From positions 1 through 64,000 of the forward strand of contig NW_026927443.1 of the NCBI RefSeq assembly GCF_032062105.1: a stretch of DNA of 64,000 bases, written 5' to 3'. Origin of the DNA: Saccostrea cucullata (Eukaryota). The notes below the pieces were generated by a model that worked only from the letters and a program-made list of their open reading frames with translations, searched no databases and was not told where the DNA came from. Positions 1-64,000 of the stretch are shown one piece after another. The position numbers and the translations under genes are program-made. How positions within the stretch are numbered: the stretch's first letter is position 1; every line of letters begins with the position of its first letter.

Positions 1-233
1 GATTTTACGGTTATCGTGCTTTTTCCTAAACATTTAGACAATCTTTGATTACTATTGATTCGCCGGCGATATGAATGTTGAATACTTTTTTTTAAAATTG
101 TTAACTCCGCAGAAACGCACAGCGACTTAAAACTTTCATATCATATAACCGACCGCCTCCTGGCGGCCGGTAAAAAAAAAACTTTCATCGCGCACTATCC
201 TCAAAATAATCTCTCTCTCTCTCTCTCTCTTCC

Positions 234-1448
234 ATAAATTCAAATTTCAGGTATATTTTTTGTATCATTTTGGTTAATGTGAAAGCGTAAATAATTATGT
301 GAATACTTTAAATAATGTTTATATGCTATAGGAGTGTGAAAACTAAAATTCATGCCAATGATAGAAAAAAACTTGGTCTTCCGTCCGATTTTTCGATAAG
401 ATGAGATATGATTTTGACAATGATTTTTGTTAAAACATTACATATTAAGACTTCTCTCATGTGATTTAATTTTTTGATTAATATAACATTTAAAAAAGCT
501 ATAAATGAAAGTTTCTTGGCTCTTCTGGGCCCTTAATTTAAGGGGTCACACCATTTACCTTCATATCAACTAATAAATTTCCATATTTGAAAGATTTTAT
601 TTTTGTTCAACAACAATTAAGAAATTTCTTTTCGTTGTGTAGAATAGAAATATATAGGGGCCAGCCCTTCAAGTCCTTAATGGGGCCGTTTTGAGAAATT
701 TGAATTGTTGTATATTGTTTAGAATACGATTCTGAACATCTTTTATTCAATACTACTTATCAAAAAATTTCTCCCTTTGGAGGTATAAAGAATCAAAAGA
801 TTTTGCATTTTGGCCCCTGGTGGCTCCTAATTACGTAACATAAAAATGTATGATCATAATTTAACAATATGGTGTTGCAAATTGTTAAGATGAATATTTT
901 TTCTTCAGTTATTTATTACAATGAAGAGATATCGATAAAGGACTTTTGGCCCTTCTGAGACCCTAATTTGAGAGGTCAGCCCCTTTTCCTTGGTATTATT
1001 TAAAAGGTTTTAACATTCTGCACAATTTCTCTTCAATATGTTTTAACAAATTATGAACAGGTAAGACGATATGAAACGTGAAAAGTCAAATTTTGTGAGA
1101 TGTTTCTGAAACATTTTTTGAGCCCTATCGAGCTAGAAAACTTTGAACACCCATATGCAACTCAGCAAACCATCCTTTACTCTCACTGAAAATCTCAACT
1201 CAATATCTTAAGTCGTTTAGGAGGAGTTACCGGGACAAAACGACCCTCTAAAAATCAGAAAATCGTCCATATCTCACGACCAGAAGTGACGTCTTCAATA
1301 TAAAAAAAATTATCAATAAGTTCAGATCAATATCTATCAGATCTGAAAGTTTCGTGAAAATCGACTGAGCCGTTTCCGAGAACTCGCGTGCACACAAATC
1401 GGTAAGAAAAAAATAATAGGGAAAAAGAAACCGAACGAAAACAATAAT

Positions 1449-1479
<31 letters not shown>
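234..1479. mobile_element. Non-autonomous Helentron/HINE-like element (right end clear, left boundary uncertain)
   Basis: Terminal hairpin gtcttccgttggaaacggaagac (~1450-1472) followed by cttaat. Internally repeated 'ggccc..taattt.ag.ggtcagcccc' units. No ORF. Confidence 0.5.
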
Positions 1480-1700
1480 TACAACAATTATCTAATCTGA
1501 AAAAAAAAACAAAGGACATGGGTATGTTATGTTATGTTTTTATTATCAGCTCTATGTAACAAGTAAATAACTTTACATTATATTGGAAAATGTTGTTGAA
1601 GACGACTACTTAAATAATTTGGCTTAATGAGCGTCTGATTTAATCACTTTTTTTTCAACCAAAAAAATAAAAGACAAGAATAATGTCAGGAATAAATATA

Positions 1701-2804
1701 TTAATTTTTCAGTCCTTTAGTGATGGCGTCCGGCGGTGGCGTCATTGACCAGTACCACGTGTTGAACCATTGAGGTAACAGAGAGACGGGGTAAAAATGA
1801 TAGATACAGTCAGGTCCACATCTATAACGTTTCTTTGGCATCACAGAAAACAGCGCGTGGTAAATGGCGGTGGTCACCAGGGACAGATCCTTACACTGAA
1901 CATTTGGAATACCATCCATCGATTCCTTTGCTACAAAACAAGAGTAATACTAAGACTCATTTTAGTAAATTTTATTCATAAAAAATAGTCTTCACCATAG
2001 TCTTACTTTCTTTGAACTTACTTTTATTTAACCATTGCTTTCCATAGAACTCCTGAACTTCTTCGTCAGCAGCTTCGTATGCTCTCTGTAGTGTAGCTTT
2101 CATCTCGTTTATATCTACGATTATGCTTGTTTTGAATGCCCCTGGCTGGATAGTATGAATCGTCACACCAACGTCATACAGTTCCCTTCTGAAAAGTACA
2201 GGTTTAAAACATCTGTAAAAATTATTTTTAATGAAAATAAAGTAAAATTCTTTCAAAGTATTATTTCATCTTTGAGAATGTTCTTAATGAATTATAGTAT
2301 ACAGTGGGACAAAGGAATTCAAGTTTAAAAGTCCATTTAAACAATTCAAATTAGGAGCAGAGCAAACACGGACCTCCAAAACATGAGAAGTGGGATTAGG
2401 TGCCATGGAGGTCACACCCACCGTGTGCTGCTTGCCAAGGTCGGAAAATAAAGGGAAAATCCATCTACAATTCAGTGTTTTAATTGCCTAAAATAGTATG
2501 AAAACCCTTAACTTTCGACTTAATGATATAATGTATTTGCTGACAAAGTCATTGTTTCATAGAACCATAGAACTTACTCCATGCTTATTTCAGAATAAAT
2601 AGACTAAATGATACACACTAAATAGGAAATATCAAGTTAGATGTGAAGATTTATCATTTATTTGCAATACTGTGTGGCTAGACTTTTTTTTCTTTTTTGT
2701 TTTAGACTCTAATACTTCAAACTTCTCCTCTCTTATAATTTCATTTTTTCCCTGTTTAAGATTATCAAGTTTATGCAAAATTGTTAGTATTTGTTTGTTG
2801 TTTA

Positions 2805-2847
<43 letters not shown>

Positions 2848-4108
2848 CTTCCCCGTAGAGGGCTACAAATGTTGTCGTATACTCGACACTTTGGACCATT
2901 GAGCAGTGATTAATATTTTTCTGTGCCAGCACCTAATGCGACACGGGACTTCGGCTTATAACAGGTCTCATCCGAAAGACCGGTCTCCACATCCCATAAT
3001 GGGATTCAAATCGGCGACGCAAAGATCAACTCCTTACTTCGCTACTCTATACAGCAGACGCTCTAAACACTGAGCCAAGCAGCGAAAAGTAAGAATTAGT
3101 ACCATGTAAATCAGTAGATCCTTACCTTAGGCATTCTGCCATACTTTCAACTCCAACTTTACTGATGACGTAAGGAACCCGACAGGCCTGTTCCCGGAAA
3201 ACACACTCGCTAGTGACATATACAAGTCTACCTTTCTCTTTTCTCACGAGAGGCAAAAATGATCTTGTCATGTTTATGGATCCAAACAGGTTTACCGATA
3301 AACATTTTTCTACAGCTTCAGGTGAATGAAACTCCAAAGGTGCGTGCAAAACCTGTAGACCAGCATTATTGACTAGCCCCCATAAACCTAAAGATGCAAG
3401 AATAAAATATATATTCCGGCAATCAAACACAAGAAAATCAAATGATCATCAGAAATTGCTATATTCAATCCTACAAAATGACTTTATTACTGATATTAGC
3501 AAATATGACCTATCACTGGGTAGTACTTTACCTGACTGTTTTAATAGCAGTTGTTAGACTATTGTTTTTGCACTAAATTTTAATACTGAATGTTCTGTTT
3601 ACTTGATCAATATAAAGGGTTCGGGGCGAGTATTAAAGTCCAATAGGGGATGCTTACCTAGGCACATGATCCCAAGTCAGGAAATTCCAGAGCTCTGTGT
3701 TATGCTCTGTTCTTCGATTTGTATTGTTTAAAGTTTTTCTGAGATTGATCACTAACTTATTTGATTTACTAAATTCTCACCTGAAGATTCTGGCAAATGA
3801 CGTTTGACAAATTCCACAGCATTACGGATGCTGATCTGATCCGTGACGTCAAGTTGTAAAACACGTAGTCTTGATGACGTATGTTTCTTCAGTTCTGTTC
3901 CACCCTTCTCGGTTAGACATGCTGCAAACACTGGTACACCCTGCTTATCCAGTAAACGGGCTAAAGCATTTCCAAAGCCAGAATCACATCCCGTTATGAG
4001 GACGTAGCGATTATTAATGCCATCAATAGATGTTTTTCCTTTGTGATACTCATAAATTTTGTATAAAATATACAAAAAGATTATGAATAGAAATAATAGG
4101 CAGCACAT
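1701..4108 (-). CDS. Short-chain dehydrogenase/reductase, SDR9C (retinol dehydrogenase / 17-beta-HSD6 / BDH1-like), copy 1, ~328 aa
   Basis: Exons 4108-3781, 3387-3126, 2188-2022 and 1930-1701, all GT-AG with consistent phases. Has an N-terminal hydrophobic anchor, the TGCDSGFG cofactor motif, LWGLVNNAG, catalytic YVISK, and the C-terminal 'HALFSVMPKKRY' typical of SDR9C. Confidence 0.92.
2340..2560 (-). mobile_element. Penelope-like retroelement 3' remnant (SDR1 intron 2)
   Basis: Reverse complement of the block 'cacggtgggtgtgacc...ggcacct.atcccac...ggaggtccgtgtttgctctgctcctaattt', also present at ~14.1, 20.9 and 28.6 kb. Confidence 0.6.
2790..3085 (-). mobile_element. tRNA-derived SINE (SDR1 intron 2)
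   Basis: On the minus strand: A-box-like tggctcagtgtttagagc, B-box-like gtttgaatccc, a central body ending ...gggacgttaaac, and an (aaac)n tail. Confidence 0.7.
3640..3755 (+). mobile_element. Short degenerate Penelope-like 3' remnant (SDR1 intron 1)
   Basis: 'ggggatgcttac.ctaggcacatgatcc...gagattgatcact' resembles the other copies. Confidence 0.45.
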
Positions 4109-6036
4109 GTTCGTATTTGTATCAGTTAAGATAGAAAACTCAGATAATGGTCAGGTTGATAACTAGGCCATATCTTCGGAAGGTATTGCGCTTCTGACCC
4201 AACCACGACAAACAGGTGTCATTTGTTCCTTAAATAGAGGCGACACTAGTATGTTGCAGATATTTCTGATGAGTTGGCCCCGTGTCACTCATAAGAGTAA
4301 AATCATTTTGCAAGTGATAATATACAATCAATGTTCAGTTGTTAACCTGTCGTATCATTAAAAAGAAACTACAGGTGAACTTCGCCTAAAGGTTGATAAA
4401 CATTGCAGTTCTAACAGGAAATAAAATGTGCAGTGTAACTGTCGACTTAAAATGAAACGGACAATAACCATTCCGAATGTACTGTAACATTCCTATTGTA
4501 TTGTACATGTGTATTTGCTTGCTTTAAATTCAATATTATTTTTTAAATACGATTTATTTACCTTTCACGAAAAAGAATCAGAAAGTTACTAAGTTACTAC
4601 ATACCAGGCACAACTATAACTATGCAAAGTATTTGCAGAAAAGTTTTCTCTAGGCGAGAATAAAGTACCATTGAAGTGGTGTTATGGGAAAGTAGGAACG
4701 ACAATAGCTAGTTAAGGAGGACTGCGGACAGCACCAAGGACATGGCAGAAGGAAGACAGTAGAGTGTCAAATGACGATTAAGAAGTTCAAGAAAAGAAAC
4801 AAATAGGGAGAAAATTAAGAAGGCAAAATGAATAGCACTAAATGGGGAGAAGCATGAAGATATAGACACACTTCTTGAAACGATATACTTCAGAACCAGC
4901 AAAGAAGAAATTTTAAAAAAAATTTAAAGAAGTGATATACATGATAGAAGAGACCGATTCGGAGTGGACAACACAGAAACATCATGGGAGAGAAAATTGA
5001 ACCTTCCTCGGTTTGTTTCTGGTGTGGTTGAGATGAGGATATCTACTGGAAACCAGTGGAATGTTTATTAAACAGAAAAAAAAATTTAAAGGAAGTAAAT
5101 TCGGAATAGAAGAAGGATCTCCATATATTTCATCAAACGCTCAGGGAGAATAACAGATTAGAGATTGTACTTCCATGTAACTTTTTATTTTATATAGTGT
5201 AACTGACTTCAGAACTTTAATCAACATTAATCAACATATAACTTCCGGATAGGAATTCAGACCAAATGTACTCGTATGTGAAATGTAGAGATACATCATT
5301 AAACATTATGGCTCATTACACTTTTAAACATTGATTTGTTTTATCAAATCCGTTCGTGTTCAAGATGGTCAGTTTAAAGTATACCCTTGCTTAAGAAAAA
5401 GAGATACACAGAAAAAGGCAAGTTGATGATCGAAGCTTGCTCAACTTTGAATTTTTAGAAATTCATTAGAAATTTATTTAAACACATCAGAAAAAGCTTT
5501 AACCAAAATAAATTTCTTTAGGTTAATATCTATGTACATTCTCAATAATTAAAAGAAAAGGAGCCGAGACCCCGGATGGATTTTACATGTAATTCGTACC
5601 TTGGCTGGAAAAGTCTCATGCCAGTTTACTAGTACTTGTTATGTGTGATGAAGATAATTGTTAGTGGATTTCCAGGTCTTTACTCTCTGAAGTGTTTCTT
5701 GATTGTATAAAATAATACCCCATGACTTATATCTTACACAGTTCTACTTATCAATGACCATTGGTTTATACCTGTACTTTAACAAGAAACAGTCATCAAA
5801 AGAATTCTCTGATGTAATGTTCAAATTGGATCTCGATGTATGAACTTCTAAAAATTGTTGAAACAACGACAATAAGCAAAAACGTTTCGACAAAATTGAC
5901 TCATCGCAGGAATAACCATGAATGTTGGTTTTCATAGATATTTTATTATTTTTATAAATTCTTTGTAACTTATGTACATCATACTTTAATACTTAATTAA
6001 ATGTATCCATATGACACACATTTTAAAATAGGAACT

Positions 6037-7991
6037 TCAATTATGTGTAACTGCTTCCGGCTGTGGATTCATTGCCCAGTACCAGGTATTAAACCATTCA
6101 GGAAGCAAAGAAATGGGATAGAAGTAATATTCACAGATTTTACCACATCGGTATCGTCTCTTCGGCATCACAGAAAACAGGGCGTGACAGATGGCATTTG
6201 TCACCGGGGACAAATCCTCGTATTGAATCTTTGGTATTCCTTCAAAAGATTCCTTTACTGTAAAAAAAAATATAAGTATTTCATTTGTCGTCTTTAACTC
6301 CCAACTCAGGTAAAGGTAAATTCATTATTTTGGTCTTACTTTTCTGTAACCATTGCTGTCCATAAAATTGCTTGACTTCTTCGTCCACTTCGTCAAACGC
6401 CTTCTGTAGAGCAGATTTCATCTCGTTAGGGTCTACGATCCGGGTTTTAAATGGTCCTGGCTGGATTGTGTGTGACGTCACACCAACTTGATACAATTCT
6501 CTTCTACAGTGTAAAGTGGTGATTTATAGGAAAACGTTTCTTATTTGTAATAACAAACAAGGGTAGTATTTTCATATCTTTCAATACGCCTATAAAACTT
6601 GTTTTCTTTAAGGATGCTATATGCATCATTTGTTTGTAAATTTTTAATAAAATTCTCACACTTCTGTTCACAAGCAAACATACAAGCAGCATTTACAGAT
6701 CAACATCATCATAAACTGTTAAATCCACTTTATAGTTAAAAATACATTATATAATATATTGCCTTGTTCTAAGAAATATGATCGTCATTTTCATTTTACA
6801 AGTACAACTGCATAAGTCATTGTAATTTATAAGTAATTTTGATTTAACATTTAACTGCTTAAGTCATTAAATGTAAAATCGAAATTATGCAGACATTGGA
6901 TAAGTAAGAATCTGAAAGTCAATACTGCGATGCTGCCAGCATCATAATGTTTCTTCTTTGTTTTTTTTTTTAAGATTTGTTGGAATGGAATCTAGATGTT
7001 TGATTTTACTTTCTTTGATTTAAAATTGAATAAAAGGCATGCCAAAGCATAGTAAATGGAACTTTGCCCCTCTCACCTTAGGCATTCTGCAAGAGCTTCG
7101 ATTCCAAATTTACTGATGACGTAAGGTGCCCGACACGGCCACTCTATAAAAGCACTGTCACTAGATATGTACACAAGTCTACCTTTGGCTTTTCTAAGGA
7201 GAGGTAAAAATGACCTTGTAACGTCAATCGAACCAAGTAGGTTGACCTTCAAACATTTTTCTATCGCCTCATGAGACTGAAACTCCAAAGGAGCATGTAA
7301 AACCTGTAAACCTGCATTGTTGACGATTCCCCACAAACCTAGAAATATTGAAGTGAGACAGGAATTGAACAAATACAAGAATGAAAGAATAATCGAAGAA
7401 CATGTATGTAAATTGTTATAGATTTAAAAATGGGGTGAGTTATTTAAAAAATTACATGTATAACCTTTAGAAAACATTATAGCACTTATATATCTTTTAA
7501 AAGACTCGAAAAAATCTGAGGTTAACTTTTTGTGGTAAAATAAATCGAAAATAATAATGATGTACGTGTACTAAGGTGGAATACTTTGTGGAGAATTTTC
7601 GCATTATCGGAAATAGAACTTATCTTAAGCTTAACATCGTACGAAAATGAAGGGATTATTTACCTGAAGATTTTGGCAAATGACGTTTAACAAATTCCAC
7701 AGCATTACGGATGCTCTTCTGATCCGTGACGTCAAGTTGCAGAACACGGAGTCGTGATGACGTATGTTTCTTCAGTTCTGTTCCACCCTTCTCGGTTAAA
7801 CATGCTGCAAACACTGGAACACCCTGTTTATCCAGTAAACGGGCTAACGCATTTCCGAAACCAGAATCACACCCCGTTATGAGGACGTAGCGATTATTTT
7901 TGTTCTCAACTGAAGTTTTCCCTTTGTGGAATTCATAAACTTTATATACAACATAAAGAACGACGAAAAGTGCCAATATCAGGCAACACAT
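6037..7991 (-). CDS. Short-chain dehydrogenase/reductase, SDR9C-like, tandem copy 2, ~324 aa
   Basis: Exons 7991-7664, 7338-7077, 6503-6340 and 6257-6037. Same intron positions and motifs as copy 1 (TGCDSGFG, NNAG, YVISK). Confidence 0.92.
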
Positions 7992-8885
7992 GTTGACATT
8001 AAATGAACGTCATTGATAAGCATTTCTTCACATGAAACCAGATAACAGAGCCATATCGAGCGTATCGCTTCAATCGAGTCAAGGGATATAGGGACTTCAA
8101 TCGGTCCTTTGAATATTTTATTATTCTCCCCCTCCCCATATAAGTACAATTAATTCTTTCGTATGGGTCGGGGGTATATTTTACCAGTGGAATGATTTAG
8201 AAATAAATATTCTTACCGACAACTTTTATAAAAGACTGTGTTTAAATATAATACATCTATTTAAACATCCACAAGTATTAAAAAAGTACATCCATGTACA
8301 TTTCATTTTATTAGTAAATTATTTCAATCCGGAATAAAGGTAAGTATTCACCCCTTTTACCTTTTTGCTCAAGCAATATTATTCTGAAGGATATCAATCT
8401 TTTGTTTAAAAAGTTACAAAACTAAGCATTTATAAAAATTGTTGGGACTTCTGATCAAAGACATTTTTAATATTCATTCATCAAAAGAGTATTCAAAGAT
8501 CATGTACTGCCTAGAAAAGCTAAAGCACAAAAGACAGAAAATATCGAGGTTTTAATAAATTTAATGGTTATACATTGATAAACAGTCTTCTACTCTCTGT
8601 GGTCGACTAATGGATGGTCAGTAAGGTGGACGGCGTTGTCAAGGTAACTAGATAAATGTTCTCATCTATGCTCTTTCAACACATGATCGTGGGGATTGGA
8701 GGACGCGATGGACATTAATGCACCAAGATTGGTCAAGGTTTCTCCAGGACACCCGTCTTCGACTAATGATTTTGAAGAGTTCGGTTCGTGTGTTTGAGTT
8801 CTTGATTTGAGGACTACCAAGCTATTTTTATCTTTCTTTAAACATTGTAAAGATATTTCATTTAGTTCGTCTGATTCATTTCCTT

Positions 8886-9065
8886 TTACCACCTGACCTC
8901 CTCTACATATAGGTTCTCCTGCAACAAGAAAAATGTGAACATAAATTTAACTGACTCATCAAAACCAATGCACCAAGGCAATACTTATATTTTTCAGAGA
9001 AACACAAAAATTACTTACTCTTTCTATTGACATTTTCAGTATAGCAAACTTCTTCGGATTCGGCG
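8886..9065 (-). CDS. Probable alternative 3' exons of the membrane-protein gene
   Basis: Exons 9065-9019 (tag|...|gtaagt) and 8918-8886 (ttgcag|). Phases fit the TM-exon donor and give ...TPNPKKFAILKMSIERENLYVEEVRW*. Confidence 0.5.
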
Positions 9066-9290
9066 CTACAATTATTTGAATACAAAAAACAAACAAAACA
9101 AATTTTGTCTTTCTTTAATCTTCTCAAATGTAAATTTCATATACGATCAAACATTGATTTGTTATCAGAATGATTTCTGAAGGATATATAAACATGCATA
9201 AAAAAGGTTAGGTTCAAACTGTCAATAGAATGAGTGTTCATTTCATGCAGTAACATTTTAAAAAAATATATATTTTCTATAGCTAGCATG

Positions 9291-11333
9291 TTATATGATT
9301 ATATCAGTTAGAGTGGTGTCACGTGGACCCAGTGTGCTGTGCGGGTCCTGGGGCTCTGGTTTCAGGACACCATTCTTGCCAAACAGAACATCTAGAGACC
9401 CACTACTCTCTGTGGGTTTTACTCCTCCTCTGCTGGGCATTCTCGAGTTCATACCGGTTTTGTCCTTCCCAAAATTGGACACCTCCTCATTCGGAGCCCT
9501 TTTGGCCTCGTCCGAAGGAAGAATTGTTTTTTCTCGTTTCCCTAGTCCTTCTGGTGGTTGATCTGGAAAAGTAACCCTCTTCTCAGGCTTAACACTTTCG
9601 GAATTTTCACCCATTTCTTTATCAGGCTTATTTTTCATATCCTCTTTACTTATCACTCCATTAGGTTGATTCGTCTTCAAAACATTCGCCTCGTTTTCGG
9701 TAAGGTCAAACACGGTGACTGTTCCATTCGGTATGTTCTTCTCTTCCTTGTGTTCTGTTTTATCTACTTTATCTGCTTTATCTTTCTTTACTTTATCTCC
9801 ATTTGTTTCATCTATTTCTGGCACTTTTTGTTCCTTGCTTTCCTTATCAGCATCTACATCTTGCAATTCGCTGTCAATTGTCACCAGTATTTCCGGTTGT
9901 GGAACCGCCTTGTTGTCATCCATTTTCTTGTTGTCTGTGTTACTGGATATATCATCACTAGATGTGCTACTGTTGGTGTTATTATGACCACTATCAGTGG
10001 ACCTGTTGTTGTTATTAAGACTATTATCAGTGGACCCGTTATTTTTATTGCTGAGATTCTTATCTTTGGTTTTGCTGCTGTTGTGGTTCGTATTGACCAA
10101 AGGTTCCGGCATTTTCTTCAGACTGCCAACCGTTCCAACAGTAATCAAAGGATTGATTTTTCTCTCTAAAATGACACATAATAAAATAATGTTCTCTGAT
10201 TTAGTGCTCTTTACCTCTGCATATTTCTGACGTAATTTAAATTATAAATATTGTTGATGAATATCATAAAATAAAATTTTCAAGAAAATATTTAATATAC
10301 TTCGACATTAAGATATATTATATCAAAATTTATAAAGCACTAAATAAACCTACTGTAAAACAGCATTTTATAAATACAGACCATCCAATAGGTGAACCTA
10401 GGCATTGACCTGAATATTATTAAAGTAAATTCTGCTCTGCTTATGTTCTCCTATTGTTTGATGATTTCAGCAATTAACTTAAGAAGAGACAGGACACCAT
10501 TGATGTCCCAAAAATAAAAAAAATTTAACTATATTCAAATAAAGGAATAAATCACTATTTATAGATTTGATTCTTACTGGTGAAAAGTTTTTCCTCTTGC
10601 TTCTTTTTGAAATATCTATACCCCAGTACTGCCCCTATAATGATTGCTATAACTAATACCGTCACCACCACGCCCGCCACAATGGCGGCTGTGTTGTCCG
10701 AATCTTCTGGCGAACTCGGTGTCTCTATGTCTATGGTTTTAAAAAGCAAAGATTACAGTACATGCATGCATAAATGATAATCTGTAATTAGTAAAGTATT
10801 AAGGTTTTTATATCCTTATACTTAATAAGAAATATAGTTTTTACTTACAACAGGTCGCTGTAAACATAAAATGTATTTTTCATTAGAAACTTCAGCAAAA
10901 TGATAGTTTAGAATAAAAATGAATATCCCATATACATAAATGGTTCAGTCAAAGTAATACTCGCTCTCGAAAAACAACACAGAAATCATTTAATTAACCA
11001 TTAGTTAGAATAATTTGAAATATTGTACTTTTTGGAGATAAAAACTAAGCATTACATATTACTTGAATGTTTTCTTTCAAAAAAAAACTTGCATAGGGTG
11101 TCTTCTTTCATTAAAAGACACGGCCATTCCCTTTGTTCATTTCAAATCAGATCATGTTTAAAAATATTTTTAAATAGATCAAAAGAATTTTGTCACATTC
11201 AGTAATTGTATCTCGGAACGGATTTAAACCTATGGTCATGAGAAAATATTCTGTAACGTGTAAAACAAAATGAACGACATCCTTACTATTGGCTACAAAA
11301 TAAAGCAGACTTCCCGGGGCACTCGGTTTGATA

Positions 11334-11364
<31 letters not shown>

Positions 11365-14300
11365 CTTTATTTTAAGAGGGTGACCCGATTAGTGCAAGGC
11401 ACTAGTCTTCCTCGGGGCCCTCTAAGCATGTTCACAATAATACAATAATGAAATCATTGTACAATAATAAATAATACGACAAGACGTAAAAATACAAGTA
11501 CATATAGATTTCAGGAGATTTTAGTTGCGGCATGTTATTATGAATTTTTCTACATTTTTACGAAATGTGTGTAAATTCTGTGAAAAACGTATGTACAAAG
11601 GTAGTTTGTTCCATAAATGAACACCGGAATAATGAAAAGAATTTTTAAATTGATTTGTTCGATATTTCGGTAGATGAAGGTCATAGTTTGTTTCAGATCG
11701 TAGAGCATAACTACTAGAAGAAATAAATTCAAAAGAGTCTCTTAAATAAGTAGGTGCCATACCATGAAGTGTTTTGTACAGTAATATATATTTATGAAAA
11801 TCAATCAACTCGTAAATAGTCAGCCATCCAAGTTTTTCGAATAATGGTAGTGAAGGGGCATCATAAGCCACATCTAGTATAATACGGGCTGCCCTTTTTT
11901 GCAATTTGGTAGCTGTTTGACCAGAATCACAGTTCTCTCCCTTTTCTGATGCTGTGACATTTTCCCCATCAAATTCAATCACCTAAAATGTTAAAATATC
12001 TTCTTAAAATTGACAGTTGGTGATTGACAAGAATTGCAGAAGCATTTGAAAAATATCAAGTTCCAAATGAAAAATAATCAAGCTCTAAAGTAAAATAAAA
12101 CCACATACAAAACAAGTGAATCTGTAAGCTCTTGGGGATACAGTAAGAGTGGTATCAAAGTTGATGACACTCTGGTAATATGTGCTGCCATTGTTGAGGG
12201 TAGCGACACAACCCACATGTCCTCCCGCTGTAAAAAGAATAAATAGATATATAACATGCTTTATTTTCTTCACTGTGCAATTGTTTTCAAATCCTTTATC
12301 AGAAAGATGACAGCAATTCGAATGAAAGAACGCGGGACATTGGTGGTCACTATCTTTGAACAGGAGTCTCTACAGAAGTTTACCATTTTTGATAAGTCAA
12401 CCAAATTGACTTAGTGTCATTTCATTTAAGCGAATTGCAGCCAAAATAAAAACACGAGTTAAAACTAGTAGCAAGCAATGTGTACATTGTGGACTCATAA
12501 AATCTATGATAAAAGGTTGTGTCTTGTTTCTGTGAGAAAGTACAAGGTAATTTAATCGAGTCACGTGATGTAAAATAGTTATAAACTTTATAACGAAAAA
12601 ATATATAGAAACATCTCCTGATTTATCTGCATGTATTTGTGAAGCTTAAAGATTGCACTTCTAGAATATATTATATCTTTCAACAGAGCCGAACACAGCA
12701 GTAAATCAAAATTGTTAAGAAAGGTCGGAAAAACAACAAACTTCATCAATAATACTTAGGATACTTTTTGGTTGACAATCTGGCCGAAAATGAAAGATTC
12801 TGAATTGTCCATAAAACTAGCTATTGAATTTGTGATTACAAGTATCTAAACTTCCTGAACATAACAAAAGATACCAGAGAAAGCCACTCTGGTGTTGCAT
12901 AGACTGTAATCAAAGACCATGTTGGTTCTGTTGTTGTTACAGACGTCTAGGAGGGAGTCGCCCCAATTCAGGCCACACTCAGCTGAGGAGGAAGTGTGAA
13001 TGTAAGTGAACACCCCCAAGAATGGCTTAGCGCAGTACGACATGGCCTCAGATTCAGAACCTACAGAAAATACAGTAGTGAAAAATGTAGAAAAGGGTAC
13101 TATTAAATATGACTGTATACATGGTGAACGTTTATTTCTTTTATAATCGTATCATTGAGATTTAAATGTACTGATACAATAATCAAAATATATTTACTTC
13201 CACTTAAGAATTAATATATATCTATATAATCTGTTATCATGCGTCAATACGATGATTTTTTTCAACTCGACATTTAGATATATCGAGGACGTACTGTCCA
13301 TTTTTCCATTCCTATGTCGATACGATCCCTGTGAGCTTGAGATACTGTATAAAAGGAAATTTTTGCCCCGTTTTATTTTCGCTCCTTTCGACCTTACCTC
13401 AGTTGGGCCATTTTAAACAGGGGTGATTTCAAAGAATACTGCTAAAATTTCTTTTAACAAAACCATGACTGGTGCAAAACTGTTTGTAAGGGCGAAAGGG
13501 GCGAAAATAAAACGGGAGCGAAAATTTCCCTGTATACAATAATAGATACCACATAAGCTGACACATGAGCCTGATGAGTCGTTATGTAGTGTATATTTGC
13601 ATCTGCACTCTTAACTATCTCTTTTGTTATATACTAGTAGTTTTAAACTGAATATAATTTCCCCCTAAAATGAGGGTGTTGTGTTTCTTTTGACTGGCAG
13701 TATATGTTTCATATTAGGATATTTATCTGACAACAAAGCCTAATGATAAACGTGATGACTTAAACTTTTTAATAGTCAAATTCACTTACTTATGCAGACA
13801 TTTCTTCATCACCTGCATACAGTATTTATATCTCTCAGCTGTTTCGATACGCAAGAGCATGATTTACGTATGTACATTTGTAAAACGAGGTAAATTATTG
13901 ACAATAAAGATGACGAAACAAAAATATCAGCGACTTGTTTGAAGTCCTTTCGTAAGTTCTATGGTCGATACAATCACTGACAATGACTTTTTCAGCAAAT
14001 ACAATCTATCGCTGTCAAATGCTGACTGATGTTTTAAAACTAATTGTTAGACCATAATTTACACTCTTAATTTTCGAGTGATTTTTCCGTTATTCCCGGC
14101 CATGACAAGGGGCACACGGCGGGTTGACCGGTCAGCAAGAGATGCTCATTCCTCCAGGTACCTGATCCCATCTCTTATGTTTTGGAGGTTTGTGTTTGCT
14201 CTGCTCCAATTTTGTAATGTTTAATTAACGTTTGCGTTTGAATACTGTTTGTTATCTCCGCAAACATCATGGAGATGTTGTTTATAATCTTGTACGTCTT

Positions 14301-15774
14301 CCCATAGTGGGTGCACAAGAGAAACTTAAGCCCTGCGAAATGTGCGGTTTTAAACTTACCGGTCCTTTGGTGACTTTATCGTCGTATGGATTTAAAAAAT
14401 TACAATCATTGTTTTATAACATGCACAATAATGAAATGGTGCAAACTCATTTAGCAATCCATCCCATTTTTTTTTTTGTTTACATTTGCTGAATCGGGGT
14501 AGGTTTTTTTCTGCATCCGCTGCAACCGTTAATTTCTGTACAAACTAAGAATGCATTTCATTATTTAAACATTTTACCTTCCTTGACAAAGACATGGAAA
14601 AGCTCGATAGGCTGCCCAGTTTGACAGACATCTGTATACACCATGTACAGTCCTGTCCCGAAATTGTTTTCTGAAATGTGGAGAATCTTAATATAATTGA
14701 AATGTAAAATAAGGACATTTCTTGATACATTATAGCTTTATAAAAAACAAGAGGTCCAGGGGCCACATCGCTCACCTGAGTACTGTGGTTAGGAGAAAAA
14801 GCAAAAATCAGTTTAGTATTGATAAGCTTAAATACACGAGTGGTCCAAACCTTTCCCTAAAAGGCAGAAAGGGTTAGGAGGAGTGGGTACAATATGAACA
14901 AAATTGAATCTACAGAGCTTTCAAATAAATATGACAAATCTTGGCTTTGCTGTTCTAGAGATGTTTTTCCTATATACTCCTATGTTAAACTGTGATCATC
15001 CATTGTGCCTCCACCCTACCTAGGGAGTCATGATTTTGAACAAAGTAGAATCTACACGTCCTCTGGATGCTTTCACATAAATATGAACAATCATGGCTTT
15101 GGCGTTCTTAAGAAGAATATTTTTAAAGATTGTTCCGATATACTCCCATGCTTAACTTTCATTGTCCATTGTGGCCCCAACCTACCCCAGGGGTCATAAT
15201 TTGAACAATCTTGAATCTATACCACCTGAGGATACTTCAATATAAATATGACGAACTATGGCTTTGATGTTCTCAAGACTTTTCCTATATACTCCTATGT
15301 CAAACTTTGTTCATCAATTGTGGCCCCACCCCTTTCCCAGGGGGTCATGATTTGAACAAACTTGAATTTACACGACCTGAGGATACTTCCATATAAATAT
15401 TACCAATCATGGCTTTGCTGTTCTTGAGAAGAAGACTTAGAAGAGGCCCTGGGCCTTGAGAAGTGAGTCATAAGTTTTAAGAACTTGTGCCAAATCCCTT
15501 TGTAGTTAGAAATTCCAATAAAATATGTTCAAACCAAGAAGTTTTTCAAGACTTTCCCTATATTTACCTATGTAAAACTTTGAGCAGCCATTGTGGCCCC
15601 GCCCTACCCCCGAGAGTCATGATTTGATCAAACTTGAATCTACACTACCTGAAGGTACTTCCACGTGAGTTTCATCTTTCCTGGTCAAGTTGTTCTTGAG
15701 AAGAAGATTTTTAAAAGATGCCTTTTTTTTTTTGAAAGCGAGAGTGGCCCTTTTCAACCAAGAATACTTTGTGT

Positions 15775-15808
<34 letters not shown>

Positions 15809-18365
15809 GAATGAGATGAAAATGTGAAAAGTTTATGTCGACAACAACAACGACAACGACTACAACAACGAAAAAAGACAAAGGACAAATTAAAATCCCT
15901 TAAGGCAATTAGCCGAAGATAATATAAGAATAAATCTGTAAAGAAATATGTTTTTATAATCTTTGCATGTTTTCTTTAAATCTAAGTCAGAAAAATTATT
16001 TATGTAGACCCTCAAAAAATTCAAACAAGATGAACAAGGACCAGATCACACACAGTATTGAAAAGTTTAAATATACTTGTAAAAGTAGGTTAAGGGGAAG
16101 GAGGGGGGAGGGGGTATTTGACCAAACTTAAATCTTTCTTTTCTATGGATGCTTTTAAATTAACATTACACATAATGGCTTTGCTATTTATAAGATGAAA
16201 ATTTTTTATTGATATAACCTTTCCTTTGTGTATCTATGATCTACTTTAAGGGATTCTCTATTCTCCTAGTTGGTCATGATTTGAACAAATTTAAATCTAC
16301 ATGACCTTTTTCAATGCTTTTTTATTGATGATCAATAATAGCTATGTTGTTCTAGTGAAGAATTTTCATGATTTTTCCTAAGTATTCCTACAATAAACCA
16401 TGATCATCGATTGTGGCCCCACTCAACTCCCGCGGGTCATGATTTGAACAAACATGAATTTACACTACCCGAGGATGCTTCCATATAAATAAGATATATG
16501 AACAATGAGAGTTTTGCTGTTCTCGTCGAGAGGAATTTTAAAGAATTATTCTATGTAATCCTTCTTAAAACTTTGATCACCCATTATGACCCAACCTTGC
16601 CCCAGGAGTCGTGATTTGAATTACACTTGAATCTACACTACAAGAGGATGCTTCAGTTTAACTATGACCAATCATTACTTTGTTGTTCTTGAGAAAATTT
16701 TTTTTTCAAAGACTTTCCGATGTATTCCTATGTTGAACTTTGATCCCCAATTGTGGCCCCACCCTACCCTTGGGGGTCATAATTTGTATAAACTTGAATC
16801 TATGCTATCTGAGGATGCTTTAATATAACTTTGGCCAATTATGGATTTGCTGTTCTTCAGAAGAATATTTTTAAAGATTTCCCCTTTGTATTCCTTTGTT
16901 AAACTTTGATCACCCATTGTGTGGGTCATGATTTGAAAAAAAAACTTAAATCTGCTCTACCTGAGGATGCCTCCACATGTGTTTCATCTTTACTGGCCCT
17001 GCAGTTCTTGAGAAGAAGATTTTAAAAATACTTTTTAAAGATTTTCCCTGAGGATGCTTCCACATGAGTTTCATCTTTCCTGGCCCAGTGGTTCTTGAGA
17101 AGAAGATTTTAAAAATGTTACATTACTTTTTCACTAATTCATTATTATTTCCCCTTGGAAGAGGGTGTGGCCCTTCCTTCAAACAAATTTGAATCCCCTT
17201 CACGCAAGGATACTTCGTTTTAATTTTGGTTGAAACCGGCCCAGTGGTTCTTGAGAAGATGATGAAAATGTGGAAAGTTTACAACAACGACAACGACGAA
17301 AGACAACGGACAAATTTTGATCAGAAAAGCTTATGTGAGCCTTCGTCTCAGGTGAGCTAAAGTAAAAACATACCTCTTGAATTATAATAGTAGTAAGAAT
17401 ATGTAGTTATCGACGTCAGCTCCAAACACAGATACCAGTAGTAAGTAGTCCCACCTGCATTACTGTATGTATTGGCAGTCCTTGAATTTTTAAAATAAGT
17501 TTCAGGTTATTTCACAGTTTACTTTAGCCAATAACTAGTACTGTGAATCTGATACTAGTTATGTGCAGTGTTGTATAGTTTCTGATAAAAGTAATTTTCT
17601 TTATGTCGACATAATTAAAATAATATATTCTTAGTATATATAGACACCTGTACGTCAGGAAAATTCACAAATACTGACTCTACGAATTTCACATTTGAAT
17701 TTTTCTTATCTTTTTTATTAAACAGGAATATTGTGGTAATTAACGGATTAAGATCTTTAATCCTTTTCAAATGGTATGGTAGGTTGAGTTAAAAAAGAAA
17801 AAAAAAATGTGCATAAACTTAATATCACTATTTAACTTTTGACAAAAGAAGTAAAATTATCAGGTTTGTTACTGATTGTTCAAAGAATTTTATCGCCTTA
17901 ATCAATAACATACATGAAGAAGCGGTTATACCATCTATGATCTTACCTTAAAACGTAGTAACTTCCTGAAGTAAAATCACAGGTAAAATTTGAAGGTGTG
18001 ACTGAGAAGCCGTCCGCTACAATATCATACTGTGATAAGTACATGATGGTGTCCGTAAATTCTGCATTTCCAAAATTACTGCTGATCCAAGTACCCCGTA
18101 AAGTATCCGGAAATGTACAGGCGCCATCTTTCAATTTTAATAATTGTGAAAAAACAATAAAATGCCAAAAATTGCAAAAAGACAAAATTTTATGATTAGA
18201 TGACATATTTCATAGAAAGTTATCTTCTGTGTAAAGAAAGGTAAAATCTTTAATAAATATTTAAATCATTTAACCTTTTTTTATAATCTTTGTTTGCTTA
18301 CCTCCAGTGCGTTGAAAAGAGGTGAAAATAATTTTCAATGTTATCCAAAATATTAATTTTAACAT
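9291..18365 (-). CDS. Uncharacterised type I membrane protein (signal peptide, Cys-rich ectodomain, TM, low-complexity tail); exon 7 interrupted by a LINE
   Basis: Phase-consistent exons: 18365-18302 (MLKLIFWITLKIIF signal), 18127-17947 (CTFPDTLRGTWISS), 17480-17374, 14670-14578, 13060-12875, 12227-12109, 11982-11908 + ~11335-11287 (split exon), 10730-10578 (TM AAIVAGVVVTVLVIAIIIGAVLGY followed by RYFKKK) and 10165-9291. Confidence 0.8.
11339..11907 (-). mobile_element. 5'-truncated L2/CR1-group LINE (ORF2 C-terminus, 3' UTR, (ATT)n tail) inserted in a coding exon
   Basis: KLQKRAARIILD...LFEKLGWLTI...YKTLHGMAPTYL...SFHYSGVHLWNKLP...FRK is the canonical L2/CR1 ORF2 tail, with stop at 11521. 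It is followed by a 3' stem-loop (agaggg...ccctct, inner tagtgc/gcacta), AATAAA and an (ATT)n tail at ~11340-11363. Confidence 0.9.
13343..13541. mobile_element. MITE, Tc1/mariner-like (TA-flanked CTGTA...TACA termini)
   Basis: Imperfect ~45-bp TIRs: tactgtataaaaggaaatttttgccccgttttattttcgc / gcgaaaataaaacgggagcgaaaatttccctgtatacaata. Confidence 0.7.
13715..14270 (+). mobile_element. Penelope-like retroelement fragment (RT C-terminal region and 3' block), decayed
   Basis: Degenerate translation resembles (Y)DKRDD-NF-IV-F-YLC...SPAY-SIYISQLFRYARA, a PLE RT thumb-like motif. It is followed by the shared 'ggcacacggcggg..gaccggtcagca.g.gatgctca.tcctcc.gg.acctgatccca' block. Confidence 0.65.
14747..17361 (+). 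mobile_element. Helentron-associated (HINE-like) element(s) carrying a ~150-170-bp tandem satellite, probably two units
   Basis: 5' acaagagg...gctcacctgag and 3' ctcaggtgagctaaa form subterminal inverted repeats. About 9 monomers contain gatttgaacaaacttgaatctacactacctgaggatgcttc. (aac/gac)n microsatellites lie at ~15840-15870 and ~17281-17310. Resembles the oyster Cg170/HindIII-type satellite elements (from memory, not searched). Confidence 0.8.
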
Positions 18366-19811
18366 TTTATCCAAAGAACACATTCGTTAGACTTAATTCT
18401 GATTTTGTTTCGTAACACATGGTTCAGTCTTGTAATTTAATTCTTATCTGTTAAAATGTGTTAAGAAAGTGGAAGACTAGCTTTGTATGTAACTAAACCA
18501 CGATTTACACCCTTCACTTATTCTTTTATTTTGTTCAAACCTTTCATTACCATTAGGGAGGTTTCGTAATACAGACGTGATTTACACCGTACAATAGATT
18601 CCTATATACTAGTATTATACTTCATTAGTAGTTAGAAAATCCACCTATAGTGATTGTAATAAAACTGTGAATGAAACAAAATAATATAAATTAAATACTA
18701 GTATAGTTCAAATTTTTGGAAATCGTTGAGATAAAGTAACCGATCAATAACAAAATTTTTAATGCGTTTCCATATTATGGAACTTCATCCTTTGGAATGG
18801 TCTTGACACAGGTAATGCATGTGTGAAATACGAAAATCCTAGGCTACCTTCTCTCATTCAAAAAGTAAGAATAAGATTTTAAGTTTTTTTATACAATTGC
18901 AAAAGGTAGATATCATTTAAATGTACTAAATCAAACTGTTTAATTTTTGTCAGAGAAGTAATAAACAGCTTTTCATTAGAAAGACAGAGGAGAAAAATGA
19001 AGGCATCATAAAGATAAAAAATAATAAGAGAAAAAAAATGGAATTTAAACCATTTTAAAAAAAGAACTATTAAACTAAACTATGGAAAGAAAGAAAGAGC
19101 TCTAACTTACTAATTTATACTAATTTAAATAAAGCCAGAAGAGAAAACAAGAGTGCTAGATCCCAAAAAATAATAAGGGAAAGGAAGAAGAAAGATAGAA
19201 TGTAAAAAAAAATCCTTAATTACAGAAAAAAATAACTATATGATGAAAGAAAGTAATAAAAAGTTCTAAATTTAATAAAAGAAACTGATGAGATAAATTG
19301 TGCTTCATTTTGACCCCCCCCCCCCCCAAATCAAAACATTCAGTTAAAAAAAAACAAGAAACTAAAACATGAGAGGAACAATTAATTGAATCTATTTTTT
19401 AAATGAAACATATGGAGATAACGAACAGTATTCAATATCCAAGTCCATAAAACAGTACAAAATAGGAGTATATTTAGATTTTGCCCCAAAAGAAAGAAAA
19501 TGACTTACATTAAAGAAATATTTTCTTAAAAATGTGTTTCAACAAGAACGTTTTGTAATTGAAAATATTTGTGAGAGTGACTTCTTTAACTTTCAAAAGA
19601 AGTCAAACTAAACTTTTCTATGTTCTTAACCAGAATATTGTACAGAAGGGATTTTATAACCTCCGAGATTTCTCCTATAATTTTGTTCCTCATAAAAAAA
19701 GAGAGAAAACATCATGCATACCCCACATATGGGGGCGCGAAATGGTGACATCCGGGGGTGCGGAATTCGAAGCGGAATTTGCAATGTTCGTTGACCTGAT
19801 TAGCTTTCCTA

Positions 19812-20101
19812 CAGTGATTGCGATGAAAATAATCCTAAGTTCACTTAAGGCGGAACACAGTGATATCCCAGCTTTTACTCGTTTCCCAGCTCGGGATTCG
19901 TCCTAGAAATACATGAACACCTCTGCAATACCTGGCAAGAGCATTAGGGAACGCAAATTAGACCATTTCTTTGTGAAAATTGGTGCCTTATGTATCATTC
20001 AGAGAATTCCACCTCAAATAAAGGGGACAGACTTCAATTTAAGCGTGTGGCACTCGGGAGGGGGGGGGTAGAGATTTTAGTGGAGGCTGGGGGAGGAATA
20101 A
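19812..20101 (+). repeat. Left arm of a ~300-bp long-range inverted repeat
   Basis: Reverse complement aligns with 25641-25966 (e.g. gtagagattttagtggaggctgggg / ccccagcctccactaaaatctctac; cccagctcgggatt / aatcccgagctggg). Confidence 0.85.
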
Positions 20102-20285
20102 ATCTCTAACTAATGGAAATGAATTGTTTCTACAAAAATTATTTTGTTTAAACTGTTTACTAAACATCTATTTGTATATTTCGACATAATTAAATTTTAG
20201 TTGTAACATGTCATTTCATTGGATAAAAGATTTAATTCATATTGTATTGCATTACTTGGATACGTCACAATGAGCTATACGTCAA

Positions 20286-20583
20286 TATACACTTATCCAC
20301 TGGGTGTGAGTGGGATAGCTCTTTTATCAAACCCGCGACAGAGAACTATTCCCCGAGGGCTTGCCCGAGGGGAATAGTTCCTGCCAAAGAAATTCAAACC
20401 TCAGAAATTAAATTATACATCAGTATAATAAAACGCTTATCCACTGGGTGTGAGTGGGATAGCTCTTTTATCAAACCCTTGACAGGAACTATTCCCCTCG
20501 GGCAAGCCCTCGGGGAATAGTTCTCTGTCGCGGGTTTGATAAAAGAGCTATCCCACTCACACCCAGTGGATAAGTGTATAATA
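20286..20583. mobile_element. Fold-back element with ~95-bp perfect terminal inverted repeats plus an internal palindrome
   Basis: 20286-20383 is the reverse complement of ~20485-20581. 20436-20575 is itself a near-perfect hairpin centred on cccctcgggcaagccctcgggg. Confidence 0.8.
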
Positions 20584-20675
20584 TACTCCGCTTGACGTTA
20601 ATTTTAAATATTAGTTCAGTTTGAAGTCATTTTTGGAAGAAAAATTGTCTCTTAGTCTACAATGAAATCGAATTA

Positions 20676-20797
20676 TAAGGAATGAAGCTTATTTTATCCT
20701 ATGTCATATACGATACATCATCATGTATATGCATAACTTGGTCCAAGTTACGTTTTATCGTATATCATAGGTTAAGATAAGCTTCATTCCTTGAATA
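20676..20797. mobile_element. Small fold-back element (taaggaat...attccttgaata termini)
   Basis: Arms aaggaatgaagcttat / ataagcttcattcctt, with inner imperfect pairing. Confidence 0.65.
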
Positions 20798-20889
20798 TAC
20801 TTAGGATATACATATCATTCATTTACAGTAAACAGACACTTGAGCAATAGTTTAGAGTACATATTACATATATACTAATTGATAGTCCA

Positions 20890-21105
20890 TTATTTATACA
20901 CTGAATTGAAGGCGGATTTTCCCATTATTTCCCGATCATGACAAGGAACATACGGTTCGTGTGACCGGTCGACAGGGGATGCTCACTCTTACATGGCACC
21001 TGATCCCACCCACGATGTGTAGGAGGTCCGTGTTTGCTCTGCTCCTGTTCTTTATTGTTTTATGGACTTTTGATCTTGAATGCTATTTGTTATCTCCATA
21101 TGTTT
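20890..21105 (+). mobile_element. Penelope-like 3' remnant
   Basis: gtgaccggtcgacaggggatgctcactcttacatggcacctgatcccacc...ggaggtccgtgtttgctctgctcc matches the other copies. Confidence 0.6.
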
Positions 21106-21282
21106 CATGTATGTAGAATTTATTTAGAATTTTAAATATGCGTGTTCATACAGTGAAGTTAAATATACTGACTGTTGAAAGGAGATGGGCTTGCAAAGCG
21201 TTCAGAATGCCCATAGATTCAGATATATAAAAATCATATTCAATCTGTGAAAATAAAATTTTGAGTAAGATTTTGCATTATT

Positions 21283-22784
21283 CAGGTCCAGTCCAAAGAA
21301 TATTTCTACCTATGCAGCTATTAATAGCTACTTAGGTATTTAAACCTACTTAAAGTAGCTATTTTACCTACTTTTTGTATTATCTGCATTGTGTGGCCAA
21401 AAGACCGAACGGCGCAACATGGTGAATACCATATATTTCCATTTCCAATTGTTTTCCCTATGATAAACACTCAAAAGTGAATCTTGTTAATTTCTCCGTG
21501 ATTCCTGTGGCATGTAAATTTCTCTATTGAAATACTACTGAAAGGTCAAATGTCAAACTTGCATGTATATGAATGGCGTATAAATACACTGCAGAAGAAA
21601 AAGATGCTTTGTTTAATTGTTTACCAAGTAATTAGATTATGATATATCTTTTTACAAACAAAATAAATAATGAATTATCTTCGGATCAAAAGCAAGTCAC
21701 TAGCGCAACGCTGTCCATTATCACCGAGGCCTCGCGAGACCGAGAACTACACTTCCGTAAACATAGTAAACAGCCCATCTGAACCACGTGGAGAAATCGG
21801 CACACATAGATCTATACTCCATCATCCGATACAGACATCGTCTCTCAGTCATTACCATCCAACTTCTTATGCAATTCAAAGTCCTCTTTTACTAGTATTT
21901 TAACACACATAGTTCGGTTTCTTGACCATGCTGACCAACTCCCGTTTCACCAACTGCAACATTGCATTCAGTATGGCGACGGAGAAGTGACCTGGAGCCT
22001 ATATACGTGTTCGTGCTTCCGACGATCTAAATGTAGGTCACATATATAATTAAAGTTAGCAAGATTGCTTTGATCATAATATAAAATTCTTTTCTTGTTT
22101 ATTTTATAATTGTTTATATTTGACTGCAGTATAACTAAATAATCAATAAATTTGTTTCGTGTTTGTATGGGACTATTTTTTTATAGTAAAATTTGACGTC
22201 ATGGGGCGGGGCAATGGAAAATAACATGGAATGCCTCGTGCATTTCAAATCTACTCAATTAGACGGTATTTCAATTTATTTTTAGATTGTTATTTCAAGT
22301 AAAAATGGAAATATAAGGAATCACTGTCTAGTTAGGAGGGTATGCCAGGGACATCAACAATATAGTGGGAAACTTGGGATAAATTATCCATGTTTCCCAC
22401 TATTGTTGATGCCCTGGCATACCCTCCTAACTAGACAGTGATTTCTTAAATATTTTGACACAGTCACACTAATGATGAATGCGTCGAAATTTTGGCCAAA
22501 AAATGATTACTTCCTAAATCTTCAATTTTACATTAGTTTCTATGCAAAATTGTTAATTTACGAAGTAATCATTTTTTGGTCAAATTTTTGTCATATCCAT
22601 CATCAGTTTGACTGTATCAAGAAAATTGGTATTCACCATATTGCGCCGTTCGGCCGTTTGGCTACAAAATGCAAGTAAAGCAGAAAGTAGGTAAAAAATA
22701 GTTACTTTGGTTAAGTTTAAATACCTACGTAGCTATTAATAGCTACGTGGGTAGAAATACCGGGTAGTCTTTGGACTGGACCTG
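21283..22784. mobile_element. Non-autonomous DNA transposon with ~150-bp TIRs (CAGGTCCAGTCCAAAGA...TCTTTGGACTGGACCTG)
   Basis: TIR arms at 21283-21431 and ~22627-22784, flanked by tt on both sides. No transposase ORF; superfamily not determined. Confidence 0.8.
22314..22452. mobile_element. Fold-back element nested in the TIR transposon
   Basis: Arms aatcactgtctagttaggagggtatgccaggg / ccctggcataccctcctaactagacagtgatt. Same taagga...ttaaata style of termini as 20676-20797. Confidence 0.75.
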
Positions 22785-23342
22785 TTTTAAAATTATGATA
22801 AACAAAACCTTTCTGAGAAAAATTTTCTCAAAAAAAAAATTATTCCAGACCTGTTACATGTATTGTAAATGGTATTCGTGGGGTTTGTACCCCCAGCAGT
22901 TTTTTTTTGTGTGGATATTTTGGTAGTATAATAAGCATTACTTGATACATGTATTGATAATGTAACCCTTTTGTTTCTATAAGCCTTTTTAAACGTGTCG
23001 TTTTAGAATGATACACTCAAAAACGATATATAAAAACGGCTTATAAATTAAAGACAACCGGGGGGTCTACTCACACACACACACACCCCAAGGCCTGTGA
23101 GCATCACTTTCAATTGAGAATTCGCTAACTACATGTACTACACTACACAACTCCTGGTGAAAAGTGGAGTGGACTCTTAACTAAATTGACTTAAAGTATG
23201 TCTCGGGAAAAAATCGAATGTTGTGTTATAAAAATGTATTCTAAAGGATAGTGGGTCTTTGCTCCATGATTTTGTTAACCAAAAAATGTAAATTTTACGA
23301 AAACTTCCTTGCAGTTGGGACTTAAAACTTTACAACAGCAAT

Positions 23343-25073
23343 AACTAGAATAATGACGCTTGATTGAGCTCTTTTTGTGGCAAGATACTGCAATAAGACT
23401 ACAGCTGTAGGAGTGGCTATTAATAAACTTTTATAGTTTTTTTTTCCATTTTAGTAACCATGGCAACATCATTCTTCGAAATCAAAAATCGATAGACAGA
23501 ATTGTGTATCTTAGTGTAGTCTACTCGTGTGCCAAGTTATACTGAAATCAGACCAAAACTGTAGGAGGTGTAGCATTTTGAAAGCATTTCAGAGAAATTT
23601 CTATTTTTAGAAACAAAGGCAACACCGTTCATTGAAATCTAAAATGGATATGCAGAATTATGTATCTTGGTGTAGTCTACTTATGTGCCAAGTTATAATG
23701 AAATCAGACCAAAACTGTAGGAGAAGTAGCATTTTGAAAGTATTTCACAGAAATTCCTATTTTTAGTAACCACGGCAAAACCGTTCACCGAAATCAAAAA
23801 TCGATAATCAGATTTATGTATCTAAGTGTAGTCTACTTGTGTGCTAAGTTATATTATTATACTTTCATGTTAAATACTAAAATCTGATTGGTTTAGACGC
23901 AGTTAACAATCCGTTCGATTACCCTGAGCCTTAGCAACACACGTGACAACGGGTAACACAACGGTAATGCCACATGCGTGGAAATTATGCGCGTACGGTT
24001 CACCGTAGAATTCTCAAAACGTCAGTTGCGCGTTTGAAAGAACCGGAATTAACTTGACGTCAATAAAAGCTTGCGTCCCATATAGCTTACTTGAAAACAA
24101 CAAACGACAGACGATACATGCTTGCGAGTGTAGAAAAACATGCTTGCGAGCCAGAAAAAACGAAACTTTATATGATAAATGACTCTAATTCGAGTATCAA
24201 ACAAACAATAAGGAGATTAGTGAACCGGTAAGTGTGAAAGCTTTCTATATATGAACGTAAAGACGATCGACGGTTTTTTTTTTTTGCTGACGTCCTAAAT
24301 CAATAAGACATTCAGTATAATAAAATAAATGGTGCCTGTTTTGGAGGGTAACATTTGAAATTGACACCCCTCGGAAAACCATTGTCAACCTCCGCTGACG
24401 CGTCGGTTGACAATGGTTTTCCTTGGGGTGTCAATTTCAAATGTTACCCTCCAAAACAGGCACCATTTATATATTGAAATCAGACCAAAACTGTAGGAGG
24501 TGTAGCATTTTGAAAGTATTTCACAGAAATTTCTATTTTTAGTAACAAAGGCAACACCGTTCATCGAAATCTAAAATCGATAAATAGAATTATGTATCTT
24601 AGTGTAGTCTACTTATGTGCCAAGTTATAATGAAATCAGACCAAAACTGTAGGAGGAGCAGCATTTTGAAAGTATTTCACAGAAATTTCTATGTTTAGTA
24701 ACAAAGGCAACACCATTCATCGAAATCAAAAATCGATATACAGAATTATGTATCTTAGTGTAGTCTACTTGTGTGCTAAGTTATATTAAAATCAGACCAA
24801 AACTGTAGGAGGAGTAGCATTTTGAAAGTATTTCACAGAAATTTCTATTTTTAGTAACCATGGCAACTCAATTCATCAAAATCAAAAATCGATACACAGA
24901 ATTATGTATCTTAGTGTAATCTACTTGTGTGCCAAGTTATACTGAAATCAGACCAAAACTGTAGGAGGAGTAGCATTTTGAAAAATTGTTTACAGACAGA
25001 CGGACAGAGGGACGGACGCCGGACGCATTACTATCGCATAAGCTCTTCTGGTCTCTGACCAGTAGAGCTAAAA
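23343..25073 (+). mobile_element. HINE-like element with a 156-bp tandem satellite, interrupted by a 620-bp insertion
   Basis: Monomer marker 'tcagaccaaaactgtagg' occurs at 23548, 23704, 24480, 24636, 24792 and 24948. (acag/acgg)n microsatellite at ~24992-25017. 3' hairpin agctcttctggtc-tct-gaccagtagagct followed by aaaaa. Confidence 0.85.
23855..24474 (+). mobile_element. Non-autonomous element with a terminal ~146-bp hairpin (Crypton-like by inference), inserted in the satellite
   Basis: Interrupts the 156-bp register by exactly 620 bp. Flanked by a tatatt direct repeat. Near-perfect palindrome at 24325-24470. Confidence 0.8.
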
Positions 25074-25640
25074 ACGGAAAAAAGGCCGACTGCAATCGAA
25101 AAATTGTTTTAAAGTATGAGAAAATGATCCCTTTTGGCCTCTTAAGTGTACTAGTATGTATGCTATTTTATTGGCAAATAATTTCAATCTTAGTAAGATT
25201 TTTGCAAATTGTGGAGATTCTTCAAAAGAGATTAATGTTAAATGAAAGATGAAAGGAAATAGTGTTATAATTGAGTTTTAATATTTCACCTTCATTTGTC
25301 GCACCATAGGATTAGCTTGCAATTATCGACTATTTTCTGTAGTAGTATAAATGGCAAAGTTCAGATTATCATAGATCTGCTGTGTAAGAAATTGGATAAA
25401 TAACTAATTTGAATTAAGTTTCTCAATTTTTTCAAATGTATTTTCCTTGTAGAAGTTGAAAGTACACGCGGTTTCCCTGTGAAATCTGTCAAAGACTTAC
25501 TCAACAAAATAAAATTTAAACAAACATAAAATGTGTCATTAATCAGAATCTTTTATATTGATCATTGTGGTAAAATCTCATTTAAACAATTAAAACAGAG
25601 CAGATTTTAAGAATTAAGATTGATATACAATGACTAAAAA

Positions 25641-25966
25641 TTATTCCTTCCCCCAGCCTCCACTAAAATCTCTACCCCCGAGTTCCACACACTTAAAATG
25701 AAGTCAGTCCCCTTTATTTGAGATGGAATTCTCTGAAACATTAGAGTCCCACACATAAGTCAAATGAAGCTGAGTGATAAATACGGCACCAATTTTCACA
25801 AAGAACCGGTCAAATTTGCGTTCCCGAATGCTCTTGCCAGATATTGCAGAGGTGCTCATGTATTTCTAGGACGAATAATCCCGAGCTGGGAAACGAGTAG
25901 AAGTAAGCTAATATATCATTGTGTTCCGTCGTAAGTGAATTTAGGATTAATTTCATCGCAATCGCT
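25641..25966 (-). repeat. Right arm of the long-range inverted repeat (with ~35-bp insertion), cut by the RTE LINE
   Basis: Reverse complement of 19812-20101. Similarity resumes briefly at 28301-28317 after the LINE. Confidence 0.85.
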
Positions 25967-28300
25967 TATTCCTCATAAATACATGATCACATAACTGTAA
26001 ACAGCAAATGGCGCAAATCCCTTCAAGATGTTATTATAGAAGTATGCCGTGGAGCAGATGTCAACAGTGACCACTATCTGTTGAAAGCAGCGTTTTATAA
26101 AACTAAAACTTCGAAGAAATCCCAAAAAGCAGGAGACAAAAAGGAGGATCGATGTGGGAAAGTTAAAAATACCAGACACACGAAAATCTTTCAATCTGGA
26201 ATTGAACAACAGATTCAAGGTTCTGGAAGAAAGTCTTGATGTTGTTGAAGATATTCAAGAAAGGTGGGACACGATCAAGAAAGTGTATATTGAAGCCGCC
26301 GAAAAAACTCCTACCGAACCAAAAAGAATAAAGAATGGCTAACACCTGGTACATGGGAAAAAATATGTGAAAGAAAGAACATAAAGCAGAAAATTATCAG
26401 TACCAAGTCTGCAAGATTACAAGAACAACTACTAGTATAAGCTTCCTATAAAGAAAAGGATAGAGATGTCAAACGAAGTGCCAGGAGAGATAGACAAATG
26501 TATGTTGACAGTCTGACACAAGAAGCAGAACGAGCTGCTTCACATGTAGAAATGAGCACTGTTTACAAAATAACAAAAGCTATGTGGTCGCACCACAACC
26601 CAACCTGCTCTTGTGAAAGATAAAGATGGTCACCCACTGGCAACAGAACATGAACAAGCCAACCGCTGGGTACAATATTTCCAGGAAGTACTGAATTGCC
26701 CAGAACCTGATGAACCAGCAAGTCCTTACCCTGCAGTTGAAGACTTAACTAAGAAATAAACTTAGAACCACAAACCCTCGAAGAAGTCCAAAACTGTATT
26801 AAAGCATTAAAGAATGGTAAATCCCCAGACAATGACTGCATACATGTTGAAATCAGATATTGCAACATCATAAAAAAAGATATTAGATCTATTCGTTCAT
26901 ATCTGGGAAAATGATACAATATCACATGACTGGAGTAAAGGACTCATTGTAAAGCTGCCAAAAAAGGGAGATCTCCAAATTTGTGACAACTGGAAAGGCA
27001 TAACACTGCTCTCAGTCCCCAGCAAGGTGTTTTGTAAAATGCTGCTATACAGAATAGACAAAGTGATTGAAAAGAAACTGCAAGAGGAACAAGCTGGATT
27101 TAGAAGAGGAAGAGGGTGTATAGACCAAATTTTTGCCATTTGTAACAATACAGAATAGTGTATAGAATGGCAAATGCCACTGTATATCAATTTCATTGAT
27201 TTTAAGAAAGCTTTTGACAGTGTGCACAGGGAAACGCTTTGGAAAATAGTAAGATCATATGGAATACCAGCAAAGATCTGCAACATCATGAAAACATTCT
27301 ACTCAAACTTCGAGTGTAGTGTCATCCTGGAAAATGGAATATCAGACTCCTTCAGTGTAAAATCTGGAGTACGGCAAGGATGCATACTATCACCAATTCT
27401 CTTCCTTATTGTCATTGACAACACCACACAAGACAAAAGAGGGGAATCCAATGGACAATGTTCAGTCACCTAGAAGACCTGGACTTTGCAGACGATCTGG
27501 CAGAAGTATCAGGAAACATCATCCCCCTACAAGAAAAAACTGATTATTTAGACTCCTTTGCCAAACAAACTGGGCTTAACATCAATGCTAAAAAGACCAA
27601 GGTCATGACAATCAATGCACCAGTAGAATCTGTCACATTAAATGGAGAGGCACTTGAGGAAGTTGAGGACTTCACTTACCTTGGCAGTGTCCTAAGTAAG
27701 GACAACGGCACTGGTGAATACATAAAATCACGTCTCAGTAAATCACGGACAGCATTTGCCCAACTTCAGCCCATCTGGAAGTCAAACAACTACAGTCTGA
27801 GGAAGTCCAACAACTACAGTCTGAGAACCAAACTCCAACTTTACAACAGCAATGTCAAATCAGTTCTCCTGTATGGGTCTGAATGCTGGCATGTTGTTGA
27901 CAGCGACATGAGAAAAGTAGAGGCATTCCAAAACAACTGTCTTCGAAAAATCCACCGTATCTTCTGGCCAAACAAGATCTCAAACAGATACCTGCATAAG
28001 GAAAGCAAACGCAGGAGTATAACAACAGAAATCAAGCAAAGAAGAATGAGATGGCTGGGACACGTGATGAGAATGCATCAGAGCAGGATACCCAAAACAG
28101 CCTTACACTGGACACCATCTGGAAAGAGGAAGCAAGGTAGACCACGAACAACATGTAGAAGAACCATAACATCAGAGTTAGAGGAAATGGGCTACTCTTG
28201 GGGGCAGGCACGGTATGTGGCAAAGAATAGAGGAAGATGGAGGCAGGTTGTTGAAGCCTTAGTTATGTCCCATCGGGGACGAAGAGGATAAGTAAGTAAG
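25967..28300 (+). mobile_element. RTE-clade LINE, 5'-truncated and decayed (end of APE endonuclease plus RT)
   Basis: Fragments include DHITVNSKWR..ADVNSDHY, FIDFKKAFDSVHRE, GVRQGCILSPILF, LDFADD, LLYGSECW and RWLGHVMRM, with multiple frameshifts and stops. (taag)n tail. 15-bp TSD ttcatcgcaatcgct (25952-25966) / ttcattgcaatcact (28301-28315). Confidence 0.93.
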
Positions 28301-28315
28301 TTCATTGCAATCACT

Positions 28316-28795
28316 GTTAATGGTAATCTAACAACCAAGCTCTATGATAAACGTGATGACTAACTTTTCAATTATCAACTTTCCTTACATACGCAATATA
28401 ACTTTGTCACCTGCATGTTCTACGTATATGATCAATTTCTAAAACGAGGTAAATTATGAAAAACGAGTTTATGAAACAAGAATATCAGCTGTCTAGTTTA
28501 AAGTACTAGTAGTTCTACTGTCGATACGATGACCTTGTCAGCAAGTACAATCTATCATTCAGTCAAAAGCTGACTGACGTTTTTCATAATTGTTATGCCC
28601 ATTATTTACAGACTGAATATTGTGACATGAAGCACACGGTGGGTGTGACCGGTAGGCAGGGGATGTTCACTTCCCCCATGATACCTGAGCCCACCTCTGA
28701 TGTTTTGGAGGTCCATGTTTGCTCTGCTCCTATTTTGTATTGTTTTATGGACTTTCGAGCTCGAGTACTGTTTGTTATCTCCACATATTTCATTT
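28316..28795 (+). mobile_element. Penelope-like retroelement fragment
   Basis: VNGNLTTKLYDKRDD-x-FSIINFPY... RT tail plus the shared 3' block (cacacggtgggtgtgaccggtaggcaggggatg). Confidence 0.65.
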
Positions 28796-30544
28796 TAAGA
28801 AAAAAAGAAATTTGAACTTTTATTCATGAAAGAGAAAGAAATGGAAATGAGTCCCTCCTTTAGTTTAAACATTTAGTAAAAATAGGTTAAAACAATATTA
28901 TAAGCTATAAAGATTATTGATGTTTAAATTGAAATGAAAATAGGTACATTATATATGACAACGAAATAAACACAAAAATATACATTTAAAGATGAGCTTT
29001 CTTTTGCAAAAAATCTGTGTGAGGATGTGCTATATTTTTTTCAGAAAAAGGTCCAAATTTTGGATTCATCATAACTATAATGAGGTATATAGGGATAATG
29101 GGAGCCTAAGAAATATTAACTAAGATTATGTAGAAAAGGAGGTTCTTATAATATTTGAGACATCGTCCTCGTAAAAAAGGGAGAGTAAGAACTGATCAAT
29201 CCTTTTGTACAAAACATACCTGAAAAAACTGTTCTTATAATATTTAAATACTAGGGATTTATGGGCCATATCATTCTCCCCGAGTCCAACTGTTCTACAT
29301 CGGTAGGAGAATGATGTGGTCCATGGTTCCCTAATTTTTGAATATATGCCCTTGGGTAAGGGTTTGGCTGAAATCATACACTAGTATCATACAAAATGCA
29401 TGTACAGGGAAACTAGAAATATGTCATAAGGTTAAACTTCAAGGTCAAAAGGTCAAACTGGGCGGTACCCCAAGAAAAGTCTCGTCACAAGAAATACACC
29501 TGTAAAATATGAAAGCCATATAGTACCACCTACTCAAGAATTTTGGATAATTTTTAAGTTTTCTAGTTGTAATGTTAGTTGTGTGGAATTTTTAGTTACC
29601 ATCTCACATTTCATCAAAATAAAATTAACAAATCGAAAAAAAAAATCATAAAGTCCACTTCCATACCAATTTTCAATGGAAATTAGACCAAAGGGGCAGA
29701 AAAACTTCTTTTCACAGTTATGCCCCCCTTTCCTCATAATATTAAAATAAATTCACAATTACACATTTCCAAACATTCATTTATACATACTCATACTGAA
29801 ACGAGGTATGGTTGATCGGGAAGATGGTACTTGTACTAAAGCTTTTAAATACCTTAGGTGGCGTGAAGTACATGTACTTACAAGTTGTCCACTGTATTTC
29901 ATAGCTATACAATTACATGCATCACTCTATAATGACACAGTATTCAAAGCAAACTGTAGAATGGTTGGAAAAGAAAAAGTTTCATTTGTATTTATCATAA
30001 GTATGTGCTTTTATTTGTTTACGTTTTCCTTTTTACTCAACAATCACTTAACTTCTGAAACAACCTCATGGTTATAGCTTCGAAAAAGGTCGTGATATAT
30101 TTTTTAAATATATAATTCAAACGATTTGTAAAACTAAAATAAGAGAAATATATTTAATATAAAAATTATTTTTCTTTTCTTTGAAAATGCATTATGTATC
30201 AAATAGGGATAGCTCTTTGTTTGATAATAAATATCGGAAACGCTGGTACCTAACTCTGCGGAGTGAAGTAAAAGATATTTAAATGTATTTAAAATTCAAC
30301 AATGAAATGAAATCTATTTCTATGCTCAATGATCATTCAAGCGAAATCATATTGAGATGCTATTGAAGGAAACGTCATTTTATTTAAAGCCGTGTATATA
30401 ATTCAATCAGAGACATAAAACAGCGTTTCCTATAGCGATGTCACAAAACAGATTTGTATACAAGCAAAAGAAATAAAGAAAGAAATTGTCAATAGATTAG
30501 CACTGCAGAATCGATCTGACGGAAATTAAGGACAAGAATTCAAG

Positions 30545-32602
30545 ATGGCAAAGACCGGACGCGGGGAAATAAAGATCAATGAGAGGTTTCTGACTTGTGG
30601 ATTATGTAATCAGTGGTTTACCCAACCCCGGACCTTACCATGCTTACATTCCTACTGCGAGAGTTGTCTTTACAAAAACATTAATGACTACATTGCCAAA
30701 GCCAGTGTCAAAAAAGGAGGACAGACAGCCAATCCAACAGAATATATATGTCCAACGTGTAGTAAAGCTATCGACGTGTCCAAGTTCTCGTCACAGCCCG
30801 CCAAAAACTGGACGACAAAATTCCCGCTGAACACATTCCTCCTGGATCTCCTAGACGTCGAACTTCTGAAGAGAGGCGAGAAAACCTGCGGTCCCTGCAC
30901 GCGCAACGGAGACAAGTCCGAAGTGGTTTCTTGGTGCAAGGAGTGTCGAGATGGGCTTTGCAAAAACTGCGCAAAAGTCCATCATGGAATGCGTGTCTCA
31001 ATGGAGCACACTGTCCTAAGTAAGGAAGAGTTTATGAAGCACATTTCTTTACTTCAAGAGCAGCAAGAATTTTGTCAGAAACACCTTGGTAAGACCCTCG
31101 ATATGTACTGCATGGTGGACAAAGAGCTGTGCTGTCCTAACTGTGTGGCCGAGGAACACCGGCGCTGTGACCGAGTGGTATCCGTCATGGACGCGGTAAA
31201 ACAGAGTCGTCTGGATAAAACGCCAGAATTCCTCAAAAAGAATCTAGACGAATACAACGATCATATAGAGAAAATCATTGCTGCCAGAACTAACAAACTG
31301 TTGAGTCTTGACGAGCAAAAATCGAAACTGATAGAAGAGTTTGCTCAAATTCGCATTAATGTCATAAATATTTTGGACAAACTGGAGAAAGCCATAAAGA
31401 AAGAGCTGAGTGATATGCATGCCGTGGAGACCAAGACAATGGAGAAAGAGATTCACAAGTCCAAGAAGATCCAGACAGCCGTGACAAACGCACATGACTT
31501 GTTGAACGTCACCGAAAATCATGGTTCAGATTCTAAACTGATTAAAACTATAGAAGAGGTGAAACGGGAGTGTCTCTGGTATGAAGAGGAGATGGGGAGA
31601 CTGCGAGGAAAAATCCAAGATTGTGAGTACGTATTCGAAATTGACGATCATATTGAAACACTGCTGAATAAAGTTAAGAAGTATGGAGAATTGAATGCAC
31701 GACATTCGCCATCCAAACTACAGCCATTTCCAAATACCGTGACCATTGAAAAGTCTATAGAACAAGGAAAGCAATTCAAGTCCACACTATCACTCAAGGG
31801 ACGAAACGCCGAACTCGTTAAATCGTTTGACGCCAAAATGGAGGACGACATTAAAGAGTGTTGGTACACAGGAGCAGCCTTTCTCAGCGATGGCAGGTTT
31901 GCGCTTGTAGATCGCTCCAACCGGAAACTGAAGCTCTTCAGTAAGACGTACCGGCTTTTGAACAGCATATTCTTCACAACAAAACCCTGGGACGTGACTG
32001 TTGTCGGCGAAAACGAGATTGCCGTCACACTTCCGGAGGAGCATGGCATTCAGCTGCTGTCAATCGGGGACTCCATCAAGATGTCCGACTACTTTACAAC
32101 AGAAGAGGCTTGTTTTGGTATCAAGCATGTTCGTGGAAAGTTCTTTGCACTTTGCTATGACGGAAAACCTCCAGCATTAAAGGTGATTTCTTCAGACGGG
32201 CGTGAGCTGGCCGCCATTGGCGTGGACGATGATGGAAGTCCGTTATTTTCGCGCCCAATCTACGTGACGTCAAATAACGCTGGTACGGTGATTTACGTGT
32301 CGGACGAGCGCCGAGGGTGTATTACGTGTTTGACGGAGACCTCTGAACATTGCTACACCTACTCCACAATCGATCTTAGTCATGTGGCAGGCATCACTTT
32401 AGACCGTGAAGGCAATCTCTACGTTTGTAGAAACCATGCTAAAAGTGTGCAAGTGGTGTCTCCAGAGGGAGACCGATTGAGAACCATTATATCACGTGAA
32501 GAAGTGTCCTACCCACGCGCGGTAGCATATGATGACAAAGAAGACCGTCTGCTTATCACTCAGGGAGACAAAAGCGTTGTGAAAATATTTCAATTTGAGT
32601 AG
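30545..32602 (+). CDS. TRIM E3 ubiquitin ligase: RING, B-box1, B-box2, coiled coil, NHL/beta-propeller (TRIM56/TRIM2/3-like), 685 aa, single coding exon
   Basis: RING CGLC..LPCLHSYCESC..CPTC; B-box1 CGPC..WCKEC..LCKNC..HH..H; B-box2 CQKH..YC..D..CCPNC..H; heptad-rich middle region; NHL-like repeats (PWDVTV, GITLDREGNLYVC, PRAVAYD). Confidence 0.93.
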   Translation: MAKTGRGEIKINERFLTCGLCNQWFTQPRTLPCLHSYCESCLYKNINDYIAKASVKKGGQTANPTEYICPTCSKAIDVSKFSSQPAKNWTTKFPLNTFLLDLLDVELLKRGEKTCGPCTRNGDKSEVVSWCKECRDGLCKNCAKVHHGMRVSMEHTVLSKEEFMKHISLLQEQQEFCQKHLGKTLDMYCMVDKELCCPNCVAEEHRRCDRVVSVMDAVKQSRLDKTPEFLKKNLDEYNDHIEKIIAARTNKLLSLDEQKSKLIEEFAQIRINVINILDKLEKAIKKELSDMHAVETKTMEKEIHKSKKIQTAVTNAHDLLNVTENHGSDSKLIKTIEEVKRECLWYEEEMGRLRGKIQDCEYVFEIDDHIETLLNKVKKYGELNARHSPSKLQPFPNTVTIEKSIEQGKQFKSTLSLKGRNAELVKSFDAKMEDDIKECWYTGAAFLSDGRFALVDRSNRKLKLFSKTYRLLNSIFFTTKPWDVTVVGENEIAVTLPEEHGIQLLSIGDSIKMSDYFTTEEACFGIKHVRGKFFALCYDGKPPALKVISSDGRELAAIGVDDDGSPLFSRPIYVTSNNAGTVIYVSDERRGCITCLTETSEHCYTYSTIDLSHVAGITLDREGNLYVCRNHAKSVQVVSPEGDRLRTIISREEVSYPRAVAYDDKEDRLLITQGDKSVVKIFQFE

Positions 32603-32715
32603 TCAGCTAAACTGTAAAATATACCTCCTTATGATCAAGTTATGACATAACTGATCACTTCCGAAAAATGTATAGCGTTACGGATATCTGAATTTACTAC
32701 TGTTTGAATTACTTA

Positions 32716-33029
32716 TATTATACTTTCATGTAAATTACTTGAATCTGATTCGTCGAGAAACATTTGATAAAAAACACTACTACCCGCTGAATAATGAAGC
32801 CACGCCCTCCTGCGTAGCAACAGTCAACATTGCTTGACGACGGGTGGTATTACAAAAAATAGCGACTGCGCGGAATTTATGCGCGCACGGTTCATTGCAA
32901 TATGTATTTGTATAAAACATTCAGTATAATATAATAAATATTGCATGTAGTTGAGTGTAACATTGAAAATTTTCACCCCAAGAAAACCATTGTCAACCGA
33001 GGCGTAGCTACATGCAATATTTATATAAT
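32716..33029 (+). mobile_element. Internally deleted relative of the 23855-24474 hairpin element, ~115 bp after the TRIM stop
   Basis: Shares tattatactttcatg...atctgatt, tagcaaca, atgcgcg.acggttca, cattcagtataat and aaaaccattgtcaacc. Most of the right hairpin arm is missing. Confidence 0.7.
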
Positions 33030-34230
33030 ACTTTATTGTTTTTGTGAATGTTCGATGCTTTCAAACATTCTAAACTTTGACCTCTTTTCGTTTATGGATA
33101 TACTTGTACAGTAAACACAAGTATTCAACTAAAAAAGCAAATTATCAAATTGAATGCATCTTTATTTGTTTAACTTGAAAATCTAGCATCTTTGGAAATA
33201 TATGAGCTGTATTAATACATTAGCAGTACATGTAGAGGGTTTAATTGTGTAGGTTTGTAAATTAGGCCATTCCATTTTTTTTAGTTTAGCATCCTCACTT
33301 AATTCAAAAGCCCATCTTTGTATAAGAAAAAAAAACAAAGGGAAAAACGCATTTTAAGCACAATTTTATAGGATTTCTTGGTATAAACCAGGTCTAAAAG
33401 AAATTGGTTCACAACTTTAAAAAAATAGAGATGCTGATCACACGAGAACTAATTGTGTTTCAAAGACTTGTTTTTGTTGATTTAAACTTGTTTGTTTTGA
33501 ATTTTATATCTCAAAACCAATCCATCCGCAGATGTTTAACACAGAAAAAACATGGAATGACCTTGGCCCTTGTGTATTACTGTACCTTGGCTACAGAGTG
33601 TCATTTAATATTTTACATATGAATTTTACGTACATTGTAATTTGTATGGTATTTAGTAAACACAATACGTAAGATAAGATTTAGAGACTTCAAATTTATA
33701 AAGGTAGTTAAGGTACTGAACTTAACCAGGTGCCAAAAAAACATTTTGCATATTAAAGTTGATTGACTGTGTAAACATCTCTATTGAATAAACTGTAATA
33801 TTGATTTCAATCTGGATAAGTGATTTCTAATCAAATGCTTCATCAAACATTGTAGAGTACTTGTATTGTCTTCAATTTTAGTTCATGAAATAAACTTTAT
33901 AAAATAACAAGTTCAACAGATTTGTTGAAATTTTTCATACATTTATTGACTTTTGAAGCCTAGAAAGGGTTACAGAGAGATAATGGCACACTGCACAAAC
34001 TTTAAAAGCCGTGCACAAAAAATATAATCTATTTAGACAATAATTCAAATCTTACATAAAATACAGCAACCTTGGTTTGCAATAGAGAGATAGTGCAATC
34101 TAAAGTTTATAATAAAATAAATTTTATGTTAACATTCATGTTTTTTTCAATCCCTAGAATGCTAATACACCTTTACAATGATGAACATGCACAAAAAGGG
34201 GTTGTCTTCTGCTGATGTTTTACATAAGAT

Positions 34231-35743
34231 CTATTTAGGTTTAGTTCCTACAACTTCATCAATCCACTTCAAGTATGGCTCATTTCCATTATCAATCTAA
34301 ATATAATATCAAAAAATAAATCTGTTCGGAAAATTTCATTTACATTTAAGCTTCTTGCTTGTAATTCAGGAATCTAACCCTATAGATAAATTACTGTAGA
34401 TCGACACATTATTTTTGCGAGATTGTCATTTACTCTTTATCAGTGAGACATAATTTTCATGAATATTGTTGTTACTTCTCAATGAAATCTTAAGATATAC
34501 TATTATGCATGAGAATGAAAGCTTAATTACGCGAAAATAAAATTCTCGTGAATAAAAAGTGATTTACAGTACATGTATTGACTGTCATCTGAAATGTACA
34601 TTACCTTAAAACTAATTACTTCAGCAACATCATATGGATGATTCTCCCTGAAAAGAAAAAAACAAAATAAATATGATCATTAGTTTCTTGAAAACTGGAG
34701 ATGAAATGCTGTCTTTGATTATTTTTGTGTGGGTATTGACATCTATAGCTGTTGCAGATAAAATCACACATTTCATCGTTTATATTCATTTTTATATAGA
34801 ATCATAAAAAATCATAATATTATTAATTATACGATAAGATACAGGGTACAATATTCTTAGTGGTGTAAATATTTGACAATTATCTGATTCAAAGGCAATA
34901 AAATACATGAAACTGTTAAAGGTATTCAAGATGCTGTATTGGCATATAATTGGTTAATATCCATGCAGGAAATGTGAAAATATTCAAAAGATCTGCACTG
35001 ACAGCATGCACATAGACATCAAAAGCTTTCTATTTCAGGCTTACCTAACATATTTGATCACATCATCCACTTTACTAGTTGCTGTTTTAATTTTCTGCAT
35101 GAAAACCAAAAAATGTCATTAAACAAATAAGTGGGGGGAAAAGAAAATGAGCAATATGTTTTGATTTAAAAAGTTGATTCATTTCAAGATAAACATTGTC
35201 AAGAGAAAGGAACATACCAACAACAACTCTGGGTCTTCATTGATCTTGCCCTCCCATTCATAACTGGAACAAAATGCAAATAGACTCATTTGTATTTATT
35301 TATTTCTTGTTGTGCCCACTTTAAATAAAATTTACTTACTTACTTACTTATTCATCTGAATTAGAATTAGAGAGAACATATGATATAACTATTAATTCAT
35401 AGATTTTTTTTCCCAAAGAATGCTTACACAGATATCAAGCCGGGGATGATGTTAACACATGCTGCATGCTTCTCCTTGACCAAACCACTGTTGATGAAAA
35501 TATAATACAGTTTCAACAAATATTTATATATTTTCATTCATTATATTTATGTACTTTGCTTAGTCAGCTTAGTGTATTTATTTCTGGTTAACAAAATCGG
35601 GTATAGAGAAAGTGGATACAGACATACGCTGCCAATTTCTTTGCTGTTTCCAATTTGTCAATTGTAACAAAAGCCACGGAATAGCTCCCCGATTGACTCA
35701 TAGTCGTGAAAGTTCGCCGCAATAATCCGAGGAAAGAAGGCAT
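34231..35743 (-). CDS. cutA: Protein CutA homolog (divalent-cation tolerance family)
   Basis: Not in the ORF track. Exons 35743(or 35701)-35628, 35487-35428, 35263-35218, 35094-35045, 34647-34605 and 34296-34231 give [80 protein letters not shown], the CutA1 signature. Confidence 0.93.
34392..34571. mobile_element. MITE (tactgta...tacagta) in the last cutA intron
   Basis: TA-flanked CTGTA/TACAG termini with imperfect inner TIR. Confidence 0.55.
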
Positions 35744-38700
35744 ACACACGCCAAGAACAATCTATAATTGTCAAAAAAAAATAAAATAGGACCTACAATA
35801 AATATAAAAGTTAACTGTCGTAATTTTTATTAACTCAATACTTTAAGAGCTCTTGAAACAATGCTGTGTAGAAACCGAAAGTACAAATTTCCTCACGTGG
35901 ATTTTCAACATTCTACATGTTCTATCAATTTGATTTATATTTACAGGGGTAAAATACAAATTTTAATAATTACTCTTTAGATTTCTTTCTCGTTATTCAA
36001 TGAAACAGCTTCAAATTTATATTACCAGAAAAATGGATAAAACTGCACACCGCCTTGTAATCTCCAGCTTCGTTTATCTGCTTACAGCTGTGACAGATTT
36101 CATCGTCACGGAAAGCGTTTAATCGACCCAGAACTCGTCCAGGTAAATCTTTCTTGATAAAAATCAAGCAGCGGTTTATCATGTCATTTTTCCTAGATTT
36201 TAGATTTATCTGTATCATATATGTCCATGGACATAGCATTGTATAAACAAATTTCAAAATACTAAAAATCTAAAACACTTGAAAATCGAGATCGTTTTAC
36301 TTTTAGCTCACCTGGTAAACGATTAGCGACCTACTTCCATATTTATCTCACGTGAGCGAAAGGAAGTGTTCTCACGATAAATCAAAGAGTGCCCAATTCC
36401 CGTTTGTTAGTTCTTGAGAATATTGTTTAAAACGAGTCGCGAGTCATTTGTTTAACGTTTGAGCGGTATATTATTTCATCAATGCAGTCAACTCAAGTGC
36501 ACGCGCCTAACAAAAGTTGCGGTCTATAAAGGCCTAATTAGTGTACATCGCCCACCTTTACACTTTATGTTCTTAGCCTTTTTAATTCTAGTCAAAGCTA
36601 CGTACGTTGATGAACCAATTGATGCAACCTATGCAGTGAGGCTTATTCAGCCAGTGTCTAAACTATTTTTTGAAATATTTTATTATTTATTAATATTTAT
36701 TATTCATTATTTTTAAAATATTTTAATGTTCCAGAAGTTCACTCCGAAACATGGCCGAAGCAAAATAATTCTTGAATTCTCTACCATTTTAGAACAAATC
36801 TGCATAAAATATATGCCCTAGTTATTTGGAATCGAGGGCATACCGTTTTTGCTCTGTCCATCCGTACTTACCTAAAATTACTTATGTATCGGCAAAATTA
36901 CGGGGGGGGGGGGGGGGCACGGCCCTCCATACCTGTTTTCTAGACCATGCAAACGGATATTCCTTGTTATAAAACCTTTCCATTGGGTACCAACAGTTTG
37001 ACCTTTTCCCCTTGATCATGGAGTTTGACTACTTTTGAAAAACTGTCATTTTCTTGACATCTTTTGAAGGAAAAATAAAAACCCAGTAAAGCCTCCAATA
37101 ATATAATGAAGTTCATTGAAACACAGGTGATAAAATTCACTGCCCTTTTGCATACAATTGCCGGATGAAAATATAAGCATGGTTTCCTCATTTAATAAAA
37201 AGCTTGGTAAAGATAACAAAAGTTGTTCGACATCGCGTTTTAAATTTACATGCTTTTTATTTACTTGAGATATATTCAAAACAATTCCATATCATACCAG
37301 TTTAATTGTTTTCAGTAAATTGTACGATTGTTTAAATATAATAAATACAACTTTTATTTTATAACATACAATGTAACGGGGTTAATGACCAGAAAAAAAA
37401 ACCCACAACTTATTTTCAAATTATGTAGTGAAAATCTGATACTTACCTCCGACAATTCCTAACCCTTATTCACTTTGGACTATTCAATGTAATCTCGCCA
37501 TGAAGAACTGTTTATACCAGCATCAAATAGAGTTGACACACATCACTATCAGGTAATTCAAGTTAGAAATCATATCCTTACATAAATGTTGGTTTGTGCA
37601 ATTTTTTTAGTCGTGTCTTAATTCGAACTATGAATGATACTTTTGTACAGATTCTGACAAGGATATACCGGTATACCGATACAGTGTACTAGTATACACT
37701 GCACATATTTTGCTTTTATATATATAAATACGACTTTCAAAACTTAAAAAAAATATTCTTTAAATTAATCATAATAGGTCCACATCAAGCTCATTAGCAA
37801 TAAGAGTATTACTAAGTATTTTGAAGAAAAAAATCTGTTGACGCTTTAGATTACATTTTGATGCATTAGACGTAATAACGTCAAAACGCCATATTTTTAC
37901 GTGTGTGACATTTGTGTTGACATTTATTTTTTGTCAGGATTTTGTCACCTTTCTATTGAAATTATTTTTGAACATACCGATAACTTTTTGAAAAGATTCA
38001 CATTTCATAAATATCCTCTAATTTTTAATATGTCTACTTTTAATGACTACACATATGCTTTATATCACCACATTTATTACAACTATAGTCAGATTTATTA
38101 CTTTTGGACAATGTGTGACATTGTAAAAATCCTCTAAAACAAACACTTCTTTACAGAATCAATTCATTTTCATTTCTAAATAAAGTTCTGATTTTGCACA
38201 TTTTGTATTAAATGTTGTTTGGTGCCGAATAAGAAAAATGAATTCTTAAAATGAAGGTATCTGGTGAAGTGTAGCATTTAAATATGACGTTTTTGCCGTT
38301 AAATTCAATTGTGACATATAGCCACGTGTAGTACATATATATGACACGGCAATTGTTATTAAAATTTAAGACATCGCAAGTTAAAATTCTGTCTAGAGGT
38401 CTTTTCCTTAATAACATGGCAACATCTTGCATAATTTAAAATAATTTTCAACAGTAATTTTTCAACCAGCATTACAAAATTGGCCATTTTACCAATCTTA
38501 AAAACTTTGTGACGTTGAACCTGCGAAGTTTGTGACACACCATCTCATTCAAAATCGGCTTAATATCAGAAACCCAACATACATATCGACACAAAATATC
38601 AGTAGAATTTAAAATATAGTTCCTTGCAAACAATATTGATCATTGAGATGCAACTTAAAAATTGATTTAGCTCATGAAATTATTTTTCTAGTTAACCGAT

Positions 38701-40269
38701 GACATTTCATGTCCCCTCAATATTTCCTCGGATAACGCTTATCTACACCTCTGTCTTGCATCATGGACAACGCGTTTACAGAACTCGGATTGAAAAAAAT
38801 TACAATTGTAAGAATTTACATCATTTACATCATATTTTGATCTTTGCTGCTAAATTTTATGGTTGTATTGTTTGTTTTATGGAAATTATCAACATTTTGT
38901 TATTGTGTGTGCGACGCTCCTGTTACCGGTCTACATGCGTTTTTGACGTAATTGATTGAATAGTCGAATTAAAATATTTTATAAATGGAATTTTTTAATC
39001 AATATTACAGATTCATAACAGTTTGCCAACTTGTAGAACTTAAATTCTATTAAATTCTCAGTCAAGAAACCACTTAATAGAGAAGTGCGAACGATAGCAT
39101 TGTTCTCCCGCTTATACCTCTAAGTCAATTTTCAAAAGTTAACATATTTGAATGATTTTTAGTATTTTTATAGATATAGATATGAATTTCCATAAAACAT
39201 TACTTGTTCGGGAAAACAGAGAGAGATAACTCTAAAAATTTTGGTTAAACTTGTGTTTTTCAACGGAAAAAGAAAAGTACTTTTAACACCCCCCACCCAC
39301 CCCCCCCCCCCATCCCCCCGCGTGACCCAAAAATTCCTTTTTACAGGTAACATGGACTGTCATTTCACAAATTCATACCAAAGCTTTTTGTGTGTCACGG
39401 GGTGGGGGTGGGGGCATGTGTTTATATAGACAAAAAACTACAAAAAAGTTATTTTTTCACCAATTTCAAGGCGGTTTACAAGTAAAACATTGCATTTCAT
39501 TTATATACATAATATATTTGATTTTATCTGCGATACACATAAGAAAAGGTTTTAGGAACATTTAATCCTATTCAAGACTATTTTCAAAATACGGTGATGC
39601 TTGAAAGTCCGATTTCAAAGGGAAATATACTCCCCTTTTTTCAAGAGCTAGAATTAGGAATAATTTACTATCTAGTGCTGGTATCAAAATGATTTATCAA
39701 TTACCATTAAACTGTTCTTTGTATACATTGTAAAACAAACATTTTATGGCAATACATTGTATTGCTTTTAATATAGAATTAAATGGGTGCAAAATTTAGG
39801 CGGGAATCTCGAGTTAGCGTGCGTAGTTCTTTCGAGCAACCATGATATAAGAGAATTAAATGAAGGGAATTTCGTGCAATAAAGGGTCACCCTTTCTTTT
39901 AAGAAAAGGTAAACCAGAAATAGTGAAAAATATGGATAATCCTCTAGGGGCCCAGTAGACTCGAAAAAGATAAACTTGAAATTTAAGGTGTCTGACAAAG
40001 TGTAATCAGTGCGTACGTTTGTTCACCCCCCCCCCCCCTTCCTTGGGTTACGGTGGTGTCAAGGTAAGAATCAAATTTATAAATGTGCATACAAATATTT
40101 AAGTGCTATATCTTTATTGTTTAACTTTTAATTTGATCCATACTTTCAGTGTATTTTTCAAGCTTTTTAATCTATTATAACGAACATTTGCTAGCAAACC
40201 GTTGTTTTTGTAAATCTATCTTAAACGATGCTGAAGTCAACCTATAAGTATTTTAGGTCCATACCCTTG

Positions 40270-40566
40270 TTAAGGGACGGTCATTGATTCTGAAGGGAAG
40301 GGTGCATTTTTCGAGCCAAATTATTCATTATCATGTCAGTCAAAGATAGATAATTTAATCATTGATCGGATTATCAAGGGCATTTTTATCATTTTCTTCT
40401 CCACGGAAAAAAAAGGAAAACGCCATAAAAACTCCAAAACTGTATTTTGATTTGGGTCACAAGTCAAAGACAGATTTTCTTCATGGTCGAGGACATATTA
40501 CTAGTATTTATTTAAGAAATCTCCCCCCCCCCCCCCAGCCTTCAGAATCAAATGTTTGTCTCCTTA
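40270..40566. mobile_element. MITE, PIF/Harbinger-like, just upstream of the cupin gene
   Basis: Imperfect TIRs taagggacggtcattgattctgaagg / ccttcagaatcaaatgtttgtctcctta. Confidence 0.5.
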
Positions 40567-40672
40567 GAGAATTTGTTCATTTTTCGGATGAATGGAAACG
40601 TTCTATCGATGTTTCAAGCATTACATTTATTACCTGATTATTTCAGTGACCGCTGTAACATTTTCTCGGAAT

Positions 40673-41923
40673 ATGTCTGCTGATAAAGAGATCGATCAAC
40701 TGGTTCGCGCCCTGGGACTGACCCCTCACCCCGAGGGCGGATTCTTCTCCGAGCAGTATCGAACTGACAGACAAGTTACATTTATACAGCCTAACAAGTT
40801 AGTATGTCAGGGTTAGGGTTGGGACCTCAATTATAGGGATAATTTTTTCTTCATAGAAATACATGTAATTAGAAAAGTAAATCTTAAAAAATAGGATGAT
40901 AAAGAACAGCAAGTGGACCAAGATTGCATGTACTTAAATTGTAGCCTATCTGCCATGTAGAAAAGGAAAGGTGCAACCTGAGTAGAATTCACTTTTGGAA
41001 ATAAAGAATATCAACAATATTAGTACATGTAATTCCATTTCACTTTAGTACAAAATTCAATGTATTCAACGTACAGGGTTTATTTCAGGTCTTACATATG
41101 CGTATTAGATTACTGCAAAGAAGCAATGCCCTAAAATGTATTTTTTTTTTCTTTTCTCAAAGGGCATTAAACAAGGTGTAGTTTTACCCCCTTTTATATT
41201 CAGATTTGAAGGACCTAGGGATGGTGGCAGTTGTATCTATTACCTCTTAAAGTCTGGCAAATATGTGTCTTTCCATTTACCCCTGTTTGATGAGATCTTT
41301 CTGTGGCACGCAGGTGGGCCATCAAAGGTGTGTAGAATCTACACTTCTTTACACTGTGTAATGTATTTTTAGATTTTGAATTTAAACTTCTTTTTAGATC
41401 AGTAGTCATGGTTATATTAATTTTTCCTCCATCTAGATATATAAAATAGACAATGAAGGAAAGCTTACGGAGAGTATTCTGGGAGATACTTTGAAGAATG
41501 CTGATTATCGTTACCAAGTAACGGTACGCCATGACACGTGGTACGCAGTGGAGCCAATGGAAGGAACACAGTATACTTTCTTTGGAGCTGTGGTCATTCC
41601 AGGTATTCCACCAATCCTAATGGCATACTGCAGGGTTGTCACTCATATAGCAGGGGACATTAAAAAATAGAAGGGGGTCTCGAGTTCCTCCCCTAACAGA
41701 GGGTTAAGGGGGAATACCAGAGTAACTAGAGAATTGTGTCATTTTAGGTGGGGAAGTTCCTAAGCCTTGAGGACAATCCTAGGCAGAGTTAACTCCTGCA
41801 GTTAAAATTGAAAGTGATTAATTCTCTTACTTTAATAATCAGGACAAAATATACAAGCTGGATTTCAAAATTTGCACTTTTTTAAAACTCAAATGATTGT
41901 GTGAACTGTTTTTATCAAAGAAC

Positions 41924-41956
<33 letters not shown>

Positions 41957-42107
41957 GAAGGTTGGTCAGGTTAGCATTTTAGCTAAAGGTCACTTGTTTC
42001 TTTTTTAAGGATGGGATTTAAAAGACTGGGCTCAAGGGAAGAGGACAGATATGCTTCAGAAATTCCCACAACATGGAGAGCTAATCCAGAGATTGTGTAA
42101 AGAGTAG
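40673..42107 (+). CDS. Cupin_5 / DUF985 family protein (yeast YML079w/Cff1-like), ~170 aa
   Basis: Exons 40673-40797, 41204-41327, 41437-41602 and 42010-42107, phase-consistent. Motifs: LGLTPHPEGGFFSEQYR, IYYLL, SFH..DEIFLWHAGGP, YQVTV...WYA, VVIPGWDLKDW. An in-frame upstream ATG at 40592 could add a hydrophobic leader. Confidence 0.88.
41923..41951. repeat. (CT)n microsatellite (others at ~209-230 and ~61094-61122)
   Basis: Directly visible. Confidence 0.9.
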
Positions 42108-43603
42108 TCTGTGATCAACCCTGGAGAATCTAACCCTGTTTTGTGATATACAGGCAGAATATAAAAGAAAGTTTTATTCTAATTACTGTAAAAAAAAAAA
42201 GATGAAAATAAATTCATGTAATACATTTCTAGCACTATAAAAAATAAAATCATCATCATTTGAATATGTGTGTATTCTAATACTGCCCAGACACATATTA
42301 TGTTTGTCCTTATACTCTAAACTGGCAAGCAAAACTAAAGACATGTTTTTGTAAAACAAAATTGCAACAAGAAAATAAAGCTTATTCTATGAATAATAAA
42401 ACTATATTTAAAAGATTTGCACATGGGTAATTTTCATGAATATAACAATAAGATTTTCTGTCGTCTATAGATGACAAAATATCACTGATTAAATCATTTT
42501 TAGATTTGAAATGATAAAAAATTGACTAATTTACATTCAAGTTTAAAGATTACAAAGAAGATATTACTTTAAAAAATTAAGAATAAAATATAAATGCAAA
42601 ATACTTCAGCAAGTTATCAGCACCCTGTCAATAAAATTTATTTTTTTAATGACGAATTTAACAAATATTACCAATCACCCTGTGCCTGCATCTGTAAAAA
42701 TGCAGAATAGATTATAATGAGATTCTTTCTTAAATCTGCATACTTATAAAGAACTATGCTAAGTTTACACAGATTTAGAGCAGTATGTACAATAAAGCTG
42801 CTATGATGCCAACATATTAAAACAAGAGGTCCATGGGCTAAAAATGACATAATAGTGAAAAATTCTGACCCCAAATTAAAGCCATGTTTTATTTGGTCGA
42901 AAACACCGTAAGCAAATTTATAGTTGGTCAAGAGGGAAAACCTGAATAAACCTCCCGACTCTTCATTTGAGATGAACTCACTCTGAAGTACATCTCAGGA
43001 AATAGCGTCTAAACCAATGAGAAATCACCAAAATTCCCGATTATTTAATATACACTGAAATCAAGGCAGACAAGGTGAATACTCAGACTCAGGACATGTA
43101 TCACAGTATGTGTAAACTATTGCAAAATACTGCTAAAGTGTTTACTGGAAAAAAAGTACCAGTAATAAAAATATTAATACATGTATAAAAAAAGAAAAGA
43201 ATAAGAAGGCACCATCTTGTACCATCATTTACACAAAAGTAGGACTTTTATTTTAAACTCAATGAAAGCTACTGATTTCTTTTCATGTGTGTATGAATCA
43301 AAGCATAGAATGATGCATCTTCTCTCCTTGTAAAAGCTACAATTATAGTACCCAGTAGAACATTACACAACATAAACTGTTATATTTTAAAGAAAGTTTG
43401 TAAATTGATCACCTATGACACCATATACTAAAAGTATTTCAAAACACCTATGCTCTACTATAATACATCTTAAAGAAAGGAACTGTAAATTATAAAGTTT
43501 CTGTCTTTGACACAACAAAGCATTGCTACAAGTACTTAGTTATGGACGGTATCTATATCAGTACAGCTGCCTTTGGCACAAAATAAGAGATATACTCAGG
43601 CAC

Positions 43604-46600
43604 TCAGCACACAGCTTTGCTCTTTCCCGATGCTGCACCCTTTTTCTTTCCGCCTTTTTTCTTCCCCTTCTTTTTCTTGGCTGCTGATCCTAGTTCTGCC
43701 AGACGGGCTTTCCTTTCCTCGGCTAGTTCCCTTCTGCGCATTATTTCATTGGCTCTATCTGTAGAGGTAATTTTACAATGTATTTCTCTATAGAAACAGA
43801 TATTTCCTGAAAGTTTTACATTGATATGATGCTATAAAGCAAATGCAGGAATGAATGAGGAAAGTTAAAATAGGCATCTGCACAGTTCATTTTATTTTTA
43901 AAATTTGTATTACTTTCTTAAAAATGTAACACAAAAGAGTTTCACCAACCTAAGTTTTTCTCTGCCAGCTTGAACTGCTTATATTCCACGGGAAGCCAGA
44001 CTTTAGGATGACTTAATAAGCTGGAAAGTTTTGTAAAAGGTAATAATGAAGAATATATCAGCTAAATGTAACATGCAATTTGATTTTCACATGTAGTGAT
44101 TTCAGAGAATAGATGATACATGTACAAACCTTGCTGAAGTTGAGCGAGGTAATTTGTTTTCAACATCATAGTACAAAGTTTTCCCCGATGGAGGATAAAG
44201 TGCTCTAAAATTAGAAAATTTAATCACAATGTAAACAGAACTATATTAATTATATGGGATATTAAATGAATGTATTAATGCTAAAGGTGCATTAGTTGTC
44301 GTGTAAAAACTTGCGACCCACCTCTCTAGGGTTTCTGGCCTGATGAATACGTCTGCAGCAGCCAACCTCTGATGAAGCTGGTGAGCCTCAATCTCATTCT
44401 CAGTGAAGATGTCCTGAAAACAGGGACACAAGGTTTTATCCTCAGATAATATATAAAGGTATTTGTCATGTTTAAATTTCTAATTTTTACTGTTCAAAAA
44501 TTGAATTTGAGGGTGAGTTTAATATTTGCATCATTAAAATATTATGATAAGCATTACATCGTCTGGATTCTTGGAATTGATGAAGAGTGGTTTGGTGTAT
44601 CTGACTTTAGGTTCTGATGCGACTCTACGCAGTGGGGCAGTTCTCACTCGACTCCGGGAGTAGGAAGCATAGTGCTCTAAAAATATATCATAGTTATTAA
44701 TACATGTAATTACACATGGTAATAAACTTATGGCATGTACAATAATATGTACAAGACAACAGAGAGGACCATTTTTTCATATGATTATAATTTCACATGT
44801 ACTTTATTTCAAATCTTGCATTTCAAATGATATTGAAAATAAATTTCGTTATTACCAGGGGTATGTCTAATTACAGTTATGAAAACTTACTTGAGTTGTC
44901 TGTTAGCTTGGCATTGACTTTAGTTTCTGCCATTTTCAGTACTATTTTGTTGACTTTGTTTTCCTTTAAACTAAAAAACAAAGTTAATACTTTTGAATAT
45001 CTATATTTTCAAAGTTTCATAGAAATAATTAACTATCAAAGCAGTACGCTGTAGATTCCTTATATTACATGAGTACATAATATGTATTATCAAAGAGGCA
45101 CTAAATTGCAAGAAGAGTTCATGATTGAACTGCTGATCTAGAGAAAAGCAGGTAAACTTATTTTCTGATTTCTGTGTTTCAAAATATATTAAAAAAATAA
45201 ACCATATAGGAACCATGCAGCTTTTGGTTGTATTCAAATTGCCAAACTTTAAAACGTAAAAGTTTTTATTATCTAATTTACAACTAGATAGCAAAACCTT
45301 TACAACTGGACCTCTCAGATTTTAGCTTAAGTTTTAATGATATAAAAAAAATGTACAAATATGCACAAATATAGACTTCTTATCAATCTCTAAGTAGACA
45401 TTTTTATGATTCAAGTACTTATTATACACTTACTTCTCAGCCTTGAGTGTACACTTGTATGTCCCACTGACTAATGTTTCTATATCTTCATAGTTTTTCT
45501 TTGGCTGAAACATATAGAAAAAATCTCAATCCTTTTTTCATATATACATTTCAGTCTTTTCAATGTAAATTCACATAAAATGCAAAGAATCTTCATTTAC
45601 TATGTGTATAAACTGTTGGATGCACACTCACCTTCCTGGATGCACTCTTAACCTTGCCTCCTGAAGGTGGCCTCTCTTTCACCTCAACGCTTTCTTTCTG
45701 GTCATGTGTTATGTCTTCTGTTTCCTTTTCCTCATCCATCTTGCTGCTTTGGATTTCCTCTGTCATTTTGTTGTCTGAGGCACCAGGTTCTGGAAGCGTA
45801 CTGTCTTCTGGTTTACATACTGGGGTTGCTGCATCATTTCTGCGTAGATGTTTATTGATCAAATTTTCTATCTCTTTCTCCCTTTCACTCAGTTCAGGTT
45901 TTGAGCTATGTGACAAATTGACTTTTTCATTCACTGTTCCTTTCAGTGTGTCAGTACACTCTTCCTTCTGCTGTGACACTTCAGACTTGCGTTGATTATG
46001 TGTTGCAGAGAGAGGTCGTCTAAGCATCTGAAATAAAACCCAACTGCATGTTACCAAACCAAATAAGACTGATTCTTTGTTTCTCATTATACATGTAATA
46101 TGTAATAATTGTTAGGCAAATGGAAAACTCTTTGATTTTTTTTATCCTTTGAATGATTTCAAGATATTTTTGAATACATTTTGCTCTTTTTTCATATTTT
46201 TATGCTGAAATGAAATACAAAGCAATTCAATTTTTCAGATGAAGACTAGAATCTAAATATTAAATACCAGTGATTGGGAAGGGCTTGCGCCATGCGCCAT
46301 AGTCGCATTGAAGTGAAAAATGGCGCATTAAATCAATCAATCATGGCGCCAAGGTGCGCATTCAATTTTTAGCAATGTTTTTTGGAAATATTTTGCATAC
46401 GACTTTCTTTCTTGTTTTACTTTCGTTTTAAATGCAGTCAATTTAAAACAACAAATCTCATTGGTTGAAATCTGTCAAAAAGTACTTCGGTTAAACGAAG
46501 GACTTACATGAGTTGCTATACTTCATTCATTTGTATGGTAGGGCTGTTCCCTTTCCAAAACTGTCGTTATTTTAACACAAAGTATATGTTTTATAAGCAA

Positions 46601-49600
46601 TAAATTTGCTGCATTTCATGGTTAAAAATCGGATTCGGTTTTAAAATGTGTTTTCTCTCATATTTCATATTTGTTTGTCACTTTGTTATTACTTAAAATG
46701 GCCCTTCAGATTATTTATGGCCCATTCAAATGAAATGGCCATCAAAAATTTTTCAGTTGCGCCATAGTCCCATTGACCATTTTGGCCTTCCCAATCACTG
46801 AAATACATGTGTCCTAATCCAATACTCAGTGTTAAAGGTTTACTATGGAAGAAATATTTCTCAGCTTACCTTCTTTTCTACAGACTTTACTTTATCAAGA
46901 TGTGTTGCAACAGCACCCAATTTACCAACAGGCAGTTCTCCGTTTTGACTAGATTTGATCTTTTGTGACTGAAAAATTATATAAAAGTTTATTTATTACA
47001 TCTGAGAGGTTTTTTTTTAGATAAAAAGATATGCCACATGCATCCACATAATGCAGCACACGTTTACTATTGTTTACTTTTCATGATAAATTGAAAAAGC
47101 AAGTCTACAGCTAGAATTATGACCCATTGGAATAAACTAATTTCTAATATTTGCCTTACATTATATAAATAAAATTAACAAACCATTTCACTGCTTGGCC
47201 TGTTAGTCAGCCTCTCTTTGGGAGCTTCGTAATGAGGTCGCTCACTGGACGGCCTGACCTTGACCCTGTGTTCCTCATCCAGTCCTACAAATCTCTCCCT
47301 GTCTCGACTCTTCAACAGACCACTTGCATCTATCACATTCTTTATAGTTGTTTCCCTTGGCTTGTATTCATCGAACTCAATTGTTTTAGTTGTCTTGTAC
47401 GTATGGTTTGATGCTTGTGGAGTGGTTTCTCGGAAATGACTCTGCACAGATGTGGACCTTCTTGATAATTCATAATAGTTCTTGGGGGGTTCAGATACAC
47501 ACTTTGTTGGCATCCAGGACTCCAGTTTATCAGGTGTTATACCCTCTTTATCGGCCTTGGAAACACTCTCTTCCTCCTCATTGTCAGATACAACTCCCTC
47601 TACCATGGTGACGACATCTTTCTCTGGACGTTTCTTGCTGCCCTTTGATTTGGAGCTCCTCCTGACCTCATTCATGTCACTATAGGCCACACTAACTGTT
47701 GTGACGGGGGTGGAGGGCTTATTAGCAGACCTGGGTCTCTCATGAGTCAATCTTTTTTCACACTTTGTGTCATGACCTGGAGTTCTCTGTTTTAATGCAG
47801 AATTAAGAGGTTTTGGTTTCTTCGAGATTTCACAGTTCTCTTGACTAGCTTTGCGTTCAACAGTGTGCTTAGTATCTTGGTTCATTTCAATTGTAGGAAT
47901 GTGGTTCTTTGGTGGCCCTGTACTGATGATGGACAATACTGACTCTAATTCCCCTCTATTCTGTGGAGAATGTCGCTTCTTCTTGGAATGTGTTTCCATG
48001 TCAGCCACTTTGTAGCCTAGGTTTCTTGGAGTGATATCTATAGTAACATTTTTATCCTCCCGGAATTTGACAGAGGTCTTTTCATTCAGTCCGATAAAAG
48101 ATGATTCCTTGTGGTCCAGCTCTGCCAACTCTTCATCCCAGTCATCTTCTAAGCTATCGTCGTCCTCCTCAAACAGATCATCACAATCATCTGGTAGGGT
48201 ATTGACATGACTGGACAATGAATTGTTGTCTAGTTTCTCTTTCAGAATTCTAGAGGGCAATGTAGCATCATCTTGTCCATTGACCTCCAATTGACCAGTA
48301 TTTGGTTTATTACTTTTGCTGTGTGTGTAAGTAAATCCAGGTGTGTTTTCTGTAACAACAGGTGTGGGGGCATGTTCTTCAGTCTTGGCTAAAAGCCTAA
48401 AATTAAAACAAAGTTTACAAACATAATTAGCAATGTAATGGCATAAAGTGTCTACAATAATATGAAATTCATAAATTAAAATCAACATTATGCAAATCCA
48501 AATGTACCCCAAAAAAATTAACATATTAAAAAAAAACATGAGCATCATTTTAAAAGGTTCCTGCACATAAAATGAAGCCTTGGAATTACAGAGCTGCCAA
48601 CTTTTTGAAATGACAAATAGTAAGGTGGGTTCGAGAGACCGCCTAGGCACCCTGCCGCTGAAGATATTTTGTAAAAGGACATGAAATCTGAGGCATGTTT
48701 TTATTTATTTTACTTAAAAACATTGACATGAATGTGATCGGCCTTCTAAAACTGTAAGGATGATACAAGCAATCCTTATAAGGATTATGAATGTATTTAA
48801 ATAGTAGAAAGTATAAACTGCCAGCTATGAAAATGCCGGTATTATAAACTTTGAACTAGAAAAACCGAAATCGGAAGAATATAGAGAAAAATCGTAAGGC
48901 GTATTTTAGAGGCTGATTTCGTACGCCTTACGCCAAAATCGTAAGGGTTGGCAGCTCTGGAATTACAGGTCACTGTAAGTTTACCTTTCCGTATCTAGGT
49001 CACTGTCCTCTTCTTCATAATCGTCCTCCATCCTGGGGAGGGAGAAGTGAATGGGCTCTGGGGAGGCTGTCTTTGGGGGTTCTGTATTTATGACCTCATT
49101 TTGTTCTATGTCATTATCATCAACACTGAAATGTCAAAATTTTGTTCTGATTAAAAAGAGTTGCATTATAAAATATGTACATTCATAACATGATATACAA
49201 TTTTATTTATACATGTACTGTAATGTTACATCAAGTATTTTAACCCTTTCACATGCCCTAGTAGCTCTGGTTCTAAAGGGGAAAACAAAAACTAATACAT
49301 GTATGCTTGTTTAATATGCCCAAATAACCAAATAGCAACAATTCTGTTGATCAAGTCATGTGTTTGGTGTAAAGATAAAAAAGGTAAAACATCCAACAAT
49401 TAGTACTTCAGCTTAAATCACAATGTTTATAATAATCTACGTGTTTTGATTGGTATGGGTGATAAAAAATACCATAAGAGCAGGTTTGCCCCCATTTACA
49501 AACAAACAATTGTAATATAAAAGCTGTTTTGAACAACATCAGATTCCAATAGATATTTCAAAGTGAACAAAATTTACCCCATGATTGCTGTTTTTGTACT

Positions 49601-51840
49601 GATATATCAATAAATTTATATGCAGTTTAACTGCCCCTTGACAACTTACTCCTGAGGAATGGGTGACCCTGCTGGAGCCGGTGGGGGTGAACCCCCAGAC
49701 GATATCCTCCCACATAAAATATCACATGGAATGTCTGGAAAATAAAAGAATTTGTAATCCAGTTTAACAAGGATATTGTAAAACACTATTCAAAATTCCA
49801 GTGATTTTTCACCAGGTGAAATTCCATGAAGTATTGTTTGAATCAATAGTATTTATTTTACCTGTTGGTAGATCATCAGCAAACTTGAGGCCTGCTGGGG
49901 GCCCCACCCACCCAGTTGATGTGTGATGGACAGTTTTAGGGGGTCTTCCTGATGGATCCACTCGTGCACCTTTCACTGAAATAAGTTTTTTTTTAAGAAA
50001 GAAGGGGAAAATGATGATTTTTACCATTATCTCATTTTTCTTGATATTTGTTTTATTCAGCCATTTTTTATCAAACTTAATTTTGCCCTGTTTCTGTATC
50101 ATGGCTGTATAGTAATGGTACCTTTAGAAGTGTATTTGGATTTAGGCAACTAAAATGTAGATAAACAGAAAGAAGGAAAAAACTATAAAATAATTTATGA
50201 AAGCTTACATTCAGAACATTTTTCTTTCAAACGATAACCATTTACTGAGATTTGGAGCTTATCAAGACAGATTTTATGGTACGTCTTGTGAACAGATTAT
50301 TGTTGTAAAATTTACCTCCAATACTGGGTGCTCTGGGTGGGAGCTGGGATCCCTTTACATTGTGTAGCTCTTTTGCACTCTGAGGTCGAGATTTTTTTCC
50401 ACTTGTAGGACGGTTGCGCCTGACTGAGGGTTTCTCAGACATTTGAGATCGCGCGCTGTGCTGAGCAAGTAGGTCAGGAATTGATCCATTACTTCCCCTA
50501 ATATTCCAGAAAATGTTTAAAAGCTAACATCTCAAAATGTTTCCAGACTTTTAACATTGCTGTTACAACTCAGAAACTTCAAAACAGCATAATACATTTT
50601 GCATATAGTATATATTATTTAACAAGTACATGTACATGTAACAGATATGTATATATGATAATTTGCTGCATTCATTAGATAGTATGTACTATCCTATTTA
50701 TCATATATCTAAAACATTTTTCATATGCAAGATCACATAAAATTATTTAAGCATTTCATTTTCATGACCAATATATATTTTGTAGAAAAAATACCAAGCA
50801 ATAGCATTTTTTTGTAGAGTAACAGGTGGACCATTTGGTGTATTAGCTAGATCTGTATAACTCTGGCTTCTTTGTCCTCTATGAGATAGGTTTGTGGCTT
50901 TAAGGTCCTTTGGATCATGGATTCCAACATTGTACACTGAGGTCTTTATTTGGTCCAAATGCTGTAAGGAGCTGTGGGCAGAGCTCAACCAATTCTGTTT
51001 AAAAAAAAATCTTTGTTAACATTTTTGATGGATGCAGCTGTTTGATGCATCAAACATTACTTTTCCAACTATAAAATAGACAAAAATTAAGAATATGAGA
51101 ATGATTGAAATATGTTAAAATTTATCATCAGAAACCTATGGTCAGTCTCACTTCTTTTCAAGGAAGGTAAGAGAAAACCAATCTAGGAATTCTAACGAGG
51201 GATTAACTGGTATTATTTTAATTTTTTTTTGGGGGGGGGGGGGGTGTTAAGTCATCAGATATTACCATCTTATCATTGTATTTAAAAACTAAGGTAATTA
51301 TCCTCAATGTTTAAAGCAATTTTATTGCACTACTGAAATGAATCACTCAAAAAACATTTTTCTACAATTGTCATACAATAGCATTCTAGCTACTAGTTCG
51401 TATATAGAGTCACCTCTGTCCCTCTGTCTCTCATGCTCTCAGATTTGAAAGAGAATCTGAAACAAATCTTGCCATAATAGCACATTCAAAATAAAAATCA
51501 CTGCATTACACAATTGATCTAAATTTCAAAAAAAAAATCAATAACTGAATTTCGAAGAAATAGAAGATGTTAATGTTATTACACATTTGCTGAATTTAAT
51601 CAAAATATGTCTAGTGCAAATGTTAGTTTTCTTCAAAGTTCAAAAGTTTTCGAAATCCCATTAGGCCTATCTGAATATCACGTTTTATCAAACTGGAAAC
51701 ATGCAGAATTAGTCAACAAGTGACCAAAAACTTTTATCGTTGTTAATTGATTAAAAACAAACCTTTGAGGCAATAGCCCTTATTTCGTTACATTGATTTT
51801 CGAGCTCTTCGTCAAGTAATAAGGGTTCTGGTAAAGCCAT
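43604..51840 (-). CDS. Uncharacterised ~1056-aa mostly disordered protein with Lys-rich C-terminus
   Basis: 16 phase-consistent exons: 51840-51763, 50994-50795, 50497-50316, 49975-49862, 49734-49650, 49125-48985, 48396-47184, 46968-46870, 46027-45632, 45504-45434, 44970-44891, 44676-44558, 44413-44322, 44204-44130, 44020-43950 and 43758-43604 (3171 nt). Ends KKKKGKKKGGKKKGAASGKSKAVC*. Confidence 0.8.
46268..46800. mobile_element. Non-autonomous DNA transposon, hAT-like termini, 6-bp TSD AAATAC
   Basis: TIR cagtgattgggaagg / ccttcccaatcactg, with aaatac immediately on both sides. Confidence 0.8.
48589..48959. mobile_element. Non-autonomous DNA transposon, hAT-like termini, 6-bp TSD GAATTA
   Basis: TIR cagagctgccaac / gttggcagctctg, with gaatta immediately on both sides. 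Confidence 0.8.
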
Positions 51841-52090
51841 TCTTATATTTCTACTGCAAAGATGGACTTGGAAGCCATGATAGTTTACATTGACTCCCGA
51901 CTTACGAAATGTTAAAACGGATTTCATTGGATGAGAATTTGGATATACCCAATCCGTGTTATGCTTAGATAAGGTGTAAAGAGCATGCGCAGTCTTCCTT
52001 AGCAATTTTCGTAAACAAATATGGCTGCGGCCATGCTACAAAAAATATTGACCGACGTGAAGTAGATATGTGATTTATAACCGGCTTGGT
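51841..52090. promoter_or_regulatory. Putative bidirectional promoter between the uncharacterised gene (-) and TTC16 (+)
   Basis: Head-to-head genes. NRF1-like gcatgcgcag at 51983-51992, X-box-like gtcttccttagcaa at 51992-52005, forkhead gtaaacaaa at 52011-52019, YY1-like aatatggctgc. Likely non-coding TTC16 exon ending at donor 52088|gtaaat and spliced to the acceptor at 52769. Confidence 0.55.
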
Positions 52091-52797
52091 AAATGGATTT
52101 TTGATGGTTTTGTTTCCTTGATATCTAAAAAAAAAAAAGCTCATTATGTGATCAAGTAATATGATTTTAATAGATTGAATAATACTTTAAATTTTTAATT
52201 CATCAACATTTTCCCATAAATTTATCACACAAGGAACATTGAATAACGAAATTCTGTCACATGGGCAATACTTATTTTATGTCATTGCAAAAAAAATGCA
52301 TATATAATCATATCAAAGCATAAAATTATATGTAATTATCCCCCTTGACACACCAATACATTTGTACTGTGTGGTTTTTTAAAATAAATTTTAAAATGTT
52401 TTCTTACAAAAATGAAGTGCATAAATTTTTCATGAAATTTGATATCATAGAACAAGTTTTGACTTTTATCTCCCTTGATTTGGTGTGCTCTTTCGTTACA
52501 AAGGGGAGTTTTATTTCTGCACAAGCAGGCAGGTGGAACATTTATTGTTTATACTTAGCTGGATGTTACATTACATCATCAATATACCATCATAACTGAC
52601 TGTTGGGATGCAATATAAGTGGATACAAACTTATCAACACACACATCTGGTCATTGTCCATTGGCACTCTGAATGACTCTTTCCCTTATAATAACTTCAA
52701 AGATCCCTATAGCTTTTTAGAAGAGGTTTGTACAATCAAAGAATTATTTTTTCACAACATATTTTCTAGGTGATTTCTGTTGGTTGAAGGCTAAGTA

Positions 52798-55700
52798 ATG
52801 GCTGATTCAACAGAGAATTCTCCAGACAAGGAGTTTTTGGACGACAAGAGTGAAGCTGGGGATCAGAATGGCCCAGAAGACCAAGTCAAGGAGGGCACTG
52901 TTGCTTCAGACCAAAGTCCATTTGAGATTACCTTGTCAGAATACAAACCAGATCCCAAGCTCATCAATGTGCACCAATTCTATCCCTCCTTGGAACACCA
53001 GTTCCACAAATCTGCTTCCAAGTTTGAGGAGGAGCAGAATAAGAGGACTGAGGATGCCATGAAGGAGATTGTCGAGGAGTCCTCCACATTCGCTTTGACG
53101 GACAACGAGGGTACCATGGTAACCACGGATGTGGAGACTACCCAAGATTCCATACAGATCCGTAGTAAAGGAGAGAGCACTGACGGAACTGATTCCAACA
53201 ATTCAGGGATGCCGGTAATTTCTTGTTTAGTTTATTATCATCATTTGTGCTTAACAGGTTAAGCTACAGCTTGAAATTATGGATTAAATTTCTTGAAGTT
53301 ACTGTATTAATTTCCAAATGGTAATTTCAGGGAGAGAAAGATATACTTTCAGTTTTGACGGTAATTAAGACACTGGACAGGTTTTATAATAATCACCCCC
53401 TGTTGGCACAATAAAATGTAATTGAACATTTAACTGTACACACCTGTGTTTTATTTTATCACAATGTGTAATGTATTGCTATTTTAAATTGATCATGTGA
53501 TCACACTTACTTGCAGTCCTGAAACATACTATTTACCACTTAAAATGTTTGTGAAAAAAATAAAAAAACTTACCATATTCCTGGCACATACCAAGGTCAA
53601 TGTCCTAACTTTTCTTATGTTACATGTAACAGTATTTATGATAATTATTTTGAGGAAGCAATATTAGCAGACAGCTTTATAAATGATTAAATTTGCACTT
53701 TTACCTATAAAGCTGAAACTATAAATACTTGTGATTCCTTTAATTTCAGACACACAATTCAAATTACAATAGCTTCGATCTACAAAAAGAAAAGGAAAAT
53801 GATTTTTGATAAACTACATGTACTTTTGAAATTTGTTATCTTGAATATCATGGATAAGTTGAAGTGATTTTGAAGTCGCTAGTACTTGTTCTTTTAAATA
53901 TTTTATCCTCTGACAGTATACTAGTATTAAACTTGGATATCTCAAAGTTTTTTCATGATCCCATTGAGTTTCAGTTAATGAAGTTGACTGTATATATAAA
54001 TTTCTGTCAAGTATATCTGCAGAAAGAAATGCCAGTGTGTTGAACTGTGATCCTTGCGAGCTGTAAATCAAATTCCCTATGTCGTTAAATGACTTGATAA
54101 CATTTTCATTTGACAGAACAAGGACGGGTTGTTCAGTACTGCAGTCAGTGAGGAAACGTTACAGAAAGCTAAGGCGAAAGGGAAGAGTATATTCCAGACA
54201 GAGGACTGGGGGACCGTGGCTCAGTATTCCCCGGGGATGCAGGAGATAGTGGACCAGAGAGCACAAGAACAGTATGTAGTAGTGTTAGATACATGGCATC
54301 CTACTAGCTTGGGCTAGTGGGTTAACCCTTTAGCTCAATGGACTGGCAAGCCAGAGGCCCTGGGTTCAGTCCTCAGCAGAGGCACAAAATTGTCTCTGCT
54401 TACATAGTTGTACATGTACAAAGTCATTTCCTAGCAACAGGCCAACATCAAGAAATTTAAATTTACTTGTAGAGAAGTACAAAATAAAAATTGCCAATAA
54501 TTGGTGTTAAAATTATATCTAAAAAGTTATTCCCATGACAAAGTTTCTTTTTTTTCGGTTTTACTAAACTTTGTATTTTTCTTTGTTAAATATTCTAAAG
54601 TTTAATGTTGGATGATATGTTTGATTGATTCCCTGATACACTGTATGTTAATTCTAGTTTCAATGATGCTATGAAAGCCAAAGAGGAAGGGAGGTTTGAG
54701 CAGGTTTTAAAGAGCATTTCTAAAGCCATGGGACTCCGGACAGATCCAGCCTATTACATAGAGAAAGCGGAGGCTTACATACAGCTGTGTGACTTCCAGT
54801 CAGCCATCTTGAATTACAAGAAAGCCTGTTTACTGGACCCAGACAATGTGGAGTACTATTCCAGACTGGCATTTCTGTATTATTTTATGGGACAGACATT
54901 ATTTGATCAGAGACTTTATCCTGAAGCCTTAGAATCATTTGCGAGAGCAGCTGAGATGAACCCTGACAACACTGGCTATCACATCAGAAGGTAAATTAGT
55001 TGTATCATATCTTTAACAGTCGACTAATATCTGCTAATTTACCACTTGATTATCATCTTTGGTAGCCAATTGGTTTACTGTAAAATAGTATATTTTTGTG
55101 GGATCAAATTTTCAATGTTTGAGGAAAAAAATATTAGTTTGTGGAGACTTTGTGGTTGGAGAAGGTCTAGTAGAAATGCATAAGGAATTTCAAATTTTGT
55201 GGTGGTCAAAAATTCCGGGGTCTCTCCATGCCTAGAAAACAATGAAAATTAAACGCCCATGAAAATTAAAGATTTTACAGTTTGATCTGTTCCTTTAGAG
55301 TGTAATTGTAAACCCTTAGGCTAGGGAAGATGCTAGATTATGCTCAACTTCTATATTTATTTACATTCCTTGTGGATGTACAACTTACTATTTAAAGTGT
55401 TCATTTTCTATTTTTGGTTTATTTGGTGGTTAATTGTGTTTCTGAATTTTAGCATGACCTGTCTAGCAGCTCTACACAGACATGGTGAATGTTTGGCCTT
55501 AGTCAACAAGAGATTGGAGACAGACAATGAAAACCCTGATCTGTACATCATGAGAGCAAGGCTACACGAGATGTTTAGAAATGTAAGGCTTTATACAGTA
55601 ATACTTAATACTTCTTCAAATGAGTTCCTATCTATTTAAGTGCTTTTGCTCATAGAAATGTAAAGTTCATGTCAATATTATTACAAAGTTTTCAACAGTA

Positions 55701-58556
55701 AACTGGAATGCAGTATCTTTTGCTGTGTTTTAGACCACCCTTTGTTATTATGACATCAAAGATGCCCTCCAAGTAGACCCAGATCACCAGGAGGCCCAGG
55801 CCATGATGGCTAAGATGGAGAAGAGAGCCCAGGACAACAAGCGGGAGGCCATGCAGCTAAACCTGCTGGGGAAACACCGAGAGGCCCTACAGAAGATCTC
55901 TATTGCCATAGATACTGATCCTGTTGTGGCTGATTTTCATGTATTAAGGTAGCCTAATACAAATTGCTTTTATGTGACTACCTATTCAAAATGCCTTATT
56001 GCTATAATTTTTTTGTTTTTTGTTTAACCAATGGAATGAGTATAAAACCAATACAGAATTTATGGAAACCATTGAATTTTTGTCCATTTCTTTCCATAAT
56101 TTTACAGTAAAAATGTTTTGTCTTTATAAAATAAAATGTATAGTTTAAAAGCTATTTTTTTAATGAGAAAACATTACAATGATACTCGTGATACATTTTC
56201 AGAGGTTCACTCCACCGGCGACTGGGAGACTATAATGCTGCTATCGATGACTTCCTGTTGGCTCTGGACAAGTGTGAGCACAATGAAGAGTCAGCTGTCT
56301 ACATTGACTCCCAGAGACAGCTGTTGTTGACCTACAATGACTTTGCTGTGGAGTGTTTTACCAAGGGCTTTTATGAAGAAGCCATTATTTTACTAAATAA
56401 AGCTATCAAGGGAGAGAAGCGTGAAAAAGGATTGTATATCAACAGGGGAGGTTAGTTTCAATTCTTGAGCCATTCAAAATTTGATTTACAAAAAAATCTA
56501 GAACTATAGTATTCTTTACAGTACACATATATTTTATGTTCTGTTTTTTTTTATCAGATTGCTTTTTCCGACAGAATGACTTTAACTTTGCCCTATAGGA
56601 CTCTTTGCTATATACACATATATATGTATATTATATTTTCTGATTTTTTTTAGATTGCTTTTTCCGGCAGAATGACTTTAACTTTGCCCTACAAGACTAC
56701 TGTCAGGCCCTGGAGTTGGACCCGGCTGATGACAACATTAAGTCTCGTATCTCCGTCATTTACAATGAGTTTGGTGTTACTGCTTATCAAGACAAAAATT
56801 ACTCTGTAAGCGCATACACCACCTACATATTTGTCATTCTGGATTGTTATTGTCTTACTAACAAGCTGTTGTTCTGTTTTGTATTCACTCTTTTTGGGTG
56901 TATTTTTCTAGGAAGCTGAAGACAAGCTCACACAAGCAATACAATACAATCCAAAAGTAGGTCAGTACTATATAACAAGGTCCAGATGCCGATACATGCT
57001 GGAGGTAGGTATACATGTACTATGTTACCATCATATTCTGATATTCGTATCCAAACTACTTTGATGCCATTTCAAAAGAAATACATGTACAATGCATTGA
57101 TACATTTTTTTACTTCCTTTTATGACAGAATATCCATGGTGCCAGACTTGACCTAATTATGGGGCTTTTACTGGACCCCACCAATCAGGATGTGCTCTCA
57201 ATCTTATCTCGTTTGTTTCCCGGGAAATCTATTGGTGACGTCGTCAATAGCCGGGCAGCTGATCCAGCCAAGATAGCAATCCGAGCAATACTCAATATTC
57301 AACCTCAGAAATCTCAGGCCAAAGTCACGTATGATGCTTTCACAGAGAGGTAAGACAATATGGAGCCATGGAATTGATTTATTGGAATAATTTATTATAA
57401 ATATTCTTACAAAATATATCAAGAGAAAAAGTTCTTTAAAGAATTTCAAAGATTGGGTTTTATCGTTCTAAAATATTGTTATTTTTTTATGTTGTATGTA
57501 CAGTTTTTTTTTCTGTTTTGTTCATATAGTGGAGTTGTTCTTTTATTTGATGTTTTATTGTTGTGTTTTGTTTATGCAGTGGAGTTCTGGACAGTCATGC
57601 CACCCATTCCATCCCTCCTAAGTCTGCCCAGACCACATGGAGTCAGGCTGATACTGACGTGTCCACTGTGGAGGACAGTCTCATCCGTCCCGGGGGGTGC
57701 TTCCCTTCTCTCAGGGCCTGTATGAAAGAGAAAGACTTCAACATAAGACTTGCCATTGAAAAGAAACATGTAGGTGTTCTAAACAAACAAAGAAATGCAA
57801 TTAAAGATAAAATTTGTCACATCATTTGAATATTATTATACCTTGGTGCTTTTATATTTGAAATTGTACGAGGGAAAAATAAGGTCAAGGTTGTACAAAG
57901 GGTCACAAACATTTTAGATTTCTATTTCAAACAATATTTCTCAACCTCAGAGGTTATCCTGCAACATTTATGAAAATGAAAACTTTATTTCTTAAATATA
58001 CTGTGAAATGACTAATTTTCGTGGGGTTTAATTTTCCATGTTTTTGAGGTGTGGAGAGACCCTCGTATTCATGATCACCTGGAAATGTAAAATTTCATAT
58101 ACATTATTACACAAAAATGCTCCAACCTTGAAATCAAATCCCCACAAACCAATATTTCTCAAACCTCAAAAAATTTAACCCCACGAAAATATGTGAATTT
58201 ACAGTATACGACAAGCAAGGATGTAAATGTGTCATTCTTTGTGTACATGTATGAATATTTAAGTATACTTGTGTATAATTTTAGTGTATGTTATTCTTAC
58301 AATATGTGTCTGTGATATATTTGTGTAGGTCCATGAGGAGGTGTCTGTTGCCTTAAAGGAGAGAAAGAGCCTGCGATATGACGGGGCCCGGGTACAACCC
58401 CTCCCCCCTCCAGCTCCCAACCCTAACTCACAAAAAGCCCCACCACCCAGGGAAAGATTCATCAAGGATGCTTTTGGAGGAAAACAGAAGGTCATGACCT
58501 ACAACTGGCGAAAGTTCACCATGGGAATAGGTCTGTCTGATGTCAAGGACATTTGA
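52798..58556 (+). CDS. TTC16: Tetratricopeptide repeat protein 16, ~793 aa
   Basis: Exons 52798-53214, 54117-54271, 54658-54990, 55453-55582, 55734-55948, 56203-56450, 56654-56805, 56912-57004, 57129-57349, 57580-57769 and 58329-58556 (2382 nt). TPR array with AEAYIQLCDFQSAILN, GQTLFDQ, CLAAL..H.ECL.LVN..L, RQLLLTYNDFAVECF and LYINRGDCFF, recognisable as TTC16. Confidence 0.88.
55076..55282. mobile_element. MITE (tactgtaaaat...attttacagt) in a TTC16 intron
   Basis: TA-CTGTA termini; inner ttttgtggg / cccatgaaaa pairing. Confidence 0.6.
57999..58206. mobile_element. MITE (tactgtgaa...tttacagta) in the last TTC16 intron
   Basis: TIR including ttttcgtgggg / ccccacgaaaa; TA flanks. Confidence 0.65.
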
Positions 58557-58598
58557 TGACCTGCATAACATTGTCATGTCAGTCTGTTCTGTGAAATA

Positions 58599-59103
58599 GT
58601 TAAGCATTGAATTCATATTTTTGTCTGTCTTCGGTCCTATAACACACCTGGCCGTGCCGACAAATTGAATACAGCGCGTTAGCGCGGTAGATAAATTTTC
58701 GGCACGGCCAGGTGTGTTATAGGACCGAAGACAGACAAAAATATGTCTGCTTATATTTACTTTCAATTTTCCTTTTCATAATTGCTTATTTCGTTAAGAA
58801 TGTGAATTTAACGCTTTTATACGCGGTTTTAAGAGCCGTTTGTGACGTCAGATGACGTTGCAAAGTTAAATAACGCAAACAAACATTGCGAGGAAAAAAA
58901 GTATATTTTAAACGCACATTTGTAGTATATATAACAGGATTATATAATAATTGAGTCAAAACATTGTACATTTTGGTGTTGATTACAGAAAAAATGCATA
59001 CAATGTAGTTCCTACTGTGATATGACAACGTGTGTTATAGAAATTTGAATGTCGTGGATTTCTAATGAATTTCATAAGGAAAAATACACGGAATGTAAAT
59101 ATT
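58599..59103. mobile_element. Fold-back (hairpin-ended) non-autonomous element in the TTC16 3' UTR
   Basis: Perfect ~46-bp arms catatttttgtctgtcttcggtcctataacacacctggccgtgccga / tcggcacggccaggtgtgttataggaccgaagacagacaaaaatatg (58614-58745). atatttac...gtaaatat inverted motif at 58753 and ~59101. Confidence 0.7.

Positions 59104-64000: not shown

Follow-up and report, generated by a model that had tools for sequence, protein, structure and literature searches.

Introduction

Insertion of a LINE into a coding exon is an already known kind of mutation. Table 5 of a mouse survey (PMC6466679) includes six exonic L1 insertions, in Frem1 (heb), Reln (rl-Orl), Scn8a (med), Atp7a (Mo-ca), Ttn (mdm) and Nr2e3 (rd7), with skipping, aberrant splicing, truncation or exon loss as the outcomes given there. 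In ATRN, as outlined in PMC3554611, the L1 is intronic and serves as an alternative last exon, and the membrane form survives. For bivalves, two studies (bioRxiv 10.1101/2020.09.15.298695; PMC5804265) describe heterozygous structural variants as rich in transposon genes, and the second proposes that transposons contribute to the high genetic load seen in oysters. Our search for literature on a heterozygous transposable element insertion in an oyster exon found no paper.

Here we describe such a locus in the oyster Saccostrea cucullata. In the window (the whole 64,000-nucleotide stretch of DNA analysed), a young, 5'-truncated LINE lies in exon 7 of a gene that has an intact second copy, likely the other haplotype, and the interrupted copy is probably a heterozygous loss-of-function allele. 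As in the mouse cases listed, a LINE, there often 5'-truncated, disrupts a coding exon, and the outcomes to consider are truncation, skipping, aberrant splicing and chimeric transcripts; unlike them, the oyster element belongs to the CR1/L2 group, ends in a repeat tail without a duplication, and is known here from DNA alone. As in the ATRN arrangement described, the LINE brings a stop codon and a poly(A) signal into a gene for a single-pass membrane protein, before the transmembrane (TM) exon. In contrast to the ATRN element, it splits a constitutive exon, costs the protein a predicted core strand and is a very recent arrival that the second copy lacks; one ATRN allele can yield both forms, whereas no splice product of the interrupted oyster copy restores the normal protein. 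Set against the bivalve studies of hemizygous insertions, this is one concrete, PCR-typable case, which does not itself give the transposon share of the load.

Results

The host gene

The host gene has nine exons on the minus strand and codes for a predicted single-pass DUF7042 cell-surface membrane protein. Proteins P0001–P0003, the first of which is the public model of this gene, score 36.7–39.5 bits against DUF7042 (PF23069) in Pfam, where the curated cut-off is 27; a DUF7042 literature search found no paper. The public label of P0001, 'bromodomain-containing ... -like', was dropped, as there is no such Pfam match. The exons are as follows.

18302..18365, minus strand: exon 1, start codon and predicted signal peptide (hydrophobicity and N-terminal helix of the model)
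17947..18127, minus strand: exon 2, barrel 1 (weak DUF7044 match on P0002)
17374..17480, minus strand: exon 3
14578..14670, minus strand: exon 4
12875..13060, minus strand: exon 5, where DUF7042 (barrel 2) begins
12109..12227, minus strand: exon 6, phase 0 at its end
11908..11982, minus strand: exon 7, 5' half, 25 codons, acceptor at 11982
11287..11330, minus strand: exon 7, 3' half, a conserved Gly and the last beta-strand of barrel 2, natural donor at 11287
10578..10730, minus strand: exon 8, transmembrane helix (19-residue hydropathy 3.14)
9291..10165, minus strand: exon 9, low-complexity cytoplasmic tail up to the stop, without a Pfam match

Apart from exon 7, all eight exons of the window copy have an open frame and GT-AG borders. 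One RNA-type contig from another animal joins exon 6 to exons 5 and 7 by splicing.

Anatomy of the insertion

The insert is a 577-nt, 5'-truncated LINE (11907–11331, minus strand) that splits exon 7 in sense and in frame, with the following parts.

11331..11907, minus strand: LINE insert, sense, without target-site duplication, 1–2 host bases gone
11521..11907, minus strand: last 128 codons of LINE ORF2 and its stop, residues 943–1070 of full-length copy L049, downstream of the RT domain
11376..11421, minus strand: LINE 3' stem-loop (z -2.48; 5/200 shuffles equally stable)
11331..11371, minus strand: AATAAA (11371–11366) and (TAT/ATT)n tail (11364–11331)

An earlier note on this DNA had described a LINE fused in frame within a coding exon, and this holds: the exon frame remains open for 153 codons, from 11982 to the TAA at 11523–11521. 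The 3' stem-loop, AATAAA and repeat tail that it reported are all located as well (hairpin at about 11421–11376). At the 5' border, 11907, the window begins to match 24 other genomic loci (G000); upstream of it these loci stay LINE and the window turns to host exon. At the 3' border, the proposed return of the host exon is right in its donor (11287, phase 1), which fits the TM exon at 10730, but the exon restarts at 11330, and the I of IKPSAPG is not its beginning. In the empty exon the sequence is ...TATTKP..., and the I codon is composed of tail letters and one host letter.

No target-site duplication is present at the insert, and a 7-nt one is found at L046, one of six other copies with the 5' end in view. 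Such duplications are usual for L1 and often missing in CR1/L2 elements. From what is known of LINE biology, the insert would have arisen by target-primed reverse transcription that halted early; its start corresponds to position 5501 of L049, within ORF2, its 3' end and tail are intact, and homologous loci have an empty target site. A sense, in-frame fusion is expected by chance in 1 of 6 truncated insertions into coding DNA (two orientations times three frames).

The LINE family

In full-length L049, ORF2 contains Exo_endo_phos (149–335) followed by RVT_1 (625–874), with a FADD motif at 791, and ORF1 (L049:1640-2671) contains a GDSL esterase and zf-CCHC (domains from Pfam). This order of APE endonuclease and RT, the esterase ORF1, and the 3' stem-loop with a short tandem-repeat tail place the element in the CR1/L2 group. 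A stem-loop and such a tail in place of poly(A) are a trait of this group. Bivalve CR1/L2-group LINEs (Jockey superfamily), as far as they are covered in PMC10294476 and PMC4120745, likewise have two ORFs, with APE then RT, an esterase-type ORF1, a 3' hairpin, a short repeat tail and low-divergence recent copies. Esterase ORF1s are known in CR1 and L2 subgroups, those in Table 1 of PMC4120745 coming from vertebrate subgroups only; the oyster combination of an esterase with two CCHC knuckles is missing from that table.

The insert is 98.3–99.6% identical to 24 other genomic copies, the nearest of which differ at 2/542 letters, and is therefore recent. The claim of a recent and possibly polymorphic insertion thus stands, polymorphism being probable, whereas the open LINE frame offered in its support is uninformative: 21/24 other copies keep the same frame, and we rejected it as a signal of selection. 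The fused piece also proved not to be an 'RT tail', since its residues (ORF2 943–1070) begin 68 residues past the RT domain; compared with Pfam, it has no match at E 0.5.

The severed part of the ectodomain

In a structure model of the intact copy (mean pLDDT 89.8), the severed residues form strand 283–290. Gly283 is conserved in 47/51 aligned relatives, and positions 286 and 288 are hydrophobic in 48/51 and 49/51 of them. The insertion is thus predicted to remove the final beta-strand of barrel 2, leaving an ectodomain that is not whole. When the two halves of the model were compared with lipocalin-like barrels using VIA-align, the best match had a Z of 8.7 (rmsd 3.1, 104 aligned), and APCDD1 gave a Z of 6.0 (rmsd 3.4, 108 aligned), both within the range of common folds; Foldseek of the model against the PDB gave nothing at E 0.001.

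Possible products of the interrupted copy

As the earlier note held, the normal membrane protein cannot be made from the window copy, because no splice product restores it. Precise removal of the LINE by splicing was rejected, 1–2 host bases being gone and no donor/acceptor pair lying at the LINE ends. Skipping of exon 7 breaks the frame, as claimed, and would end at an immediate stop (251 aa). All products spliced to the natural downstream exons are predicted to lack the conserved last strand of the second barrel. Judged from the model of the intact copy, such proteins would misfold and be held in the ER instead of being secreted or displayed.

Most transcripts would be spliced at natural donor 11287. 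Their stop would lie 234 and 387 nt from downstream junctions, with more than 1.2 kb untranslated behind it, and since the next junction comes 234 nt after the stop, nonsense-mediated decay is the likely fate. The 50–55 nt junction rule for decay comes from mammals, and the host here is a mollusc. The 'null' that the earlier note kept as a fallback is thus our preferred reading, a likely loss-of-function insertion. Its headline, a secreted ectodomain–RT chimera, is not supported: the RT domain is absent, the last predicted strand of barrel 2 is cut off and loss of the TM is not forced.

Against decay, the AATAAA is intact 150 nt past the stop and could turn exon 7 into a terminal exon. The mRNA would then escape decay, and a TM-less protein would be secreted in real amounts. 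The open frame to 11521 does give 403 aa (275 host and 128 LINE residues) with the signal peptide kept and the TM absent, and the fused piece has no TM-like stretch (maximum hydropathy 0.81). Nevertheless, the natural donor lies only 79 nt after the AATAAA. In vertebrates, U1 on a donor close by suppresses cleavage. Moreover, no run of at least eight A was found within 60 nt of the tail start in any of the 24 other copies (0/24); copying in this family starts from the repeat tail, which gives no sign of AATAAA use. Human ATRN, as described in PMC3554611, does owe its soluble form to poly(A) addition within an L1, but that L1 is intronic and both forms are possible there. With the last strand of barrel 2 gone as well, we consider secretion unlikely. 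Its bolder extension, in which the LINE poly(A) signal creates in one step a segregating soluble decoy, with the deeply polymorphic double-barrel protein secreted with an ORF2 tail and an intact barrel 1 binding ligand in the haemolymph, is far-fetched.

Loss of the TM is not the forced outcome that had been proposed, because splicing from any of nine GT sites ahead of the stop would reach the TM exon in the right frame. Two of them concern us here.

11757..11765, minus strand: best in-frame cryptic donor in the LINE, last exon base 11763 (U1 pairing -4.7; natural donor -5.0)
11880..11888, minus strand: weak in-frame cryptic donor used by P0001, last exon base 11886 (U1 pairing -1.5)

Either cryptic donor would yield a membrane-anchored form, perhaps partly functional, in which 48 (11763) or 7 (11886) LINE residues replace the last 15 residues of the ectodomain. 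The U1 pairing of 11763 is close to that of the natural donor, and P0001 consists of the window exons joined through 11886 with the TM kept, save for one 11-residue gap, which counts against loss of function. However, 11886 is weaker than each of the eight real donors (-2.7 to -9.6). P0001 also begins only at exon 4, so that the signal peptide is missing, and its 11 absent residues coincide with a 30-nt deletion in the other copy; both features suggest that the model derives from transcript or protein evidence belonging to a different allele. We did not accept P0001 as proof of real splicing, since its own support is not given. Both rescued products would still lack strand 283–290, and rescue by a cryptic donor is a doubtful prospect.

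The second gene copy

The same assembly holds a collinear copy on contigs C11472 and C7750, with an empty, contiguous exon 7. The two contigs overlap each other at 98.7% identity and are collinear with window positions 175–18592; together they carry nine exons, separated by GT-AG introns, whose frame stays open for 625 codons and has its single stop at the end. The ancestral exon is thus contiguous, as the earlier note expected of orthologues, and is also whole in P0003 and P0007, from two other oysters. A DNA contig from yet another animal (X20) spans the uninterrupted exon, the site being L044:8925.

Of 70 scored candidates, only this copy and the window copy are closely matching versions of the gene; a single 99% partner exists for the downstream SDR exon, and the upstream TRIM gene occurs once, the pattern expected of an uncollapsed haplotype bubble. 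(The upstream stretch at 19500–20000 of the window matches a repeat and is uninformative on synteny.) From this collinearity, the second copy is likely the other haplotype. Against allelism, the two copies are unusually divergent (dS 0.21), with 89–96% identity in exons and about 80–88% in introns, and the window copy might instead be a decaying local segmental duplicate, the insertion possibly being on both chromosomes. Yet the downstream flank is 97–99% identical and carries the same SDR genes, identically ordered, the age implied by a dS of 0.21 is incompatible with a 99% flank unless conversion occurred, and the upstream TRIM gene is single; a duplicate is improbable. The contrast between gene copies at dS 0.21 and a flank of about 99% identity is odd in itself.

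With its other eight exons open, and a dN/dS of 0.23 relative to the second copy, the window copy shows no lesion besides the LINE. With an intact second copy at hand, the interrupted one is likely an ordinary broken allele and not a useful new secreted protein.

Sequencing runs from other animals

Of 24 runs, four were compared with the window and four with the empty copy (X1 and X5 with both), all as assembled contigs from other animals; matches to intronic repeats dominate the latter comparison. We found no run from the same animal (best word share 0.23, about the share of the LINE in the stretch). In the four runs compared with the window, no contig among those listed joins host exon to LINE, and the listed contigs of X5 and X9 that reach 11906–11907 continue into ordinary LINE sequence. 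While this is what a repeat mis-joined into the exon during assembly would also give, the exon halves flank the insert in order and to within 1–2 bases, and the truncated 5' end and proper tail have the anatomy of a real insertion, making such a chimera hardly credible.

Discussion

Should the secreted form prove real and have a function, the locus would exemplify the origin of a soluble isoform in one step, which the evidence here opposes. In the public gene model, the exonic insertion is masked by use of a weak cryptic donor. Read as a probable loss-of-function allele, the window copy would be a natural, PCR-typable knock-out of an uncharacterised membrane protein, and one clean case, from a wild-type oyster genome, of an active LINE family damaging a gene on which purifying selection acts.

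Anatomy of the insertion

The host gene, which encodes a predicted membrane protein with DUF7042, comprises nine exons (18365 to 9291, minus strand) that, insertion aside, are all open and have GT-AG borders. A recent, 5′-truncated LINE insertion splits exon 7 after residue 276 of the host protein. From the acceptor at 11982 (minus strand), 25 host codons are followed by 128 more codons and a stop at 11523–11521. The 3′ end of the insert has a hairpin (z −2.48 against shuffles), AATAAA at 11371–11366 and a (TAT/ATT)n tail running to 11331. One or two host bases are missing at the junction, and there is no duplication. The coordinates of an earlier note on this DNA are correct overall, except that the host exon restarts at 11330.

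We searched the insert's own genome with 11330–11910. Of 592 candidates, 40 were scored, giving a list of 41 matches, and we kept the best 25 loci, 24 of them outside the window. From 11907 on, each of the 24 matches the insert, and upstream they share further LINE sequence; several are duplicates of one site by their common 3′ flanks, leaving about 19 sites. Identity to these copies is 98.3–99.6% over the 542 nt preceding the tail, and the two letters private to the window both lie within the 3′ untranslated part. The identical 128-codon frame is open in 21/24 copies, which marks the youth of the family; we therefore rejected the open frame as a sign of selection on the fusion. The earlier view of a recent insertion is supported.

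In a full-length copy (locus L049), ORF1 (L049:1640–2671) has an N-terminal coiled coil, a GDSL esterase and a pair of CCHC knuckles, and ORF2 is a 1070-codon frame with an endonuclease (149–335) and an RVT_1 domain (625–874). An extra 158-codon frame is situated immediately upstream of ORF1 (L049:1197–1670). This layout fits the CR1/L2 group as described in PMC4120745. Esterase ORF1s are reported there in vertebrate CR1/L2 subgroups only, in that study's sample, and its Table 1 lists none having CCHC, whereas L049 joins the two. Recent bursts of CR1/Jockey activity are described for most of the bivalves examined (PMC10294476). The fused piece corresponds to ORF2 residues 943–1070 and differs from L049 at two residues. 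Since it lies beyond RVT_1, lacks the catalytic motif (ORF2 position 791) and has no Pfam match, it is an ORF2 tail and not the reverse transcriptase tail previously proposed.

The host protein

The protein starts with a predicted signal peptide, followed by an ectodomain whose DUF7042 scores above Pfam's cut-off, one transmembrane (TM) helix and a low-complexity tail. The database proteins P0001 and P0002 are named by their source as Saccostrea cuccullata, and exons 5-6-7 are spliced in one RNA-type contig of another animal (depth 2.7). A search gave 218 relatives at E 0.001; we aligned P0002 with 50 of the 150 listed, picked as shorter proteins spanning the ectodomain. The intact copy, modelled at a mean pLDDT of 89.8, has two halves, 28–151 and 158–291, that align to lipocalin-like β-barrels with middling scores (best Z 8.7); a Foldseek search against PDB gave no match at E 0.001. 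We infer a ligand-binding cell-surface protein. In the predicted model, the part severed by the LINE is the last strand (283–290), holding Gly283 (47/51 rows) and hydrophobic residues at 286 (48/51) and 288 (49/51; Ala and Cys counted as hydrophobic).

Possible products of the inserted allele

Splicing of the whole exon at 11287 would give 403 residues, with the stop 234 nt ahead of the next junction and 387 nt ahead of the last, and more than 1.2 kb left untranslated. Such an mRNA is a likely decay target under either the junction rule known from mammals or the long-3′-UTR rule. Polyadenylation at the LINE AATAAA would instead give a stable mRNA for this 403-residue protein, the secreted chimera proposed in the earlier note. 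The natural donor is 79 nt downstream of this signal, and none of the 24 other LINE copies ends in an A-run; production in real amounts appears unlikely. Exon 7 skipping would give 251 residues, with a stop at once.

Nine GT sites ahead of the stop would restore the frame into the TM exon. U1 pairing energy, a crude measure, puts the site at 11763 (−4.7) near the natural donor (−5.0) and inside the −2.7 to −9.6 span of the eight real donors; the site at 11886 is weak (−1.5). P0001, the public model of this locus, uses 11886 and corresponds to window exons 4–9 save one 11-residue gap. This gap is a 33-nt 'intron' cut out of the last exon at a point where 30 nt are deleted in the other copy, and exons 1–3 are missing; we take P0001 as a fitted prediction, not evidence of splicing. 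Its weak cryptic donor masks the insertion, and its name, 'bromodomain-containing', is misleading. Partial rescue from a cryptic donor is quite improbable. By the structure model, the final strand of barrel 2 would be missing whichever of the four routes was taken. To this extent the claim that simple splicing cannot give the normal membrane protein stands, but loss of the TM helix is not forced.

The inserted copy is probably a loss-of-function allele. Most of its transcripts would be degraded, and any translated remainder would fold poorly and be held in the ER. A functional secreted decoy is highly improbable.

The empty site and the second gene copy

Contigs C11472 and C7750 of the same assembly carry exon 7 uninterrupted (121 nt). 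They are 98.7% identical in their overlap and jointly collinear with window 175–18592, and the nine exons of this copy give 625 codons with a single terminal stop.

Other features of the window
1726–4150 and 6053–8009, minus strand: two tandem SDR-like genes, presumably of the short-chain dehydrogenase-like family; exons 70–86% identical
20286–20580: inverted repeat of about 300 nt, MITE-like or fold-back element, 82% self-complementary overall
23311–25075: tandem array, period about 156 nt, also near the C7750 end in collinear orientation
27159–28291, plus strand: frameshifted non-LTR retrotransposon ORF2 fragment, which we take to be RTE-like
30530–32602, plus strand: TRIM-NHL gene in a single frame (RING, B-box, NHL), one copy in the assembly

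A search with P0002 gave just two close versions of the DUF7042 gene among 70 scored candidates (others 31–48% identical), the neighbouring SDR exon has one partner, 99% identical, on C11472, and there is one copy of the upstream TRIM gene. The two copies are therefore likely a haplotype bubble and the animal heterozygous for the insertion; that the window holds a decaying duplicate is very unlikely. Exon 7 is also whole in P0003 (named by its source Saccostrea echinata) and P0007 (Crassostrea virginica), which together with the second copy bears out a contiguous ancestral exon, and in a DNA contig from another organism the empty site is bridged, with flanks of 84 and 306 letters. An assembly error is barely conceivable.

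A third partial match to the SDR-like genes is present on C11472. Intron 7 is about 7.3 kb longer in the intact copy, the additional sequence lying at C11472:29654–36972 (about 1350–8670 of the locus extract L044). Part of this sequence is about 98% identical to a 4.2-kb contig from another animal (run X20), so it is probably another mobile element. Elsewhere in the assembly, C21005:291000–332000 has at least eight distant, clustered matches to the DUF7042 exon, which may be either a tandem array or a multi-repeat family member.

Divergence between the copies

Compared in 500-nt bins, the window and intact copies are 96.6–99.4% identical between 3700 and 9500; from about 10000 on, identity drops to about 89%, the change being abrupt and falling within the last exon. 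Over window 9700–18600 (approximate limits) the exons are 89–96% identical, compared with 97–99% in the adjacent flank, and introns further up 79–88%. For the ectodomain, dS is 0.21 and dN 0.047 (dN/dS 0.23). The two proteins are 91.7% identical to each other, and 84.6% and 88.6% identical to the S. echinata protein. With such deep divergence, the inserted copy does not descend directly from the empty one.

Discussion

A literature search covering few subscription journals found no paper on DUF7042 or on such an oyster insertion. Exonic LINE insertion is a known kind of mutation: 6/12 mouse L1 mutations are exonic and cause skipping, aberrant splicing, truncation or chimeric transcripts (PMC6466679). 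Human ATRN is a precedent for a LINE-made soluble form (PMC3554611), but its L1 sits in an intron and the two forms coexist, whereas the oyster LINE splits a coding exon. Molluscs commonly have hemizygous regions in which transposon genes abound (bioRxiv 10.1101/2020.09.15.298695), and transposons have been put forward as one origin of the oyster's load (PMC5804265).

The insertion is real, recent and ordinary. The hyper-divergent block on a cell-surface gene suggests, from sequence comparison, old balancing selection or introgression, and may merit more attention than the insertion itself.
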